Assembly (NCBI GenBank): GCA_043742785.1
Contig: JAYTXU010000063.1
Span: forward strand, 7,997-71,996
Source: Candidatus Omnitrophota bacterium
Lineage (GTDB): Bacteria; Omnitrophota; Gorgyraeia; Zapsychrales; Fredricksoniimonadaceae
Direction of reading: 5' to 3'
Length of the DNA stretch: 64,000 bases
Numbering within the stretch: the first letter of the stretch is position 1; the number at the start of each line of letters is the position of its first letter. The notes under the pieces are model-generated. The model ran no database searches. It saw nothing but the letters and a program-made list of their open reading frames with translations, and had not been told where the DNA came from. The translations under genes were made by a program, and so were the position numbers. Shown one piece after another: positions 1-64,000 of this stretch.

Positions 1-465
1 ATGAAGGGTTCAGAAAGTCTTTTAGGTAAAGGAGATTTATTATTTATCAGGCCGGGTGATTCGAAGCCTGTCCGTGGTCAATGTTGTTATGTCTCCGATG
101 AAGAAATCAACCGTGTGATTGAACATATTAAAAAACAAGCAACTCCTGAATATAATGAAACTGTTCTTAAGCCTCAGGTAGTGACTGCTGCTGGTAATGG
201 AGCAGGTGAAGACGAAATGTATGATGAAGCAGTAAGAGTGGTTGTTGAAACTAATCAGGCTTCTGTTTCCGTCTTGCAGCGACGTTTAAGGCTTGGCTAT
301 TCGCGTGCCGCTAGACTTATTGATATTATGGAACAAAATGGTATAGTAGGACCTTATGCTGGAAGTAAAGCACGAGACATTCTTGTTGATCGTGAAAAAT
401 GGTTAATAGAAAATATGGGACAAGTAACAAATGACACAGACAAGCCCCAAGAACAGCCCCAATAG
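1..465 (+). CDS. ftsK: DNA translocase FtsK, C-terminal fragment (5' end outside window); the ORF-track Met at 1 is internal
   Basis: Translation ends with a motor-domain tail and a gamma winged-helix region (SVLQRRLRLGYSRAARLIDIMEQNGIVGP) typical of FtsK/SpoIIIE C-termini. Confidence 0.7.
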   Translation: MKGSESLLGKGDLLFIRPGDSKPVRGQCCYVSDEEINRVIEHIKKQATPEYNETVLKPQVVTAAGNGAGEDEMYDEAVRVVVETNQASVSVLQRRLRLGYSRAARLIDIMEQNGIVGPYAGSKARDILVDREKWLIENMGQVTNDTDKPQEQPQ

Positions 466-1300
466 TTCTTTATTAAAAGAGACAAGAATATCTAAAGGTT
501 TGACGTTAGATATTGTTCATGAAGCAACCAAGATCCCAATGGATGTTCTTAAAGCTATTGAAGAAGGTTATTCCATTCGTATTTTGACACCGTTTTATTA
601 TCGCGGATTTGTAAAAATCTATTCTGAATTTCTTGGACTTAAAGTAGCGGATGTTCTAAAAGAATATAATGTACAACCTTCTGAAGTTAAAATAGTTCCT
701 AAATATATCAAGTCAACTCCAAAAGCGGCTGTTCAAACACCCAATGTATTAATAGAACAAACTCAAGAGTTTTGGAGAATTTTATGGACGACAAAGACAA
801 GAAATAATTTATTGCGTATTGCAGCTGCAATAGTAGCTTTGATCGTTTTTGTTAAGGTTGTAGGTTGTGTAGCAGGGGCTATCAAATCAAGGCCAAAGAA
901 TTCAAAGACAGTTGTTTTGCTTAAGAATAATAAGAAGGTCTCTCAGGTTAAGAAGGAACAATTTAAAGAAGAAGCAAGAATAGAAGAGGAAGAACCTGTT
1001 AAGGAAGCTGCTAAAATTATTGTTGCCCAGGCGCAGAATCGTAAGGTGACTCTAGCTGTTCATGCGTCTAAGGATACTTCCATTCAAATTAAAGTAGATG
1101 GAAAGATTGTTTTTCAAATGACTATGAAAAAAGGTACGGTTGAAAATTGGGAAGCTAACAATGAAATTGAACTCTCTGGAAAGAATATAGGAAGTTTAGA
1201 TTTGGAAGTTAATGGTAAGGATATCAGTTCTCTGAGTTCTGCTAACAGGCGAGCAAAGAGTGTGGTAATTACAAAGGATGGACTGACCGTTAAGAAATGA
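431..1300 (+). CDS. rodZ: RodZ-like cytoskeleton protein (N-terminal XRE-type HTH, one TM helix, C-terminal domain); start uncertain, overlaps ftsK stop by 35 nt
   Basis: HTH-like N-terminus (ISKGLTLDIVHEATKIPMDVLKAIEEG), hydrophobic helix LLRIAAAIVALIVFVKVVGCVAGAI, charged K/E-rich linker, C-terminal beta-rich domain. Confidence 0.45.
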   Translation: MTQTSPKNSPNSSLLKETRISKGLTLDIVHEATKIPMDVLKAIEEGYSIRILTPFYYRGFVKIYSEFLGLKVADVLKEYNVQPSEVKIVPKYIKSTPKAAVQTPNVLIEQTQEFWRILWTTKTRNNLLRIAAAIVALIVFVKVVGCVAGAIKSRPKNSKTVVLLKNNKKVSQVKKEQFKEEARIEEEEPVKEAAKIIVAQAQNRKVTLAVHASKDTSIQIKVDGKIVFQMTMKKGTVENWEANNEIELSGKNIGSLDLEVNGKDISSLSSANRRAKSVVITKDGLTVKK

Positions 1301-2595
1301 AAACTACAAGTGATTTTCAAAGAGAGCGTTTAAACGCCGGCCAAAAGGTCGGCGTTATTAATTTAGGGTGTGCCCGTAATTTGGTCGATGCCCAGATGAT
1401 GTTGGGCCGTTTAAAGAAAAACGGTCATCGTATTGTGGATGTCAATCAGGCAGAAACGGTGATTGTGAATACTTGTTCTTTTATTGAAGAGGCTAGAAAA
1501 GAATCAGTTGATACTATTCTTGATTTACTGGAATTAAAGAAGCAGGGAAAGATTAAAAAAGTTATTGTCGCTGGTTGTTTAGCGCAAAGATACGGTAAGG
1601 ATTTAGCAGAAGAATTTAAAGAGGTTGATGCTTTTGTGGGAACGCCAACACTTAAGTCTGATGGCAATTCAGATCAGTTGCAGCTGACCCCTAAACATTT
1701 TGCCTATGTGAAGATTTGTGAAAGTTGTTTCAATGCCTGCTCTTTTTGTGCCATTCCAAAGATTAAGGGTAAATTTATTTCCCGTACGATTGAATCGATA
1801 GTAAAGGAAGTGGAAGCTTTAGATGCTAAGGGCGTTAAGGAAATTAATATTATCGGACAGGATATTACCGCCTATGGGATGGATCTTTATAGACAGAAAT
1901 CTTTAGCTAAACTTTTAAAAGAATTGGTTAAGGTAACTAAGAATGTACAGTGGATTCGTTTGTTGTATGCTTTCCCAGCCCATGTGACTGATGAGTTGAT
2001 TGAGGTGATCGCAAGTGAAGAAAAGATATGCAAGTATATTGATATGCCCCTTCAACATGTGAGTGATCATATTCTAAAAGAGCAAAATAGAAATATTACG
2101 ACTCGGCAAACCTATGATTTAATGAATAAGATTCGAATCAAAATTCCAAATGGATTTATACGCACCACCTATATTGTTGGTATGCCCGGTGAAACCAAGG
2201 AAGATTTTGGGCAGCTAAGAGAATTTAATCAAAAGATGCGTTTTGAAAGGGTGGGTGTTTTTATTTATTCTAAAGAAGAAGACACAAAAGCTGCTTTAAT
2301 GAGTAATCATGTTCCTGAGAGAATTAAGAAAGAACGTTTGGATATTCTCATGCGTGATCAGCAGGAGATTTCTAAAGAGATCCAGCAGTCCTTTGTGGGA
2401 CGTCATTTAAAGGTGCTGATTGAAGAAAAAGAAAAGAATAGTAAGGATACCTTTATTGGACGAAGCGAATGGGACGCTCCAGATGTGGATGGTTTGGTTT
2501 ATGTTCGATCCTCCAAGATATTAAAAGTGGGGGATTTTGTGGATGTGGAAATTACCGATGCCTATGAATATGATTTAGCGGGAGTGGTAATATGA
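1297..2595 (+). CDS. rimO: Radical-SAM methylthiotransferase, RimO/MiaB family (RimO-like)
   Basis: N-terminal MTTase motif INLGCARNLVD...NTCSF; radical SAM CxxxCxxC (CSFCAIPKIKG); C-terminal TRAM-like region; 432 aa; ATGA overlap with upstream gene. Confidence 0.5.
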   Translation: MKTTSDFQRERLNAGQKVGVINLGCARNLVDAQMMLGRLKKNGHRIVDVNQAETVIVNTCSFIEEARKESVDTILDLLELKKQGKIKKVIVAGCLAQRYGKDLAEEFKEVDAFVGTPTLKSDGNSDQLQLTPKHFAYVKICESCFNACSFCAIPKIKGKFISRTIESIVKEVEALDAKGVKEINIIGQDITAYGMDLYRQKSLAKLLKELVKVTKNVQWIRLLYAFPAHVTDELIEVIASEEKICKYIDMPLQHVSDHILKEQNRNITTRQTYDLMNKIRIKIPNGFIRTTYIVGMPGETKEDFGQLREFNQKMRFERVGVFIYSKEEDTKAALMSNHVPERIKKERLDILMRDQQEISKEIQQSFVGRHLKVLIEEKEKNSKDTFIGRSEWDAPDVDGLVYVRSSKILKVGDFVDVEITDAYEYDLAGVVI

Positions 2596-3164
2596 ACCTT
2601 CCTAATATATTGACTTTATCCCGTATTGGTTTTGCGGTTGTTTTAGTGTATTTACTTCTTCTTAATTCTTTAACGGGACATATTTGGGCAGCTATTTTCT
2701 TTGCCGTGGCATCGATCACAGATTTTTATGATGGCTATTTAGCAAAAAGAAATGGACTTATTAGTGATTTTGGAAAGATCATGGATCCCATTGCGGATAA
2801 GGTGCTTATTCTTTCGATCTTTTTTGTACTAGCTTATATGGGAATGTTAGTCTGGTGGATGGTGATTCTCATTGCTTTCCGTGAGATCTGGATCACGGTG
2901 GATCGTCTTTTATCGATGCGTAAAGGTCAGGTTTTGGCAGCCGAACGCGCAGGAAAAATTAAAACCGTTTTTCAAATTGCAACCATCTCAATTATCTTGC
3001 TTTATTTAATTTTAACCCAGGCGTCTATTGCCAGCAACTGGTTTAATCCTATTCAAAATTCTTATCTGCTTGTTATCAAGATCTTTATGATAATGACCGT
3101 TTTTTTGACCATTGGTTCGGGGCTTATTTATTTTCAAAATAAAATAAGGAATTCTTCTATATGA
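2592..3164 (+). CDS. pgsA: CDP-diacylglycerol--glycerol-3-phosphate 3-phosphatidyltransferase
   Basis: CDP-alcohol phosphatidyltransferase motif DGYLAKRNGLISDFGKIMDPIADKV; polytopic membrane protein; overlaps previous stop (ATGA). Confidence 0.8.
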   Translation: MNLPNILTLSRIGFAVVLVYLLLLNSLTGHIWAAIFFAVASITDFYDGYLAKRNGLISDFGKIMDPIADKVLILSIFFVLAYMGMLVWWMVILIAFREIWITVDRLLSMRKGQVLAAERAGKIKTVFQIATISIILLYLILTQASIASNWFNPIQNSYLLVIKIFMIMTVFLTIGSGLIYFQNKIRNSSI

Positions 3165-3613
3165 AGAAATTAGCCATAGCTTTTGGTACAGTTTTAGGGA
3201 TTGGTTTTTTTCCTTTTGCACCAGGGACGGCAGCAACAGCCGCTGGAATTGGTTTGGTGTTCTTACTTCAGCATTCATTGATGGTTTATGTCATTGTTAT
3301 GCTGATACTTTTAATAGTTGCTATTCCTGTTTGCACGTATTTAGAAAAAGAGTTAAATCGAAAAGATCCTGGTATCTTAGTCATCGATGAAGTAGTGGGA
3401 ATTCTGATTGCTTTAATAGGTTTGCCTTTGACATGGTCCGTTGCAATTGTTGGATTCTTCTTGTTTCGGGCCTTTGATATGTTTAAAATATACCCCATTA
3501 ATCGATTCGAAGCCTTGCCTGGTGGTTTAGGAATTATGTTGGATGATGTCATGGCTGGTCTATATACAAATATTATTCTGCATATTGCTGTGCGATATGC
3601 GGGTTTGATTTAA
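3161..3613 (+). CDS. pgpA: Phosphatidylglycerophosphatase A
   Basis: PgpA-like motifs GTVLGIGFFPFAPGTAATAAGI and ILVIDEVVG; 150 aa membrane protein immediately after pgsA (4-nt overlap). Confidence 0.8.
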   Translation: MKKLAIAFGTVLGIGFFPFAPGTAATAAGIGLVFLLQHSLMVYVIVMLILLIVAIPVCTYLEKELNRKDPGILVIDEVVGILIALIGLPLTWSVAIVGFFLFRAFDMFKIYPINRFEALPGGLGIMLDDVMAGLYTNIILHIAVRYAGLI

Positions 3614-3665
3614 TAATGTAGGGGTCCGAGCATACTCGGCCCGTACTCAAGAGAGGAAAAGTAAA

Positions 3666-4454
3666 ATGGAACAACAAAGTTCAAATCCAACACTTAATAG
3701 TGGAATTTTTGCCAAGGCAAGAGCTCAGGTAGGCTCTGGTCAAACCATGACTATTCAGGGAACCGTTAATAAAACGTTTATTCTTTTTGGGATACTCTTA
3801 TTAACAGCTACTTGGAGTTGGAGTTTTGCATCAGGTTCCAATCAGATGCTTGGTAGTAGAGGAGTTTCATCTATGATGGGTGCCAGTGCTGGCATTGCTA
3901 TGATGATCAGCGGTATTCTTGGCCTTATTTTAGCTTTGGCTACTAGTTTTAAGCCAAATTGGTCTCCAATTACGGCGCCCTTGTATGCCGCTTGCGAGGG
4001 AGTGCTTTTAGGAGCTGTTTCATTGGTGTTTGAACGTTCTTATCCAGGGATTGTTTTTCAAGCGGTGGGCTTAACCTTTGCCGCTTTGTTTGTGATGCTG
4101 GTTTCCTATCGTACGGGTTGGATTCAAGCGACCGAAGGTTTCCGTCGAGGATTGATGATAGCTATGATGGCATTAATGGCTTTTTATGCGGTTGTTTGGA
4201 TCGCTGGATTTTTTGGAGTTCATCCGCCAACTTTTATTAATGGAGGCGGCCTTATTGGTATCGGATTCAGTCTTTTTGTAGTGGGCATTGCTACATTAAA
4301 TTTAATTCTGGATTTTGACCTTATTGAACGTGGCTCTCAAGAAGGTTTAGAAAAGTATATGGAATGGTACGGCGGATTTGCTTTGATGGTCACGTTAATT
4401 TGGCTTTATTTTGAAATGTTAAGATTACTTTCTAAATTAAGTCGTCGTGATTAG
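3666..4454 (+). CDS. Bax-inhibitor-1/YccA family 7-TM membrane protein
   Basis: 262 aa with ~7 hydrophobic helices and an N-terminal hydrophilic segment; composition typical of the BI-1/YccA family. Confidence 0.5.
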   Translation: MEQQSSNPTLNSGIFAKARAQVGSGQTMTIQGTVNKTFILFGILLLTATWSWSFASGSNQMLGSRGVSSMMGASAGIAMMISGILGLILALATSFKPNWSPITAPLYAACEGVLLGAVSLVFERSYPGIVFQAVGLTFAALFVMLVSYRTGWIQATEGFRRGLMIAMMALMAFYAVVWIAGFFGVHPPTFINGGGLIGIGFSLFVVGIATLNLILDFDLIERGSQEGLEKYMEWYGGFALMVTLIWLYFEMLRLLSKLSRRD

Positions 4455-4485
4455 AATGAATAATTAGTGCCTGTCACTATTTATA

Positions 4486-4719
4486 TTAGATGGAGATTTT
4501 CTTATTGAGAAAATTAAGAACAGGACTTGTATTTAGCCATAAGTACATTGTTTTATTAACGCGATTGGCTAGATAGGTTTTAGAATAATTGTTAATCCAT
4601 TCCCTAGAAGCTCTTTCATAACCAATATCTTGACCTTCTTTTTCGCTTTGGCACCATTTGTAATTATTAATCTCTTTAATAATTTCTTGATCTTTGAGTA
4701 ATTCAGTAATCCCTGCCAT
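4486..4719 (-). CDS. Small hypothetical protein (77 aa)
   Basis: Strong SD (AAGGAGA) 7 nt upstream of ATG; starts 11 nt after the stop of the upstream minus-strand methyltransferase gene; no recognisable family. Confidence 0.4.
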   Translation of the reverse strand: MAGITELLKDQEIIKEINNYKWCQSEKEGQDIGYERASREWINNYSKTYLANRVNKTMYLWLNTSPVLNFLNKKISI

Positions 4720-4730
4720 TTTGGTCTCCT

Positions 4731-5423
4731 TTATTTCTTTTTCTTTTTGAGTATCTCGTAAACAACATCAATGATGATTAGTAAAGCAGCAAACAGAATT
4801 AAACCATATGTTCTTTCGTTCATAGGCTTATGTTCTAAGAGAATACGGGTTTTTAGATGAAAAGTAATAATAAGAATAGTAATCCAGAAGATGGTTTTAT
4901 ATTCTTTGCTAAAAATAAGTCTTTGTAAATCAAAATGCCATTGCTCTCCTTCAGTGTAGGGGATTAGGGAAGGGAATAAGGACGGAACCTTAGCGCAATA
5001 ATCTTGAAAAGTCTTACCAAATTTCTTTAGCAGCATTCCTTGTTCATCTTTGATGGTTTTTGAGTATATAAATCCTAAGGTGATGAGGAAAATAATTTTA
5101 ACTAGATTTCCAAAGTTATTATCCAGATGGATTAGATTCATATCAAGGTTCAGAATGAACATAAAACCAATGGCGATTAAAAATGTTCCTAGATAAAGGG
5201 GATTGCGTACAAAGGAATACGGGCCGGATGTTGTTAGTTTATCATTTTTGATGGCATATCCGTTGGACCACAGACGAATAAGAAGTCCTGCAATCACATA
5301 GCCGATGCCGGTGCGTAAGGATTGATCATTTACAGATCCAAAAAGTAAAAATAATAAACCAAAAGGATAGATGATAGCAAAACGTGGTTTAAATGATCGC
5401 TCGACACGGTGTTTTAAATTCAT
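4731..5423 (-). CDS. Isoprenylcysteine carboxyl methyltransferase / phospholipid methyltransferase family membrane protein
   Basis: ICMT/PEMT-type C-terminal signature (SGPYSFVRNPLYLGTFLIAIGF) and multiple TM helices. Confidence 0.55.
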   Translation of the reverse strand: MNLKHRVERSFKPRFAIIYPFGLLFLLFGSVNDQSLRTGIGYVIAGLLIRLWSNGYAIKNDKLTTSGPYSFVRNPLYLGTFLIAIGFMFILNLDMNLIHLDNNFGNLVKIIFLITLGFIYSKTIKDEQGMLLKKFGKTFQDYCAKVPSLFPSLIPYTEGEQWHFDLQRLIFSKEYKTIFWITILIITFHLKTRILLEHKPMNERTYGLILFAALLIIIDVVYEILKKKKK

Positions 5424-5481
5424 AGTTTGATATTATACTTTTTTTTAAATAAAAACAAACTAATAATCATTCATTTTTAGC

Positions 5482-5949
5482 TTAGGAGACGGCTTTGATA
5501 AGCATTTCGAGGGCTTTATTAACTGCTTGGGTTTTAATCGAGATTCTGGAACCTTTAAAATGACATTGGGACAGAATTGTTTTCTGTTTGTTGGCTAAGG
5601 CGATAAATACAAGTCCTACTGGTTTATTCTTTGAGCCGCCTGTTGGGCCTGCAATTCCGGTAATTCCAATTCCGAAGTCTGTGTTGAGGATTTTTCGGAC
5701 ATTTTGCGCCATTAATTTGGCGACAGGAAGGCTAACAGCTCCATGTTTCTTGATAATGTTAGGAGAAATTTTTAGCAGATTGACTTTAGCTTTATTATCG
5801 TAGGCAATAATCCCAAGCCAAAAGAAGAGGGAAGAGCCCGGAATGTTGGTGAAACGATTAGCCAATAGTCCTCCCGTACAGGATTCGGCTAAAGCGATTG
5901 TTTGCCCTTTATTTAGAAGAATTTTAGATAGTTTTTGTTCAGCACGCAT
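5482..5949 (-). CDS. pncC: CinA C-terminal domain protein (nicotinamide-nucleotide amidohydrolase PncC-like)
   Basis: CinA_C motif IALAESCTGGLLANRFTNIPGSS, 155 aa. Confidence 0.65.
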   Translation of the reverse strand: MRAEQKLSKILLNKGQTIALAESCTGGLLANRFTNIPGSSLFFWLGIIAYDNKAKVNLLKISPNIIKKHGAVSLPVAKLMAQNVRKILNTDFGIGITGIAGPTGGSKNKPVGLVFIALANKQKTILSQCHFKGSRISIKTQAVNKALEMLIKAVS

Positions 5950-6007
5950 GTTATTTGCTCTAGGTTAGTTATGAAAATTATGGTCATTATAGGTCGGGGG
6001 AAATGCG

Positions 6008-6036
6008 TTGACAAGGGCTATTTTCTGGCATATACT
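6008..6036 (+). promoter_or_regulatory. Sigma70-type promoter of the rib operon: TTGACA (6008-6013), 17-nt spacer, TATACT (6031-6036)
   Basis: Direct read; followed by GGAGGA SD at 6050-6055 and ribBA ATG at 6062. Confidence 0.6.
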
Positions 6037-6061
6037 TTGGTTTTTAATTGGAGGATAAAAC

Positions 6062-7264
6062 ATGTTTAATTCTATTCCCGAAGTTTTAGAAGAACTTAAA
6101 AATGGCCGCATGGTCATTGTTATGGATGATGAAGGTCGTGAAAATGAAGGGGATGTGCTTATTGCAGCAGAGCATATCAATGCAGATGCGATTAATTTTA
6201 TGGCTAAGTACGCTCGTGGCCTTGTTTGTGTGCCTATGGAAGATGCAAGGCTTGCCGAGCTTGATTTACATCCTATGAAGGAAGATGTAAATTCCAAGCA
6301 TCAAAAATGCAACACTGCTTGGACGGTGACCGTAGATTCCGCTTTTGGTGTGACAACCGGTATTTCTGCAGCAGATCGTGCAAAAACCGTTGAAGATTTG
6401 ATTAATCCAAAATCCAAGCCTTCGGATTTTGTGACTCCAGGACATTTATTTCCCTTAAGAGCTCGTCGTGGTGGTGTGTTAGTACGCGCTGGTCATACGG
6501 AAGCATCGGTCGATTTAATGAAATTAGCTGGCCTTTATCCAGCAGGGGTTATCTGTGAAATCATGAATGAAGACGGCACCATGGCTCGTACGAATGATTT
6601 GATTGCCTTTTCTCAAACACATAAAATAAAAATTTGTACAATCGATAGTTTGATTGAATATCGCCGTAAAACTGAGCAGTTAATAGAACGCGTGGCTGAG
6701 TCAGAATTGCCGACTGAGTTTGGTGATTTTCATATGGTGGTTTATGAATCTAAGATTGATGGGGCTGTTCATTTAGCTTTAGTAAAGGGTAAGATTGATG
6801 GGACAACTCCTATATTAGTTCGTGCGCAGTCCGAATGCTTAACAGGAGATGTTTTTGGTTCTCAGCGTTGTGATTGCAATGCTCAGTTAAAAGCCGCGAT
6901 GAAAGGTATTCAAGAGGCTGGTTCTGGTGTTTTGTTATATATTCGTCAGCAGGAAGGTCGTGGTATTGGCTTGGTCAATAAGATTAAAGCCTATGGATTA
7001 CAAGATGACGGCATGGATACCGTTGAAGCTAATCAGGCTTTAGGTTTTCCTGCTGATTTGCGCGATTATGGTTTAGGTGCCCAAATTTTAGTGGATTTAG
7101 GCGTGAAACAAATTCGATTATTGACTAATAATCCCCGTAAAATCGTGGGTCTTGAAGGTTATGGTCTTTCTGTCGTAGAACGTGTACCCATTAAAATAGC
7201 GCATAATCCTAAAAATGAGAAATACCTTAAGACTAAGAAAGAAAAGTTAGGACATCTTTTATAG
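6062..7264 (+). CDS. ribBA: Bifunctional 3,4-dihydroxy-2-butanone-4-phosphate synthase / GTP cyclohydrolase II
   Basis: DHBP synthase N-half ([20 protein letters not shown]) and GTP cyclohydrolase II C-half ([14 protein letters not shown]; [10 protein letters not shown]). Confidence 0.9.
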
Positions 7265-7286
7265 TCTTCCGGGCATAGGTATAAAC

Positions 7287-7757
7287 ATGGCTATTAAGAA
7301 AAAACCTAGAAAGACTTTAGTTCCCAAGGTTCATATTGCGATTATCGTTGCTCGATTTAATGATTTCATATCCAAAGCTCTTCTAAACGCATGTTTGATG
7401 GAACTTAAAACTAAAGGGTTAAGGGATAGTCAAATAACAACCCTTTGGGTTCCTGGTTCTTTTGAAATTCCTCTGACTGCTTTAAAATTAGCTCAAAAAA
7501 AGAATATTGATGCTGTTATTTGTTTAGGCGCAGTGATCCGCGGCGATACTTTTCACTTTGAAGTGGTGGCTAATGAAACTTCACGCGGCATCATGGAGGC
7601 ATCGTTACAGACAGGTAAGCCTATTGTGATGGGGGTTCTGACAACGGACACTATCGATCAAGCCAAAAAGAGAGCGCAAGAAAAGGGCGGGTCTAATAAA
7701 GGTCGTGATGCAGCGATTACAGCTTTAGAGATGGTTCATTTATTAAAGAAATTCTAA
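7287..7757 (+). CDS. ribH: 6,7-dimethyl-8-ribityllumazine synthase
   Basis: Lumazine synthase fold signature (VARFNDFI..., GAVIRGDTFHFEVVANE), 156 aa. Confidence 0.85.
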   Translation: MAIKKKPRKTLVPKVHIAIIVARFNDFISKALLNACLMELKTKGLRDSQITTLWVPGSFEIPLTALKLAQKKNIDAVICLGAVIRGDTFHFEVVANETSRGIMEASLQTGKPIVMGVLTTDTIDQAKKRAQEKGGSNKGRDAAITALEMVHLLKKF

Positions 7758-7781
7758 AATATTCTTCTTTGGAAAACTATT

Positions 7782-8204
7782 ATGCGACGTAGAACTTTAT
7801 CACGCGAACATGCATTGAAAATTTTGTATCAAGTAGAGATTACTCATCGAGAATTAGATTTGATTTTGTTAGATTATTGGAAAATGGAAGAGGTTAGTGA
7901 TCAGGAAGTGATGACCTACGCCAAAATAATTGCTCAGGGTGTGTTAAAAGAAATATCTATTCTTGATGAGAAGATTTCTAAATATGCTACCAACTGGCAG
8001 TTAAAACGCATGGCTGTGATTGATCGCAATGTTATGCGTATTGGTCTTTTTGAATTGCAGCATACAACCGATGTTCCTCCTAAGGTTGCTATCAACGAAG
8101 CTGTTGATTTGGCCAAAAAATATGGTGATTTAGAGTCCAGCAAATTCGTCAACGGAATTCTGGATAAGATTCATAAAAAAGAAATCGTTGAACCTCACAA
8201 TTAA
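7782..8204 (+). CDS. nusB: Transcription antitermination factor NusB
   Basis: NusB signature (REHALKILYQVE..., RNVMRIGLFEL..., AINEAVDLAKKYG), 140 aa; classic ribH-nusB adjacency. Confidence 0.85.
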   Translation: MRRRTLSREHALKILYQVEITHRELDLILLDYWKMEEVSDQEVMTYAKIIAQGVLKEISILDEKISKYATNWQLKRMAVIDRNVMRIGLFELQHTTDVPPKVAINEAVDLAKKYGDLESSKFVNGILDKIHKKEIVEPHN

Positions 8205-8207
8205 TTC

Positions 8208-9044
8208 ATGCCTTCTTTTGCTGATTTGCATATTCATACCTATTATTCGGACAGCACGTCTTCTCCTCAAGAGGTGGTTGATCAAGCTGTCAAGAATGGT
8301 TTATCCTGCATTGCTATTACCGATCATGATGTGACCGATGGCATAGCCCCTACTCAGGAAGCTGCCAAGGCTGTTAATCTGGAGGTTATACCGGGAATTG
8401 AATTGTCTTCTGAATTTGAAGGTAAGGATATTCATATTTTAGGGTATTTTATCGATTTTAAGAAAGGCCCCTTAGTTGAAAAGATAGAATCTTATTTAGA
8501 TGAACGCGTTAAGCGTATGAAGCAGATGATCTTCAATTTGCAGTCTTTTGGCATTAAAGATATTTTCTATGAAGAAATTGCAGCGATGACAAAGTCCAGA
8601 GCAGTGGGTCGTGCTCATTTGGCAACCTTGCTTATTCAAAAAGGTCATGTAAGTTCGTTTAAAAATGCTTTTGATAAATATCTGGCTTTGGGACGTCCTG
8701 GGTATGCGCCTAAGTTTAGTCAAACTCCATTTGAAGCGATTGATTTGATTCATCAAAGCGGAGGATTGGCCGTAATGGCTCATCCCATGCTTACCCAAAA
8801 AGATGAATTGATTTCTCGGATGGTTAAGGGCGGGTTGGATGGGCTTGAGGTGTATTATCCTAATTGCATGCCGGTGGTGACTTGTTTTTATGAGAAGATC
8901 GCTCGCAAGAATGGTCTCTTATTGACGGGTGGATCTGATGCGCACGGGGCGGCCAAGGTTTATACCTATGTGGGGAAGGAACAAATTTCTTATGAATTGG
9001 TTGAAAAAATGAAACAGAAATTATCTCATGAAACCATTGTCTAA
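8208..9044 (+). CDS. PHP-domain metal-dependent phosphoesterase (TrpH/YciV-like)
   Basis: N-terminal PHP motif ADLHIHTYYSDS plus later His/Asp motifs (ITDHD, MAHP, GGSDAHG); 3 nt after nusB and overlapping ribD by 17 nt. Confidence 0.7.
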   Translation: MPSFADLHIHTYYSDSTSSPQEVVDQAVKNGLSCIAITDHDVTDGIAPTQEAAKAVNLEVIPGIELSSEFEGKDIHILGYFIDFKKGPLVEKIESYLDERVKRMKQMIFNLQSFGIKDIFYEEIAAMTKSRAVGRAHLATLLIQKGHVSSFKNAFDKYLALGRPGYAPKFSQTPFEAIDLIHQSGGLAVMAHPMLTQKDELISRMVKGGLDGLEVYYPNCMPVVTCFYEKIARKNGLLLTGGSDAHGAAKVYTYVGKEQISYELVEKMKQKLSHETIV

Positions 9045-10137
9045 TTATATGCAACGCGCTTACCAACTAGCCCAAAAGGGTCGAGGGTTCACCTTGCCTA
9101 ATCCTATGGTGGGAGCTGTGATTGTTAAGCAGGGAAGGATTATCGCTGAAGGCTGGCATAAGCGTTGTGGTGGCGATCATGCGGAGATTGATGCCTTAAA
9201 GAAACTAGGTGACAAAGCCAAAGGGGCTACTCTTTATGTGACGCTGGAGCCTTGTTCTCATTTTGGTCGCACAGGTCCTTGTACCGAGGCTATTATTAAG
9301 GCGGGGATCAAGAAGGTTGTTATTGGTACCCTGGATCCTAATCCTATTAATCATGGACAATCGATTAACTTATTCAAGAAGGCAGGGGTTGATGTTGAGA
9401 CAGGATTTCTTCAAGACGAGTTAATTGCTATGAATGAAGTGTTTAATAAATATATCACTAAGAAATTGCCGTTTGTTGTGGCTAAATGCGCTCAAACCAT
9501 CGATGGTAAGATTGCTACAGTGACTGGCGAGTCGAAATGGATTACTTCAGAAGAAACACGAAGGTTTGCTCATGAGAAACGCAATGAATTTGACGCAATT
9601 ATGGTGGGGATTAATACTGTTTTAAAAGATGACCCGCAATTAAACGCCACTAGCAAGATTAAGCATTTAAAAAAGATTATTGTCGACTCCACCCTTCAGA
9701 TTTCTTTGAAGGCTAAATTATTTGTTGGCGCTAAACCTTCAGATATTTTCGTAGCAACCACCTCAAAAGCATCCAAGAAGAAAATTGAGATTCTTTCTAA
9801 AGGCGGCGTTCAAGTTTTGATTTCTCCGCTAAAGGGGAAGAATGGGCATGTTGATTTGAAATGGTTAATGAAAGAATTAGCTAAGAGAGAAATTTCTTAT
9901 GTATTAATCGAGGGGGGTGGGCGATTGATCGGTCGCGCTTTGAAAGATTCTTTGGTAGATCGTATGATGATCTATATAGCCCCTAAGATTGTTGGCGATC
10001 AAAATGCGATTAGTTCCGTCGCTGGATTAGGTGTTAAGAGTATTGATAAGGCTCTTGAATTAAAAGATCTGAAGATTAAACAAATAGGTCAGGACTTCTT
10101 GATAGAGGGAGACGTTCATGTTCACAGGAATCGTTGA
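9028..10137 (+). CDS. ribD: Bifunctional diaminohydroxyphosphoribosylaminopyrimidine deaminase / 5-amino-6-(5-phosphoribosylamino)uracil reductase
   Basis: CMP/dCMP-type deaminase zinc motifs HAEIDAL and PCSHFGRTGPC; C-terminal RibD reductase domain. Confidence 0.9.
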   Translation: MKPLSNYMQRAYQLAQKGRGFTLPNPMVGAVIVKQGRIIAEGWHKRCGGDHAEIDALKKLGDKAKGATLYVTLEPCSHFGRTGPCTEAIIKAGIKKVVIGTLDPNPINHGQSINLFKKAGVDVETGFLQDELIAMNEVFNKYITKKLPFVVAKCAQTIDGKIATVTGESKWITSEETRRFAHEKRNEFDAIMVGINTVLKDDPQLNATSKIKHLKKIIVDSTLQISLKAKLFVGAKPSDIFVATTSKASKKKIEILSKGGVQVLISPLKGKNGHVDLKWLMKELAKREISYVLIEGGGRLIGRALKDSLVDRMMIYIAPKIVGDQNAISSVAGLGVKSIDKALELKDLKIKQIGQDFLIEGDVHVHRNR

Positions 10138-10702
10138 ACAATTAGGCAAGATTAAGGCAATTGAGCAAAAGAGTAATTTAATTGTTCTGAAAGTCGATGC
10201 GTTTAAATTGGCTAAGAAAATTCATGTGGCTGATAGTGTAGCCATTAACGGTGTTTGCTTAACTGTTACCCAGAAAAAGGGGAGCATTGTTTCTTTTGAT
10301 TTGATGAAAGAGACGATTGAAAAAACGTCTTTGAAAGAGGTGGGTTTAGAAAGCGAAGTCAATTTGGAATTGGCTCTCTTGGTTGACAGTCGTTTCGGTG
10401 GACATTTTGTGAGCGGCCATGTGGATGAAAAAGGTGTGATCCAGAAAATAGAAAAATCTAAAAACTGGGTGAGTATGACGATTAGTATTTCTAAAGCGAA
10501 TGCCAAATATATTGTGCCTAAAGGATCGGTAACCTTAGATGGAATAAGTTTGACCGTTGGCCATGTGGGTAAAAATAGTTTCCAAGTCTATTTAATCCCT
10601 TATACCCTGCAAGCCACCAATCTAGGTTCTAAAAAAGCTGGCGACAGCGTTAATATTGAGACGGATATTCTGGCTAAGTACATCTTAGCTGGGAAGAAAT
10701 AA
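10118..10702 (+). CDS. ribE: Riboflavin synthase (alpha subunit)
   Basis: Starts MFTGIVEQLGKI; two lumazine-binding repeats (SVAINGVCLTV / SVTLDGISLTV). Confidence 0.9.
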   Translation: MFTGIVEQLGKIKAIEQKSNLIVLKVDAFKLAKKIHVADSVAINGVCLTVTQKKGSIVSFDLMKETIEKTSLKEVGLESEVNLELALLVDSRFGGHFVSGHVDEKGVIQKIEKSKNWVSMTISISKANAKYIVPKGSVTLDGISLTVGHVGKNSFQVYLIPYTLQATNLGSKKAGDSVNIETDILAKYILAGKK

Positions 10703-10963
10703 ATTTTTTTTATATCAGTTACATGTGAATCCTTCTAACTAATAAGAAAACCTTTTACTTTTAATCCCTTACGAAATAATCGAATTAGGTGTCTAGCCTG
10801 AGGGTCGGTAAAGAAGGAAGATTCAGCCCATTTCCACTTAATTTATTTTCTTGCTAAAAGAAAGAGTGAGTAGTAGTATTGTTTGTGCTTCAGAAAATTC
10901 TATAAATTATTGTTCAGACAACTCGCAAAGGTTGTTCTTTTTTATTTCTAGGGGGATTCAAAA

Positions 10964-11923
10964 ATGGTTTATAAGAAATTTTTAATATTTGGGTTTGTTG
11001 GTTTATTTGCTGGTTGCACCTCTGTTCCTAAACAAATGAAAGTTGTTGAGCCGCCTATTTCTCAAAAGCAACAAATTGAAGCTCAACAGCTTGTTCAGCT
11101 TCCGTTGATGAAGAAGTATAAAAGAAAGATTATTATTGGACGATTTTCGAATGAAACTACCTATGGGAAAGCTTTACTTGTTGATGATAATTATGATCCT
11201 ATTGGAAAACAAGCAAGCGATATGCTTGCAACTCGTTTAATAAAATCAAACCGTTTTTTGGTATTAGAACGTCCTGATTTAAAGAAAGTCGAAGCTGAGC
11301 AAACGATAACCAAAGAAAAGGATTTAATAGGGGCTGATACGATTATATTTGGCTCTGTTACAGAATTTGGACGTTCAGTTACTGGGAAAGCTGGTTTTTT
11401 ATCTAGTACAAAATTACAAACTGCTAAAGCTAAGGTTGAGATTCGTCTTGTTGATTCAAAAACTGGCTTAGCGTTCTTCTCAACAATCGGTGCGGGTGTT
11501 GCTACCACAGAATCTGGTGAAGTTGCAGGCTTTGGTAGCGCAGCAGATTATGATGGAACTCTAAATGATAAAGTAATTGCAGCTTCAATCTCAGATCTTA
11601 TTAATAATTTAATAGTTTCTTTAGAAAATCGCCCTTGGAAAACAGATATACTTCAAATTCTAGGTGACCAGGTTTTTATAAGCGGAGGGAAGAGTCAAGG
11701 TTTGAAAGAAGGAGATATTCTTCAAGTGATGAAGAAAACAGCTACTGTGAAAAGCCAACAAAGTGGTTTCATGATTGATTTGCCTCCTGAAAAGATTGCC
11801 ACCATTAAAGTGAGTAGTTTTTTTGGTGACACTGAAACAAGTGAAGGATCAATTGCTAAAATCATTAATGGCTCTATTGATGCTGGTATACTAGAAAAAT
11901 GTTTTGTAAAAGAGGTTGAATAA
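10964..11923 (+). CDS. CsgG-family lipoprotein (curli production assembly/transport component-like)
   Basis: Lipobox LFAGC; CsgG-like core (GRFSNETTYGK..., LATRLIKSNRFLVLERPDLKKVEAEQ); SD AGGGGGAT upstream. Confidence 0.5.
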   Translation: MVYKKFLIFGFVGLFAGCTSVPKQMKVVEPPISQKQQIEAQQLVQLPLMKKYKRKIIIGRFSNETTYGKALLVDDNYDPIGKQASDMLATRLIKSNRFLVLERPDLKKVEAEQTITKEKDLIGADTIIFGSVTEFGRSVTGKAGFLSSTKLQTAKAKVEIRLVDSKTGLAFFSTIGAGVATTESGEVAGFGSAADYDGTLNDKVIAASISDLINNLIVSLENRPWKTDILQILGDQVFISGGKSQGLKEGDILQVMKKTATVKSQQSGFMIDLPPEKIATIKVSSFFGDTETSEGSIAKIINGSIDAGILEKCFVKEVE

Positions 11924-12232
11924 ATGAGAAAAATATTATTATTTTCTACGGTTGTTTCTCTTTTTGTTATTGGGTGTGCTCCACGTTACCCAACAACAGC
12001 TGTAAGTACGATTGATTCACGACCAACTTTATCATTTATAAACGCTCCAGCAGGCTCTGTTGCTTTAGTTGATGGCATAAATATGGGTGATGCAACAAAG
12101 TTTAATGGTAAACCAAAAGTTTTAGCAGTTGAACCCGGTACGCATGAGGTAACAGTAATGCAGGGAAGCGTAGTGGTTTCTAAGCAAACTGTTTTTGTTG
12201 AGAGCGAACAGAAAGTTATTAACGTCCATTAA
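11924..12232 (+). CDS. Small lipoprotein, PEGA-like beta domain
   Basis: Lipobox VIGC; region VDGINMGDATKF...LAVEPGTHEVTV resembles PEGA; ATG directly abuts upstream stop (TAAATG). Confidence 0.4.
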   Translation: MRKILLFSTVVSLFVIGCAPRYPTTAVSTIDSRPTLSFINAPAGSVALVDGINMGDATKFNGKPKVLAVEPGTHEVTVMQGSVVVSKQTVFVESEQKVINVH

Positions 12233-12245
12233 CTAAGGTTCTAGT

Positions 12246-12608
12246 ATGAATAAAAGTGTATTAAAATTATTGCCATTATTATTTTTGGTTGGTTGTGCTA
12301 CTCAAAAGTATACATGGAATGGTTATGATGATAACCTTTATGCGTATTATAAGAACCCTGCTAGTAAAGAGAAGTTCGTAGAACACTTAAAAGAAACTAT
12401 TTTAAGAGGTGAACAAAATCATAATGTTCCACCTGGGGTATATGCTGAATATGGATATATGCTTTATGAAAATCAAGATTTTCCGGGCTCAATTACTTAT
12501 TTTCAAAAAGAACATGACTTGTGGTTGGAGTCTAGACCTTTTATGGAGAAAATGATTGATAATGCACAAAAGATGTTGTCCAAAAGTCAGCCTAAGGGAT
12601 CTGTTTAA
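12246..12608 (+). CDS. DUF4810-like lipoprotein
   Basis: Lipobox LVGC; ~120 aa; sits between a CsgG-like gene and a DUF799-like gene as in the conserved cluster. Confidence 0.45.
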   Translation: MNKSVLKLLPLLFLVGCATQKYTWNGYDDNLYAYYKNPASKEKFVEHLKETILRGEQNHNVPPGVYAEYGYMLYENQDFPGSITYFQKEHDLWLESRPFMEKMIDNAQKMLSKSQPKGSV

Positions 12609-13345
12609 TGAAAAAACTGATTTTAATTGTTGGATTGGTTGTTTTTGCTTCTGGTTGCGCAAGTATACCGAAGAAAGATTATACTAAATTTTACTCAGCC
12701 GCACCTCGTTCTATTCTGGTAGTCCCTGTTGTTAATCAAAGCGTTAATGTAGATGCTCCTGCTTATTTCTTGTCTAGTATTTCTATTCCTATTGCTGAGC
12801 AAGGATATTATGTTTTTCCAGTCAATATGATCAAACGTGTGCTTGAGGATAATGGCTTATCTGATGCAGATTTGGTTCACAATGCTCCTGTGGAGAAGCT
12901 ATCATCTTTATTTAGCGCAGATACAGTCTTGTACGTAAAAATTAAACGTTGGGATGCTCGATATTTATTCTTATCTACTACGGTCACTGTAGAACTTGAA
13001 TATATTATTAAAGAAGGAAAAACTGGAGAAACTCTATGGCAGGATGATCGCATAATCCAGTATACTCCACAGACGACTGATACAGGAAATCCTATAGCAA
13101 CTTTAGTAGTCATGGCTATTACAGCTGCAGTTGAGAAGGCGGCCCCCAATTATATGCCTTTAGCTAAGCAAGCAAATGCAGTTGCTTTTACTTTTCCAGG
13201 TCCAGGGATTCCTCCAGGACCTTATTCAGGCAAAGAAAACAAACAAGTAGCGACTAAAACTGTAGTAGTTAAACCTGTGGCAACTTCAACAAAAGATACA
13301 CCATCAAATATAGCAATTCCAGCAAAGAATAATTTTAAAGGTTAA
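12608..13345 (+). CDS. DUF799/GNA1162-like lipoprotein
   Basis: Lipobox ASGC; 245 aa; start overlaps previous stop (TAATG); P/T-rich C-terminal tail. Confidence 0.45.
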   Translation: MKKLILIVGLVVFASGCASIPKKDYTKFYSAAPRSILVVPVVNQSVNVDAPAYFLSSISIPIAEQGYYVFPVNMIKRVLEDNGLSDADLVHNAPVEKLSSLFSADTVLYVKIKRWDARYLFLSTTVTVELEYIIKEGKTGETLWQDDRIIQYTPQTTDTGNPIATLVVMAITAAVEKAAPNYMPLAKQANAVAFTFPGPGIPPGPYSGKENKQVATKTVVVKPVATSTKDTPSNIAIPAKNNFKG

Positions 13346-13621
13346 TCAATTCTTGATACCCAAGCGGTGCCCATCCAAGGTGAAAAAGTTGTAAAATCTT
13401 GTATAAAGTTGTATGACGTGTGGAAAGTTTTTGCTGTGTGGAATTTGGCTTAAAATGACCGTTTGTCGACGATAAGTACCAAAAATAGCCTAATGTATCC
13501 CAGCATCTCCACCAGCCAGATTGGCACAAATTAGGCACATAATTTTTCTATCTTCTATAAGTCAGGCTGGCTAAAGAGGTTATAAAGGTAGCCTGTGGGT
13601 TCTCTTACAGCAGACCTCCAG

Positions 13622-13710
13622 AATTAGATAGTGCTATTAAAGTGCCCCATAGTATGATCTTGGATATCTCCTTGACCGCAAATCACCACCTGTCAAAATA
13701 AGGTCTGTCT
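13622..13710 (+). repeat. Direct repeat copy A (~90 bp; perfect 26-nt core TAGATAGTGCTATTAAAGTGCCCCAT at 13625-13650)
   Basis: ~75% identical overall to copy B at 14668-14754; lies in a 625-bp non-coding gap. Confidence 0.7.
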
Positions 13711-13971
13711 TCATAAGTTCAGGCTCTCTTATCTGCTGTAGTTTTGGTAAAGTCAAGTCACTGACACCCCTTTTTAAATTATAAATAACAGGACTGTTAC
13801 AAAAGCCCCGTAATGTCTATTTTGGAAAGATTTATCTCTAAAGAGGGTAGTGACTATTAAAAGCTAAAAAAAATATGCTATACTCAAATTAAGGAACTTG
13901 ATTCATAGAATTATTTGAGTTTCTTGATTCTTTGAAAAAAGATGTTCTTGTAGCAAAAGTGGTGGCGCGCT

Positions 13972-14652
13972 ATGAACAAGATATTTTTGCCCTTGGTTCT
14001 GTGCCTATTCTTTCCGGCTTTGATCTGTAAGGCCGATATGTCGGCCTTTAATGAAACGCCTACTACTCATCTCCCGCCTGGAATCTTAAATAAACACAAT
14101 GTGCAGAATGTGCAAAATCTGGATGTCATTGAGCTGGAGAAGCTTACCATTGATCATATAGAAAAAAGAAGAATTTCGTTATCTATGGAGAGTATTACGG
14201 AAGATGCTGCTTTGAAGAGTCCTATTGCTGAGGATTTTAATTCGTTATCTGTTGGCAACAAACATGTTCATCGAAGATATGATGGTTTTCTCTCTTCAGT
14301 TTCTCCAGATTACAAGATTAATAGAAATTTTCTTTCACTCACCAAGGTTCCTAATGTTAACCATAAACAGGCGATCATGTTTGTATTTCTTATGAATAAT
14401 AACAGATATGAACGCAAGAGATCCAGTAGTGATATTAATACCATCTTGAAAGATAATCCACGCACCCGCATGCATGTGTTGTGGCCAGGATCTAAGAAAA
14501 TAAATTTGGAACAGAAGATTATTGCAGATGAATATCCTGTTGATATTTCTATCGCCAATAAAGAAGATGGATATGCGCAGGGAGAATGGAATCTTGTCCT
14601 ACCTAATAAGAAACCACGCGAAGTAAGAGTTTCTCTGTTGTGGTCATTTTAA
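13972..14652 (+). CDS. Hypothetical secreted protein (226 aa)
   Basis: N-terminal signal peptide MNKIFLPLVLCLFFPALICKA; no recognisable domain. Confidence 0.5.
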   Translation: MNKIFLPLVLCLFFPALICKADMSAFNETPTTHLPPGILNKHNVQNVQNLDVIELEKLTIDHIEKRRISLSMESITEDAALKSPIAEDFNSLSVGNKHVHRRYDGFLSSVSPDYKINRNFLSLTKVPNVNHKQAIMFVFLMNNNRYERKRSSSDINTILKDNPRTRMHVLWPGSKKINLEQKIIADEYPVDISIANKEDGYAQGEWNLVLPNKKPREVRVSLLWSF

Positions 14653-14667
14653 TTCGTCTTCAAAACA

Positions 14668-14754
14668 ATTTAGATAGTGCTATTAAAGTGCCCCATCATA
14701 TAATCTTAAATATATTCTTGTTCAGGAATCGGTGTCTGCTAGAATAAGGTCCAA
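14668..14754 (+). repeat. Direct repeat copy B (26-nt core at 14671-14696), forming the 5' leader of the 14757 gene
   Basis: See copy A; ends 2 nt before the ATG at 14757. Confidence 0.7.
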
Positions 14755-14756
14755 TC

Positions 14757-15308
14757 ATGGTTCAAACAGACTACACCGATAAAATCCTCCAATATATCCA
14801 AAAGAGCGGCCAAGCGCGGGTCGCATCGATGCTCCAAGATCTTAATATTCCACGTAGAAGGGTTTTCAAGATTCTCTCTCGGCAGATTAAATCAGGGATA
14901 ATTTTTAAGGAAGGGGTGCATCCGAATATTTATTATAAGGCAAGGGTGCTTCCATCTAAAGAGCCTGCAGTCATTTCTCGAACACCCATTTCGAAGAAGG
15001 CGAAGAGCGGTTCTTATGAAACAGAGTATTTGTGTCAAGAGCTGGAAGATGCCAGAAAAGCTCAAAGGGAAATGAAGGATGAAGTGACAAGGCTTTCTCA
15101 CGAACTTTATCTAAGTCATAATGAGCTTAGCTCTAAAGAAGTAGATATTAAATATAAAGAGGCTCAGATCCATTCCAAGGAAGAACAGATCAAGCGCATG
15201 ACTGACCGGGAAGATCAACGTTATGAAGAGAACAAAAGTCTGCGCAAAGATATTCAGGATTTGCAGATCAGATTAAGGGAAGAGCAGAGGCAGACAGGGA
15301 AGAAGTAA
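14757..15308 (+). CDS. Hypothetical protein, N-terminal winged-helix-like region plus C-terminal coiled coil
   Basis: N-terminus KILQYIQKSGQARVASMLQDLNIPRRRVFKILSRQIKSG resembles a wHTH; C-terminal 90 aa K/E/Q/R heptad-rich. Confidence 0.5.
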   Translation: MVQTDYTDKILQYIQKSGQARVASMLQDLNIPRRRVFKILSRQIKSGIIFKEGVHPNIYYKARVLPSKEPAVISRTPISKKAKSGSYETEYLCQELEDARKAQREMKDEVTRLSHELYLSHNELSSKEVDIKYKEAQIHSKEEQIKRMTDREDQRYEENKSLRKDIQDLQIRLREEQRQTGKK

Positions 15309-15333
15309 TTTTTATAAACTGAAAAGGAAACCT

Positions 15334-16185
15334 ATGAATACAAAGACTTTTTCTAAGAAAGAAGCTATTACCCGCGGAATACAGATGACTAAAAAGTATT
15401 TTGGGGTGATTTTAATTGTCATAGGTATTTATATTGCAATTGGGGTGAGCAATGGGCAATTACAAAGTGGGGCAGGATTAGATCGTATTAATAAAAGGGA
15501 TATTAAAACGCTTTATAAAGATTCTGCTGCTGTTGATGCGTTTAACCAATATCTTCAAACATCCGGATATATCAACAAATTCGGCAAAGTACAGGATAAG
15601 TTAGAGAAAATCGAAAAACCTTCTGATTTAGTTCTTCCATTGGAACTAGATGGGGATCGATATAAGATTTTTAGATTTCTACAAGCATATAAATACCATT
15701 TACCTTTTCCAAAAGCATTTTATTACGTATTACTTTTTGGTTTTGGTATTATTAATATGTTACTACAAATAGGTGCGACAAAAATGACCTTGATGGTCAA
15801 TCGTGATGAAGCACCGAATGTTTTTGAGATCTTTTCAAATGGTTCGCTTTTGATTACATATATTTTGTCGAGCATTTGTTATTCTTTAGCTGTTATAGGA
15901 GGAATGATTCTTTTGATTGTCCCTGGCATTATATTAAGTATTGCGCTTGGAATGAACATGTTCTTTATCGTTGATCAAAAGATGGGCCCCATTGAATCGC
16001 TGAAAGCGAGCCGTGCTCTCACAAAAGGTGTTCGGTGGCAATTGTTTTGTTTCGGAGGAGCTCTTCTTCTATTTAATTTGGCAGGTCTTTTATGTCTAGT
16101 GATAGGGTTACTTTTCACGATCCCTGTTTCTTGTGTTGCAACGGCATACGTCTATGATCATCTACGTAATCAAGTGGCTACTTAA
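15334..16185 (+). CDS. Hypothetical polytopic membrane protein (283 aa)
   Basis: SD AAAAGGAAA; about 6 hydrophobic helices. Confidence 0.5.
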   Translation: MNTKTFSKKEAITRGIQMTKKYFGVILIVIGIYIAIGVSNGQLQSGAGLDRINKRDIKTLYKDSAAVDAFNQYLQTSGYINKFGKVQDKLEKIEKPSDLVLPLELDGDRYKIFRFLQAYKYHLPFPKAFYYVLLFGFGIINMLLQIGATKMTLMVNRDEAPNVFEIFSNGSLLITYILSSICYSLAVIGGMILLIVPGIILSIALGMNMFFIVDQKMGPIESLKASRALTKGVRWQLFCFGGALLLFNLAGLLCLVIGLLFTIPVSCVATAYVYDHLRNQVAT

Positions 16186-16196
16186 TAGGAAAACAT

Positions 16197-16418
16197 ATGT
16201 CTAAACCACAACAATTGATTGAATGGAGTTATTTAGGGGCGAATTACAGTGTGTATATTAAGCATTTCACTGATGATGAGGGGAAGAGGGGAATGACCAT
16301 GATTTTTGAAGACACTACTAATGACAAAGTTACAGAAATGACTGTTCCTACTCGCAAGTTTCCCGAATTTCTAAGGGCTGTTAATGGGGGGGACGAACCT
16401 TATAGAGGATTATTTTAG
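16197..16418 (+). CDS. Small hypothetical protein (73 aa); an inactivated paralog lies at 19115-19261
   Basis: Soluble, ends ...VNGGDEPYRGLF; the degraded copy supports it as a genuine gene family. Confidence 0.5.
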   Translation: MSKPQQLIEWSYLGANYSVYIKHFTDDEGKRGMTMIFEDTTNDKVTEMTVPTRKFPEFLRAVNGGDEPYRGLF

Positions 16419-16464
16419 TTTGATTTTCAATTCATTCTTATTAAATTATGGTATAGTTTAGTTA

Positions 16465-16698
16465 ATGAGCGACCAAAACCAAAATAAAGAAGATAATTTT
16501 CTGCGAACCCTCCTCATATCGATTATTTGTATTCCTCTTATTATTTGGTTACTTTATAATGGTTATCAAAAAAGTCTGCAATCTTCTACTAAATCTATTG
16601 CTTGTGAAAAAAGATGTACTGATCAAGGCCATGCAGGTTATGAATTTAAATGGCCTATGTTCTCCGGTCCTAAATGCACCTGCATAGACATGAAATAA
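16465..16698 (+). CDS. Small membrane-anchored Cys-rich protein (77 aa)
   Basis: One TM helix (LLISIICIPLIIWLLY) then a 4-Cys tail CEKRC...GPKCTC. Confidence 0.4.
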   Translation: MSDQNQNKEDNFLRTLLISIICIPLIIWLLYNGYQKSLQSSTKSIACEKRCTDQGHAGYEFKWPMFSGPKCTCIDMK

Positions 16699-17867
16699 AT
16701 CTAAAAATTAAAGAAAAGTATAAAGTGAAGAAATCTATTTTTCTTATTCCGTTATTAATTCCTTTGCTTATTTTTGGTTTTAACAAAACTAACTTTAAGC
16801 CCTTATGGAATGATGAAATAAACACCCAAACAAAAACTTTAAATCAATCGTACAGTAATATTCTGCTTAGAAACCATGTCTTTGACGACAGTTTAGCTCC
16901 TCTTTTTTATATTCAGCAGAAGATTTTGTGTGATCTTTTTCGTTACCAAACACCTCAAGAATGGTTGAAGGGGGATTGGTCCTATAGAGATCGTTATTCC
17001 AATGTTTTCTTAAGGATTCTTCCTGTTTTTTGGATGTCGTTATCTTTTTTGTTGTTGTTTATTTATTTCTCTAATCGATTTAATCTCTTTATTGGATTCT
17101 TAAGTTTATTTATAGCTTTCTCCACTCACATTCTTCTAGCTTATTGGGCTGAGGCAAGGCCCTATGGCTTATGGGTGTTCTTTACGGTTGTTCAGCTGCT
17201 TCTTTTTATAGAATTAATTGAGGCTCCGGTTGTAGGGGCCAAGAAATGGGTTTGGCTTTCTATTATTCATATTGCTTTAAGCCTAACTTGCATCTTAAGT
17301 TTCTTTCAGATTACGATTGTTTCTATGATCCTTTTCTTATTTAAAGAACGTCGTTGGAATAGATATATATTTCTGTTAGCGGTTCCATTAATTTTTATTT
17401 ATTTCTACAAACCTTTTCTTCATAGTGTTACTTTTTTTTGTCAGGTTCGAGATATTTTTTATAGCATATTACCTAAAGAACGTATTAATATTTTTCAACT
17501 TTATCCTTTGTTGTTGGGATTGTATTTCTTGCAATCTAAGAAATTGATCTCTCCATTATTTCTGAATAGCACTCTGTTAAAGATTGCCCCTTTTTTTATA
17601 GCGTTATTTCTTATGGTATTTGCCGTTTTTATATTTTTAAGTTATTTATGGGGTCACGCTACAGGAGGAGTTCAGGTTGTTACGCCAAGGCATGTTATAT
17701 TTCTAGCGCCTCTTGAAGTTATTGCGGAGACTTATTTAATAGGCATTCTTTGGGAGAGTTTTAAACATCTTTTTTGGATGCGATTGTTGATTCTGGCTAT
17801 TATTACTTTTTTTTATTTTCCACCTTTTAATATATTTTCTTTTGGTTTTCTAGCTTTTGCCTCCTAA
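16674..17867 (+). CDS. Polytopic membrane protein, probable GT-C fold glycosyltransferase (PMT/ArnT-like); alternative GTG start at 16725
   Basis: ~11 TM helices; acidic DD motif in first extracytoplasmic loop (NHVFDDSLAPL); segment NVFLRILPVFWMSLSFLLLF resembles RIPALIFGMGGILFLW of the 56661 GT39-like protein. Confidence 0.4.
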   Translation: MHLHRHEINLKIKEKYKVKKSIFLIPLLIPLLIFGFNKTNFKPLWNDEINTQTKTLNQSYSNILLRNHVFDDSLAPLFYIQQKILCDLFRYQTPQEWLKGDWSYRDRYSNVFLRILPVFWMSLSFLLLFIYFSNRFNLFIGFLSLFIAFSTHILLAYWAEARPYGLWVFFTVVQLLLFIELIEAPVVGAKKWVWLSIIHIALSLTCILSFFQITIVSMILFLFKERRWNRYIFLLAVPLIFIYFYKPFLHSVTFFCQVRDIFYSILPKERINIFQLYPLLLGLYFLQSKKLISPLFLNSTLLKIAPFFIALFLMVFAVFIFLSYLWGHATGGVQVVTPRHVIFLAPLEVIAETYLIGILWESFKHLFWMRLLILAIITFFYFPPFNIFSFGFLAFAS

Positions 17868-17935
17868 TATAGAGGATAGGTGTTTTTATATTTCTGTTGA
17901 TGGTGCTGTGAGGTCTAGCCGCTTTAAAAGTGCGG

Positions 17936-17964
17936 TTGACAAACATCTTTTAAGTATATAAAGT
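17936..17964 (+). promoter_or_regulatory. Promoter-like element: TTGACA (17936-17941) then a TATAAA / TATATAAAGT -10-like region (17957-17966)
   Basis: Direct read; 35-60 nt upstream of the protease ATG (17999) with SD AAGGGGA. Confidence 0.45.
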
Positions 17965-17998
17965 ACAAATTTAGTTATTCAAGATAAGGGGACAATAT

Positions 17999-18937
17999 AT
18001 GAAGAAGGTAATCTTTTATTTCTTAGTTTTATTTATCAGTTTTCTTTCACCTTCTTTAGTAAAAGCAGTAGAAGAAGTTAAAACTATGAATGTAGCGAGT
18101 ACGGCCGAACAATTATTCTTTGTTACTGTAAGATTGGAATGCTCGCGTGTTGGTAAAGATGGGGCGATTGTAGGAGATGTTGGTACAGGTTTTATAGTAT
18201 CTTATAAGTGGCAGAATAAAGAAGGACTCTTTTTAGTTACAAATAAACATGTTTTAAAAGATGTAGAAAAAATTAAATTCTTTTTTATTCAAAGTGATGG
18301 AAAAAAGCCGATTTTAGGAAAGATACAACCTGTTGAAATGAATAATGTGAGATCTTTATGGTATGGACATCCTAACGACAAAGTAGACGTTGGAATAATC
18401 CCAATAAGTGAACTTCTCGATCAGGCTCAAAAAAAGAATTTGCAGTTATTTATCAGGTCTTTTAATAAAGATTTTTTACCAACGCCACAGCAAGCAGAAG
18501 ATTTAGATGCGGTTGAGGAGATTATGTTTGTAGGTTATCCAAGTGCAATTTACGATAAAGTGAATTATTTGCCAATACTTAGACGGGGGATTACTGCTAC
18601 ACCTCTGAATGTAGATTATGAAGGTTTGCCACAATTCTTAATTGATGCAACAGTATTTCCTGGTTCAAGTGGGAGCCCTGTCTTTTTGATGAACCGTGGT
18701 AGCTATTCTACTAAAGAAGGTGGTTTGGTTTCTGGTTCTCGCTTCTTTTTACTGGGATTAATTTCAGAGGTTTATGTGTTTAATCAAACTAATGTAGGGG
18801 GATTTACTGATATACCTTCAACTATCAAACCAGTTGTTGGAACATCTCAAATGATGGGACTCGGTAAAGTAATAAAATCATCAGCTATTTTTGAAACGAT
18901 AGAAACTTTCTTAAGGTTAAATGGTGAAATAAAATAA
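17999..18937 (+). CDS. Secreted trypsin-like (S1 family) serine peptidase
   Basis: Signal peptide; catalytic His context LVTNKHVL, Ser motif FPGSSGSPVFLM (GDSGGP-like), Asp in between. Confidence 0.7.
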   Translation: MKKVIFYFLVLFISFLSPSLVKAVEEVKTMNVASTAEQLFFVTVRLECSRVGKDGAIVGDVGTGFIVSYKWQNKEGLFLVTNKHVLKDVEKIKFFFIQSDGKKPILGKIQPVEMNNVRSLWYGHPNDKVDVGIIPISELLDQAQKKNLQLFIRSFNKDFLPTPQQAEDLDAVEEIMFVGYPSAIYDKVNYLPILRRGITATPLNVDYEGLPQFLIDATVFPGSSGSPVFLMNRGSYSTKEGGLVSGSRFFLLGLISEVYVFNQTNVGGFTDIPSTIKPVVGTSQMMGLGKVIKSSAIFETIETFLRLNGEIK

Positions 18938-18954
18938 TTTAGCAGGATTTTTTT

Positions 18955-18990
18955 GCCAGCTAGTGATTTGTTCATTGGCTGGTTTTTTTA
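18955..18990 (+). terminator. Possible rho-independent terminator (5-bp stem CCAGC/GCTGG, long loop, T7 tract)
   Basis: 18956-18960 pairs with 18978-18982, followed by TTTTTTT at 18983-18989; weak stem. Confidence 0.3.
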
Positions 18991-19028
18991 TCTTATGATT
19001 GATTGGTACTGGCAAATTGTCCTCTTAA

Positions 19029-19091
19029 ATTAAGAAGAAGATTGGTGAAAGTGTCAATATTGAAACTGATATTTTGGCGAAGCATATTTAA
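19029..19091 (+). pseudogene. Remnant of a second ribE 3' end (encodes ...KKIGESVNIETDILAKHI*)
   Basis: ~80% nt identity and near-identical translation to the ribE C-terminus at 10640-10702 (GDSVNIETDILAKYI); in-frame stop immediately upstream at 19026-19028. Confidence 0.55.
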
Positions 19092-19114
19092 AATAATTAA
19101 AAGTTAGAAACGTT

Positions 19115-19261
19115 ATGTCTAAACCACAATAACTCATTAAATGGAATTATTTAGGTTCGAACAATGAAAAAGTCACCGAAATGACTATTCCCTCCCGCAA
19201 ATTCTCCGAATTTATAAAGGTCGTCAATGGCGGCAGTGAAGCCTACCGCGGTTTATTTTAG
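19115..19261 (+). pseudogene. Inactivated paralog of the 16197-16418 small gene (CAA->TAA nonsense at codon 6 plus 75-nt in-frame internal deletion)
   Basis: MSKPQ*LIKWNYLGSNNEKVTEMTIPSRKFSEFIKVVNGGSEAYRGLF* vs MSKPQQLIEWSYLGANYS...KVTEMTVPTRKFPEFLRAVNGGDEPYRGLF*. Confidence 0.6.
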
Positions 19262-19438
19262 ATTTTCTTTCGTACTATATTTATAACCTATTGGTAAATA
19301 TTAATTTACAGCACATGAGAAAGCGCTTTCCAAAAATTCCTAAAATGCCCTTGTTTTTGAGTATATATAGTACATACTTTAAATAACAAGAAGATTTATG
19401 GTATTAAGTAGTTAACCCCAGTAAAGAAAGACTACTGT

Positions 19439-22400
19439 ATGACAAGAGGGAAGATATATAAAAAATCTATCGTTTGGTTAGTCTTAGTTGCATTCTTATT
19501 AAATACATTAATAGGAGCGCAGCCTGTACAAGCTGATGTTCCTTTCCTGCCTGCCCCTGGTCAATTAGTTCCATTAACAGCATCATTTTCTTCACCCATG
19601 ATTTGTGGCCTTAAATTCTTTAAGGACAATCCTTTTAAATTTAATTTTGTCATGACTCAAGGAGATCAAGCCTCTGGTGAAAACTCTTTTAATAGAAAAG
19701 TTTTCTTGAAAGAAGAAGCCAGTAGGCTTGTTAAATATTTCTTAGCTTCTTTAGCAATTCCTGAGAAAGACATGTGGGTTAACTTATCACCCTATGATTC
19801 TAATCGTATTATTCCACAAGAATTTGGAATTACGGAAATGGGAAAAGATATGTTAGCTCAAGATTATTTATTAAAGCAGGTAGCTTCTTCTGTGATGTAT
19901 CCGGAAGGAAGTGTGGGCAAGGAATTTTGGAGCAAGATTTACAGGGAAGCTTATAAACGTTTTGGAACAACTAATATTCCCGTTGCCGCCTTTAACAAGG
20001 TTTGGATTATTCCGGGTCAAGCAACTGTCTATGAGGATGCTATTGATAATACAGCGGTGATCACAGAGAGTAAGCTTAAGGTCATGCTTGAAGAAGACTA
20101 TCTGGCGCTTAGTAAATCAACCATTAAGGATCATATAGAAAAAAGCTCAGATGCTAATAGACAATTATCTAATGAATTAATTCGTGAGATAATTCTTCCT
20201 TTGATTGAGAAAGAGGTTAATGAGGGGAAGAATTTTGCAACATTGAGGCAAGTTTATAACTCGTTAATTTTGGCATTTTGGTTTAAAAATAAATTAAAGG
20301 AAGGGTTATTAGCAAAAGGATATTTTGGTCAGAAGAAAGTCAATGGCGTTGATGTAAATGATAAGAATATTGACCAGGAGATCTATAAGCAGTATTTAAA
20401 ATCTTATAAAAAAGGCGTTTATAACTATATCAAAGAGGAATTAACTCCTACCAATGAAGTGGTCCCAAGAAAATATTTTTCTGGAGGGGTTATCTTTGGA
20501 GATTATATCGAAAAAAGTTTTGCAATGATTTCTGGAAAAGAAGCTGCAAAGGCTGCTAGTGCCGTCTTACAGAATGGGGTTGTTACCTTTGAGGCGGGGG
20601 TTGAAGCAATTGTAGGAGATAAAACTAGATTAGAGTCATCAACTATTGGAGGGTTAAGAGAAAGTGGGCTAGTTCAAGATGGCGATACTGTTATAAGAAT
20701 TAAACTTAATGGAGTACAGAAATATAACGAAAAAGTAAGAAAATCTCTGATAGAAAGAATTATCGTTCTTAAGAAGGTATTTGGTTTGTATGTTAGACCA
20801 TTTAAAAGAATACTGCCTGCAATCACAGTGGGAGTTTTTCTTTTGGCGGCTGCTAATTCAGCTTCTGCTAAGGGCTCTGAAGATTTAATGCAGCACGGTT
20901 CTAAGAAAGCAGAAATCAAACAGGTGGTCGCAAGCTCTATCGATATTCAAATACAAAAGCTTAGTGAGAAAATAGGTGCTGATCAAAATGCAGTGGACAA
21001 TATGAGTGCTAAAGGCGGAACCTTAATGATGAATTTTGATAAGGTCCAAAAGCTCAAAGCACAAATCAAGATAGAAAAAGAACAATTGAAAGAGATTCAG
21101 GGAGCAAAGCCTAAGGGTTCTGTTGCTCCTCAAGAGATTTTACCAGTAAAAAATGTGCAGCCAGTTTCAGTAGATACTCATATGGGGTCTGTATCCATAG
21201 CTACCCCAAGCTCTGTAGATGTTCCTGGCTCGGTAGTTCCAACAGTAGTGGTTCCTGTGGATCATGATTCCAATTTAAATGTTCAACCTCAAAGAACTGC
21301 GCCAACAACTACAGTTGCAACGATTACACCGACTTCCACAGGCGATACTCCTGGACTTATTAAAGCACCTGGTAATCAAATTCAGCCCAAGGTTCTTTCA
21401 GGGGATGCTCTTGATCACAATAATCTTTTACCTGATCAGGGAGCGGCACCTACTATTGATACTCAGCACGGCGCAGCCGCAGGGCCTGGAGCGCCGCCAC
21501 CGGATCAACTAGATCAAGGGCTTAATTTAAATACTCAAGTTTCAGGAGCGCCGCCAGCAGCTGTTCAAGTCGCAACAGTTACATCGGGGATTTCAACAGG
21601 GAGTACTAATATGTATTCATCCCAATTGGATGAAGAAGCAGCGGTTAAGCAAGCTAATCTTTTAGAAGAACAAGTATTGTTAAGCCAGCTTCAGAAATCT
21701 TCTGCAGATCAGGATGCTTTAAAGTTAAAAATAGCTGAAGATATGCAGTTGATTCAAAATTATCATCTAGCACTTCCTAATTACAAACCAGTTCCTTTGC
21801 CATACCAAAAAGCGGGGATGACGCCGCCCATTGCTTCCTTTACTCCGGATAATGTCAGCATTGCCTTGCTGGATTATAAGATTAATCAGACATTAAGAAC
21901 AATCAAGAAGCCTATTAAGAATAATCCCTTTGCTCATGGTGCTTTATCGATGAATAATAATGCGCCTTTTGCAAGCGTGCCGGTTGTATCGGTTGGGGTT
22001 GGAACAAGTTTTAGCATTGTCCCTGATGTGCCTTTTGCTGGTTTGATTAATTTGACCCAAATAGTTGGAGGGCTTCCTCAACTTGGTCAGCAAGGCGTTA
22101 TGAGTCAGGTGTTGGGGCCTGCAGTGGCTGTTGATATTCTAGCTAATTTAAGAAATTATGTGGTAATGCATCCGACCAAGGGACAGGATGTTCGTTATGA
22201 TGCACGTATGACTCCATTTAAAGGGGTTGTTGAATCACTAACAGTGCATGTGACTCCAGCTGTTTCTTTTGACCAAGAAGGGCATCGAGTTGAAAAGAAT
22301 CTTTATCGTGTAGGGATTGTTAAAACCTTAGGTGCCGTAGCAGGAAAGGTGGATTCCCTTTTAGGAGATAAAGGACTCTTTGGGCATAGCAGCGATCACT

Positions 22401-25400
22401 TTATTTTCCAAAATCTTGGTTACCAGATAAAGGTGGATGATTATCACCAGGCGTTTACCTATCAGGCGGCTGTTAATCAGGATACCAATACAAGCTATAT
22501 CAATGCCTACAATATCGAAGATTCAACGACCCGCTACAGAGAAAATACTCATCACGGTTGGGATCTTGTTGATTCGTCTACTCCGTTAGATTCTCACTTG
22601 GATTATTATAGCGCCACTGTTCATGGTTTTATTCTACATGCCGATTCAACAACTGGAACAATGACAGGCCAGGGAGATGTTTTTACCTCTTCAACCTTTA
22701 TTACCGATGCTTTTGCTAAGCAAATAGCCCAGCAAGACGGGCAGACTATTGTCGGAAGATCTTATCTGAGTACTAATTCAGTTTTAGTAGAACCTATTTC
22801 TTCTTTGAAGGATCTTAATTTAGAAAAACAGTTATCAAAGGGTGTGGATAAGAATGGTCATCTTATTTGGGGAGTATTAAGAAATCATTTGGGACATATT
22901 GTTAAATTAATTATTGATCCGCGTGAACTTAACGATACAAGTTCTTTGACTGATGATAGCGGGAACTCAGTTAGATTTATTCCTGGCAAAGCTTATAAAG
23001 CCTCTTCAACCACGGGAGAGATTGGTAGTACTATTCGGGATTATACCATTGATGAGTTTAGGATTGTTGGTGAAGTTAAAGGGATGTTCAAGAAAAATAC
23101 GGTTGCAGATAAATACGGCCATTATGATCTATCTGAAAGACCGCAATTACCAGAATTACCTTCAGAGCTGAAATCTTTAGTTTCTGGAAACGGCTTGATT
23201 TTAGAATCCTCTGTGTCATTAAAAGCCATTTATCAGACAGCAAGGAATTATTATGGGGTTGTGTATTTTGCAGATGGAAGAGTGCCCGCTGTCCTTACAG
23301 GTTTAAAGAATGTTAAAACGATTGGATCCCTGGATGAAAAAAACGGGGTGACCCGATTGCCTAACGGATTATATACTCTTTCAAGATTTAAAAAGAATTT
23401 GGATGGCAATGCCCTTGTTCTTTTAGATGGTAAGAAGCAGGTTATAGCCGTTGTGGATGCATCTGATAAATTAAAACAGGAACGCATTAAAAATCTTCAT
23501 GGAGAAAATAAACGTATTGATGATCACAAGGTTACTTTAACAACTTTAAAGGATGGAGGGATTGAAGCAGAAGACCACAGAGTGCTTGATCCTGAGAGCG
23601 GCAAGCCTCAGTTTACAATTTTTACGAAAGGCAATACGTTTACACCAGAGCAGACAGCATTTAATGCAGCAAACCCTCAACAGATTCATTTAGAAAGAGA
23701 ATTAGCGGATTTGGCTATTAAAGGCCAGGCCATCACCATTCCTGTTGAAGGATCTAATAGACAAAGATGGATTATTCTAGAAAAAGCACCTACTTCTCAA
23801 TTAAAAAGATTAGAACAATCAAGTCAACAGGTGGCACCTGTTCGAAATATAAAGGTAGAAACCTTAACAGGGCCGGATGGAAAGGTTTTTCATGGGGTGA
23901 CCATTGATACGGAAATGTTTGGTGCTGATGATATTCAAAAGTTAAACAGTCTTGGCGCGACTGCCGTTCGTACTTATTATCCAATTTCTAAAAAACTTGC
24001 TGTTCTGCTTGCCACTCAAACTCAAGTCAAAACGATTATTGTAGGCATTCCCTTAAATTCAAAAGCTTATAATCCGGAGAATTTGTCCAATTTTTGGGGA
24101 GATACTGTGGGGGATCCAGATGAAAGAGTTTCTTTAGAAAATAGCAGCAAGTATATATCCTATCTTAAGCAGCTGGCAGCTACTCTTGATGGCAATGCAA
24201 AAATTGTTGTTGATTTAGGTAATGAACTGAATTTACATCCGGATTGGATTGGAGTTACGAATAATGGGTCAGACCTAGGCAGATTTTTTAGAAAGGTAGA
24301 CAAGCATGCTACGGATATAAAAGCAGTATTAGGAGATAGTGTTACAACGTCCTTCACCTTGGGAGATAATCCAATAGATTTTGTAACAGCATTGACAAAT
24401 GCACCTAATGTTCAATATTGGGGGGTTAACTCTTATCGGGGTATAGATGGTTTAGAAAATGATTGGATGAAGGCGACTAAAGAAGCAGGTGTTTTTAGGC
24501 CATTCTATGTGGCTGAAACAGGAAATAATTCTAATGCAGGAGAAGCAGTGCAGGCGGAAGCAGATGTTCACGCTTGGAAAACAGCGGAAGGCAAGATGGG
24601 TGTCAGTGTTCTATTAATGACTCTTCAAGATAATCCTAAAAAGATGGCCAATAATAAACAGGAAAACTTTGGTTTGTATGACCAATATGGGAAGCCAAAA
24701 GCAGGTGTCAGAAAGATTACCGAAGCTTGGGGAGAAGCAGCGACTTCGACTACAGCACCAATTTTGTTCGATGATACTCTAACCGGGGTTAATGAACACT
24801 ATGCCCTTGTGCGTCTTCGTTCAAATCATCCTGCCGGAACTACTGCAGAAGAGGTTGTTAAACAATTAAAAACTGAACGCGTTCGCGTTAGTGATCTAGA
24901 TCGATTAGCTCCAGCTCTTGGAAAATTAGGCGTTGAAATATTGAAGATTGATTCTCAAGGCAATACAGTTGGACGATATGTCAAGATGTTTGGGGATGGT
25001 TATCAGTTGTGGGAAAATGTTTCAATTGAAGCCAATATGAATAAATATTTTCAGATTAATCGCAATGATGGGAAAGGTTCTGAATATGTTTCATTAGATG
25101 ATTTAAAGTCTCCTTCAACTCAGGAAGCTATTCGTCAGGTTGCTGACGAAGTTACCATGATGGATATGAATCAGCATGTGATGGCACGGGTATTTTTAAA
25201 TAAAAATTTTAATGGCAGCCGTATTGAAGTCTTACAGGACAATCATACATCTTCCATTTTTGAATTGGCTTCATTTAGTCCAACAGATTTATCTGGTCCT
25301 GTTGCTAAAACAGTTTCTATTAATCCTAAAGATTCCAAGGATGGCTTCTTGCATGTCATCACCACTGATTTACGCCAAGTTAATCAAGGCGTGCAGGTGG

Positions 25401-28400
25401 AAGATGTTTACAAGCCGGTTACCGGGGGGAAACCAGTTTTGCTTTACAGTGACCGATTCTTACAAAACAATCGCATTTATTTTAAAGATGGCCATGAGTA
25501 TTATTCCGTTTTAATTGATGCTTCCCATAAGGATGGGCAAACCGTGACGATTGACGGACAGACGACAGAGAATGTGACAGGAATCTTTGATTTTAATAAG
25601 GACTCCAATAGCGGGTATCACGTCAATCTTCGTAATCTGGATAAGAATGGCGGTTTTGCTCCTATTCGTTTTACAAAATTCAAGGATGGACAGATTAATG
25701 TTGATCAAACAGGATTTGTTAAGATTCGACAAGGAATGGATCGCAAAGCTATTTTAGATAATGTTGTTAGATCGTCTGTTCTTAATATGACAGACGTATA
25801 CAGATATAGACCAGATGGACAAATTGATACAAGAGAAGTTAGTTTTTTAAATAATGGACAATGGCAATTAAATTGGACTTTAAAAGGAGCTGATATTGCT
25901 GTTCAACCTGTCCTGGTTAGTCAATTATCTAGCAATCAAGTGATTGCAGAGGCTTTTGCTAAATATAAGATTGATAAAGATACCATCTTAATTGAAACCA
26001 TCAAAACAGATACCGATGGTGTTGTCAGTAAGGATTATCGTATCTTAGGAGATATCTTAGAGAAGAAAATCATTTCTGTGATCGAGCAGGGTGGGGGAGT
26101 CATCAAGACTATTGTGGGGTTAAATTTTGACAACACCACAGGCGAGCAGATACTGTCCTATACCTTAAGTTCTGATGGGCAGGTTCAATCTTTAAGTAGA
26201 ACGGTTCCCAATGAATTATCCTATCAGCAGCTTCTTCCTCAAGGAGTCGAGACAACCTATGCACAGTTTATGGAGAAACATTTAAATGTTCAGGGAGCTA
26301 ATTATTGGAATGAGTTGGAACAAAGAGGTGTCTCAAGAAGTTTTGTACCAGTGGTGGTTGAAGAAATTCCTTTTCTGGTTCAAACAGATAAACCTGGTGC
26401 TAATAGTTTTAAATCTATTGAACCCAAGATACGTCCTCTCGTTGAAGCTTATACAAAGGCCAGTGCTCAAGACCGTCCTGCTCTATTAAAACAAATTTCA
26501 GATACCGTTCGCCAGTATCATCAAGAGAGTAATACTGCGCATTATACGCAAGAGCAAGGGCAGCCGACCTATCATTATTTATCACCTCCTAATGATAGTC
26601 GAGGACGTGATTATATTACCAAGACAAGCGATGGGGATATTTCGCTCAATATTTGGCCACTTGAAGGTAAGGGAAATTTTCCAGCTAATATTTTGCCGGC
26701 TAGTATTGTTGTTAATCAGTCGACTGGCGAATTGCAGAGAACAATGGTTTTTGATCATCATGAAAAGCTACAGTTTCAGAATTTCCAAAATGAGCCCTAT
26801 GAACTGGGCGTGAATGTTTATAAGGTTTCGGATGATTTAAGTTTAAAGGAGGCTACATTTACGAGTTTAGGAGATCCCATTTCTAAAACCACTCTTTATC
26901 AGCGTAATCGTGTTGCTAATGGAATATTTGGTGTACAGACAAGAGGGGAAGAAACAATTGCTTTTGATCCGTTATTCCCGTACTCGCTTCCTTTGGCTGG
27001 GACCTTAGATGAAGATGGTCGTTTGACTAAGGCAACTTTGCATTTGGAATTTAGTGTTGAGAATGGGCATCAGAAAATTGTGGAAACATCCTTGGTCAAT
27101 GAGCCAACAGCTCCAGGGGATTTTAGAGTTAAAACGCAGACCATTGTGGATGGTAAGCCAATTTCTGGGACTCTGCATGAAGAAGGAACACTTTTGGGTT
27201 ATAGGAAAAGCATGGAGGCTAATTGGAAAGTATTTGCCGTTTATCCTGCTTTAATCTTAGGGTTAATTATCAGCGGAGATTTACTTAAGAAAATTAGGTT
27301 TAATAGAATTAAAAAGGCATTGGCTGAGGAGGCTACTAATGCAGCCTTAGAAGAAACATCAGAGCCTCCTAAAGAAAGAGAAATTGTTTATCCTTCTTGG
27401 CAGGAGTATGGATTTAGTAAAGGTGCTTTGGCCGTTGCTGCTAGAAGATACGAAGGAACAATTGTTCCCATGTTAAAGAAAGAATCAATAGAGGATGTTT
27501 TAAAAGAATATTTCCGTGGTTATCAAATATGGCGTAAACAGGTCATGGGTATTGAAGAGCCATTTATCCCCACTATTGAAGATTTATGGGTGATGTTTTT
27601 AAGAGATGCGGATAATGATATTTTGAATGCAGATGTGCCAGACGGCCTTAATTATTTGATGCATAAAGCTGTGGAAGCTAGAAAGATTAACCCAGTGGCT
27701 GCAGATATAGGGGGTTTTATAAGAAAGGAATACACGCGCTGGCATAATATTATTGAAATTCAGCAAACAACCTTTCAGGGTTTATCAGGGGGGAAGATGA
27801 AAAACGTGGTCCCCTATGATTATTATTTTACCGTCGAAGATCTTAATGAAATGTTTCGTACTAGGAAGAATGTTGAATGGTACGATGATTTAGGGTATTC
27901 CTTGGATCGTAAAGCAGATAGAAGAAGCTCTATCTACAATGATTTTATAGCCAGTTTGAGGGAAAAGGTTAAGGCTGCTAAAGCAGGAATTGAAGCCATG
28001 GCTGATAGTGTGGGTGGCAATGTATTTAGAATGAAGAGAAAGGTGGCAGATGTTGCAGAGTATCAGGAGTATGTTCAATTTTTTACTAGAGTTCAAAAAG
28101 GTGAGTATACCGTATCAGATAATTTTACCTCCACAGAAATATCTGCAGAACAAGCTAATCTTTTAATTAATAACAAACCATTTATTAGAAAAACATTTGC
28201 GGAATCAGGATCATGGGTTGGGAAAATGCCTTTGCCGTTGCGTATGATCAAACCATTAGCCCAGTTTATCCGAAATAGTTATAACCAGTTAACCTATCCA
28301 ATTATATTAACTTCGACCGTGGGAGCTTATGTGGCAGCTTATGACGGCATCATAGGCTGGGGGACTGCTACCCTTGCGGCAGCTATTAGTCTTGTTGTTA

Positions 28401-31400
28401 TTAAAGGAATTTATTATCCATTAAGTTATTTATTAGACCGCAAGGTTAATGTTAAAAGTTTTGGAAAGCCAACTGATTTCGGGGCTGGTTATAAGAAAGA
28501 AAAATTAACGAGTGCTCAGAAATGGTATCGAACAGGTTTTTGGGCATCCGTGATATCGGCTAAGGTAGCCTGGGATATTTTCCTTATTCATCATTTTCTT
28601 ATTCCTCATCAGGAAACAATCGGCGCAAGTTATTATCCGGTCATTTTTGGTCATGAAATCCCCGTTAATATGAATTTATTATTGATGGGAATGCAGTGGT
28701 CAACGAGCGCTCTATTTCTTTATGTCAGTAATTTTGCGGCTAATTATTTGGTTAAACCATTTTTTACTTATATTCATGGTTCCTTAAGAGGATTAGGAAC
28801 AATTAAAGAATCTAAGCAAATTCTCGCCCTTCAAAAAGAAGGTATTTTGGATCGTTTGATTGAACAGAAGCTTCTTGTCAAAGGAGGAGCTGGATTAACG
28901 GATGAACAGCGCCTTGCTGCCAGAAGAGCTATTATCAAGTTAGCCTTTGATCAGCATCGTTATGTCAGAGACGAAGTCAGCGATGAGGAATACAAAATAG
29001 CGATTGAGGAAGGACGATTAGACCATATTAAGATTGAAGATGTTCAAAAAAGTGTCACTCAATCGGTGAATGCCTTACTGATGGAAATGCCGCGTATGCC
29101 TCATCCGGAAGACAATACACCAATCACAGTCTTGAGCCCTGTGTTTGGGGAAGATATTATTTATGCCTATAACAACAGTGTTCTTCCAACAACCTTGGAT
29201 ATGATGCTTAACACCGGCTATACAAATCTTAATTTTATTATTTCAAAAGCCCCGCAGCGTTGGAAGAATCTTATTGAACGTGTCAGAAGAGATAAGATAG
29301 GGACAGAAGAAGAATGGCTACGCATGGAAGCTTTATTGGATCAAAATGGATTGCTGGGAGAAATCAGTGAAGATTTAAAAATGCAGATTCGTCTTTGGGC
29401 TTCCTATGAAGGGCAGCCCTTTGCACGCACATTAGATGGACTTATGAATATTGTCAGATGGCATAAGCTTTATTTAAAGCTTTCTTTTCCAACCTGGAGT
29501 GAAGAACAGATTCGAGAGAGGACCAATTATGATGTCCAAATCCTTTGGGCTTATCAGATTTGGGGAGATGTTTTAAATGCAACTGATGCAAAACCAGAGC
29601 TGCAGTTAAAGAAAAAAGACACCCTTTATTTATTAAAGAAATACTACGATGAATTAGGGTATTTAGTTGAGATTGCCTCTTTACAGATTAGAAACGGAGT
29701 CAGTGTCAAGGTCTTGTCTCGATATAATCCAACAACAGAGCAAATTGAGGATATTGCAGATATTCCCAACACTGAGAATAAAGCTATCACACTTGAAGGA
29801 AAACCATCCAATCAAATGCACGCCCAAACCTTTGCTAGAAACAAGTTTCGATTTACTATTGATATGAATCAGGATTTAGACCCGCTTGAAGCGATGAAAA
29901 TTCCTATTATCATTCAAGAGTTTAAAAATAAGAATGTGGCTCTTGTGAATACTCCAGAAATGATTTTTACAGGCAGTTTTACGAAGACCGGTATGTTCCA
30001 TGCAATTTCTGATCGTACCTTTGTTACTTCTGATAAAAGACATATGGGGATTAACACTTCAGCTTCTCATCATGGCCATCCAGATGTGGGGACAGATGTC
30101 TATGATATGGAAGATGGCGGTCTTTCCTCGACTGTTGCTGTTTCTGAGGATTACAAGCGCGGTATTCGATATATGTTAAGAGGAAGAACTATTTTAAACA
30201 GAGAATATATGCAGTGGAAAAAAGCAAGAGAGCTTTCCTGGACAGGAACAGATGGTATTTGGCGCAAATTTTCTATGGGGGCAGCCCAGCTTCTGCTTGG
30301 TCGTTATGCCCACTGGATGAATAAATCCTTTGGACCGGTGGCTGGAGCTGGAGAATTTTATTCGGGGCCTCATTTTTATACTTTAAATACGATTGCAGCT
30401 CTTGGATTTTTTGTGTATACCCTTAATGTCATGATTGGAGGAATTAGTCCATTTACAGCATTTCCAGCGCCCGCTGTAACGACAATTACGAGTGTTTTTT
30501 GGATAGGGCAGGCGCTTACGGTTATTGGATTCACGCAGATGGCCTTGGAATCTGGATTTAAGAAAGCTTTTACTACATTTGCTAAAATAATGCCTTTTAT
30601 GGCGCCTTTTTATATTGCTCATATTTTCACCTATCAGGCAGGGCTTCTCTCTGGGCTGGCTGGTCTGGCTGCTTATGTTGTAACCGGACGCGGATTTAAT
30701 AGAGAGAATTTTGAAGTGGATAAATTATTAAAAGTATATTCTAAATCTCACGTTGCTATTGGGGTGATTGGTCTTACTCTTTCAGGCCTTGCTTATTCTA
30801 TATGGAGAAATGAAACATTTTTATTATCTTCGGTGACTGTGCTTTCCTTTCTTTTTCCTGCGGTGATACCTTTTATTATGAATCCAGGAAATTATCCCAT
30901 TTATGGGGTCACGGTTAGAAGATCCGCAGAACTCTTTAAAAAGAATTCCAGCAGCAGTGTAAAATCTTTAAAGAAAACTATTTGGGATGAAGGATTGGCT
31001 CAAGGAAATATTCGAAAGGCTTTAGTAGATGGTATTCCGGAAGCTGTTTCATTTGGAGTTTGGTTTGGTATCACAGCTCCTGTGGCTCTTCCTGGCTTAG
31101 TAATCAATAAGATTAAAGGTGCGCCAGAATATCCTGGACAAGTTCAAGCAGTTGTTGAAACAAAAGAGGAAGATAAAGCCATGCTGACAGCGCAGCCTAA
31201 AGAAGAGGCTACTTCTGGTGGTATTGATCTTTCTAAGACAACTGTCAATGTTGTTTCTCTCAGAGGGTCTATTCAAATAGCCTTTGATGATTCCGATATG
31301 TTGCATTTGTTGTTGAACGCGGATGGTCTTGCCCCTATAATTTATGATATTAAAATGATGACACCAGCCATGGCTGATCATTTCGTAGGTCTGGATTATT

Positions 31401-31402
31401 GA
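19439..31402 (+). CDS. Giant multidomain protein (3,987 aa): signal peptide, long extracytoplasmic region with clan GH-A glycosidase domain, C-terminal FKS1/callose-synthase-like (GT48) glucan synthase module
   Basis: Uninterrupted 11,964-nt ORF; N-terminal signal-like MTRGKIYKKSIVWLVLVAFLLNTLIGAQPVQA; GH motifs GNELN (E at 24224-26) and VAETG (E at 24515-17); GT48 motif block HHGHPD...GG...SED.......LRG.....EY.Q..K.R.L (30068-30232) and TGRGF (30683-30697); TM clusters at ~aa 2600, 2950-3100, 3620-3870. Confidence 0.85.
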   Translation: MTRGKIYKKSIVWLVLVAFLLNTLIGAQPVQADVPFLPAPGQLVPLTASFSSPMICGLKFFKDNPFKFNFVMTQGDQASGENSFNRKVFLKEEASRLVKYFLASLAIPEKDMWVNLSPYDSNRIIPQEFGITEMGKDMLAQDYLLKQVASSVMYPEGSVGKEFWSKIYREAYKRFGTTNIPVAAFNKVWIIPGQATVYEDAIDNTAVITESKLKVMLEEDYLALSKSTIKDHIEKSSDANRQLSNELIREIILPLIEKEVNEGKNFATLRQVYNSLILAFWFKNKLKEGLLAKGYFGQKKVNGVDVNDKNIDQEIYKQYLKSYKKGVYNYIKEELTPTNEVVPRKYFSGGVIFGDYIEKSFAMISGKEAAKAASAVLQNGVVTFEAGVEAIVGDKTRLESSTIGGLRESGLVQDGDTVIRIKLNGVQKYNEKVRKSLIERIIVLKKVFGLYVRPFKRILPAITVGVFLLAAANSASAKGSEDLMQHGSKKAEIKQVVASSIDIQIQKLSEKIGADQNAVDNMSAKGGTLMMNFDKVQKLKAQIKIEKEQLKEIQGAKPKGSVAPQEILPVKNVQPVSVDTHMGSVSIATPSSVDVPGSVVPTVVVPVDHDSNLNVQPQRTAPTTTVATITPTSTGDTPGLIKAPGNQIQPKVLSGDALDHNNLLPDQGAAPTIDTQHGAAAGPGAPPPDQLDQGLNLNTQVSGAPPAAVQVATVTSGISTGSTNMYSSQLDEEAAVKQANLLEEQVLLSQLQKSSADQDALKLKIAEDMQLIQNYHLALPNYKPVPLPYQKAGMTPPIASFTPDNVSIALLDYKINQTLRTIKKPIKNNPFAHGALSMNNNAPFASVPVVSVGVGTSFSIVPDVPFAGLINLTQIVGGLPQLGQQGVMSQVLGPAVAVDILANLRNYVVMHPTKGQDVRYDARMTPFKGVVESLTVHVTPAVSFDQEGHRVEKNLYRVGIVKTLGAVAGKVDSLLGDKGLFGHSSDHFIFQNLGYQIKVDDYHQAFTYQAAVNQDTNTSYINAYNIEDSTTRYRENTHHGWDLVDSSTPLDSHLDYYSATVHGFILHADSTTGTMTGQGDVFTSSTFITDAFAKQIAQQDGQTIVGRSYLSTNSVLVEPISSLKDLNLEKQLSKGVDKNGHLIWGVLRNHLGHIVKLIIDPRELNDTSSLTDDSGNSVRFIPGKAYKASSTTGEIGSTIRDYTIDEFRIVGEVKGMFKKNTVADKYGHYDLSERPQLPELPSELKSLVSGNGLILESSVSLKAIYQTARNYYGVVYFADGRVPAVLTGLKNVKTIGSLDEKNGVTRLPNGLYTLSRFKKNLDGNALVLLDGKKQVIAVVDASDKLKQERIKNLHGENKRIDDHKVTLTTLKDGGIEAEDHRVLDPESGKPQFTIFTKGNTFTPEQTAFNAANPQQIHLERELADLAIKGQAITIPVEGSNRQRWIILEKAPTSQLKRLEQSSQQVAPVRNIKVETLTGPDGKVFHGVTIDTEMFGADDIQKLNSLGATAVRTYYPISKKLAVLLATQTQVKTIIVGIPLNSKAYNPENLSNFWGDTVGDPDERVSLENSSKYISYLKQLAATLDGNAKIVVDLGNELNLHPDWIGVTNNGSDLGRFFRKVDKHATDIKAVLGDSVTTSFTLGDNPIDFVTALTNAPNVQYWGVNSYRGIDGLENDWMKATKEAGVFRPFYVAETGNNSNAGEAVQAEADVHAWKTAEGKMGVSVLLMTLQDNPKKMANNKQENFGLYDQYGKPKAGVRKITEAWGEAATSTTAPILFDDTLTGVNEHYALVRLRSNHPAGTTAEEVVKQLKTERVRVSDLDRLAPALGKLGVEILKIDSQGNTVGRYVKMFGDGYQLWENVSIEANMNKYFQINRNDGKGSEYVSLDDLKSPSTQEAIRQVADEVTMMDMNQHVMARVFLNKNFNGSRIEVLQDNHTSSIFELASFSPTDLSGPVAKTVSINPKDSKDGFLHVITTDLRQVNQGVQVEDVYKPVTGGKPVLLYSDRFLQNNRIYFKDGHEYYSVLIDASHKDGQTVTIDGQTTENVTGIFDFNKDSNSGYHVNLRNLDKNGGFAPIRFTKFKDGQINVDQTGFVKIRQGMDRKAILDNVVRSSVLNMTDVYRYRPDGQIDTREVSFLNNGQWQLNWTLKGADIAVQPVLVSQLSSNQVIAEAFAKYKIDKDTILIETIKTDTDGVVSKDYRILGDILEKKIISVIEQGGGVIKTIVGLNFDNTTGEQILSYTLSSDGQVQSLSRTVPNELSYQQLLPQGVETTYAQFMEKHLNVQGANYWNELEQRGVSRSFVPVVVEEIPFLVQTDKPGANSFKSIEPKIRPLVEAYTKASAQDRPALLKQISDTVRQYHQESNTAHYTQEQGQPTYHYLSPPNDSRGRDYITKTSDGDISLNIWPLEGKGNFPANILPASIVVNQSTGELQRTMVFDHHEKLQFQNFQNEPYELGVNVYKVSDDLSLKEATFTSLGDPISKTTLYQRNRVANGIFGVQTRGEETIAFDPLFPYSLPLAGTLDEDGRLTKATLHLEFSVENGHQKIVETSLVNEPTAPGDFRVKTQTIVDGKPISGTLHEEGTLLGYRKSMEANWKVFAVYPALILGLIISGDLLKKIRFNRIKKALAEEATNAALEETSEPPKEREIVYPSWQEYGFSKGALAVAARRYEGTIVPMLKKESIEDVLKEYFRGYQIWRKQVMGIEEPFIPTIEDLWVMFLRDADNDILNADVPDGLNYLMHKAVEARKINPVAADIGGFIRKEYTRWHNIIEIQQTTFQGLSGGKMKNVVPYDYYFTVEDLNEMFRTRKNVEWYDDLGYSLDRKADRRSSIYNDFIASLREKVKAAKAGIEAMADSVGGNVFRMKRKVADVAEYQEYVQFFTRVQKGEYTVSDNFTSTEISAEQANLLINNKPFIRKTFAESGSWVGKMPLPLRMIKPLAQFIRNSYNQLTYPIILTSTVGAYVAAYDGIIGWGTATLAAAISLVVIKGIYYPLSYLLDRKVNVKSFGKPTDFGAGYKKEKLTSAQKWYRTGFWASVISAKVAWDIFLIHHFLIPHQETIGASYYPVIFGHEIPVNMNLLLMGMQWSTSALFLYVSNFAANYLVKPFFTYIHGSLRGLGTIKESKQILALQKEGILDRLIEQKLLVKGGAGLTDEQRLAARRAIIKLAFDQHRYVRDEVSDEEYKIAIEEGRLDHIKIEDVQKSVTQSVNALLMEMPRMPHPEDNTPITVLSPVFGEDIIYAYNNSVLPTTLDMMLNTGYTNLNFIISKAPQRWKNLIERVRRDKIGTEEEWLRMEALLDQNGLLGEISEDLKMQIRLWASYEGQPFARTLDGLMNIVRWHKLYLKLSFPTWSEEQIRERTNYDVQILWAYQIWGDVLNATDAKPELQLKKKDTLYLLKKYYDELGYLVEIASLQIRNGVSVKVLSRYNPTTEQIEDIADIPNTENKAITLEGKPSNQMHAQTFARNKFRFTIDMNQDLDPLEAMKIPIIIQEFKNKNVALVNTPEMIFTGSFTKTGMFHAISDRTFVTSDKRHMGINTSASHHGHPDVGTDVYDMEDGGLSSTVAVSEDYKRGIRYMLRGRTILNREYMQWKKARELSWTGTDGIWRKFSMGAAQLLLGRYAHWMNKSFGPVAGAGEFYSGPHFYTLNTIAALGFFVYTLNVMIGGISPFTAFPAPAVTTITSVFWIGQALTVIGFTQMALESGFKKAFTTFAKIMPFMAPFYIAHIFTYQAGLLSGLAGLAAYVVTGRGFNRENFEVDKLLKVYSKSHVAIGVIGLTLSGLAYSIWRNETFLLSSVTVLSFLFPAVIPFIMNPGNYPIYGVTVRRSAELFKKNSSSSVKSLKKTIWDEGLAQGNIRKALVDGIPEAVSFGVWFGITAPVALPGLVINKIKGAPEYPGQVQAVVETKEEDKAMLTAQPKEEATSGGIDLSKTTVNVVSLRGSIQIAFDDSDMLHLLLNADGLAPIIYDIKMMTPAMADHFVGLDY
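23843..24745 (+). other. Domain within giant protein: clan GH-A (beta/alpha)8 retaining glycoside hydrolase-like (GH5/GH17/GH72/GH128-type motifs)
   Basis: beta1 HGVTID; GATAVRTYY; acid/base-like VVDLGNELNLH; nucleophile-like FYVAETGNN ~97 residues later. Confidence 0.55.
27230..31399 (+). other. Module within giant protein: FKS1-like (GT48) beta-1,3-glucan synthase (TM1, cytoplasmic N-domain, ~5 TMs, catalytic domain, C-terminal TM bundle)
   Basis: Motif-by-motif match to fungal Fks1 with identical spacings for HPD-9-GG, ED-8-LRG, LRG-5-EY and EY.Q..K.R.L, with TGRGF ~170 aa downstream; NP-containing helix in the C-terminal TM bundle. Confidence 0.7.
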
Positions 31403-31423
31403 TTTTAAACGACGGAGGATTAC

Positions 31424-31705
31424 ATGAAAATAAAATTAAGAAAAATATCTACAAAATCGTTTATTCTAATTTTTTCCAGCATAAATGTCATTGCTGGTTT
31501 TATTTTAGGTGCTGTCGTAACGATAGGTTCATTAATCGTTCCTTCTGAACCAGGTTCTGGGCCTGGAGCATGGTCTATTTTAGTTTTTCCTATTCTCAAT
31601 GGTATTTTAGGCTTAGCAGGGGCTTTATTTCTTTCTGGAATGTATAATGTACTTGCTAAATATTTAGGTGGGATTGAATTAGAGTTTGAGACTTTAGAAG
31701 GTTAG
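31424..31705 (+). CDS. Small 2-TM membrane protein (93 aa) immediately downstream of the giant gene
   Basis: Starts 22 nt after the giant-gene stop; two hydrophobic helices separated by PSEPGSGPGA; followed by a terminator. Confidence 0.5.
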   Translation: MKIKLRKISTKSFILIFSSINVIAGFILGAVVTIGSLIVPSEPGSGPGAWSILVFPILNGILGLAGALFLSGMYNVLAKYLGGIELEFETLEG

Positions 31706-31733
31706 AATATTCATATCTAGATATTGAGTTTAT

Positions 31734-31768
31734 AAATAGCCGCATAAGGGATAAGCGGCTATTTTATT
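31734..31768 (+). terminator. Rho-independent terminator (8-bp stem ATAGCCGC/GCGGCTAT, 11-nt loop, TTTATTTA tail)
   Basis: Perfect inverted repeat 31734-31741 / 31753-31760 followed by a T-rich run. Confidence 0.65.
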
Positions 31769-31922
31769 TAGTGGATCTTTTAGGGACTCATTGACGGATA
31801 TTAGGGCTGATGTTAGAATACGCGATTCAATTGACACAATTTGGACACACAGCACAAATTGTAGAGTTATAAGAAGATTAAAAATGTTGGAAGTTGTTTT
31901 AAATGTATTATTTATTAATTTA

Positions 31923-31996
31923 CGGGGCGTAGCGCAGTTGGCTAGCGCGCAACGTTCGGGACGTTGAGGTCGACGGTTCAAGCCCGTCCGCCCCGA
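31923..31996 (+). tRNA. tRNA-Pro (anticodon CGG)
   Basis: Cloverleaf by eye: acceptor CGGGGCG/CGCCCCG, D-arm GCGCAGTTGGCTAGCGC, anticodon stem CAACG/CGTTG with loop TTCGGGA, T-arm GACGG-TTCAAGC-CCGTC, discriminator A; no encoded CCA. Confidence 0.85.
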
Positions 31997-32014
31997 TTTT
32001 ATTTCTACAAACTT

Positions 32015-32284
32015 ATGGTTCGAATCCATGTCATATTTTCCGGCACCGTGCAAGGTGTCGGTTTTCGTTACACCGCCCAACGCTTTGCTGAGGGATTAAA
32101 AATCACAGGATGGGTTAAGAATTTGTCAGATGGCTCTGTCGAGCTTGTCGCTGAAGCTTCACGCGAGCAGCTGGAGAATTTGCTTTATAAACTAGATAAG
32201 CAATTTGAGGCAAGGATTGGCCATAAGGATATTGACTGGCTGGAAGCTAGAAAAACATTTTCAGGGTTTGATATTGCTTATTGA
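32015..32284 (+). CDS. acyP: Acylphosphatase
   Basis: MVRIHVIFSGTVQGVGFRYTAQRFA... matches acylphosphatase signature VxGxVQGVxFR; the ORF-track start at 31964 would overlap tRNA-Pro, so the ATG at 32015 is preferred. Confidence 0.8.
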   Translation: MVRIHVIFSGTVQGVGFRYTAQRFAEGLKITGWVKNLSDGSVELVAEASREQLENLLYKLDKQFEARIGHKDIDWLEARKTFSGFDIAY

Positions 32285-32287
32285 TCT

Positions 32288-34282
32288 ATGATACTCGCTC
32301 AAGCTAAAAAAGAAATTCAAGATCTTTGCTTCAAGATAGAAGGGCATAATCATCGCTATTATGTGATTAATCAGCCATCTATTTCAGATGCGGAATATGA
32401 TAGTCTTTTAAAGAGGCTGATTGATTTAGAGGAGAAATATCCTCAGTACAAATCTTCAGTTTCTCCTAGTCAAAGGGTAGGAGCTAAGGTGGAAGGTAAT
32501 TTGCCTACAGTTACACATCCTCTTAAAATGCTTTCTTTGGATAACACCTATTCTGTTGAGGAAATTAAATCATGGTATGAACGGGTGATCAAAGGATTGG
32601 CAGGAGTTAAACCGGCGTTGAGTTTAGAACCAAAAATTGATGGTGTCAGTCTTGCTTTGACCTACCGAGATGGGGATTTAGTTTTAGGAGCAACCCGGGG
32701 GGATGGAAGTGTGGGGGAAAATGTTACACATAATGTAAGAACGATTCGATCGATTCCTTTAAAACTTAAAGGTAAGGTTCCCTCTCTCTTGGAAGTAAGA
32801 GGCGAGGTGTATATGGACAAGGAAGATTTTACCAAGCTTAATTATCAGCGTAAGGAAAATGAAGAAGAACTTTTTGTTAATCCCCGCAATGCAGCCAGCG
32901 GTGCGTTAAAGCTTCTGGATGCAAGGTTAACCAAGGAACGTCATTTAAAGTTTTTTGTTCATTCATTTGGGGTTTTAGAAGGCTCTAAACAGCTTAAAAC
33001 TCAGGTGGAGTTTTTAAAAGAATGTAAGGATTATGGATTTGTTGTTAATTCTCACAGTAAGATCTGCAATTCTTTAGAGGAAATAATTGAATTTTGTCGC
33101 CAGATGCAGAATAAAAGACAGGAGCTCGCCTACGACGTGGATGGTATTGTCATTAAGGTAGATGATTTAAAGAATCAAGCTAAGCTTGGCAGTACGAATA
33201 AGAGTCCAAGATGGGCGGTGGCTTTTAAGTTTCCTGCGTATCAAGCTAGTACGGTTGTTCGTGAAATTTCAGTCCAGGTTGGTCGCTCCGGTGTGATTAC
33301 ACCAGTCGCAGAGCTTGATCCTGTTTTTTGCGGCGGGGTAACTATTTCTAGAGCTACTTTACATAATTTTGATGAAGTTGGTCGCTTAGGGGTTAATGTT
33401 GGGGATAAGGTTTTAATTGAGCGGGCTGGAGATGTTATTCCAAAAATTGTTAAAGTTACTGAGAAACATTCTAAAGGAATATTTTCTACTCCTAAGAAAT
33501 GTCCATCTTGTGGATCAAATATTATTAAGGAAGATTTAAAACAGGTTGATTATCGTTGTGCGAATCTTTCCTGTCCTAAACAATTAGAGATGGGGCTCTT
33601 GCATTTTGCATCCCGTGGAGCGATGGATATTGAAGGTTTAGGTGAGGCAGTGGTGGGGCAGGTTTTAAATCAGGGATTAGTGAAGAAATTCTCTGATGTT
33701 TATCGTCTTCAAAGAGAAGATTTGCTTAAGTTAGATTTGGTTGCTGAGAAAAAGGCAGAAAATCTTTTAAAAGCGATTGAAGGAAGTAAAAAACAATCTT
33801 TATCGCGATTGATTTATGGGTTGGGTATTGCTAATATCGGAGAGAAGACTGCTTCTGTTTTGGCTGAATCCTTTGGTTCTATCGATTCTTTGCGAAAGGC
33901 TACGGAGGAGCAATTAACAGCTATTCGTGAAGTGGGTCCAGTCACAGCAGTTTCTATTGTTAATTATTTTGTTCAGCCTCAGGTACGTGTTTTAATTGAT
34001 GATTTTCAAAGTCTGGGATTAAACATGACAGAGGCAAAGAGACAGAAATCCAATAAGTTTTTGGGTAAGAAATTTGTCTTTACTGGCGAATTAAAAGGTT
34101 TAAGCCGTGATGAGGCAGGAGAAATGGCTAAAAAAGAAGGAGCGGAAGTCGTTTCTTCAGTCAGTTCTGCAACTGATTATGTTGTGGTGGGTGAAAAGCC
34201 GGGTTCTAAACATACAAAGGCGTTACAATTGGGTGTTACAATATTAAATCAAAAACAATTTGAGGAGTTAATCCATGGTTAA
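32288..34282 (+). CDS. ligA: NAD-dependent DNA ligase
   Basis: Adenylation motif KIDGVSLAL (KxDG), OB fold, Zn-finger Cys cluster (CPSCGS...C), HhH and C-terminal BRCT; 664 aa. Confidence 0.9.
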   Translation: MILAQAKKEIQDLCFKIEGHNHRYYVINQPSISDAEYDSLLKRLIDLEEKYPQYKSSVSPSQRVGAKVEGNLPTVTHPLKMLSLDNTYSVEEIKSWYERVIKGLAGVKPALSLEPKIDGVSLALTYRDGDLVLGATRGDGSVGENVTHNVRTIRSIPLKLKGKVPSLLEVRGEVYMDKEDFTKLNYQRKENEEELFVNPRNAASGALKLLDARLTKERHLKFFVHSFGVLEGSKQLKTQVEFLKECKDYGFVVNSHSKICNSLEEIIEFCRQMQNKRQELAYDVDGIVIKVDDLKNQAKLGSTNKSPRWAVAFKFPAYQASTVVREISVQVGRSGVITPVAELDPVFCGGVTISRATLHNFDEVGRLGVNVGDKVLIERAGDVIPKIVKVTEKHSKGIFSTPKKCPSCGSNIIKEDLKQVDYRCANLSCPKQLEMGLLHFASRGAMDIEGLGEAVVGQVLNQGLVKKFSDVYRLQREDLLKLDLVAEKKAENLLKAIEGSKKQSLSRLIYGLGIANIGEKTASVLAESFGSIDSLRKATEEQLTAIREVGPVTAVSIVNYFVQPQVRVLIDDFQSLGLNMTEAKRQKSNKFLGKKFVFTGELKGLSRDEAGEMAKKEGAEVVSSVSSATDYVVVGEKPGSKHTKALQLGVTILNQKQFEELIHG

Positions 34283-34799
34283 ATGCTTTTTAAATCGAAG
34301 AATGTTAATAACTGTTGCAACCATGCTTATTTTTACAATAAGTTTGTCCTCCTGCGAACCTTTACGTAAGAAATTTACACGTAAGAAGAAGCAAGATCAA
34401 AATCAAAGCATTGATTTTCAACCTGTACTTGAACCTCAAGATTATCCAGCACCAGATAAGGATCCTAAACAGATTTATATGCAGCATTACGCGCTTATTA
34501 AAGTTTGGTATAAGGATCTGTGGTCTGGAATTAGCGAGCGTAGTTCCGATGGTGCGGTTAATTACAGTTTAAAGCAGATTTTTGGTCATATTGATCAAGT
34601 AAAGCTTCTTTTGAAAGCAGATAAGGCTCAAGAACTCAATCAATTAGTGGAGTTATTGAAGTTTTATAGAGATTCTTTGGATCAGCCTCGACCTGTGCGT
34701 AATTATTCGCGCATTCAAAGCGATTTACGCGCTTTTGACCGCATGTTGAGGGGGAAATTTCGATATGATGTGATTAAGGATAATTTAATTACTCAATGA
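34275..34799 (+). CDS. Hypothetical lipoprotein (174 aa)
   Basis: Lipobox ISLSSC; 8-nt overlap with ligA end. Confidence 0.5.
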   Translation: MVKCFLNRRMLITVATMLIFTISLSSCEPLRKKFTRKKKQDQNQSIDFQPVLEPQDYPAPDKDPKQIYMQHYALIKVWYKDLWSGISERSSDGAVNYSLKQIFGHIDQVKLLLKADKAQELNQLVELLKFYRDSLDQPRPVRNYSRIQSDLRAFDRMLRGKFRYDVIKDNLITQ

Positions 34800-35692
34800 A
34801 AGAAATAATTAGTGAGTTCATTAATTATTTAGCCGTTGAACGTGGATTGGCTAAAAACACTTTGTCAGCCTATACGAGAGACTTAGAGAAATATATTAAA
34901 TTTTTATCAGGCAAGAAGATCATAAATCCCAATAGCGTCAGTCGCGAGCAAGTGACTAGTTTTATGATGGATATGAAAAAGAATGGCAGATTATCCGCCA
35001 CTTCTATTTGCAGGCATTTAGCTGCAATTAAAATGTTTCACCGATTCATGGTTCGAGAGAATTTTTCTAAGGAAGATCCAACAACCTTGATTGATACTCC
35101 TAAAACCTTTAAAAGAGTGCCCGAGGTATTAACTCAAAAAGAAATTGAGAATATTCTGCAGGTGGCACAGGATAATGCGAAGGATAAAAGGCACAAAAGA
35201 GATTATGTCATTATAGAGCTTTTTTATGCGTCGGGTATGCGTGTTTCAGAGTTGGTGGATTTAAAGGTGAATAGTGTTAATTTAGATGTTGGTTTTGTTC
35301 GTGCTATGGGTAAGGGTAGTAAGGAAAGAATTATCCCCATTGGCAGAAAAGCTAGAGAAGCTTTGGCATATTATTGTGAGAAAGTAAGGCCAAAGCTATT
35401 AAAAACAGCATCGACGGATAGCTTATTCTTAAGTCAACAAAAGAAAAGAATGAGTCGGCAATGTGTATGGAAAATCATTAAGGATTGTGCGCGCTTAGCT
35501 GGGATTAAAAAAAATATTAAACCACACACGTTAAGACATACTTTTGCCACCCATCTTCTAGAGCATGGGGCGGATTTAAGATCGGTGCAGGAAATGTTGG
35601 GTCATGTAGATATTTCCACGACGCAGATTTATACACATGTGGATCGCGAGCGTTTAAAGAGTGTACATAAAGAATTTCATCCTCGCGGATAG
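34796..35692 (+). CDS. xerD: Tyrosine site-specific recombinase XerC/XerD family
   Basis: C-terminal catalytic motifs HTLRHTFATHLLEHGADLRSVQEMLGHVDISTTQIYTHV (R..HxxR..Y); 298 aa; ATGA overlap with upstream gene. Confidence 0.8.
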   Translation: MKEIISEFINYLAVERGLAKNTLSAYTRDLEKYIKFLSGKKIINPNSVSREQVTSFMMDMKKNGRLSATSICRHLAAIKMFHRFMVRENFSKEDPTTLIDTPKTFKRVPEVLTQKEIENILQVAQDNAKDKRHKRDYVIIELFYASGMRVSELVDLKVNSVNLDVGFVRAMGKGSKERIIPIGRKAREALAYYCEKVRPKLLKTASTDSLFLSQQKKRMSRQCVWKIIKDCARLAGIKKNIKPHTLRHTFATHLLEHGADLRSVQEMLGHVDISTTQIYTHVDRERLKSVHKEFHPRG

Positions 35693-35698
35693 GTTTTT

Positions 35699-36421
35699 AT
35701 GAAAGATATATTATCCAGGTTAAATAAGAAGTTGTTAAAAATTGTTTCTGACAGCGGAATATTATCCAGTCAGATGGGTTTTCGCGCCTATTTGGTGGGT
35801 GGGCCGGTGAGAGATTTATTATTGAAGCGTCCTAATCTGGATATCGATATTACGGTGGAAGGAAACGCTATGCGTTTGGCTGAAGAGTTTGCAGCAAAGC
35901 ATGAGGGGGCGAAGATTGTCAAATACCCAGCGTTTAAAACAGCAACGGTAACCTTATCCGATGGGCAGATGGTTGATTTTACGACCGCCCGCAAAGAAAC
36001 TTACAGTCGAGGTGGGGTTTTCCCGGCAGTTGTGCCATCAATACTTAAAGACGATCTTTACCGTAGGGACTTTACAATCAACGCGATGGCTGTGGGTATT
36101 AATCCAGAGTCCTGGGGCAAGATCATCGATCCTTTTGGTGGGGAAAAAGATTTAAAAGCAAAGCGGATTCGTATTCTGCATGAGAAGAGTTTTCAGGATG
36201 ATCCTACTCGTATTGTGCGGGCAGCCCGTTTTAAAGCACGATTTGGTTTTAATGTTGATAGAAAGACTATGAAGATTTTAAAAGACGCCGTTGATACTAA
36301 GGCTTTAGAGACAATCAAACCGCAAAGATATATGAAAGAGTTTAATAAGATATTAAAAGAACAAACATCTAGCCAAGCGATTCAATGTTTAAAATTATGG
36401 GAAGCGTATAATCCTCGTTAA
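35699..36421 (+). CDS. PolyA_pol-type nucleotidyltransferase head domain protein (CCA-adding enzyme / poly(A) polymerase family), unusually short (240 aa)
   Basis: Class-II NTase head motifs YLVGGPVRDLLL and NLDIDITVEG; RxxRF-like neck region (RIVRAARFKARFGF); no body/tail region. Confidence 0.65.
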   Translation: MKDILSRLNKKLLKIVSDSGILSSQMGFRAYLVGGPVRDLLLKRPNLDIDITVEGNAMRLAEEFAAKHEGAKIVKYPAFKTATVTLSDGQMVDFTTARKETYSRGGVFPAVVPSILKDDLYRRDFTINAMAVGINPESWGKIIDPFGGEKDLKAKRIRILHEKSFQDDPTRIVRAARFKARFGFNVDRKTMKILKDAVDTKALETIKPQRYMKEFNKILKEQTSSQAIQCLKLWEAYNPR

Positions 36422-36444
36422 TCAAAAGCGAGGGTAAAGGGAGG

Positions 36445-36804
36445 GTGTTCATTATGCGTATGGATAAGGTTAATGAATTAATTAAGCGTGAACTTGGTAA
36501 TATGATTCTTTTTGGGGATATTAATGACCCAAGAGTCAGTCTTGTTAGCATTATGAGTGTGGATGTTAGTAAGGATCTGCGTTATGCGCGTGTTAAGTTT
36601 AGTGTTTTAAAAGATGATCCTCAAATGATTAAGAATGCCACCGAAGGCCTAGAGAGCTGTCGGGGTTTTATCCGCAAATTAATAGGGCCGCGTTTGAAAT
36701 TACGATATACACCGGAAATTCATTTTTATTTTGATAAGGGTGTTCAATATGCCGCTCAAATTGATATGACATTGGCGGAAATAAAGAAAAATATTCAACA
36801 ATAA
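36445..36804 (+). CDS. rbfA: Ribosome-binding factor A
   Basis: RbfA-like N-terminus RMDKVNELIKRELGNMI and KH-like fold length; alternative start at 36454. Confidence 0.75.
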   Translation: MFIMRMDKVNELIKRELGNMILFGDINDPRVSLVSIMSVDVSKDLRYARVKFSVLKDDPQMIKNATEGLESCRGFIRKLIGPRLKLRYTPEIHFYFDKGVQYAAQIDMTLAEIKKNIQQ

Positions 36805-36814
36805 GGAAAAACTT

Positions 36815-37774
36815 ATGAGTTCTATAAAAGCGGTTTTAGCAGAGATCAAAAAATATAAAAGTTTTTTAGTAACTACTCATCACACTCCGGATGCCGATGC
36901 CGCTTGTTCAGCCTTGGCCATGGCCTTGGTGTTGAAAAAGATGGGAAAGAAGGCTGTTGTCGTTAATGAAGATGTTTTACCAGTTTGGTTCTATTTCTTA
37001 CCTGGGGCTAAGAATTTTCATAAGAAGGCTAATATTGCTCAAACTTCTTTTGATGCAGTGATTGCTTTAGACTGCGGAGATCTAGAACGCGTTGGTGGAG
37101 TCAGTAAATGGTTTAGTGGACAAAGGGTGATCAATATCGACCATCATATTACCAACGATGCTTTTGGGGATGTGAATTTAGTCTTGGCTCAATCTTCCTC
37201 AACTTGTGAGATTCTTTTTGATTTGTTTAAAGCTGCTCAAGTTAAATTAAATAAGGATTTAGCTGTGCTTTTGTACTCGGGGATTATGACAGATACAGGT
37301 TCCTTCCGTTATGATAATACTACTTCTAAAACTCATGAAATTGTTGCAGAGCTTATGAAATTTGGTTTATCAGCGTCAGATTTGTATCAGCGTCATTATG
37401 TGGGGATTCCATCTAAAGATATTAGAGGGTTTGTGGATGTTATTCATAGTGCTGAGCTTTTATTAAAGAATAAGGTTTATTGTGTACTTTTATCTAAGAA
37501 GATAATGGAAAGTTTTTCTAAAGGTTTTGATTTAAAAGAGAAGATATTTGGATTTTTACGCTCTGTGGAGGGAATTGAAGTTGTTGTAATTTTAAGTGAA
37601 ATGAATTCTAAACAGACACGAATTAATTTACGTAGTCAGAATAGCTTTGATGTAGCTAAGTTAGCTTCTCAATTTAACGGCGGGGGACACAAGAAGGCTG
37701 CAGGAGCAAAAGTAGAAAAAGGGTTGGAAGAATCTAAAAAGAAAATATTAGCCGCTATTAAGAGGAGTATATGA
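36815..37774 (+). CDS. nrnA: DHH/DHHA1 family phosphoesterase (NrnA-like bifunctional oligoribonuclease / pAp phosphatase)
   Basis: DHH motifs (HHTPDADA, NIDHH) and DHHA1 GGGH motif (FNGGGHKKAAGAKV). Confidence 0.75.
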   Translation: MSSIKAVLAEIKKYKSFLVTTHHTPDADAACSALAMALVLKKMGKKAVVVNEDVLPVWFYFLPGAKNFHKKANIAQTSFDAVIALDCGDLERVGGVSKWFSGQRVINIDHHITNDAFGDVNLVLAQSSSTCEILFDLFKAAQVKLNKDLAVLLYSGIMTDTGSFRYDNTTSKTHEIVAELMKFGLSASDLYQRHYVGIPSKDIRGFVDVIHSAELLLKNKVYCVLLSKKIMESFSKGFDLKEKIFGFLRSVEGIEVVVILSEMNSKQTRINLRSQNSFDVAKLASQFNGGGHKKAAGAKVEKGLEESKKKILAAIKRSI

Positions 37775-38463
37775 ATCTCGCAACAAAGAATCCTAGGCAG
37801 TTAGAAGGAATTTTAAATATTAATAAACCAGGAGGAATTACTTCACATGATGTTGTTTCCTTTGTGCGTCGAAAGTTTAATATGAAGCAGGTTGGTCATG
37901 CTGGCACCTTGGATCCTTTGGCCACAGGAGTTCTAATTATTTTATTAGGGAAGTCGACGAAGCTTTTTGATCAATTTGTTGCTTTTGATAAGGCCTATCG
38001 GGCAACTTTAAAGCTTGGTTTAAAAACGACAACGGCTGATATTATGGGAAAAACTCTTGAAGAGAAATCTTCAGAGGGTATTGATCAACAAAAAGTAGAA
38101 AATGTTTTTAAGACATTTACCGGCGATATTGAACAAGTACCACCCATGGTTTCTGCTGTTAAACATAAGGGAGAGCGTTTGTATAAAATTGCCTGGAAGG
38201 GAATAGAAGTTGAACGTGTGGCACGCAAGGTACGCATTAATGATTTGCATGTTCTTAAATTTGACTCTCCTTTGGTAGAATTTTTTATGGATTGTTCTAA
38301 GGGTACCTATGTGCGTCAATTAGCAGAAGATGTTGGTGATGTTTTAGGATGTGGGGCTTGTATTTCCCAGATTGAACGTACTCGTGTTGGATATTTTGAT
38401 ATTAAAGATTCAGTTTCCTTAGAGGATCTTAATGAAGGTCATATACGGTCTTGGACCAATTAA
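37771..38463 (+). CDS. truB: tRNA pseudouridine(55) synthase
   Basis: Catalytic motif GHAGTLDPLATGVLIILLGKSTK; 230 aa; ATGA overlap with nrnA. Confidence 0.85.
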   Translation: MNLATKNPRQLEGILNINKPGGITSHDVVSFVRRKFNMKQVGHAGTLDPLATGVLIILLGKSTKLFDQFVAFDKAYRATLKLGLKTTTADIMGKTLEEKSSEGIDQQKVENVFKTFTGDIEQVPPMVSAVKHKGERLYKIAWKGIEVERVARKVRINDLHVLKFDSPLVEFFMDCSKGTYVRQLAEDVGDVLGCGACISQIERTRVGYFDIKDSVSLEDLNEGHIRSWTN

Positions 38464-39358
38464 TTTAAAGAAGACAGCTGTTGCGATTGGCATCTTTGAT
38501 GGAGTTCATCGTGGGCATCAGCTTTTGATTAAAAGCATGGTGGCTCAAGCGCGTCGATTGAAGGCCAAGGCTGTTGTCGTCACTTTCTTCCCTCACCCGG
38601 CTCATGTTCTTCGTCCCGACATATCTTTGCCCTATTTGATATCATTAGAACATCGACTCAAACTTCTGGAAGATTTGGGAGTGGATCTTGTATTTGTAAT
38701 TCGTTTTAACAAAAGTTTTGCTAGAATTAATCCGCTTCATTTTATTGAAAAAGTTTTAGTGGCCCAAATGGGAGTTAAATCTGTTTATGTAGGGGGAAAT
38801 TTTCGTTTTGGCAAAGATCGCAGCGGTGATATCAACCTGTTTAAAAAGTTGTCTCAAAAGTATGATTATCACATGCATGCGGTGAAGATCTTGAAACAAT
38901 CTGGTGAGGTGATCAGTAGCGGCCGCTTAAGGCAGCTGATTCCGCAAGGAAGATTAAAAGAATCGTCCCAATTACTTGGACGGCCGGTGTCTATCTTAGG
39001 GAAGGTTATTCGTGGCTCATCTAGAGGTAAATCTTTAGGGTATCCTACAGCAAATGTGCAGTATGCCTGTGATGTCCTGCCGCCTTGCGGAGTTTACGCG
39101 GTTAAAGTTGTTTTAGGTAAGAAGGTTTTGTATGGAATGGCGAATTTAGGGATACGTCCTTCCTTTAAAGAGAAAGATCCTAAGCTGAATTTAGAGGTTC
39201 ATATTTTTGATTTTAACCGTAATTTGTATGGTCAGATAATTTTAGTTGAATTCCTTAAGAAAATCCGTAATGAAATAAAATTCTTCTCTAAAGAAGATCT
39301 TATTTCTCAAATCAATAAAGATGAGTCTATCATCCGCTGCTTGCTCCACGTGAAGTAA
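38432..39358 (+). CDS. ribF: Bifunctional riboflavin kinase / FMN adenylyltransferase
   Basis: N-terminal FAD synthetase (AIGIFDGVHRGHQ) and C-terminal riboflavin kinase (PTANV..., GxY) regions; 308 aa. Confidence 0.85.
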   Translation: MKVIYGLGPINLKKTAVAIGIFDGVHRGHQLLIKSMVAQARRLKAKAVVVTFFPHPAHVLRPDISLPYLISLEHRLKLLEDLGVDLVFVIRFNKSFARINPLHFIEKVLVAQMGVKSVYVGGNFRFGKDRSGDINLFKKLSQKYDYHMHAVKILKQSGEVISSGRLRQLIPQGRLKESSQLLGRPVSILGKVIRGSSRGKSLGYPTANVQYACDVLPPCGVYAVKVVLGKKVLYGMANLGIRPSFKEKDPKLNLEVHIFDFNRNLYGQIILVEFLKKIRNEIKFFSKEDLISQINKDESIIRCLLHVK

Positions 39359-39446
39359 ATTCCTCTCTGAATCTTCTTATACTTTTTATTCAAAATTAAT
39401 ATGATTTCGGTCTAGCTAGCCCTTAAAGATTTAAATATTTTGTTTA

Positions 39447-39475
39447 TTGACAGGGGAAGAGAGTGTGTTTATACT
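39447..39475 (+). promoter_or_regulatory. Sigma70-type promoter of the dcw cluster (Pmra): TTGACA (39447-52), 17-nt spacer, TATACT (39470-75)
   Basis: Same hexamers and spacing as the rib promoter; 70 nt upstream of mraZ ATG. Confidence 0.6.
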
Positions 39476-39484
39476 TTCAATTAA

Positions 39485-39510
39485 GTGGAGTAGGGTGGAG
39501 TGAAGTGGTG
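39485..39510 (+). promoter_or_regulatory. Candidate MraZ operator: three direct repeats GTGGAG / GTGGAG / GTGGTG at exact 10-bp phasing
   Basis: Repeats at 39485-90, 39495-500, 39505-10, starting ~10 nt downstream of the -10; MraZ operators in other bacteria are 3+ direct GTGG-type repeats with 10-nt periodicity near the mraZ TSS. Confidence 0.55.
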
Positions 39511-39545
39511 AAGCCAAAGGTCTACCTGTTTCTGGAGGTTTTAGT

Positions 39546-39992
39546 ATGTTTTATGGGGAATACAATCACGGTATTGATAATAAAGGCCGTTTGATCTTGC
39601 CTTCGCGTTTTCGCGAAGTGTCCAAAGAAAATGGTGTTGAGAAGTTTTTTGTTACTCGTGGATTAGATCGTTGTATTTTTATGTTCGCTGATCAACAGTG
39701 GCGCTTAGAAGAGCAGAAATTTAAAAATTTATCTTTTACTAAGCAGGAAGCTCGAAACTTTAATCGTATGTTTTTTTCTGGAGCTGTTGAAGTTTCCCCC
39801 GACAAACAAGGAAGATTTGTTCTTCCTCAATATTTGAAAGATTTTGCTGGCATTAAAAAGGATGCGGTGGTTATCGGAGTTTCTAATCGAATAGAAATTT
39901 GGCAGACTCATGCTTGGACCGAGTTTTATGCCAGAACAAGTGTCGATTTTGAAAAGACCGCTGAGAACATGATGGATTTAGGCGGCGGGTAG
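39546..39992 (+). CDS. mraZ: Transcriptional regulator MraZ
   Basis: Duplicated MraZ/SpoVT-AbrB-like halves with DxxGR motifs (IDNKGRLILP, PDKQGRFVLP); 148 aa; SD GGAGG. Confidence 0.85.
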   Translation: MFYGEYNHGIDNKGRLILPSRFREVSKENGVEKFFVTRGLDRCIFMFADQQWRLEEQKFKNLSFTKQEARNFNRMFFSGAVEVSPDKQGRFVLPQYLKDFAGIKKDAVVIGVSNRIEIWQTHAWTEFYARTSVDFEKTAENMMDLGGG

Positions 39993-40000
39993 GTGTTTCT

Positions 40001-40897
40001 TTGAATCAAAATGTGCATATTTCAGTCATGCCAGAAGAAGTCATGCATTGGCTGAATGTTAAGCCAGGTACTGTTATTGTTGATGGTACCGTAGGGTTAG
40101 CCGGACACTCATTGTTAATAGCTCAAGCGTTAGGTAAAAGCGGGCAGTTGATTGGTATTGATCGTGACCATTGTTCTTTAACTGAAGCTAAGAGGCGTTT
40201 GGCGTCTTGTTGTACAAGGGTTGATTTGTTGCAGGGGCCGTTTGGGGATGTTAAGCGCCTTTTAGCTGAAGTTAAGGTTGAGTTTGTTGATGGTGTGTTG
40301 TTGGATCTTGGAATATCCAGTTTTCAGTTAGATGATGAAAAACGCGGGTTTAGTTTTTTAAGAGATGGACCGCTGGATATGCGCATGGATCAAACACAAG
40401 GACCTACAGCAGCAGATTTAGTTAATTCTCTTAAAGAAGAAGAACTTGCAAAGATTATTGAAGACTTTGGTGAAGACCGATTTGCTAGGCGTATTGCTAA
40501 ATCCATTGTTTGGCGGCGCGCTCAAGACAAAATACTTACAACCAGTCAATTAGCGAACGTTGTTCTGAAGGCATTGCCAGCGAGTTATCAGCGTGGACGG
40601 ATTCATCCAGCAACGCGTACGTTTCAAGCTTTGCGTATTTTTCTTAATAAAGAGTTAGATACTCTAAAAGAGTCGCTCATTAATTGTTTTGAGGTGTTAA
40701 ATCCTCAAGCGAGATTATGTGTTATTTCATTCCATTCGCTAGAGGATCGTATTGCTAAGAATACGTTTAAGAGTTTGGCACAGGAAGGTCGGGGACAGAT
40801 TTTGACAAAAAAACCGTTTGAACCGACGCATGTAGAGTGTCAGGCAAACTCTCGTTCAAGGAGTGCAAAGTTAAGAGTTATTGAAAGGACTTCATGA
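40001..40897 (+). CDS. rsmH: 16S rRNA (cytosine1402-N4)-methyltransferase
   Basis: HISVM..., SAM-binding VDGTVGLAGHS, DLGISS motif. Confidence 0.85.
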   Translation: MNQNVHISVMPEEVMHWLNVKPGTVIVDGTVGLAGHSLLIAQALGKSGQLIGIDRDHCSLTEAKRRLASCCTRVDLLQGPFGDVKRLLAEVKVEFVDGVLLDLGISSFQLDDEKRGFSFLRDGPLDMRMDQTQGPTAADLVNSLKEEELAKIIEDFGEDRFARRIAKSIVWRRAQDKILTTSQLANVVLKALPASYQRGRIHPATRTFQALRIFLNKELDTLKESLINCFEVLNPQARLCVISFHSLEDRIAKNTFKSLAQEGRGQILTKKPFEPTHVECQANSRSRSAKLRVIERTS

Positions 40898-41277
40898 ATT
40901 TAAAGTTCTGGGTTAAATTAATGTCTTTTATGACTATCATGGCCTTGATTTACATTCATATGCAGATGCAAATCTTTGATTTGGCGTATCAAGGCAGTGA
41001 CAAAGAAAAACATATGCATGAATTAAGAGATCGTAATGGTCTTTTGACCCACCAAGTTCTCACCCTTAAATCTGCTAATCATTTAGGTAATCAGCTTCTA
41101 GAGAAAGACGGTAATTTACAGTTTATGGCTAATGATCATGTGTTAACTTTAAAAGGGCCTGCAGTGTTGATCAGTCAGGTATCACCGCTTTCTATGAAAG
41201 GTAAAGGTGAGAATTCGTTATGGAATTTCTTGTCATTTTTGACTCCTCAAGAAGCCAAGGCTTGGGATCGTGAATAA
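40894..41277 (+). CDS. ftsL: FtsL-like cell division protein (single TM plus coiled coil)
   Basis: Position between rsmH and ftsI; N-terminal TM helix (MSFMTIMALIYIHM) followed by coiled-coil-like region. Confidence 0.5.
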   Translation: MNLKFWVKLMSFMTIMALIYIHMQMQIFDLAYQGSDKEKHMHELRDRNGLLTHQVLTLKSANHLGNQLLEKDGNLQFMANDHVLTLKGPAVLISQVSPLSMKGKGENSLWNFLSFLTPQEAKAWDRE

Positions 41278-41293
41278 ATAGATAGAGGAAGAA

Positions 41294-43003
41294 TTGTTTC
41301 TTAGAAAATACCCTTTTCGTCTTGCAATTGTTTTTCTGGTTTTATTAATGGGGTTTCTGTATTCTGCAGCATTTCTCTTTTATATTCAGATATTTCATTC
41401 TTCATTTTTAGCTCACCTCGCTCAGAAACAGCATGAACATCTAATTACCATAGACCCTAAACGAGGGACTATTTATGATCGTAATTTAAGGCCGATGGCT
41501 ATTAATCTTCCTGTTTATTCTGTTTATGTAAATGCTCGATCTATTAATATCCATCATAGCAAGGAAGAAATTGTATCGAAATTGTCTGAAATTCTACTTA
41601 TCCCAGCAAATCAAATTTCTACTAAGATTGCTAAGAATAAATACTTCGTTTGGGTTCAAAGAAAGATTTCTCAAGATGTTTATCAAAGATTAAAAGATTT
41701 GAAGTTGCCTGGGGTAGCATTTGTTAAAGAAAGTAAAAGATTTTATCCTAATCAAAGTTTAGCTGCTCATTTGATTGGTTTTGCAGGTATAGATAATAAT
41801 GGATTAGATGGATTGGAGAGAGACTACGACAAATATTTGAAAGGTCAGGAAGGACATTCTGTTATTTTGCGTGATGCCCGTCAGAGAGAATTGTTATTGG
41901 AGAAGAATTATATTGCTCCAGTTGAAGGATTAGATGTGGTTCTGACGATCGATGAGACAATTCAGTTTATCGCCGAACGGGCGTTGGATCGGATGTATCA
42001 AAAATATAATGCTAAGGGAGCTAGTATTATCGTGATGGATCCTTCAACAGGAGAGATTTTAGCTTTTGCTAATCGCCCCACCTATGATTTAGAGAATGTA
42101 TCTAAGAGTTCTCCAGAATCGAGAACTAATAGGGCGATTGTTTTTACTTACGAACCAGGTTCAGTCTTTAAAATTGTGACCGCTTCCGCAGCTTTGCAGG
42201 AAGGTGTTATCAAAGAAACCGATATGGTTAATTGTGAGCATGGGGCATACAAGGTTGGTAATCATATTTTACATGATCATGAAAAGTTGGGAACTATTAC
42301 CTTTAAAGAAGTAATCGAACAGTCGAGCAATATTGGAACAACGAAGGTGGCGCAACGGTTAGGTCCTCAGAGGGTTTATAATTATGCCCATCATTTTCGT
42401 TTTGGTATGCGGACAGGAATAGATCTTCCTGGAGAAGCTTTAGGTAATCTTAAATCAGTGCGTAAATGGTCGAAAACTTCTATTGGAGCGATTCCTATTG
42501 GTCAAGAAGTAACAGTAACTGCGGTTCAGTTGTTAGGAGCGATATCAGCAATCGCTAATAATGGGGTATATATGCGTCCATTTGTTGTTAAGTATGTAAA
42601 AGATATTCATGATCAAATCATAAAGGAAACTAAACCTCAAATTCTAGATCGAGTAATCTCTGTTAAAACAGCTTTACGTGTTAAAGCTATTTTGCAGGGA
42701 GTTGTTGAAAAAGGAACTGGTGTTAAAGCTCAAATTAATGGAATAACGGTGGCAGGAAAAACTGGAACAGCTCAAAAGGTTGTTGGGGGGACGTATTCTC
42801 ACGGGCAGTTTTATGCAACGTTTGTGGGATTTGCTCCTGTAGATAAACCGAGATTAGCGGCAGTGGTTGTTTTTGATGAACCTCATCCTGCTTATTATGG
42901 TGGGACGGTTGCTGCTCCTGTTTTTAGTGAGGTTATTGGGGATTCATTAAAGTATCTTGATGCTAAACAAATGACTGGAATATTATCAGGAGACCAAGGT
43001 TAG
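41294..43003 (+). CDS. ftsI: Peptidoglycan D,D-transpeptidase FtsI (class B PBP); TTG start
   Basis: N-terminal TM anchor; PBP dimerisation region; transpeptidase motifs (SVFK-type STFK, SSN, KTGT). Confidence 0.8.
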   Translation: MFLRKYPFRLAIVFLVLLMGFLYSAAFLFYIQIFHSSFLAHLAQKQHEHLITIDPKRGTIYDRNLRPMAINLPVYSVYVNARSINIHHSKEEIVSKLSEILLIPANQISTKIAKNKYFVWVQRKISQDVYQRLKDLKLPGVAFVKESKRFYPNQSLAAHLIGFAGIDNNGLDGLERDYDKYLKGQEGHSVILRDARQRELLLEKNYIAPVEGLDVVLTIDETIQFIAERALDRMYQKYNAKGASIIVMDPSTGEILAFANRPTYDLENVSKSSPESRTNRAIVFTYEPGSVFKIVTASAALQEGVIKETDMVNCEHGAYKVGNHILHDHEKLGTITFKEVIEQSSNIGTTKVAQRLGPQRVYNYAHHFRFGMRTGIDLPGEALGNLKSVRKWSKTSIGAIPIGQEVTVTAVQLLGAISAIANNGVYMRPFVVKYVKDIHDQIIKETKPQILDRVISVKTALRVKAILQGVVEKGTGVKAQINGITVAGKTGTAQKVVGGTYSHGQFYATFVGFAPVDKPRLAAVVVFDEPHPAYYGGTVAAPVFSEVIGDSLKYLDAKQMTGILSGDQG

Positions 43004-43004
43004 G

Positions 43005-44474
43005 ATGATTCTCAAAGAGTTATTAAAAGATGTTTATTCAAAACCTTTATCTGAGGCTTTTCAGGAAAGTGTTATTGAAAGAATCAGCTGTGATTCTCGT
43101 CAACAGCAGGATCAAGGATTATTTGTTGCTTTAAGTGGTTTTGAAGTGAATGGGGAAGATTTTATTCAAGATGCGGTTTGTCAGGGAGCCGTAGCTGTTG
43201 CCAAAAAAGGAAGTAACAGAAGATTATCCAATTACATCATTCCAGATTCGGTTTGTGTTTTAGATGTGGATGATCCGAAACTCTTTCTACGTCAGATTGC
43301 CTTGCGTTTTTTTGACAACCCTTCTCATAAGGTTAGAACCATAGGAGTGACTGGGACCAATGGCAAAACAACGATTACTTATTTGCTAGAAAGTATTCTT
43401 AAATGGAATAATCAAGCGAGTGCTGTTATTGGTACAATTAATTATCGGATTGCAGGTAAGGTTTTACCATCAAAGCTTACGACTCCTGGGTTTCTAGAGA
43501 TTCAAGGGTATTTAAGTTCTTTGGTGGTTTCCCAAATCCCTTATTGTGTTATGGAGGTTTCTGCTCATGCTCTTGAGCAAGGCCGAGTGGACGGTATTAA
43601 TTTTGCCAGTGCTGTTTTTACGAATTTGACTCAGGATCATTTAGATTATTTTAAAAATATGGAATCTTATTTTAGAGCTAAGTCCATCTTGTTTGAGAAT
43701 TTAGAGAGCAATGTAGCAGCGATTATTAATGCTGATGATAGTTATGCTCGTCGTTTATTCAGTTTATCTAAGGGGAAGAATTTAACCTATGCCATTAAAG
43801 CGGATGCAGATGTAAGGGCTGTTAATATTCATTATTCTTTAAAGGGAACACAGATGGGGGTGGTGCTCCCCCAAGGAAGAATGACGATTGAGACGAAATT
43901 TATTGGAGAGCATAATGTTTATAATATCTTGGCTGCTTGTGCGTGCGCTTTTAAAGAAGGAATTGCTTTAGACAAGATACGCCAGGGTATAGAGGATTTA
44001 ATTTGTGTACCAGGTAGGCTAGAACCTGTGGATGTTGGCCAGAATTTTCATGTGTTTATCGATTATGCACATACTCCAGATGGTTTGATTAATGTTTTAA
44101 AAGCATTAAGAGTAGTTAGTCAAAATAAGATAATCTTAGTTTTTGGCTGCGGTGGAGACCGTGATAAAACTAAGAGGCCTTTAATGGGCAAAGCAGCTTG
44201 CGAATTGGCAAATTATTCTATTGTGACTAGTGATAATCCTCGCAGCGAGAATCCTGAGACTATTATTGAGGAAATTAAAACAGGGTTTACAAAATCTAAT
44301 TATGAAATCATTCTTGATCGCAAGGAAGCAATTGCCCGAGCCATTAAGATGGCTATGCCTAGTGACATTGTTCTAGTTGCTGGTAAGGGACATGAAGATT
44401 ATCAAATTTTGAAAGACCACACTATTGAGTTTGATGAACGTAAAATTATACAAGAGTTGTTAGAGAGGAATTAA
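43005..44474 (+). CDS. murE: UDP-N-acetylmuramoyl-L-alanyl-D-glutamate--2,6-diaminopimelate ligase
   Basis: Mur ligase P-loop GVTGTNGKTT; C-terminal DNPR motif (meso-DAP type). Confidence 0.85.
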   Translation: MILKELLKDVYSKPLSEAFQESVIERISCDSRQQQDQGLFVALSGFEVNGEDFIQDAVCQGAVAVAKKGSNRRLSNYIIPDSVCVLDVDDPKLFLRQIALRFFDNPSHKVRTIGVTGTNGKTTITYLLESILKWNNQASAVIGTINYRIAGKVLPSKLTTPGFLEIQGYLSSLVVSQIPYCVMEVSAHALEQGRVDGINFASAVFTNLTQDHLDYFKNMESYFRAKSILFENLESNVAAIINADDSYARRLFSLSKGKNLTYAIKADADVRAVNIHYSLKGTQMGVVLPQGRMTIETKFIGEHNVYNILAACACAFKEGIALDKIRQGIEDLICVPGRLEPVDVGQNFHVFIDYAHTPDGLINVLKALRVVSQNKIILVFGCGGDRDKTKRPLMGKAACELANYSIVTSDNPRSENPETIIEEIKTGFTKSNYEIILDRKEAIARAIKMAMPSDIVLVAGKGHEDYQILKDHTIEFDERKIIQELLERN

Positions 44475-45850
44475 TGTTTACGATTAAGGAAATTGCAGAA
44501 GCTGCAGAAGGAAGGTTAATTCAAGGAGAAGATACGGCTATTGTTAAATCTGTGTCTATCGATTCTCGTTTAGTTGAAAAAGGACAGTTATTTATTGCCG
44601 TTAAGGGTGATATTTTCGACGGACATGATTTTATTACGGATGTTATTGCTAGAGGTGTTCGAGTTGTTGTGGTGCATAGGCCAGTTAAAATAGACAATCC
44701 GAATGTTAGTATCATTATGGTTAAGGATACTACTCGAGCTTTAGGGCATATTGCTCGTTTTCATCGTCTTCGTTTTAAGATTCCTATTATTGCTTTAACG
44801 GGTTCTGCAGGAAAAACGACAACTAAGGAAATGATCGCTGTTGTTTTAAGTAAGAAATATAGAGTGCTTAAAAATGAAGGAACTGAGAATAATCATATTG
44901 GGGTGCCATTGACCTTGTTGAAATTAAAGTCTTCGCATCAGATGGTTGTTCTTGAATGCGGTACTAATCAACCTGGAGATATTCCATGGCTTTCGGATGT
45001 GGTTCGTCCTAATGTAGCTGTTTTTACAAATATTGGTGAGTCTCATTTGGAGAAACTTAAAACACCTAAAGGTGTTCTAAAAGAAAAATGGACGCTGACT
45101 TCTTGGATGGGGCGTCAAAGCACGGTTATTATTAACGCAGATGATACTCTTTTATCTAGCATAGTTAAGGTTAAGAAAAGCTTTCGTATAATGACTTATA
45201 GCTCAAAGAATCCTAGTCGTTTTCAAGCAAAAGATATTCGAGTTGAAGATGGTCATCACTTGTTTTTCAACATTGATAGAAAAACCATTGAATTGAACAC
45301 GTGCGGAATTAATAATATGTATAATGCTTTGGCAAGTTATGCTTGTGGAGTTTTGATGGGAGTTCCTACTCATCGTATTGTATCTGCGTTAAAAAGCTTC
45401 GAATTTCCAAAAGGTCGGGGACAAATAGTTAAGTTAGGACGCGGTTGGTTGATCAACGACTCTTATAATGCTAATCCTGTTTCTATGCGTAGTGCGGCTT
45501 CGACATTGCAGAATTTTAGAACTCAAGGGAAGAGAATTATGGTTGCGGCTGATATGCTTGAACTTGGAATAAAGGCTAAAGAATTGCATGGACAGATAGG
45601 AAAAGTCATTGCTCAGGCAGGTGTAGATGTATTGATTACGGTTGGTGCTTTGTCTCGACATATGGCAGCTCAAGCTAGAGCTAATAATAAGAATCTGGAA
45701 GTTTTTGCTTGCGCTGATATTGATTCAGCTCAGAAGAATCTAGCTAAAGTTTTTAATAATGGAGATGTTGTTTTAGTTAAAGGTTCTAGGCGTATGGCTA
45801 TGGAGAGAGTTGTTGAGTTCTTATTAAGGTCACCACAAGCAGTAATATAG
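44474..45850 (+). CDS. murF: UDP-N-acetylmuramoyl-tripeptide--D-alanyl-D-alanine ligase
   Basis: Mur ligase P-loop ALTGSAGKTTTKEM; position after murE. Confidence 0.85.
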   Translation: MFTIKEIAEAAEGRLIQGEDTAIVKSVSIDSRLVEKGQLFIAVKGDIFDGHDFITDVIARGVRVVVVHRPVKIDNPNVSIIMVKDTTRALGHIARFHRLRFKIPIIALTGSAGKTTTKEMIAVVLSKKYRVLKNEGTENNHIGVPLTLLKLKSSHQMVVLECGTNQPGDIPWLSDVVRPNVAVFTNIGESHLEKLKTPKGVLKEKWTLTSWMGRQSTVIINADDTLLSSIVKVKKSFRIMTYSSKNPSRFQAKDIRVEDGHHLFFNIDRKTIELNTCGINNMYNALASYACGVLMGVPTHRIVSALKSFEFPKGRGQIVKLGRGWLINDSYNANPVSMRSAASTLQNFRTQGKRIMVAADMLELGIKAKELHGQIGKVIAQAGVDVLITVGALSRHMAAQARANNKNLEVFACADIDSAQKNLAKVFNNGDVVLVKGSRRMAMERVVEFLLRSPQAVI

Positions 45851-45864
45851 ATAAAGGGTAAAAT

Positions 45865-46953
45865 ATGTTTTATTTTCTTTCAGATTTCTCTTACATTTGG
45901 CCCTCGTTAAATATCTTTCGTTATATTACTTTTCGTGCAGGTTTAGCTGCCTTTACTTCTTTTATACTTTGTATTATTTTTGGTCCTATTTTTATTCGTC
46001 TTTTTAAAGAAAATCAGATCCGTGAAGTGGCCAAACGTCAAGATGCTCCTGGGTTGGATAAGTTTCAAGTGAAAAAAGAAGGAACCCCAACGATGGGAGG
46101 GGTATTTATTGTCGGTAGTATTTTGGTATCAGTTTTACTTTGGGGAAATTTGACTAACTCGCTTCTTTTAATGACGATCTTTATTTGTTTGTGTTTAGCT
46201 ATCCTAGGCGGAGCAGATGATTATGTAAAACTTAAAGGCATTGGTAAACATCGAGGGCTTAGAAGTAGAGTGAAAGCCCTTTGGCAGATTCTCATTGCTT
46301 TGTTGGTTGCTATATTTGCTTTTATGCATCCTGATATTACGACTGCTTTGGATATTCCTTTTTTAAAGAATCTAGTGGTAGATTTAGGGGCATTTTTTGT
46401 TTTCTGGGTGGTGCTAGTTGTTGTTGGTTCATCGAATGCGGTAAATTTAACTGATGGTCTTGATGGATTAGCGATTGGTTCTGTTTTGATGGTTGCTTTT
46501 ACCTTAGGGGCGTTGAGTTATGTTACGGGTAACGTAGCTATTAGCGATTATCTTCTTGTTCCGCATGTTCCAGGAGCAGGAGAGTTAGCCGTTTTTTGCG
46601 CGGCGATGGTTGGGGCAAGTTTAGGATTTTTATGGTTTAATTGTCATCCGGCAACAGTATTTATGGGGGATGTTGGTTCATTGGCCTTAGGTGGAAGCAT
46701 TGGAATGATTGCTATTCTTATTAAAAAAGAACTTTGGTTAGTTGTTCTGGGGGGAGTTTTTGTTGTTGAGGCAGGTTCTGTAATTATGCAGGTTCTATCT
46801 TTTAAGACGACAGGAAAACGTATATTAAAAATGTCACCTTTTCATCATCATTTACAACTATCTGGATGGAATGAGAATAAGATTATTGTTCGGTTTTGGA
46901 TTGTGGCTATTATTTTGGCGATGTTAACCTTAACAACTTTGAAAATTCGTTAG
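45865..46953 (+). CDS. mraY: Phospho-N-acetylmuramoyl-pentapeptide transferase
   Basis: MraY motifs (NAVNLTDGLDGLA, ~10 TM). Confidence 0.9.
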   Translation: MFYFLSDFSYIWPSLNIFRYITFRAGLAAFTSFILCIIFGPIFIRLFKENQIREVAKRQDAPGLDKFQVKKEGTPTMGGVFIVGSILVSVLLWGNLTNSLLLMTIFICLCLAILGGADDYVKLKGIGKHRGLRSRVKALWQILIALLVAIFAFMHPDITTALDIPFLKNLVVDLGAFFVFWVVLVVVGSSNAVNLTDGLDGLAIGSVLMVAFTLGALSYVTGNVAISDYLLVPHVPGAGELAVFCAAMVGASLGFLWFNCHPATVFMGDVGSLALGGSIGMIAILIKKELWLVVLGGVFVVEAGSVIMQVLSFKTTGKRILKMSPFHHHLQLSGWNENKIIVRFWIVAIILAMLTLTTLKIR

Positions 46954-46954
46954 C

Positions 46955-48190
46955 ATGATCGATTTAAAGAATAAGAAAGTTACGGTGATTGGTGCAGCTA
47001 GAAGTGGCATAGCTGCCGCAGATTTAGTTCTACGGTTAGGAGGGATTCCTAAGATATCTGATTCCAAAAAGCAAATCTCTGTTTCTCCTGGGATTAGGAT
47101 TGAAGTAGGTGGCCATACCAAGGAATTTATTCAAGATAGTGATTACGTTATTTTAAGTCCTGGCGTTAGACTTGATAGTCAGCCTGTTCAATGGGCCCGA
47201 GAAAAAGGTATTGAAGTGATGGGGGAGGTTGAGTTAGCTTTTAGGTGTTGTCCCTGCCCAATCGTCGCTGTAACCGGTAGTAATGGCAAGACGACCACAG
47301 TAACCTTGGTTGCAGAAATATTAAAGAAGGCGAACCGAATTGTGCGTTTGTGTGGAAACATTGGCAGCCCTTTTTCTTCTCATGTTTTGAATCTTAAGCA
47401 GACAGATATAGTTGTATTAGAAATTAGTTCTTTTCAATTGGAGTCAACCATTCATTTCAAACCGCATGTAGCGGTATGGCTTAATTTTAGTCGGAATCAT
47501 TTGGATCGTCATAAGGATTTAGCTGAATATTTTGAAGCTAAGAGAAAAATCTTGAAGAATCAAGATCAAGAGGATTTTATCATTTTTAATTTTGATCAAG
47601 AGGAATTCCAAGAGTTAGCCAAAGGGTTAAGATCTAAAGTTTTGTTTTTTAATGGACCTCAAAGTCCTTTGGATATTACTAATCCAAATTATCGAGCAGC
47701 TATGGTGGTGGCAAAGGCGTTAGGGATATCCGAAGATATTAGTCGACAGGTTTTCTCAGAATTTAAAGGGGTGGAGCATCGTTTAGAGTTGGTAAGAACT
47801 TTACACGGTGTGGATTATATTAATGATTCGAAATCAACTACAGATCAATCAGGACAATGGGCTCTTGAACGTATGACAAAACCGGCCATTATGATTTGTG
47901 GAGGATCAGAGAAGAATATTGACTATAAAGGTTTGAAGTTGTTAGTAGGAGAAAAAGTGAAGCATATGATTGCTATTGGACAGATTAGAGGTCAGATCAA
48001 AGATACATTTGCTGATGTTGTCCCTCTTGAGGTTGTCGATTCTTTGGACTCTGCTGTAAGAATAGCACAGGAAAAAGCGTCGTTGGGGGATTGTGTACTT
48101 TTTTCGCCTATGACGGCTAGTTTTGATATGTTTAAGGATTACGAACATCGAGGGAAGGTGTTTAAAGAGATTGTGGAACAACTTTTATGA
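46955..48190 (+). CDS. murD: UDP-N-acetylmuramoylalanine--D-glutamate ligase
   Basis: N-terminal Rossmann-like VTVIGAARSG; Mur ligase P-loop VTGSNGKTTT. Confidence 0.85.
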   Translation: MIDLKNKKVTVIGAARSGIAAADLVLRLGGIPKISDSKKQISVSPGIRIEVGGHTKEFIQDSDYVILSPGVRLDSQPVQWAREKGIEVMGEVELAFRCCPCPIVAVTGSNGKTTTVTLVAEILKKANRIVRLCGNIGSPFSSHVLNLKQTDIVVLEISSFQLESTIHFKPHVAVWLNFSRNHLDRHKDLAEYFEAKRKILKNQDQEDFIIFNFDQEEFQELAKGLRSKVLFFNGPQSPLDITNPNYRAAMVVAKALGISEDISRQVFSEFKGVEHRLELVRTLHGVDYINDSKSTTDQSGQWALERMTKPAIMICGGSEKNIDYKGLKLLVGEKVKHMIAIGQIRGQIKDTFADVVPLEVVDSLDSAVRIAQEKASLGDCVLFSPMTASFDMFKDYEHRGKVFKEIVEQLL

Positions 48191-49281
48191 AAGAAACTCG
48201 GGTTCAGTTAACAGTTATTGTTTTCGCTCTTATTTGTATTGGGATTATTATGATTTATTCTGCTAGCGGTATTAATGCACTAGAGAACTTTCATGATAGT
48301 TTTTATTATCTTAAACGTCATTTTCTTTTTTTAGCTATGGGACTTATTGCTTGCTTGGCGGTGATGAGTTTTGATTATCGAAAAATTCAACCGTATGTCA
48401 AGATTTTGTTGGGCGTTAGTCTTTTTCTTCTAGTTTTAGTTCTCATCCCACATTTTGGTAAGGAAACTTATGGAGCTCGTCGATGGTTTAAATTGGGTGT
48501 TTTCCATTTTCAGCCTTCTGAGTTAGCAAAGTTGGCAGTCATCATATATACGGCTGATTTTTTAAGCCGTAAACAACAGGTGATCAGAGATTTCAAAAAA
48601 GGATTTCTACCCCCTATTCTCGTTGTGGGTGTTGCTTGTATGTTGACAGTTAAGCAGCCTGATTTGGGAACAACTGTTGAGATGGCTGTTGTTGTTCTTG
48701 GGTTGATGTTTATTGCGGGTGCTAGGTTTATACATTTAGCAGCTATTGCAGGGACTGCTATACCTGTTGTCATTTATTTAGTTATTAAAGAGCCTTATCG
48801 TATGGCACGTATTATTGCTTTCTTGGATCCTTGGCAAGATAGCCAGGGAATAGGTTTTCAGTTAACTCAGTCGCAGATTGCTTTAGGTTCTGGTGGTCTT
48901 TTTGGTGTTGGTTTGGGGCATAGTCAGCAGAAATTGTTTTATTTACCAGCGGCACATACAGATTTTATTCTTTCTATTGTTGGAGAAGAATTTGGATTAG
49001 TTGGGGCATTAGTTGTTGTAACTTTGTTTATCCTTTTTATATGGACAGGGATTCGTTTAATTCGTCAAACGCATGAAGGATTCGGCTATTTTTTAAGTAT
49101 TGGTATTATTATGATGTTAGGGTTACAGGCGATGGTTAATGTGGGAGTTTCTATTGGAGCTTTTCCAACAAAAGGTTTGCCGTTGCCGTTTATCAGTTAT
49201 GGTGGTTCCGCATTAATTTTTCATTTGGTGGCGATTGCTTTGATTTTAAATGTTTCTAAAACCAATGATCAGAAATTCTGA
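48187..49281 (+). CDS. ftsW: Lipid II flippase / peptidoglycan glycosyltransferase FtsW (SEDS family)
   Basis: SEDS motifs (PSELAKL, PDLGT, ~10 TM). Confidence 0.85.
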   Translation: MKETRVQLTVIVFALICIGIIMIYSASGINALENFHDSFYYLKRHFLFLAMGLIACLAVMSFDYRKIQPYVKILLGVSLFLLVLVLIPHFGKETYGARRWFKLGVFHFQPSELAKLAVIIYTADFLSRKQQVIRDFKKGFLPPILVVGVACMLTVKQPDLGTTVEMAVVVLGLMFIAGARFIHLAAIAGTAIPVVIYLVIKEPYRMARIIAFLDPWQDSQGIGFQLTQSQIALGSGGLFGVGLGHSQQKLFYLPAAHTDFILSIVGEEFGLVGALVVVTLFILFIWTGIRLIRQTHEGFGYFLSIGIIMMLGLQAMVNVGVSIGAFPTKGLPLPFISYGGSALIFHLVAIALILNVSKTNDQKF

Positions 49282-49329
49282 GTGACAGGGAATCCTCGTT
49301 AAGAAGGAATTGCCAAAGGGAATGTTAAT

Positions 49330-50448
49330 ATGAGAATTGTTATTGCCACTGGAGGTACAGGCGGACATATTTTTCCTGCACTTCAGACAGCGTGCATTTT
49401 AAGAGATCGTGGTCATGAAATATTTTTTATAGGATCTTTGGGATTAGGGGAAGAAAGAGTTAGAGCCGAAGGCTTTAAAGCAACAGTTATTCGTGCTCAA
49501 GGGGTAACCAATCGATCCTTGGTAGGTTTGATAAAGTTTGGTTGGTCAATGTTTAAAGCCATTGTTCAATCGATAAAGGCGGTAAGGCAGGTTAAGCCTG
49601 ATAAGGTTATTGGATTTGGTGGATATGGATCCTTTGCTGTTGTTTTGTCAGCAAAGCTTTTTAGTATTCCTTCTATGATTCATGAACAGAACGTTGTTCC
49701 TGGTAAAGCCAATCGTTTGTTAGCTAAGTTGGTTAAAAAAATAGCTATAAGTTTCCCTGGAACACGAAATCATTTTAATCACAATAAAACAGTATGGACG
49801 GGTTGCCCCTGTCATCAAAATCGTCCTTTAGACAGCAGGGAAGTTTTGTTAAAGAAGTTTTCATTAGATCCTAAGCGTAAAACAATTTTAGTATTAGGAG
49901 GAAGTCAGGGAAGTCAGAAATTAAATGAAGTATTTTTTGAAATGATTTCCGACCAACAGGGAGTCCCCGATAAGAGGGGAGACCATCAGGGAATCTGCAG
50001 TGTAAGTAGATTACCGCCAATACAGGCTATCCATATGACGGGTAAGAAAGAGTATTCTTTATATGAGAATAAATATCGAGATAATTCTTTACCTGTAAGA
50101 GTTTTTGAATTTATCAGCCCTATTGAAGAAGCGTATGCTTTAGCAGATGTGGTGATTGCACGTGCGGGGGCAGCAACAGTCAGTGAAGTAGGTTTTTTTG
50201 CCATTCCTTCAATTTTTATTCCGTATCCTTTAGCTGATGGTCATCAGAAATATAATGCTCAAGTTCTTTCTCAATTAGGTTTAGCGTCTATTATAGATCA
50301 AAAGGATTTAACAAAGGATGTCTTAGAAGATTCTTTAAAGGATTTGTTATTAGTTAATTTTGATAGAATATCTTGGCAAAAGAAAACAGAACAATCATTT
50401 AAAAGTTTTCCAGCTCAAGAACTAGCTCAAGCAGTGGAAGATTTATGA
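49330..50448 (+). CDS. murG: UDP-N-acetylglucosamine--N-acetylmuramyl-(pentapeptide) pyrophosphoryl-undecaprenol GlcNAc transferase
   Basis: N-terminal ATGGTGGHIFPAL; GT28 C-terminal domain; contains a ~40-aa insertion. Confidence 0.8.
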   Translation: MRIVIATGGTGGHIFPALQTACILRDRGHEIFFIGSLGLGEERVRAEGFKATVIRAQGVTNRSLVGLIKFGWSMFKAIVQSIKAVRQVKPDKVIGFGGYGSFAVVLSAKLFSIPSMIHEQNVVPGKANRLLAKLVKKIAISFPGTRNHFNHNKTVWTGCPCHQNRPLDSREVLLKKFSLDPKRKTILVLGGSQGSQKLNEVFFEMISDQQGVPDKRGDHQGICSVSRLPPIQAIHMTGKKEYSLYENKYRDNSLPVRVFEFISPIEEAYALADVVIARAGAATVSEVGFFAIPSIFIPYPLADGHQKYNAQVLSQLGLASIIDQKDLTKDVLEDSLKDLLLVNFDRISWQKKTEQSFKSFPAQELAQAVEDL

Positions 50449-51233
50449 ATTATATCTTAAGAGTTTTAATCTTTGTTTTTGCGATTTATATGACACAAGT
50501 TACTTGTGTCAGTGCCAAAGATTGGGAAGTTCTTAAAGGGAATAATTTTATTGTTTATTATCGAATGAATGTTCCTGAAGAGTTTATTAAAACTGTGTTG
50601 GACTCTGCAGAAGATGAACACAGTCGTGTTCTTGGGAATTTGGGGGTTTCACGTTATCAAAGTTGGGCTAATGAAAAACGCGCATCAATTTATATTTATT
50701 CAGATGAGAAGGATTATGTGAGCAATGGAAATCAGCCTGGTTGGTCGCATGGGTGGGCGTTAGCATCAAGTAAGATCATTAAAACATATCCTTCGGATCA
50801 AGGATTTTTTGATGCATTATTGCCTCATGAATTAGGACATATTATTTTTTATGAATTAGTGGGGCCTTATGCAGATGTTCCTTTATGGTTAAATGAGGGA
50901 ATTGCAATGTATCAGGAAAAGGCGAAGCATATAGGAGCTGCAAAGATTGTCCAAGAGGCCTTAGAAAAAGGTCAATTTATTCCTTTAACACAATTAACAG
51001 TTATGCGATTATATAACAATTCAAGCCAAGAAACTGTTGATCTTTTTTATGCAGAATCTGCGAGTATAGTTAATTTCTTGATTACTCAGCTTGGAGAAGG
51101 ACTTTTTTTTAAATTATGTCGAGAGCTAAAAGAGAAAAAAAGTCTTGTGGAGGCGCTATCTATAACATATAGACACATTGAAAATTTAGAAGATTTGAAT
51201 AAGAGATGGATTGAATATTTGAAAGGTCGTTGA
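50445..51233 (+). CDS. Secreted HEXXH zinc-metallopeptidase-like protein (gluzincin-type) embedded in the dcw cluster
   Basis: Signal peptide MNYILRVLIFVFAIYMTQVTCVSA; HELGH (HExxH) with downstream NEGIAMYQE glutamate; ATGA overlaps with both murG and murC. Confidence 0.5.
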   Translation: MNYILRVLIFVFAIYMTQVTCVSAKDWEVLKGNNFIVYYRMNVPEEFIKTVLDSAEDEHSRVLGNLGVSRYQSWANEKRASIYIYSDEKDYVSNGNQPGWSHGWALASSKIIKTYPSDQGFFDALLPHELGHIIFYELVGPYADVPLWLNEGIAMYQEKAKHIGAAKIVQEALEKGQFIPLTQLTVMRLYNNSSQETVDLFYAESASIVNFLITQLGEGLFFKLCRELKEKKSLVEALSITYRHIENLEDLNKRWIEYLKGR

Positions 51234-52609
51234 TGAAAAAGAAACATTATCATTTTATTGGTATTGGTGGCGTTGGGATGGGGACCTTAGCTTCGTTATT
51301 ATTAGCCAAAGGACATAAGATCAGTGGATCAGATCTTAAGGATAGTGAATTAACAACTCAGTTACGTAAAAATGGAGCAGTGATTTCTATTGGGCATCAC
51401 GCTAGCAATGTTCAAGAACCTGATCATGTTGTTTATTCGTCAGCGATTCCTATGACCAATCCTGAAATGATGGAGTCGATTATTCGTAATTTGCCTTTGC
51501 TTAAACGTGCGGAAGTTTTGGCTCAGTTGGTGAATGAGGAGATAGGAATTACGATTGCGGGAGCTCATGGTAAAACAACGACTACTTCGATGATATCTTG
51601 TCTTTTACTTAATGCTGGAGTTAAACCAACTACGGCGGTAGGAGGGATCATCAATGGGAATGCTTATAATGCTCATTTAGGAGAAGGAAAATATTTTGTT
51701 GCTGAAGTGGACGAAAGTGACGGGACATTTTTATATTTTCGTCCTATGTATTCTATTATTACAAATATTGATTTTGAGCATGTTGATTTTTATAAAGATT
51801 GGAAGGGTATTTTAGAAGCTTATCGAAAGTTTATTAATTACACGAGTGATCAGGGAGTTTTAATTGCCTGTGCTCAAGATCAAAAATTAAAAGAATTGAT
51901 TAAAGAAACAAATAAGAAGGTTGTTTTTTATGGGCTTGATGAGTCTTGCGATGTGTGGGCTAAAAATATTATTACGGAGGGTTTTCATTCACGGTTTGAT
52001 TGTTTTACTAAGGAAGGTCAATTAGCTAGCTTTGAGTTAATTGTTCCAGGCAATCACAATATTCTTAATGCGTTAGCATGTATTTCTTTAGGGTTACAGT
52101 TAGGAGTTTCTTGTGAAATTATACAAAAAACTCTTAAAGAATTTGGTGGTGTGAAGCGTCGTTTTCAATTAAGAGGTAAGGTAGATGATGTTATGGTTGT
52201 CGATGATTACGGACATCATCCAACTGAAATTGAGGCTACACTTAAAGCGGCTCGACTTTTTAATAAAAAGCGCTTGGTAACAGTCTTTCAGCCTCATCGG
52301 TATTCGAGAACAAAATTCCTACTAAATGAATTTGTCGAAAGTTTGTTGTTAACAGATCAACTAATTATTACTGATATTTATGCGGCTAGCGAGAAACCTT
52401 CAGCAGGTGTTGGAATTAAAGAATTGTTGGAGCCTCTGCAAAGCAAGTTAGGGAGTCGAGTGGTTTATTGTAAGAAAGAAGATATTTTAAATCATTTGAC
52501 GGATTTTGTACAAAATGGGGATTTGGTATTATTTCTAGGAGCAGGGGATGTTAATCATTGTTGTGATGATTTATTGGGCAATCTTTCGAAAAAGAAGGTT
52601 ATGGCATGA
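51230..52609 (+). CDS. murC: UDP-N-acetylmuramate--L-alanine ligase
   Basis: HFIGIGGVGMGTLA N-terminus; P-loop GAHGKTTTT. Confidence 0.85.
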   Translation: MMKKKHYHFIGIGGVGMGTLASLLLAKGHKISGSDLKDSELTTQLRKNGAVISIGHHASNVQEPDHVVYSSAIPMTNPEMMESIIRNLPLLKRAEVLAQLVNEEIGITIAGAHGKTTTTSMISCLLLNAGVKPTTAVGGIINGNAYNAHLGEGKYFVAEVDESDGTFLYFRPMYSIITNIDFEHVDFYKDWKGILEAYRKFINYTSDQGVLIACAQDQKLKELIKETNKKVVFYGLDESCDVWAKNIITEGFHSRFDCFTKEGQLASFELIVPGNHNILNALACISLGLQLGVSCEIIQKTLKEFGGVKRRFQLRGKVDDVMVVDDYGHHPTEIEATLKAARLFNKKRLVTVFQPHRYSRTKFLLNEFVESLLLTDQLIITDIYAASEKPSAGVGIKELLEPLQSKLGSRVVYCKKEDILNHLTDFVQNGDLVLFLGAGDVNHCCDDLLGNLSKKKVMA

Positions 52610-53556
52610 GTCAGTCTCAGTTTGGAATGATTGGTGTTTTAATGGGAGGGTATTCTTCAGAAAGAACTATTTCATTACGTTCTGGTTCTGCGGTGGCATC
52701 TGCTTTAAGTGCCGCAGGGCATTTAGTTAAAAGCATTGATATTGAAACCAGTGATCGATCTAAAATTATTGAGATAATCAAAAAAGCTAATCTTGATGTA
52801 GCCTTTATTGCCTTACATGGTCGTTTAGGAGAAGATGGTCAGATACAATCTATTTTAGAAGAATTAGGGATTTCTTATACAGGTTCAGGAGTGCTCGCCA
52901 GTCAAAAAGCATTTAATAAAATTACGGCTCAAAGTGCTTTTGAAGATGCGGGGTTGTCTATTCCAGAAAATTTTTATATTACCAAGGGAGAGTTTGTTCA
53001 TTTTAGGGATGTTTTTGGAGTTTTGAAAAAATTACCATTTGTTGTTAAGGCGGCTTGTGAAGGATCGAGTCTTGGTGTATATATGGTGAGGCATCCTTCT
53101 GGTTGGGAATCCGCCTTAAAAGATGCATTAACATTTGGTCCTTTTGTTATTGTAGAAAAGTTTATTAAAGGGCGTGAAGTAACGGTGGGTATATTTGATC
53201 GTCAGCCCTTGCCTTTGGTAGAAATTGTTACTCAAAGTTCTTTATTTGATTATCAGTCTAAATATCAAAGAGGTTTAACGAATTATGTGGTGCCGGCCCA
53301 GTTGTCAGAAGATTTAACTAAGAAAATTCAGGCGATGGCGCTTTTAGCTTATGATGTCTTAGGTTGTGAGGGTTTTGCTAGAGTGGATATTCGTATTAAT
53401 GAAGTAAATCATCCTTATATTTTAGAGATCAACACTATTCCTGGATTTACAGAAACCAGTCTTTTTCCTAAGGCTGCAGCTAAGGTAGGGTTTAGCTTTT
53501 TACAGGTCTGTGAGAAATTATTAGATTTAGCTTATGCCAAAAAAGTCCAACGTTAA
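52606..53556 (+). CDS. ddl: D-alanine--D-alanine ligase
   Basis: ATP-grasp; Ddl C-terminal motifs (GFARVD..., LEINTIPGFTETSLFP). Confidence 0.85.
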   Translation: MSQSQFGMIGVLMGGYSSERTISLRSGSAVASALSAAGHLVKSIDIETSDRSKIIEIIKKANLDVAFIALHGRLGEDGQIQSILEELGISYTGSGVLASQKAFNKITAQSAFEDAGLSIPENFYITKGEFVHFRDVFGVLKKLPFVVKAACEGSSLGVYMVRHPSGWESALKDALTFGPFVIVEKFIKGREVTVGIFDRQPLPLVEIVTQSSLFDYQSKYQRGLTNYVVPAQLSEDLTKKIQAMALLAYDVLGCEGFARVDIRINEVNHPYILEINTIPGFTETSLFPKAAAKVGFSFLQVCEKLLDLAYAKKVQR

Positions 53557-54301
53557 AATCCCAACTATTGTTGTTATTCGACTCATTGTATTTCTCTTTA
53601 TAGGAGTTATTATTTTTGGGATTTATAGCAGGACTGCGAAGTTTTTAATGACTGCTCCTATGTTTGATATTAAAGATGTCTTGGTGGATCAATCCATCAG
53701 TTTTATTGATCATAGACCGTTAAGAGGGTTAAAAGGTCAAAATATTTTTAGTATTGATTTAGTGAAGCTTCATTGGCAGATTGCTAATCAATATTCTCAG
53801 ATTTCTCAGCTACGTGTGGTACGTGAATTGCCCGATACGATTAAGATATTGGCAAAAAAGAGAGATATTCTTTTACAAGTTGCGGCACATAATAAGTTCT
53901 TAATTGTTGATACGGAAGGCGTAACTATGTTTTATACGCCATCCCCGGTGACTTTCCCATTAGTTAAAGGGATTTCTTTAGAGAGAAGTAAAATTATTTT
54001 AGGTTCTCCTTCTACAAGCAAAGAGTTGAATCTGGTTGTAGAACTTTTGCAGGAACTAAAATCTCATCCTAATACAAGTCGACTTAAAGTCATCAGCATA
54101 GATGCTGGTAATTTATCAAAAATTCAACTGTTGGTAATGCCTAATATTCAGATTATTATTGATCAAGATGCCCTAACCGCTAAAGTAGCCATGTTAGAGA
54201 TTCTTTTTCAAAATGGTAAAATTAATTGGAGTTTGGTTAAATATATTGATATTCGTTTTAAAGAACCTATTATTAATGAAAATACTCCTCAAGAGAAATA
54301 A
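53534..54301 (+). CDS. ftsQ: Cell division protein FtsQ/DivIB-like (TM plus POTRA)
   Basis: Single N-terminal TM helix, POTRA-like region, position between ddl and ftsA. Confidence 0.6.
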   Translation: MPKKSNVKIPTIVVIRLIVFLFIGVIIFGIYSRTAKFLMTAPMFDIKDVLVDQSISFIDHRPLRGLKGQNIFSIDLVKLHWQIANQYSQISQLRVVRELPDTIKILAKKRDILLQVAAHNKFLIVDTEGVTMFYTPSPVTFPLVKGISLERSKIILGSPSTSKELNLVVELLQELKSHPNTSRLKVISIDAGNLSKIQLLVMPNIQIIIDQDALTAKVAMLEILFQNGKINWSLVKYIDIRFKEPIINENTPQEK

Positions 54302-54309
54302 GGTTAATT

Positions 54310-55542
54310 ATGTTAAAGAATATTAAGCGTAGTAAATATTTTTGTGGATTGGATTTAGGTTCTCAAACCATTAAAGCTGCTTTAGTAAGAGTACAGGATG
54401 AAAATAATTTAGAGTTATTAGGTGTTTATGAATTGCCATCGGCGGGTTTAAAAGAAGCTTCCATTACTGATTTAACGGAGTTGTCTCAAACAGTTTTGCG
54501 GGCTATTGAGGGGCTTTGCCAGAGAATTGCGATTCGTCCCACTGCAGTTCATCTAGGCATCAGTGCTGATTTATTATCTTTTCGTCGTTCTTCTGCTGTT
54601 ATTCCTTTAGTCGATGCGGGAACTAAGGTAGTTGCACCTTCAGATGTGGCTAAGGTTAATCATCAAGCGCGTCTTCTGGGGGCGGGTATTGATGAGGAGA
54701 TTATTCATAGTTTTGAGCAATTTTATAAAGTGGATGATGTGAATGTCTCATTGAATCCTAGTGGTTTATATGGCCGTAAATTGGAAACTAATCTTTTGTT
54801 ATTAACAGCTAATGCTGGTCGTTTGCGTAATATGAACAAGGCTGTTCATCAAGCAGGATTTGATGTACAGAAAGTTTCTCTTTCAACCTATGCGGCAAGT
54901 CAGGTTGCTTTAGATGAATCCTTTAAAAAAGAAGGATGTGCGCTTATTGATATTGGTGCGCATATGACGAGTGTTTTGTTTTTTAAGAATGGCATTTTAG
55001 GGGATGTTCAATTTATTCGCTGGGGGGGAGATTTTATTACTCAAAGTATTGCTGATCGATTAAGTCTAACAAGTGATCTTGCAGAAGAAATCAAGAAGAC
55101 GCATGCAGTGGCCGCTAAATTAGACCCTCAAGAAGCTTCCGGTGATATTTTAGTTAAACGAGATAAAGGTTACGTTCCTATAAGACGTCAAAGTGTATGT
55201 GAAGCTGTCGAATGGGAAATAGAAAATTTATTGACCCATTTAGAGACAGTATTAAAAGGTTCTGCTCTTTATCATCAATTAAATAAGGGGGCTGTGATTG
55301 TAGGGGGCACTGCTTTGTTGCCAGGACTTATTGAACGTATAGAACAGAGGTCAAACTTGACAGTTAGTTTAGGAATTGCTACCAAGGGTTTACAAAATCC
55401 TTCGATCTTTGCTGGAGCGATTGGTTTAGCTCAAATGGACTATTTCCAAAGAAAAGGAAAACTGGTTAGTTTAAAAATGACCAAGAGTTGGGTTAAGAAT
55501 ATTTTTATTAAATTTGAAGAGTTGTGTCAGGAGTATTTTTAA
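54310..55542 (+). CDS. ftsA: Cell division protein FtsA (actin-like ATPase)
   Basis: N-terminus FCGLDLGSQTIKAALV and actin-fold motifs (DIGAHMTSV, GGTALLPGL). Confidence 0.8.
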   Translation: MLKNIKRSKYFCGLDLGSQTIKAALVRVQDENNLELLGVYELPSAGLKEASITDLTELSQTVLRAIEGLCQRIAIRPTAVHLGISADLLSFRRSSAVIPLVDAGTKVVAPSDVAKVNHQARLLGAGIDEEIIHSFEQFYKVDDVNVSLNPSGLYGRKLETNLLLLTANAGRLRNMNKAVHQAGFDVQKVSLSTYAASQVALDESFKKEGCALIDIGAHMTSVLFFKNGILGDVQFIRWGGDFITQSIADRLSLTSDLAEEIKKTHAVAAKLDPQEASGDILVKRDKGYVPIRRQSVCEAVEWEIENLLTHLETVLKGSALYHQLNKGAVIVGGTALLPGLIERIEQRSNLTVSLGIATKGLQNPSIFAGAIGLAQMDYFQRKGKLVSLKMTKSWVKNIFIKFEELCQEYF

Positions 55543-55593
55543 ATGAGCACATGACTTGCGGAGAGTGTTGACGTAAGTCATTGGTGCGAATTT

Positions 55594-55614
55594 ATCCCTG
55601 AAAGGGATTGTTTT
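55594..55614 (+). terminator. Rho-independent terminator after ftsA (stem ATCCC/GGGAT, loop TGAAA, TGTTTT tail), preceded by a 10-bp hairpin at 55572-55603
   Basis: Direct read; overlaps the stop codon of the convergent minus-strand gene. Confidence 0.45.
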
Positions 55615-55972
55615 AAGTGTCTTTATTACGTTGATCGTTACGTCTGTGGCTTAGGTTGAAGTCAATATTCTTTAGAACGCTTCTAAGTCTAAGAAGGCTA
55701 TTGAAGATATAGAGAATCCAAAAAGAATTAAATAACAGAAGGATAACAATCAGCAAAGTGTTAACTGATTGAGCCATTAGAAGTTTTTCTAGGACGCTGC
55801 TTTTCTGGACATCAATACTGACATCAATGATTTTTAATGAATTGATAAACGTTGCAACGAAGATAACAACCAGGATAATTTCAAAGAATAGAATGTAGAA
55901 ATGACGGACAATGAATTGAGCGGAACGATTGTCCCACTGGCGAATTTTGTTCATGAAATTATTGAATCCCAT
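55613..55972 (-). CDS. Hypothetical small membrane protein (119 aa)
   Basis: SD TAAGGAGA upstream on minus strand; 2 hydrophobic helices. Confidence 0.45.
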   Translation of the reverse strand: MGFNNFMNKIRQWDNRSAQFIVRHFYILFFEIILVVIFVATFINSLKIIDVSIDVQKSSVLEKLLMAQSVNTLLIVILLLFNSFWILYIFNSLLRLRSVLKNIDFNLSHRRNDQRNKDT

Positions 55973-56047
55973 AGCGCAATCTCCTTATAATTAATCATTG
56001 TATTATTCTTTATTGGCGGAGCAACAGAAATCTTAAAGAAATCTTTT

Positions 56048-56548
56048 ATGAAATTATTAGGTTTAATAGTGCTGCTGACAGTACTCTTATCTAGCTGTGT
56101 TATTTCTCCACCAGTTGCTAGGGGTAGTCTAGGATACGAGGATTCTCGCCGAGTTGTTGTAGTGGGGGAGAATGTGGATTCTGCGCTCGCTGGATATTAT
56201 CAAAATAAGTATGATGCTCTCGTATGGTTTACTCCTTATCAAGGCCAATTTGCCAATAAGGCTAGTAATTTTCTGCAGAGCGGTTTCAGATCTAGTGTTG
56301 CCATGCGTAGTCTGATTGCAGAATTAAAGAGTATTAATTATACTGTAGGTCAATGGGAAATCATTGTTCCTGGTATTGCGGAAAAGTATTTCTTAGCTGT
56401 CCTTAAGGAGATGGAAGATCATTTTCTGTCTAAAGCTAGAGGGTCAGTTGTATTGATCGATTCAACAAGCAACAAAGATATTGAAATACAGTTAAAGCGT
56501 GTGACGGATGGATTTTTCTTTGTTTCTTATGAATTCCATAAGAAATAA
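56048..56548 (+). CDS. Hypothetical lipoprotein (166 aa)
   Basis: Lipobox LLSSC after signal-like N-terminus. Confidence 0.45.
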   Translation: MKLLGLIVLLTVLLSSCVISPPVARGSLGYEDSRRVVVVGENVDSALAGYYQNKYDALVWFTPYQGQFANKASNFLQSGFRSSVAMRSLIAELKSINYTVGQWEIIVPGIAEKYFLAVLKEMEDHFLSKARGSVVLIDSTSNKDIEIQLKRVTDGFFFVSYEFHKK

Positions 56549-56622
56549 CGCGCCTGGCAGGGGTCGAACCTGCAACCCTCAGTTCCGAAGACTGATGCTC
56601 TATCCAGTTGAGCTACAGGCGC
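56549..56622 (-). tRNA. tRNA-Arg (anticodon UCG)
   Basis: Reverse complement folds as acceptor GCGCCTG/CAGGCGC, D-arm GCTC-AACTGGATA-GAGC, anticodon stem TCAGT/ACTGA with loop CTTCGGA, T-arm GCAGG-TTCGACC-CCTGC; no encoded CCA. Confidence 0.8.
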
Positions 56623-56660
56623 AAGGTTATAAAATTTTTTCTACATACTATATGATATTA

Positions 56661-58097
56661 TTAGGTTTTTGGGAAAAAAATGAATGTACTTAGAAAATTT
56701 TTGTAGGAATAGTATTTTAATAGAATATAAAGAATTTTCTTCTGTTCTTCGTTTAATGGTTCACTTGTTGATATAAAGCAAATAAAATCTCTTGATTTCT
56801 CACCCCATGATTGAAAACTTTCCACTGTATTCAATAATTCAATAGGACGGGATGAATAATATTGAAAGTATTTGGCTGTGTAGTCTCCGATAGCACAAAA
56901 ATGTGTTTGTGGTGAGGAAGCTATGCTTTCAGCAAACATAACAGATTCTTTATAGACTCCTGCATGATAATCTTTTGTAAAATATTCGAAATCTGAGTGC
57001 CAGGACCAGATAGTGAGGGCTAGTATAAGACTTAGTAAGAGTATAGAAAAAATTCTTTTAAATTTGGACTGATTTCTTTTAATTATAAATACAATCCCGA
57101 TAGATAATAAAAGAAAAAGGAAAGGTAAAAGATAGGCAAAGAAACGGGTAAAAAGGTAATAAGGCTGAGATAGCCATACAATTAATGGGGATAGGTATAA
57201 GAGGATTAGGTATGTATGCCAGTTTTGTAAGTCTTTATTTTGAGAATTTTTAAAACCAATAAAAATAAGGATAGGCATTAAGAAGCCAAATGGCAGAACG
57301 TAAAGGGCTAGGAGATCAGACAGTAGTTTTATAGGGAAAGAATTAACTAAGTGATGATTATGGTGGTCAGTAATAAGAAAACTTAGTGTGTGAAAGGTAA
57401 TGGGTAGATAAATAAGAGATGATAATAATATTACCAGAGCAATAGATTTCCAGACGTTTTGTAAGTTTATTTTATTGATGGAAGTTTTGTTAAATTGTTT
57501 ACAGGATATCCATAGTAGATGAATTATTTGAATAAGAATGATAGCGAGAAAGAAAACATGGAAGGAGAGGCCGATAACGTTGGTTAAGGTAAGTTTCCAA
57601 TTGATTCTTTTAGAAGGGATATTAAGAGAGTTGAAATAATAACATGTTGATAGAAGGGCAAAGAAAGCAAAAGCAGAATAACCTCTCGCTGAAACACTCC
57701 ACATGATATGGGTTGGAGAAAGCGCAAGAAAGAAAGAGCTAAGCAAAGCAATGGATTTTCCAAAATATTGTCGTGTCCAATACCATAAGAAGAGAATTCC
57801 TCCCATTCCAAAAATCAGAGCTGGAATACGAAGAATCCATTCTGCAACTCCTAAATAGTGATAGAGAGTGTATTCAATGATGGTGTAACCTAAATGATTT
57901 GTTAACCAAAAATTTTTAAAAACATCAAGAAAACTACAGTGATGAATATAGGAGATAACAATAAACATCTCATCAAAGCTTAATCCGCGGCTCATCAGAG
58001 GAATACGTAGGACAAGTCCAATAAGCAAGATCAATAATAGGGAGGTATTATTTATTTGGTTTTTGAAAGACAATAAAAGAGAAGATGTGGTTTTCAA
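56661..58097 (-). CDS. GT-C fold glycosyltransferase, family 39/83-like (ArnT / PMT_2 dolichyl-phosphate-mannose-protein mannosyltransferase-like)
   Basis: First-loop acidic motif SFDEMFIV; PMT_2-like segment RIPALIFGMGGILFLWYWTRQYFGKSIALLSSFFLALSPTHIMWSVSARGYS; ~12 TM, 478 aa. Confidence 0.6.
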   Translation of the reverse strand: MKTTSSLLLSFKNQINNTSLLLILLIGLVLRIPLMSRGLSFDEMFIVISYIHHCSFLDVFKNFWLTNHLGYTIIEYTLYHYLGVAEWILRIPALIFGMGGILFLWYWTRQYFGKSIALLSSFFLALSPTHIMWSVSARGYSAFAFFALLSTCYYFNSLNIPSKRINWKLTLTNVIGLSFHVFFLAIILIQIIHLLWISCKQFNKTSINKINLQNVWKSIALVILLSSLIYLPITFHTLSFLITDHHNHHLVNSFPIKLLSDLLALYVLPFGFLMPILIFIGFKNSQNKDLQNWHTYLILLYLSPLIVWLSQPYYLFTRFFAYLLPFLFLLLSIGIVFIIKRNQSKFKRIFSILLLSLILALTIWSWHSDFEYFTKDYHAGVYKESVMFAESIASSPQTHFCAIGDYTAKYFQYYSSRPIELLNTVESFQSWGEKSRDFICFISTSEPLNEEQKKILYILLKYYSYKNFLSTFIFFPKT

Positions 58098-58236
58098 GAT
58101 TAAACGTTTAATAGAGTTATTTCTTAAAGAATTTAGTAGTTCAATAATTTCAAAATTAGAGTATATTTAGATGCAAAATAATTTTTTAATCTAACACATC
58201 TACTATTAACCTAAAAGAGAAAAGTTTTTCTTCAAT

Positions 58237-60264
58237 ATGGCTTTTAATTATTCTTTTTTTCATTCAAATTCTCGTTGGTATTATCCCATACGCTGGTCAA
58301 TACTTGTTTTATTAGGTTTAGCCATTTATTATCAGACATTTAGATTTGATTTTGTGTTTGATGATGATTGGTTCATAGTAGATAATCCCTACATTAGACA
58401 ATTTAATCAAATTAACAACTCTTTCATTAGTCTTCCGTTGACTCGAATGTTAGGAGTATATTCTTTTGGATTAAATTATCTGATCAACGGTTTAAATCCA
58501 ATGGGGTATCACATATTCAATGTGATTGTTCATTTCATTGCTACTGGCCTCGTCTGGGGATTAAGCAATTTGCTTTTTAAAATTGTAGGGTGGATGCCTT
58601 TTAGGTTAATCGTAGGTTCTTATCCAAAAAAGAAGGCTAAAGAAGTTTTTGCTTATAAGTTAGAAGGGGCTTCCCGAGAAATACCCTATTTAATAGCTTT
58701 ATTATTTCTAGCTCATCCTTGTCAAACCCAGGCAGTTTCTTATATTACCCAACGATTTGAATCTATAGCTACGGTTTTATATCTAGCAACAGTGTATTGT
58801 TATCTTCTGGCTAGAGTTTCAAATACTGATTTTCGAAAAGTAATATTCTTTATTTTAGCTTTAATATGTGCGGTTTTAGGTGTTTTGACCAAGGAAGTCG
58901 TAGCCACTATACCTGTCACTCTTATAGCTGCTGAATGGATACTTTTTTCAAGAAATAAACAGGGAATTCTATCCAAAGGGAAAGAAGCTTTTAAGAAAGC
59001 CAATCAGGTGTTGATATACATTCTTTTGATCGCAGGAGGTTTTCTTTTTAGCATCTTATTTATGAAATTGGTTCGTACAGGATTGAATATTTTTTTAAGT
59101 ACTGTTGAGTCTGATTCTCATGATGGAGATTTTCTTACACCAGTTAGTTATTTCTTAACACAGATGAGGGTGTTTCTGACCTTTATCCGTTTGCTCATTT
59201 TTCCTGTTCATCAGAATTTAGACTATGACTATCCTATGTCAATAGGTATTTTACAACCGCCATTGACCTTGGTTGGTTTGTTATCGATAGGGTTTATTAT
59301 TTATTTAATTTTTAGGTTTCGTCAAAATTTACCTTTAGTATCCTTTGGTTTAGCTTGGGTATTGATCACTTTCTCAATAAATCTTGCACCTCGCGCCAAT
59401 GTGATATTCGAACATAAATTGTATTTGATCTCATTTGGTTTCTTTTTAGCAATTGTTTCAGCTCTATTTGTTTATATTCGGTCTCGAATGATATTGTTGT
59501 GTTTTATGGCATGCCTTGTTGCAGTATTATCATTGCTTAGTTTTCAGCGTAATCATGTTTGGAGAAATAATGTTACTCTTTGGGAGGATATTATTCAAGA
59601 ATCACCTCATAAGAAGCGTTCTAATATTAATTTAGGTTTAGCCTATATGAGGGTAGGTCGCTATGGTGAGGCTCTTACTGTATTTAATAAGGTTATGAAA
59701 CCAAAGGATTTAAAAAGTTATTCTGCTAGGGGAGAAATTTATTATGAGTTGGGTAAGGATGATCAAGCTTTGGGGGATTTTAATTATGTGCTATCGATGG
59801 ATAGAGATGATTTTGAAGTCTATATTAGAAGAGCTAAGGTTTATAAAAGACAAATGAAATATGAAGTTGCCCTATTAGATTTAGATAGAGCTATTCTTCT
59901 TCAACCTAAGAATGAACGGGCTTATATTGATCGAGGGATATTGTGGATGGCCCAAGGCAGGGAAACAGATGCGATCAAGGATTTTGAAGAAGCGTTAAGA
60001 TTAGATCCAAGTAATTATGGAGCTTTAGTAGATTTGGCTGGGGTTTATATTTTTAAGAAAGAATATGAACGGGCTTTAGAAATCTTGAATAAAGCTCAAG
60101 GGATTAAACCTAATGATTTCAGGGTTTATAAGAATAGGGCTTTTTGTTTTCTTACTATGGGTCAAGTGAAAGAAGCTTTAAAAGATATGGAGACTTCGTT
60201 GCGTTTAAATCCTAACGATGTTCAGATGATGACAAAACATCAGGAGGTTTTACTTTTGAAGTAA
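58237..60264 (+). CDS. TMTC-like protein: N-terminal DUF1736/PMT-type GT-C membrane domain plus C-terminal TPR repeats
   Basis: FVFDDDWFIVDNPYIR and LNPMGYHIFNVIVHFIATGLVWGL motifs in membrane domain; ~7 TPR-like 34-aa repeats (aa ~440-675). Confidence 0.6.
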   Translation: MAFNYSFFHSNSRWYYPIRWSILVLLGLAIYYQTFRFDFVFDDDWFIVDNPYIRQFNQINNSFISLPLTRMLGVYSFGLNYLINGLNPMGYHIFNVIVHFIATGLVWGLSNLLFKIVGWMPFRLIVGSYPKKKAKEVFAYKLEGASREIPYLIALLFLAHPCQTQAVSYITQRFESIATVLYLATVYCYLLARVSNTDFRKVIFFILALICAVLGVLTKEVVATIPVTLIAAEWILFSRNKQGILSKGKEAFKKANQVLIYILLIAGGFLFSILFMKLVRTGLNIFLSTVESDSHDGDFLTPVSYFLTQMRVFLTFIRLLIFPVHQNLDYDYPMSIGILQPPLTLVGLLSIGFIIYLIFRFRQNLPLVSFGLAWVLITFSINLAPRANVIFEHKLYLISFGFFLAIVSALFVYIRSRMILLCFMACLVAVLSLLSFQRNHVWRNNVTLWEDIIQESPHKKRSNINLGLAYMRVGRYGEALTVFNKVMKPKDLKSYSARGEIYYELGKDDQALGDFNYVLSMDRDDFEVYIRRAKVYKRQMKYEVALLDLDRAILLQPKNERAYIDRGILWMAQGRETDAIKDFEEALRLDPSNYGALVDLAGVYIFKKEYERALEILNKAQGIKPNDFRVYKNRAFCFLTMGQVKEALKDMETSLRLNPNDVQMMTKHQEVLLLK

Positions 60265-60324
60265 ATTTATATTTTTTAAGTCCCTTTCTTGCCTTAAAGC
60301 AAAAACTTTGTTATAGTTTGCAAC

Positions 60325-61419
60325 ATGTCTTTAGAAATTACCCTACATAATACTCCATTGGAACAAGAACATATCGCCCTTGGCGCCAAGATGGTTGGTT
60401 TTGGCGGATGGAACATGCCCTTACAGTATGAGGGAATTATCGCTGAATGGAGCTATAATCGTAAAACTTGTTCTATTTTTGATTGTTCTCATATGGGGGA
60501 ATTTATCATTCAGGGAGATGCGCGTGAGAGTGGTTTAGATCGAATTGTCACCCAGCGTATTAGTGATATGCCTCTTAAAACTTGCCGCTATGGAGCAATG
60601 CTTAATAAACAAGGCGGTGTTATTGATGATTTGATTGTTTATCGCAAATCTTCTCAAGAATGGATGATCGTGGTTAACGCCTCTAACATAGAGAAGAATG
60701 CAAAACATTTTAGAGAGCAGTTAACAGTCAAAGCTATTTTTAAAGACATTTCATTTGAAACAGCCAAGCTGGATCTACAAGGGCCTCTGTCTCGTGATAT
60801 TCTTAAAACGTTAGTTCCTGATAGCGGTAAGTTAGAGTATTATGCCTTTGATGAATTTATGTTGTTAGGGCAAAAATGTTTGATTAGTCGCACTGGTTAT
60901 ACCGGCGAGTTGGGTTATGAAATTTACTACCCTTGGGAAAAAGCAAAAGAATTGTGGCAGATGATTTTAAAAAATGATAAAGTCAAACCCACTGGGTTGG
61001 GAGTGCGTGATGTTTTGCGCATTGAGATGTGTTATAGCCTCTATGGCCACGAATTAAGTGAAGACATTCATCCTCTGGAAGCTGGTTTAGATCATTTTAT
61101 TGATTTTGAAAAAGAGTTTATCGGTAAAGAAGTTCTTTTAAAACAAAAAGTTCAAGGCATTACTCGTAGAATCAGTTGTTTTATCTCTGATTCCAGGCGT
61201 TCTCCTCGTGCAGGTCATAAAATTATTGATGAAGCAGGACAAATGATAGGTGAGGTTACAAGCGGAACGTTTTCACCGGGTCTGCAGGTGGGAATAGGTC
61301 TTGGATTTTTAAAAACTTTAAGTGTTGGTAAGAATATTTTCTTTGGGGATGAAAAGAATAAAGCAACAGCCAGTATTGTTAAAAGGCCTTTTTATAAAAA
61401 TGGATCTTTAAAGTATTAA
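60325..61419 (+). CDS. gcvT: Glycine cleavage system aminomethyltransferase (T protein)
   Basis: TPLEQEHIALGAKMVGFGGWNMPLQYEG N-terminus and overall GcvT length. Confidence 0.85.
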   Translation: MSLEITLHNTPLEQEHIALGAKMVGFGGWNMPLQYEGIIAEWSYNRKTCSIFDCSHMGEFIIQGDARESGLDRIVTQRISDMPLKTCRYGAMLNKQGGVIDDLIVYRKSSQEWMIVVNASNIEKNAKHFREQLTVKAIFKDISFETAKLDLQGPLSRDILKTLVPDSGKLEYYAFDEFMLLGQKCLISRTGYTGELGYEIYYPWEKAKELWQMILKNDKVKPTGLGVRDVLRIEMCYSLYGHELSEDIHPLEAGLDHFIDFEKEFIGKEVLLKQKVQGITRRISCFISDSRRSPRAGHKIIDEAGQMIGEVTSGTFSPGLQVGIGLGFLKTLSVGKNIFFGDEKNKATASIVKRPFYKNGSLKY

Positions 61420-61438
61420 TTAAGGGAGTTTACATTTT

Positions 61439-61828
61439 ATGGAAATCATGGATCATTATTTTTACACCAAGGAACATGAATGGATTAATGTGGAAGACAA
61501 TATCGGTACAATGGGTATTACCGAATATGCTCAAAGTGCTTTAGGGGATATTACCTACGTGGAATTGCCTCAAGAGGATCAGGAAGTTGATCAATTTGAA
61601 CAATTTGTTTCGGTCGAGTCAGTGAAGGCAGCTTCGGATATATTTTCTCCTATGTCAGGCAGAGTCATTGAAGTTAATGATAAGCTTGAAGATGATCCAG
61701 CATTAGTTAATAAGCATTGTTACGATAAGGGTTGGATTGCCAAGATTGAGCTTAAAGACATGGAAGAAACAGGCAATTTAATGTCCGCTGATGAGTACCG
61801 CAGTTATTTAGATACCCTTGATCATTAA
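61439..61828 (+). CDS. gcvH: Glycine cleavage system H protein
   Basis: Lipoyl-lysine motif ESVKAAS; 129 aa. Confidence 0.85.
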   Translation: MEIMDHYFYTKEHEWINVEDNIGTMGITEYAQSALGDITYVELPQEDQEVDQFEQFVSVESVKAASDIFSPMSGRVIEVNDKLEDDPALVNKHCYDKGWIAKIELKDMEETGNLMSADEYRSYLDTLDH

Positions 61829-61840
61829 GTAGGAACTAAT

Positions 61841-63181
61841 TTGAATCCCTATATTACTAATACTGAATCAGAAATCAAAGAGATGCTTTCTGTGATGGGT
61901 TTGAAGTCTATCGATGAGCTCTTTGCTGATATTAAGCCCCAACATCGTCCTAAATCTTTTGATTTTCCTGAAGGTCTTTCTGAATTTGATTGCATGCATC
62001 GCCTCACGCAGTTGTCCTTAAAAAATAATGTGCATTTAAAGCCTTTTATAGGTGGCGGTTATTACGATCATTATGTTCCTACTGCTGTTAGCGCTCTTAT
62101 TTCTCGAGGGGAATTTTATACGGCTTACACGCCTTATCAGCCTGAATGTGCACAAGGTACATTACAGACTTTATTTGAGTATCAGAGTCATATGTGTGCT
62201 TTGACAGGGATGGAAGTGTCTAATGCTTCTTTGTATGACGGGGGTACAGCCTTGTATGAAGCGATGATGATGGCTATTCGTATTACAGGTAGGGATAAAA
62301 TTATTATTGACGGTGGCGTTAGTCCTATTTACCGCAAGATATTAAGAACTTATACCCATCATTTACATTATCAATTTGAAAAAACTCCTGTTATTCATGG
62401 TCAATCGAGTCGCGAAGAAATATTTAAGCGTTTAAATAAGAACACAGCTGCTGTTATTCTACAAAATCCTAATTTCTTTGGAGCTATTGATGATTTTACG
62501 GACATCATTAAAAAAGCGCATGAGGTAGGAGCGTTGGTGATTATGAGCGTATATCCAATTTCTTTGGGACTTCTTAAAACTCCTGGAGAAATGGGAGCGG
62601 ATATTGTCACCGGTGAAGGGCAGTCATTAGGGTTGTCTTTAAATTTCGGAGGCCCGTATTTAGGTTTTATATGTGCTAAAAAACAATACATACGTAAAAT
62701 GCCAGGTCGTATTGTTGGTCAAACGGTGGATTCAAAAGGCAGGCGTTGTTTTGTGAATACATTGCAAGCTCGTGAACAGCATATCCGTCGAGAGAAGGCT
62801 ACATCAAATATTTGTACTAATGTGTCTTTGTGTGCTTTACAGGCTGCAATTTTTATGTCGATGATTGGTAAGGGAGGTTTGAAGGAAATGGCGCAGTTAA
62901 ACTTAGATAAAGCGGAGTATGCTAAATCTTGTTTAGAAAAGATTAAAGGTGTTGAGGTGAAGCGTTCTTCGCCGACATTTAATGAGTTTACAGTAGTTTT
63001 GCCTAAAGATGCATCAGAAGTTGTAGGGCGAATGATTGAAAAAGGTTTTGCAGCTGGATTTCCTTTAGGGCGTTACTATAAAGGCATGGAGAAATATTTA
63101 TTGGTAGCTGTTACAGAAAAACGTACAAAAGAAGAAATTGATAGTTATTCCAAGTCATTATCTGAGGTTTTATGGAATTAA
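61841..63181 (+). CDS. gcvPA: Glycine dehydrogenase (decarboxylating) subunit 1
   Basis: P-protein N-terminal half (FIGGGYYDHYVP, TPYQPE...). Confidence 0.85.
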   Translation: MNPYITNTESEIKEMLSVMGLKSIDELFADIKPQHRPKSFDFPEGLSEFDCMHRLTQLSLKNNVHLKPFIGGGYYDHYVPTAVSALISRGEFYTAYTPYQPECAQGTLQTLFEYQSHMCALTGMEVSNASLYDGGTALYEAMMMAIRITGRDKIIIDGGVSPIYRKILRTYTHHLHYQFEKTPVIHGQSSREEIFKRLNKNTAAVILQNPNFFGAIDDFTDIIKKAHEVGALVIMSVYPISLGLLKTPGEMGADIVTGEGQSLGLSLNFGGPYLGFICAKKQYIRKMPGRIVGQTVDSKGRRCFVNTLQAREQHIRREKATSNICTNVSLCALQAAIFMSMIGKGGLKEMAQLNLDKAEYAKSCLEKIKGVEVKRSSPTFNEFTVVLPKDASEVVGRMIEKGFAAGFPLGRYYKGMEKYLLVAVTEKRTKEEIDSYSKSLSEVLWN

Positions 63182-64000
63182 TCTTCGAAAAATCAGTTAA
63201 AGGTCGCCGGGGTTTTCGTTTTGGAAATTCTGATGTACCAATTAAATCTCAAGTATCTCTTAAGTATGCACGTAAAGAGGAGGCTCTTTTGCCAGAGGTA
63301 TCTGAGTTAGATACAGTGCGTCATTACACCCATTTATCGCAGCAGAATTTCTCCATCGACACTCATTTTTATCCTCTAGGCTCTTGCACGATGAAGTATA
63401 ATCCGAAATTTACGGAAAGCATTGCTCGTTTAGCTGGTTTTGCAGATTTACATCCTCTTTTACCTCAATTAGAAGGAGGGGAAAGTTTAACTCAAGGATC
63501 TTTAGAAGTTCTTTATGAAATTGAACAGTGGATGTGTGAGATGACTGGGTTTAGCGCATTTACATTACAACCCTTAGCAGGCGCGCATGGTGAGTTAACA
63601 GGAATTATGCTTATGGCGGCCTATCATAAATCTAAAGGGAATACCAAAAAGAAATACGTGATTATTCCTGATTCTGCGCATGGAACCAATCCAGCGAGCG
63701 CTGCTGTAGCTGGCTATGAAACAATTTCAATTCCCTCCAATAAAGATGGTGGGATGGATTTAGATGCGCTTAAAGCGGCTATTAATGATGAAGTGGCCGG
63801 TCTTATGATGACTGTTCCTTCAACTTATGGAGTTTTTGAAGCTAATATTGAAGAAATTTCTAAACTGATTCATTCTGTTGATGGAATTATGTATTATGAC
63901 GGGGCTAATCTTAATGCAGTTTTAGGTCGTTGCCGTCCAGGTGACGTGGGTTTTGATGTGATGCATATCAATACACATAAAACTTTTACAACTCCTCATG
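63172..64000 (+). CDS. gcvPB: Glycine dehydrogenase (decarboxylating) subunit 2, 3' end outside window
   Basis: Starts MELIFEKSVKGRRGF; overlaps gcvPA stop by 10 nt; runs to window edge. Confidence 0.8.
   Translation, partial: MELIFEKSVKGRRGFRFGNSDVPIKSQVSLKYARKEEALLPEVSELDTVRHYTHLSQQNFSIDTHFYPLGSCTMKYNPKFTESIARLAGFADLHPLLPQLEGGESLTQGSLEVLYEIEQWMCEMTGFSAFTLQPLAGAHGELTGIMLMAAYHKSKGNTKKKYVIIPDSAHGTNPASAAVAGYETISIPSNKDGGMDLDALKAAINDEVAGLMMTVPSTYGVFEANIEEISKLIHSVDGIMYYDGANLNAVLGRCRPGDVGFDVMHINTHKTFTTPH

Follow-up and report, generated by a model that had tools for sequence, protein, structure and literature searches.

Does a bacterium encode a genuine GT48 enzyme, a family so far regarded as fungal and plant (PMC6821405), and what might a protein that carries such a module do? 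The question is raised by a single uninterrupted ORF of 3,987 aa at 19439..31402 (+, stop codon included) in a 64,000-nucleotide stretch of DNA, hereafter the window; a preliminary description had singled out nucleotides 27230-31399, which correspond to residues 2598-3987, as an Fks1-like synthase fused to an exported region. An identical copy of the protein (P0002) is found on an NCBI contig of 82,011 bp. A terminator-like hairpin at 18955-18983 comes after the upstream gene, so that the GT48 gene is probably transcribed as a unit of its own, and its neighbors (LigA, an XerC/D-type recombinase, a dcw cluster and tRNAs) are bacterial. The named best matches of the window LigA are exclusively Omnitrophota MAGs (56-71% identity); the contig is from Omnitrophota, and the host of the GT48 gene is bacterial.

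Residues 2598-3987 form a true GT48 module of the Fks1/callose-synthase family, an assignment that is backed by sequence, predicted fold and active-site conservation. The Pfam model Glucan_synthase (PF02364) matches residues 3203-3820 with E = 1.2e-39 and 136.7 bits (cut-off 37.2), whereas FKS1_dom1 has no match in the 3,987-aa protein. Yeast Fks1 chains in the PDB are recovered with E = 9.7e-15 by a single-sequence query and 4.9e-24 by a two-sequence profile. All motifs quoted in the preliminary description are present in the ORF, namely HHGHPD (aa 3544), SED (aa 3569-3571), LRG, EYMQWKKAREL, TGRGF and FIMNPGN (around aa 3815), and phmmer aligns the protein's motifs with HYGHPD, NED, LRG, EYYQCGKGRDL, TGRGF and FNP of Fks1. 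The spacing claimed for them holds in substance because both spacers match Fks1 in length, although HHGHPD and GG are separated by 10 aa rather than 9, and LRG and EY by 6 rather than 5.

The predicted structure leads to the same family. The AlphaFold (AF2) model of the module is confident (pLDDT 91.1, pTM 0.92), and its 13 best Foldseek matches in the PDB are exclusively Fks1 or Fks2 (E = 3.9e-31 to 5.5e-20, query TM-score 0.49-0.63), followed by BcsA with E = 1.1e-7 and a TM-score of 0.28. From N- to C-terminus, the module runs through one TM helix, some 320 aa of helical domain, a TM cluster, a GT domain of roughly 500 aa and finally a TM bundle (Table 1). The topology sketched earlier was thus roughly right, except that the first TM cluster is modeled with four long helices instead of about five (model helices 288-319, 325-351, 376-412 and 430-467), hydropathy peaking there at aa 2970-2995 and at aa 3037-3055. 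The all-helical domain is modeled with a pLDDT of mostly 85-97 (model blocks 1-29) and falls within Foldseek alignments to Fks1/Fks2 of about 1,350 columns; at the sequence level it matches neither Fks1 nor FKS1_dom1. The C-terminal TM bundle, presumably the glucan channel, can be aligned with residues 1361-1493 of Fks1, TGRGF and FNP among them (model helices 997-1198), and its last helix, aa 3871-3892, is placed by hydropathy. Tails similar to the one that follows close P0001, P0003, P0004, P0016, P0023 and P0024.

Table 1. Features of the GT48 protein, with residue and window coordinates and the basis of each assignment
Feature	Residues (aa)	Window position	Strand	Basis
Signal-peptide-like segment; basic n-region, hydrophobic core aa 10-28, ...VQA/D	1-32	19439..19534	+	Hydropathy, direct reading
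Conserved N-terminal domain	33-450	19535..20788	+	46-51% identical in P0004-P0007, P0015
Second signal-peptide-like hydrophobic segment	458-476	20810..20866	+	Hydropathy
Clan GH-A (beta/alpha)8 domain, GH158-like	1480-1790	23876..24808	+	
Beta-rich membrane-proximal region, distantly Rhs/Tc-toxin-shell-like	1870-2550	25046..27088	+	AF2, Foldseek
TM helix linking the predicted exported part to the cytoplasmic module	2598-2616	27230..27286	+	Strongest hydropathy peak before module
Cytoplasmic all-helical domain, at Fks1 accessory (AC) position	~2640-2935	27356..28243	+	Model, Foldseek
First TM cluster, four long helices	2937-3116	28247..28786	+	Model and hydropathy
GT-A-fold GT48 catalytic domain	~3125-3640	28811..30358	+	PF02364, Fks1 alignment, residue mapping, conservation
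C-terminal TM bundle with TGRGF (aa 3749) and FIMNPG	3646-3892	30374..31114	+	Fks1 alignment, model
Conserved C-terminal tail (...GGIDL...)	3906-3987	31154..31399	+	46-64% identity

Judged from sequence, both enzymatic domains of the protein have kept their catalytic residues. Among the 13 active-site residues listed for Fks1 (Zhao et al., 2023; PMC10499315), ten are identical here (E3238, K3455, D3475, N3477, E3507, H3547, E3570, D3571, K3595 and R3597), and nine of these are invariant in an alignment (A2) of 24 bacterial-type and 32 eukaryote-type sequences, the tenth, R3597, deviating in one eukaryote-type row. Fks1 D1080 is replaced by E, the commonest residue at that position among the eukaryote-type rows, E1173 by D, and K1172 by S at a position that is variable everywhere. 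The second enzymatic domain, absent from the preliminary description, is GH158-like and constitutes the best evidence on polymer identity. The acid/base is predicted to be N1595-E1596 (nt 24221-24226) and the nucleophile E1693 (nt 24515-24517), and in GH158(Pro) the catalytic residues at the aligned positions are Glu143 and Glu229; across ten such domains (alignment A6) the catalytic Glu residues are invariant, and the Asn is kept in nine. The structures nearest to the domain are those of three endo-beta-1,3-glucanases belonging to two families, GH158 and GH157 both being endo-beta-1,3-glucanases (PMC7157763; PMC13195107; PMC10229575), while GH72 and GH17 enzymes give weaker matches with the same profile. 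Moreover, it recurs outside the subclade of the window protein, in the bacterial GT48 proteins P0029, P0104, P0136 and, weakly, P0020 and at the loci L003, L034 and L048. The retention of both catalytic Glu residues and this recurrence across bacterial GT48 proteins are new here.

We believe, with a probability of roughly 0.68, that this protein of an Omnitrophota bacterium is a beta-1,3-glucan synthase and remodeler in one chain, which makes and exports a glucan and trims or transfers it. The cytoplasmic GT-A domain would take a nucleotide sugar, presumably UDP-glucose, and polymerize it processively, and the chain would be threaded through the module's own TM channel, as has been proposed for Fks1 and shown for BcsA. 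The N-terminal part of about 2,560 aa would be exported by its signal peptide and tethered by the linking helix, which would position it near the chain exit. There, the retaining GH158-type domain could cut the emerging beta-1,3-glucan or move it by transglycosylation, thereby setting chain length or joining the glucan to an acceptor, and the beta-rich region, which lies between this domain and the membrane, may steer the chain or keep hold of it, as BcsB does with cellulose. We infer the donor sugar, the linkage and the topology, as well as the coupling of the two activities and whatever biological role the polymer may have.

The module could also be a genuine processive synthase of the GT48 fold whose polymer is not a linear beta-1,3-glucan, owing to another donor or a mixed or different linkage. 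Bacterial-type and eukaryote-type sequences share a mean identity of about 26% over the trimmed GT region, so that donor and linkage could differ, several motif positions depart from the consensus (HHGHPD for HYGHPD, SEDY for NEDI, WKKARE for AGKARE), and relatives with the cellulose-synthase fold, such as BcsA, hyaluronan synthase and chitin synthase, yield quite different polymers. We nevertheless regard another polymer as rather unlikely, given that the UDP-Glc and acceptor-binding residues assigned by Zhao et al. (PMC10499315) are kept and that the fused GH domain points to beta-1,3-glucan.

The synthase-remodeler reading further requires the GH domain to lie across the membrane from the GT domain, and residues 33-2597 are indeed predicted, from sequence features, to be exported beyond the cytoplasmic membrane. 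The fusion to an exported region proposed in the preliminary description fits the signal-peptide-like N-terminus, whose hydrophobic segment is shared with P0004-P0007 and P0015, and the positive-inside charge at the linking helix, whose strongly basic C-terminal flank (KKIRFNRIKK) places that flank inside. The conserved N-terminal domain has no match in Pfam, PDB sequences or PHROG, and at locus L037 two more copies of it begin genes downstream of the GT48 gene. The beta-rich region is conserved in P0004-P0007 and modeled for the most part with a pLDDT of 70-90; its Foldseek matches to 8qja_D (VgrG-Rhs, E = 6.4e-10) and 4o9x (8.4e-8) have TM-scores of just about 0.1. If the second hydrophobic segment, aa 458-476, spans the membrane, it could serve as a stop-transfer anchor and leave residues 477-2597, and with them the GH domain, in the cytoplasm. 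The protein would then be a membrane-anchored cytoplasmic multi-enzyme resembling the Omnitrophota giants, many of which one preprint prefers to place on the cytoplasmic face, and synthesis and hydrolysis would not be coupled across the membrane. The ORF at locus L025, which joins a GT48 module with the typically cytoplasmic domains Methyltransf_28 and RelA_SpoT, is in line with such an arrangement. However, we consider it improbable, as the linking helix would then put the AC-like domain outside, apart from the GT domain, whereas the whole module aligns in the model with Fks1, whose AC and GT domains are both cytosolic. In addition, aa 458-476 has counterparts in P0004, P0005 and P0006 but none in P0007 and P0015, where the N-terminal segment and the counterpart of the linking helix are the only hydrophobic stretches before the module, and the single Cys in 3,987 residues and the Pro/Thr/Val-rich linker weakly suggest export.

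It is very improbable that the module is merely a remnant or a non-catalytic scaffold, for instance a membrane anchor or channel, and makes no polymer: the loss of Fks1 K1172 would agree with such a role, but the conserved active site argues against it, as does the preservation of the module over its whole 1,200 aa, its counterparts in P0001 and P0004 being 51-53% identical and those in remoter bacterial proteins 30-39%. That the gene stems from eukaryotic contamination or a chimeric assembly, or was recently acquired from a fungus, a plant or a protist, as the hitherto fungal and plant range of GT48 (PMC6821405) might suggest, has next to no chance of being correct and is refuted on present data, since the ORF lies within 64 kb of co-oriented bacterial genes of uniform GC and skew, relatives are found on two complete bacterial chromosomes and in one single-cell genome, an independent ENA contig carries the same fusion, and the NJ tree separates bacterial-type from eukaryote-type sequences with 100/100 bootstrap and nests no bacterial-type sequence within any eukaryotic lineage.

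Far from being the singular oddity that it first seemed, the protein belongs to a large and diverse bacterial GT48 clade, with relatives in 47 species-representative genomes, mostly of Omnitrophota and some of Endomicrobia/Elusimicrobiota; at most of the 24 loci checked, the GT48 frame stays open past both ends of the 20-kb locus (>6,800 codons). The earlier statement that such a protein had not been described is true of the literature searched, where we found no account of a bacterial GT48 fusion and where the main text of the Omnitrophota giant-protein papers names neither GT48 nor glucan synthase, but public databases already hold these proteins with a precomputed PF02364 match, nearly all NCBI source names encountered being "hypothetical protein".

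Fks1/Fks2 and the callose synthases belong to the same family by HMM and share the overall predicted fold, in which an accessory helical domain is followed by TM helices, the GT-A domain and a TM bundle. Common to the window protein and fungal and plant GT48 are GKPxNQ, IDxNQD, HxGHPD, (N/S)ED, GKxR(D/E), TGRGF and FNP, as well as the catalytic residues. In contrast to Fks1, the window protein has a bacterial host, is about 15% identical over the structure and is modeled with four TM helices before the GT domain instead of six. Compared with fungal and plant GT48 in general, it lacks the FKS1_dom1 sequence signature, has a predicted exported region of about 2,560 aa ahead of the module and ends in a conserved tail found specifically in this bacterial group. 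Regulation of the bacterial module by Rho1 is not expected, Rho1 being a GTPase of eukaryotes.

Among bacterial systems, BcsA-BcsB and CrdS are processive membrane synthases that export their polymer through their own channel, and the arrangement proposed here is alike. BcsB is a periplasmic partner that stands beside the synthase and is held by a single TM helix, and we propose a BcsB-type arrangement for the exported part. BcsA and CrdS are, however, GT2 enzymes, and the TM-score to BcsA is 0.28 against about 0.6 for Fks; Pfam detects no PilZ domain in the window protein, so BcsA-type control by c-di-GMP is not indicated. In bacteria, the known route to beta-1,3-glucan is through the GT2 curdlan synthase CrdS (PMC6821405). 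The Omnitrophota giants ("Archaeovorin"-type) are multi-domain membrane proteins of the same phylum (West-Roberts et al., 2023 preprint), in which glycosyl transferases and hydrolases are combined with methyltransferases and numerous TM helices, and the GT48 frames of more than 6,800 codons at most loci checked here resemble them; the window protein is far smaller, and Pfam detects no SecA-DEAD domain in it.

The GH domain shares the clan GH-A (beta/alpha)8 fold, with Asn-Glu acid/base and Glu nucleophile aligned, with BuGH158, GH158(Pro) and the Labilibaculum GH157 structure. It is 14-19% identical to the GH158 structures, and the GH158 Ig-like C-terminal domain was not identified here, the model beyond the barrel being of low confidence. 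Whereas those enzymes are free or lipoprotein hydrolases of glucan-utilization loci, the present domain sits inside a synthase chain. The pairing itself recalls fungi, in which Fks/Bgs synthases go together with an extracellular beta-1,3-glucan enzyme, whether Gas/Gel (GH72), Bgl2 (GH17) or Ghs2 (GH16), and two reports portray the Bgs3-Ghs2 module of S. pombe as such a partnership (PMC13612389; PMC12933572). In the fungal pairs the partners are separate proteins, whereas here a GH domain of a different family and the GT48 synthase share one chain.

First, the giant protein carries in a single chain a complete GT48 module with an intact active site and a GH158-like domain with an intact catalytic pair, and this pairing recurs. 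The GT48 membership of the module is near certain. One uninterrupted open reading frame of 3,987 codons runs along the + strand (19439..31402), in which nt 27230-31399 encode residues 2598-3987, and residues 3203-3820 match the Pfam Glucan_synthase family (PF02364) with 136.7 bits against a curated cut-off of 37.2 (E = 1.2e-39), covering profile positions 9-685 of 819. Against the same family, 152.5 bits are reached by P0004 and 185.9 bits by P0005, two database relatives. Queried against PDB sequences, the module matches solely Fks1 and Fks2/Gsc2; S. cerevisiae Fks1 is matched by phmmer in three collinear stretches (E = 9.7e-15), or with E = 4.9e-24 when a two-sequence profile is used. All motifs quoted in the preliminary description are present and are aligned by phmmer with their counterparts (window protein/Fks1: GKPSNQ/GKSDNQ, IDMNQD/IDANQD, HHGHPD/HYGHPD, SED/NED, LRG/LRG, EYMQWKKAREL/EYYQCGKGRDL, TGRGF/TGRGF, and FIMNPG/FVFNPH). 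The HHGHPD-to-GG and LRG-to-EY spacers count 10 and 6 residues rather than the 9 and 5 given there, and both are as long as in Fks1. Of the two Pfam families that the preliminary description proposed to search for, PF02364 is thus found, whereas FKS1_dom1 (PF14288), with which fungal and plant members begin, is absent at Pfam E <= 1, and neither phmmer nor the two-sequence profile aligns any sequence ahead of Fks1 residue 830. FKS1_dom1 lies outside the CAZy definition of GT48, which is based on the catalytic domain, and despite the missing signature an all-helical domain occupies the place of the Fks1 accessory domain in our model. NCBIfam gave no match to the giant protein.

The predicted fold leads to the same family. 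Our AlphaFold2 model, built from a 56-sequence alignment, spans residues 2650-3849, with the last TM helix outside the modelled range, and has a mean pLDDT of 91.1 and a pTM of 0.92. In the structural comparison that had been suggested as a check, the best 13 Foldseek matches in the PDB are all Fks1/Fks2 cryo-EM structures (E = 3.9e-31 to 5.5e-20, about 1,350 aligned columns, query TM-score 0.49-0.63). The model reproduces the Fks1 architecture of an accessory domain, TM helices, a GT-A domain between TM helices and a C-terminal TM bundle; unlike Fks1, the window module has four TM helices ahead of the GT domain. Bacterial cellulose synthase BcsA follows next in the ranking, with hyaluronan and chitin synthases after it, and P0004 shows a marginal Glyco_trans_2_3 match of 27.2 bits beside its 152.5 bits for Glucan_synthase. 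A GT2 enzyme of the BcsA, CrdS, or hyaluronan/chitin synthase type can nevertheless be rejected, given E = 1.1e-7 and a query TM-score of 0.28 for BcsA versus 3.9e-31 and 0.62 for Fks; GT2 Pfam domains are absent from the window protein.

In addition, the active site speaks against a pseudo-enzyme. Mutagenesis has demonstrated the importance of 13 Fks1 active-site residues, in the set E851, D1080, K1082, D1102/N1104, E1155, K1172/E1173, H1195, N1220/E1221, D1222, and K1246/R1248 (Zhao et al., 2023; PMC10499315). Mapped through the phmmer alignment, 10 of the 13 are identical in the window protein (E3238, K3455, D3475, N3477, E3507, H3547, E3570, D3571, K3595, and R3597), and nine of these are invariant across 24 bacterial-type and 32 eukaryote-type sequences; the tenth, R3597, is shared by every bacterial-type row and replaced by K in one eukaryote-type row. 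The window protein does differ from Fks1 at D1080, which is E here as in most eukaryote-type rows, at E1173 (D), at N1220 (S), and at K1172 (S), which is variable among bacterial-type and eukaryote-type sequences alike. A degenerate, inactive enzyme is therefore rejected, and because its active-site residues are conserved the GT48 module looks catalytically competent. Taken together, PF02364, the Fks1 alignment, the predicted fold, and the active-site residues confirm the observation behind the preliminary description and support its Fks1-like GT48 interpretation. From the conserved residues and the fused beta-1,3-glucanase-like domain alone, we infer a UDP-glucose:1,3-beta-D-glucan 3-beta-glucosyltransferase activity.

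Second, the ectodomain contains a clan GH-A domain (aa 1480-1790) whose closest relatives of known structure are enzymes of GH158 and, nearly as close, GH157. GH158 and GH157 are endo-beta-1,3-glucanase families (PMC7157763; PMC13195107; PMC10229575). A model of aa 1400-2597 made from eight sequences (pLDDT 64, pTM 0.55) shows clear beta/alpha alternation at residues 1486-1692, and Foldseek ranks GH158 endo-beta-1,3-glucanases above other TIM barrels for this barrel. A profile of 10 such domains matches GH158(Pro) (9oro_A) with E = 5.7e-20 and 74.8 bits over 259 of its 279 positions, a GH157 chain with 9.6e-14, and BuGH158 (6pal_A) with 7.5e-12, while GH2 glucuronidases (1e-11 and weaker), GH17 (4e-7), and the GH72 protein Gas2 (2e-5) are matched more weakly. 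Significance against the PDB is reached only by this domain-level profile enlarged with distant homologues: the domain as a single sequence finds nothing there, and a profile of the whole region aa 1400-2597 places GH158 first with a non-significant E = 0.15. For this reason we assign the domain, from sequence comparison, as a distant GH158 member or a sister family. In GH158(Pro), the LGNE and AETG columns map to chain positions 135 and 221, and in the window protein N1595-E1596 and E1693 stand right behind the model strands read as beta-4 and beta-7, which gives a predicted (beta/alpha)8 barrel with an Asn-Glu acid/base after beta-4 and a Glu nucleophile after beta-7. In GH158 enzymes a C-terminal Ig-like domain packs on the barrel; in our model, pLDDT is below 50 at model residues 295-469, behind the barrel. 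An HMM of the GH domain also matches other bacterial GT48 subclades (the relatives P0029, P0104, P0136 and, weakly, P0020, as well as the GT48-bearing loci L003, L034, and L048), in some of which it precedes the GT48 module and in others follows it.

Residues 1-32 of the giant protein resemble a Sec signal peptide. Behind them lie a conserved domain (aa 33-450), for which the nearest relatives show 46-51% identity, and a poorly conserved Pro/Thr/Val-rich linker. The N-terminal domain has no match among PDB sequences, nor the ectodomain among PHROGs. In locus L037, from another Omnitrophota MAG, two ORFs that closely follow the GT48 gene (12659-13636 and 16591-17730) begin with copies of the N-terminal domain (43-44% identity). 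Large exported proteins of one family may share this domain as their head. Foldseek relates the beta-rich membrane-proximal region to Rhs/Tc-toxin BC shells (8qja_D, VgrG-Rhs, E = 6.4e-10) with a TM-score of only about 0.1, and the giant protein has no Pfam RHS_repeat match; weaker, partly duplicated copies of this region occur in P0069 and P0104. The tail that ends the giant protein also closes P0001, P0003, P0004, P0016, P0023, and P0024, and its GGIDL motif recurs in the consensus of the wider alignment A5. A basic stretch (KKIRFNRIKK) lies directly after TM 2598-2616, and four long helices, an even number, separate the accessory-like from the GT domain, whose Fks1 counterparts are both cytosolic. 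Because of this basic flank, the even number of helices, and the Fks1 alignment, aa 2617 onward would start in the cytoplasm, and we argue that aa 33-2597 lie outside the cytoplasmic membrane. The internal-signal-peptide-like segment, which consists of the basic stretch KKVFGLYVRPFKR, then ILPAITVGVFLLAAA, and then NSASA|KG, has a counterpart in P0004-P0006 and none in P0007 and P0015. Were this segment to cross the membrane, it would contradict the topology derived from GT48.

Coordinates of features of the giant protein and its surroundings
Feature	Residues	Window position (nt)	Remarks
Riboflavin gene group		ribBA 6062-7264; ribD 9028-10137	flanks the giant gene opposite the dcw cluster
Trypsin-like peptidase-domain ORF		17999-18937	last of five upstream ORFs
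Terminator-like hairpin		18955-18983	between upstream ORFs and giant gene
Second hydrophobic, internal-signal-peptide-like segment	458-476	20810-20866	after the conserved N-terminal domain
Beta-rich membrane-proximal region	1870-2550	25046-27088	beta-rich in the model at 1870-2490, pLDDT 70-90
Conserved C-terminal tail, ~80 aa	3906-3987	31154-31399	...GGIDL..., end ...HFVGLDY
dcw cluster (mraW, ftsI, murE, murF, mraY, ftsA)		mraW 40001 through ftsA 54310-55542	farther downstream of the giant gene

Third, the module has many bacterial relatives. When 1.84 billion cluster representatives were searched exhaustively with phmmer, 608 proteins matched at E <= 1e-3 (79 at E <= 1e-30), the closest of which are very long (4,202, 4,461, 5,338, 5,222, 6,521, and 7,886 aa). 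A word-indexed homologue search found one relative of the module and none of the GH domain, and a contig scan with N-terminal peptides gave no match. A pattern derived from a 15-sequence sub-alignment, the 56-sequence alignment being too diverse for one, was scanned over one genome per GTDB species and detected 47 loci, mostly from Candidatus Omnitrophota; some of the 47 are labelled coarsely as "uncultured Planctomycetales". Elusimicrobiota are represented as well (for example, Endomicrobium embiratermitis and Proruminimicrobium), one locus comes from a single-cell genome, and two lie on chromosomes that are complete, the 3.36-Mb OY759724.1 of an Omnitrophota bacterium and the 1.84-Mb OY762939.1 of a member of the Endomicrobiaceae. 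Among 24 loci inspected, the GT48 frame mostly stays open across the entire 20-kb locus (>6,800 codons), being cut at both locus ends in 17 of the 24, and in L025, the locus on OY759724.1 (1-20540), it is open throughout 20.5 kb (>6,846 aa) and also encodes Methyltransf_28, RelA_SpoT region, and UPF0489 domains. Since these frames are open throughout, the GT48 modules are parts of very long Omnitrophota genes in these loci. Shorter complete relatives exist too, such as an ORF of 2,471 aa in L024 and one of 2,777 aa in L046. On the independent ENA contig of L001, a 51%-identical module is preceded, across a frameshift, by sequence homologous to the final part of the giant protein's ectodomain, which shows that the fusion is conserved. 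Many of the housekeeping genes encoded there (1-15516; ERZ25039482 contig_43239), among them DNA polymerase A, Rho, RF-1, and a glycogen synthase-like gene, are fragmented as in an indel-rich assembly, and the seemingly "stand-alone" GT48 protein P0001 (1,365 aa) is thus probably the frameshifted end of a window-like fusion. Where source names are given, the relatives are "hypothetical protein" entries from Omnitrophota, Endomicrobiaceae, and loosely binned "Patescibacteria/Parcubacteria" MAGs. The GT48-containing P0014 (MBP7215934.1, 6,521 aa) is named "FAD-dependent oxidoreductase" by NCBI; automatic names of multi-domain giants appear to follow one domain and mask the glucan-synthase module.

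The bacterial and eukaryotic enzymes are well separated. In an unrooted neighbour-joining tree, computed from 603 trimmed columns for 94 GT regions, 42 query-side sequences split from the 52 others in 100/100 bootstraps, although the query-biased sample, labels on some sequences alone, the simple method, and the missing root mean that no direction of descent can be read from it. All query-side sequences with source names come from bacterial MAGs, and on the other side every labelled sequence is eukaryotic (Cyanophora, Protostelium, Picozoa, Aphanomyces, Apiculatamorpha, and Adiantum). The mean identity of the GT region is 0.33 among bacterial and 0.43 among eukaryotic sequences, and 0.26 when one group is compared with the other. 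This phylogeny, called for earlier as a test for contamination or horizontal transfer, excludes a recent acquisition from a particular eukaryote.

The giant gene also sits in a bacterial genome. The genes around it share its orientation, GC content is uniform (0.33-0.41), and GC skew is positive. Downstream of it are tRNA-Pro, an NAD-dependent DNA ligase, an XerC/D-type recombinase, a member of the CCA/poly(A)-polymerase family, and a DHH phosphoesterase. All named relatives of the window LigA come from Candidatus Omnitrophica/Omnitrophota MAGs (56-71% identity), and one 82,011-bp NCBI contig encodes proteins identical to both this LigA and the giant protein. With such bacterial neighbours, uniform GC, and Omnitrophota LigA relatives, eukaryotic contamination, already deemed unlikely in the preliminary description, is untenable, as is a chimera. 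The + strand carries almost all window ORFs of at least 100 aa, and GC skew remains positive from end to end; the window therefore probably falls within a single replichore. Five ORFs precede the giant gene (13972-18937); three of them are without a Pfam match and one has a weak DUF975 match below the curated cut-off. Rfam detected nothing in the window beyond two tRNAs, and no FMN riboswitch.

Based on these results, we propose that the GT48 module would polymerise glucose from UDP-glucose into beta-1,3-glucan and export the polymer through its own channel, and that the tethered GH domain would cut or transglycosylate the chain outside the membrane. The beta-rich membrane-proximal region may guide the chain, as BcsB does for cellulose, and a role of the polymer in the envelope, in a capsule, or in attachment to host or prey is each conceivable. 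A wider reading, to which we give a probability of roughly 0.3, would be that GT48 is no eukaryotic invention: a deep and diverse GT48 clade of Omnitrophota and Elusimicrobiota would form the sister group of the eukaryotic FKS/callose synthases as a whole, and eukaryotes would have obtained their gene from such bacteria or through a very early exchange. In this reading the bacteria, which are uncultured and often depend on a host, would use single-chain synthase-glucanase machines encoded in giant genes to coat their surface with beta-1,3-glucan or to lay down a matrix of it for attachment.

Finally, these proteins represent a real and, apparently, so far undescribed bacterial GT48 branch whose fusion architecture is novel. 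A few bacterial GT48 entries may be listed in CAZy and InterPro. The earlier view that the bacterial homologue is undescribed holds for the literature searched, as full-text searches, including one for PF02364, returned no paper describing bacterial GT48 and none linking a glucan synthase to Omnitrophota or Elusimicrobiota; it does not hold for public databases, which already contain bacterial GT48 proteins with precomputed PF02364 matches. Two preprints and one paper on Omnitrophota giant genes mention glycosyl transferases only generically and never name a glucan synthase. The module would offer a first functional handle on part of these enigmatic genes. Enzymes of the Fks1/callose-synthase type are key to fungal and plant walls and the target of echinocandin and triterpenoid antifungals. 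The bacterial branch would provide an outgroup for the origin of the eukaryotic enzyme, and its members, in which Rho1 dependence is not expected, could be simpler subjects for the structure and mechanism of an enzyme that is hard to handle. A 2025 Fks review presents the family as fungal, and bacteria are described as using the unrelated GT2 enzyme CrdS for beta-1,3-glucan, with GT48 as the fungal and plant solution (PMC6821405). Moreover, a coupling of glucan synthesis to remodeling has been proposed for fungi only recently, and the natural synthase-glycosidase fusion of these bacteria would provide direct genomic evidence for it.
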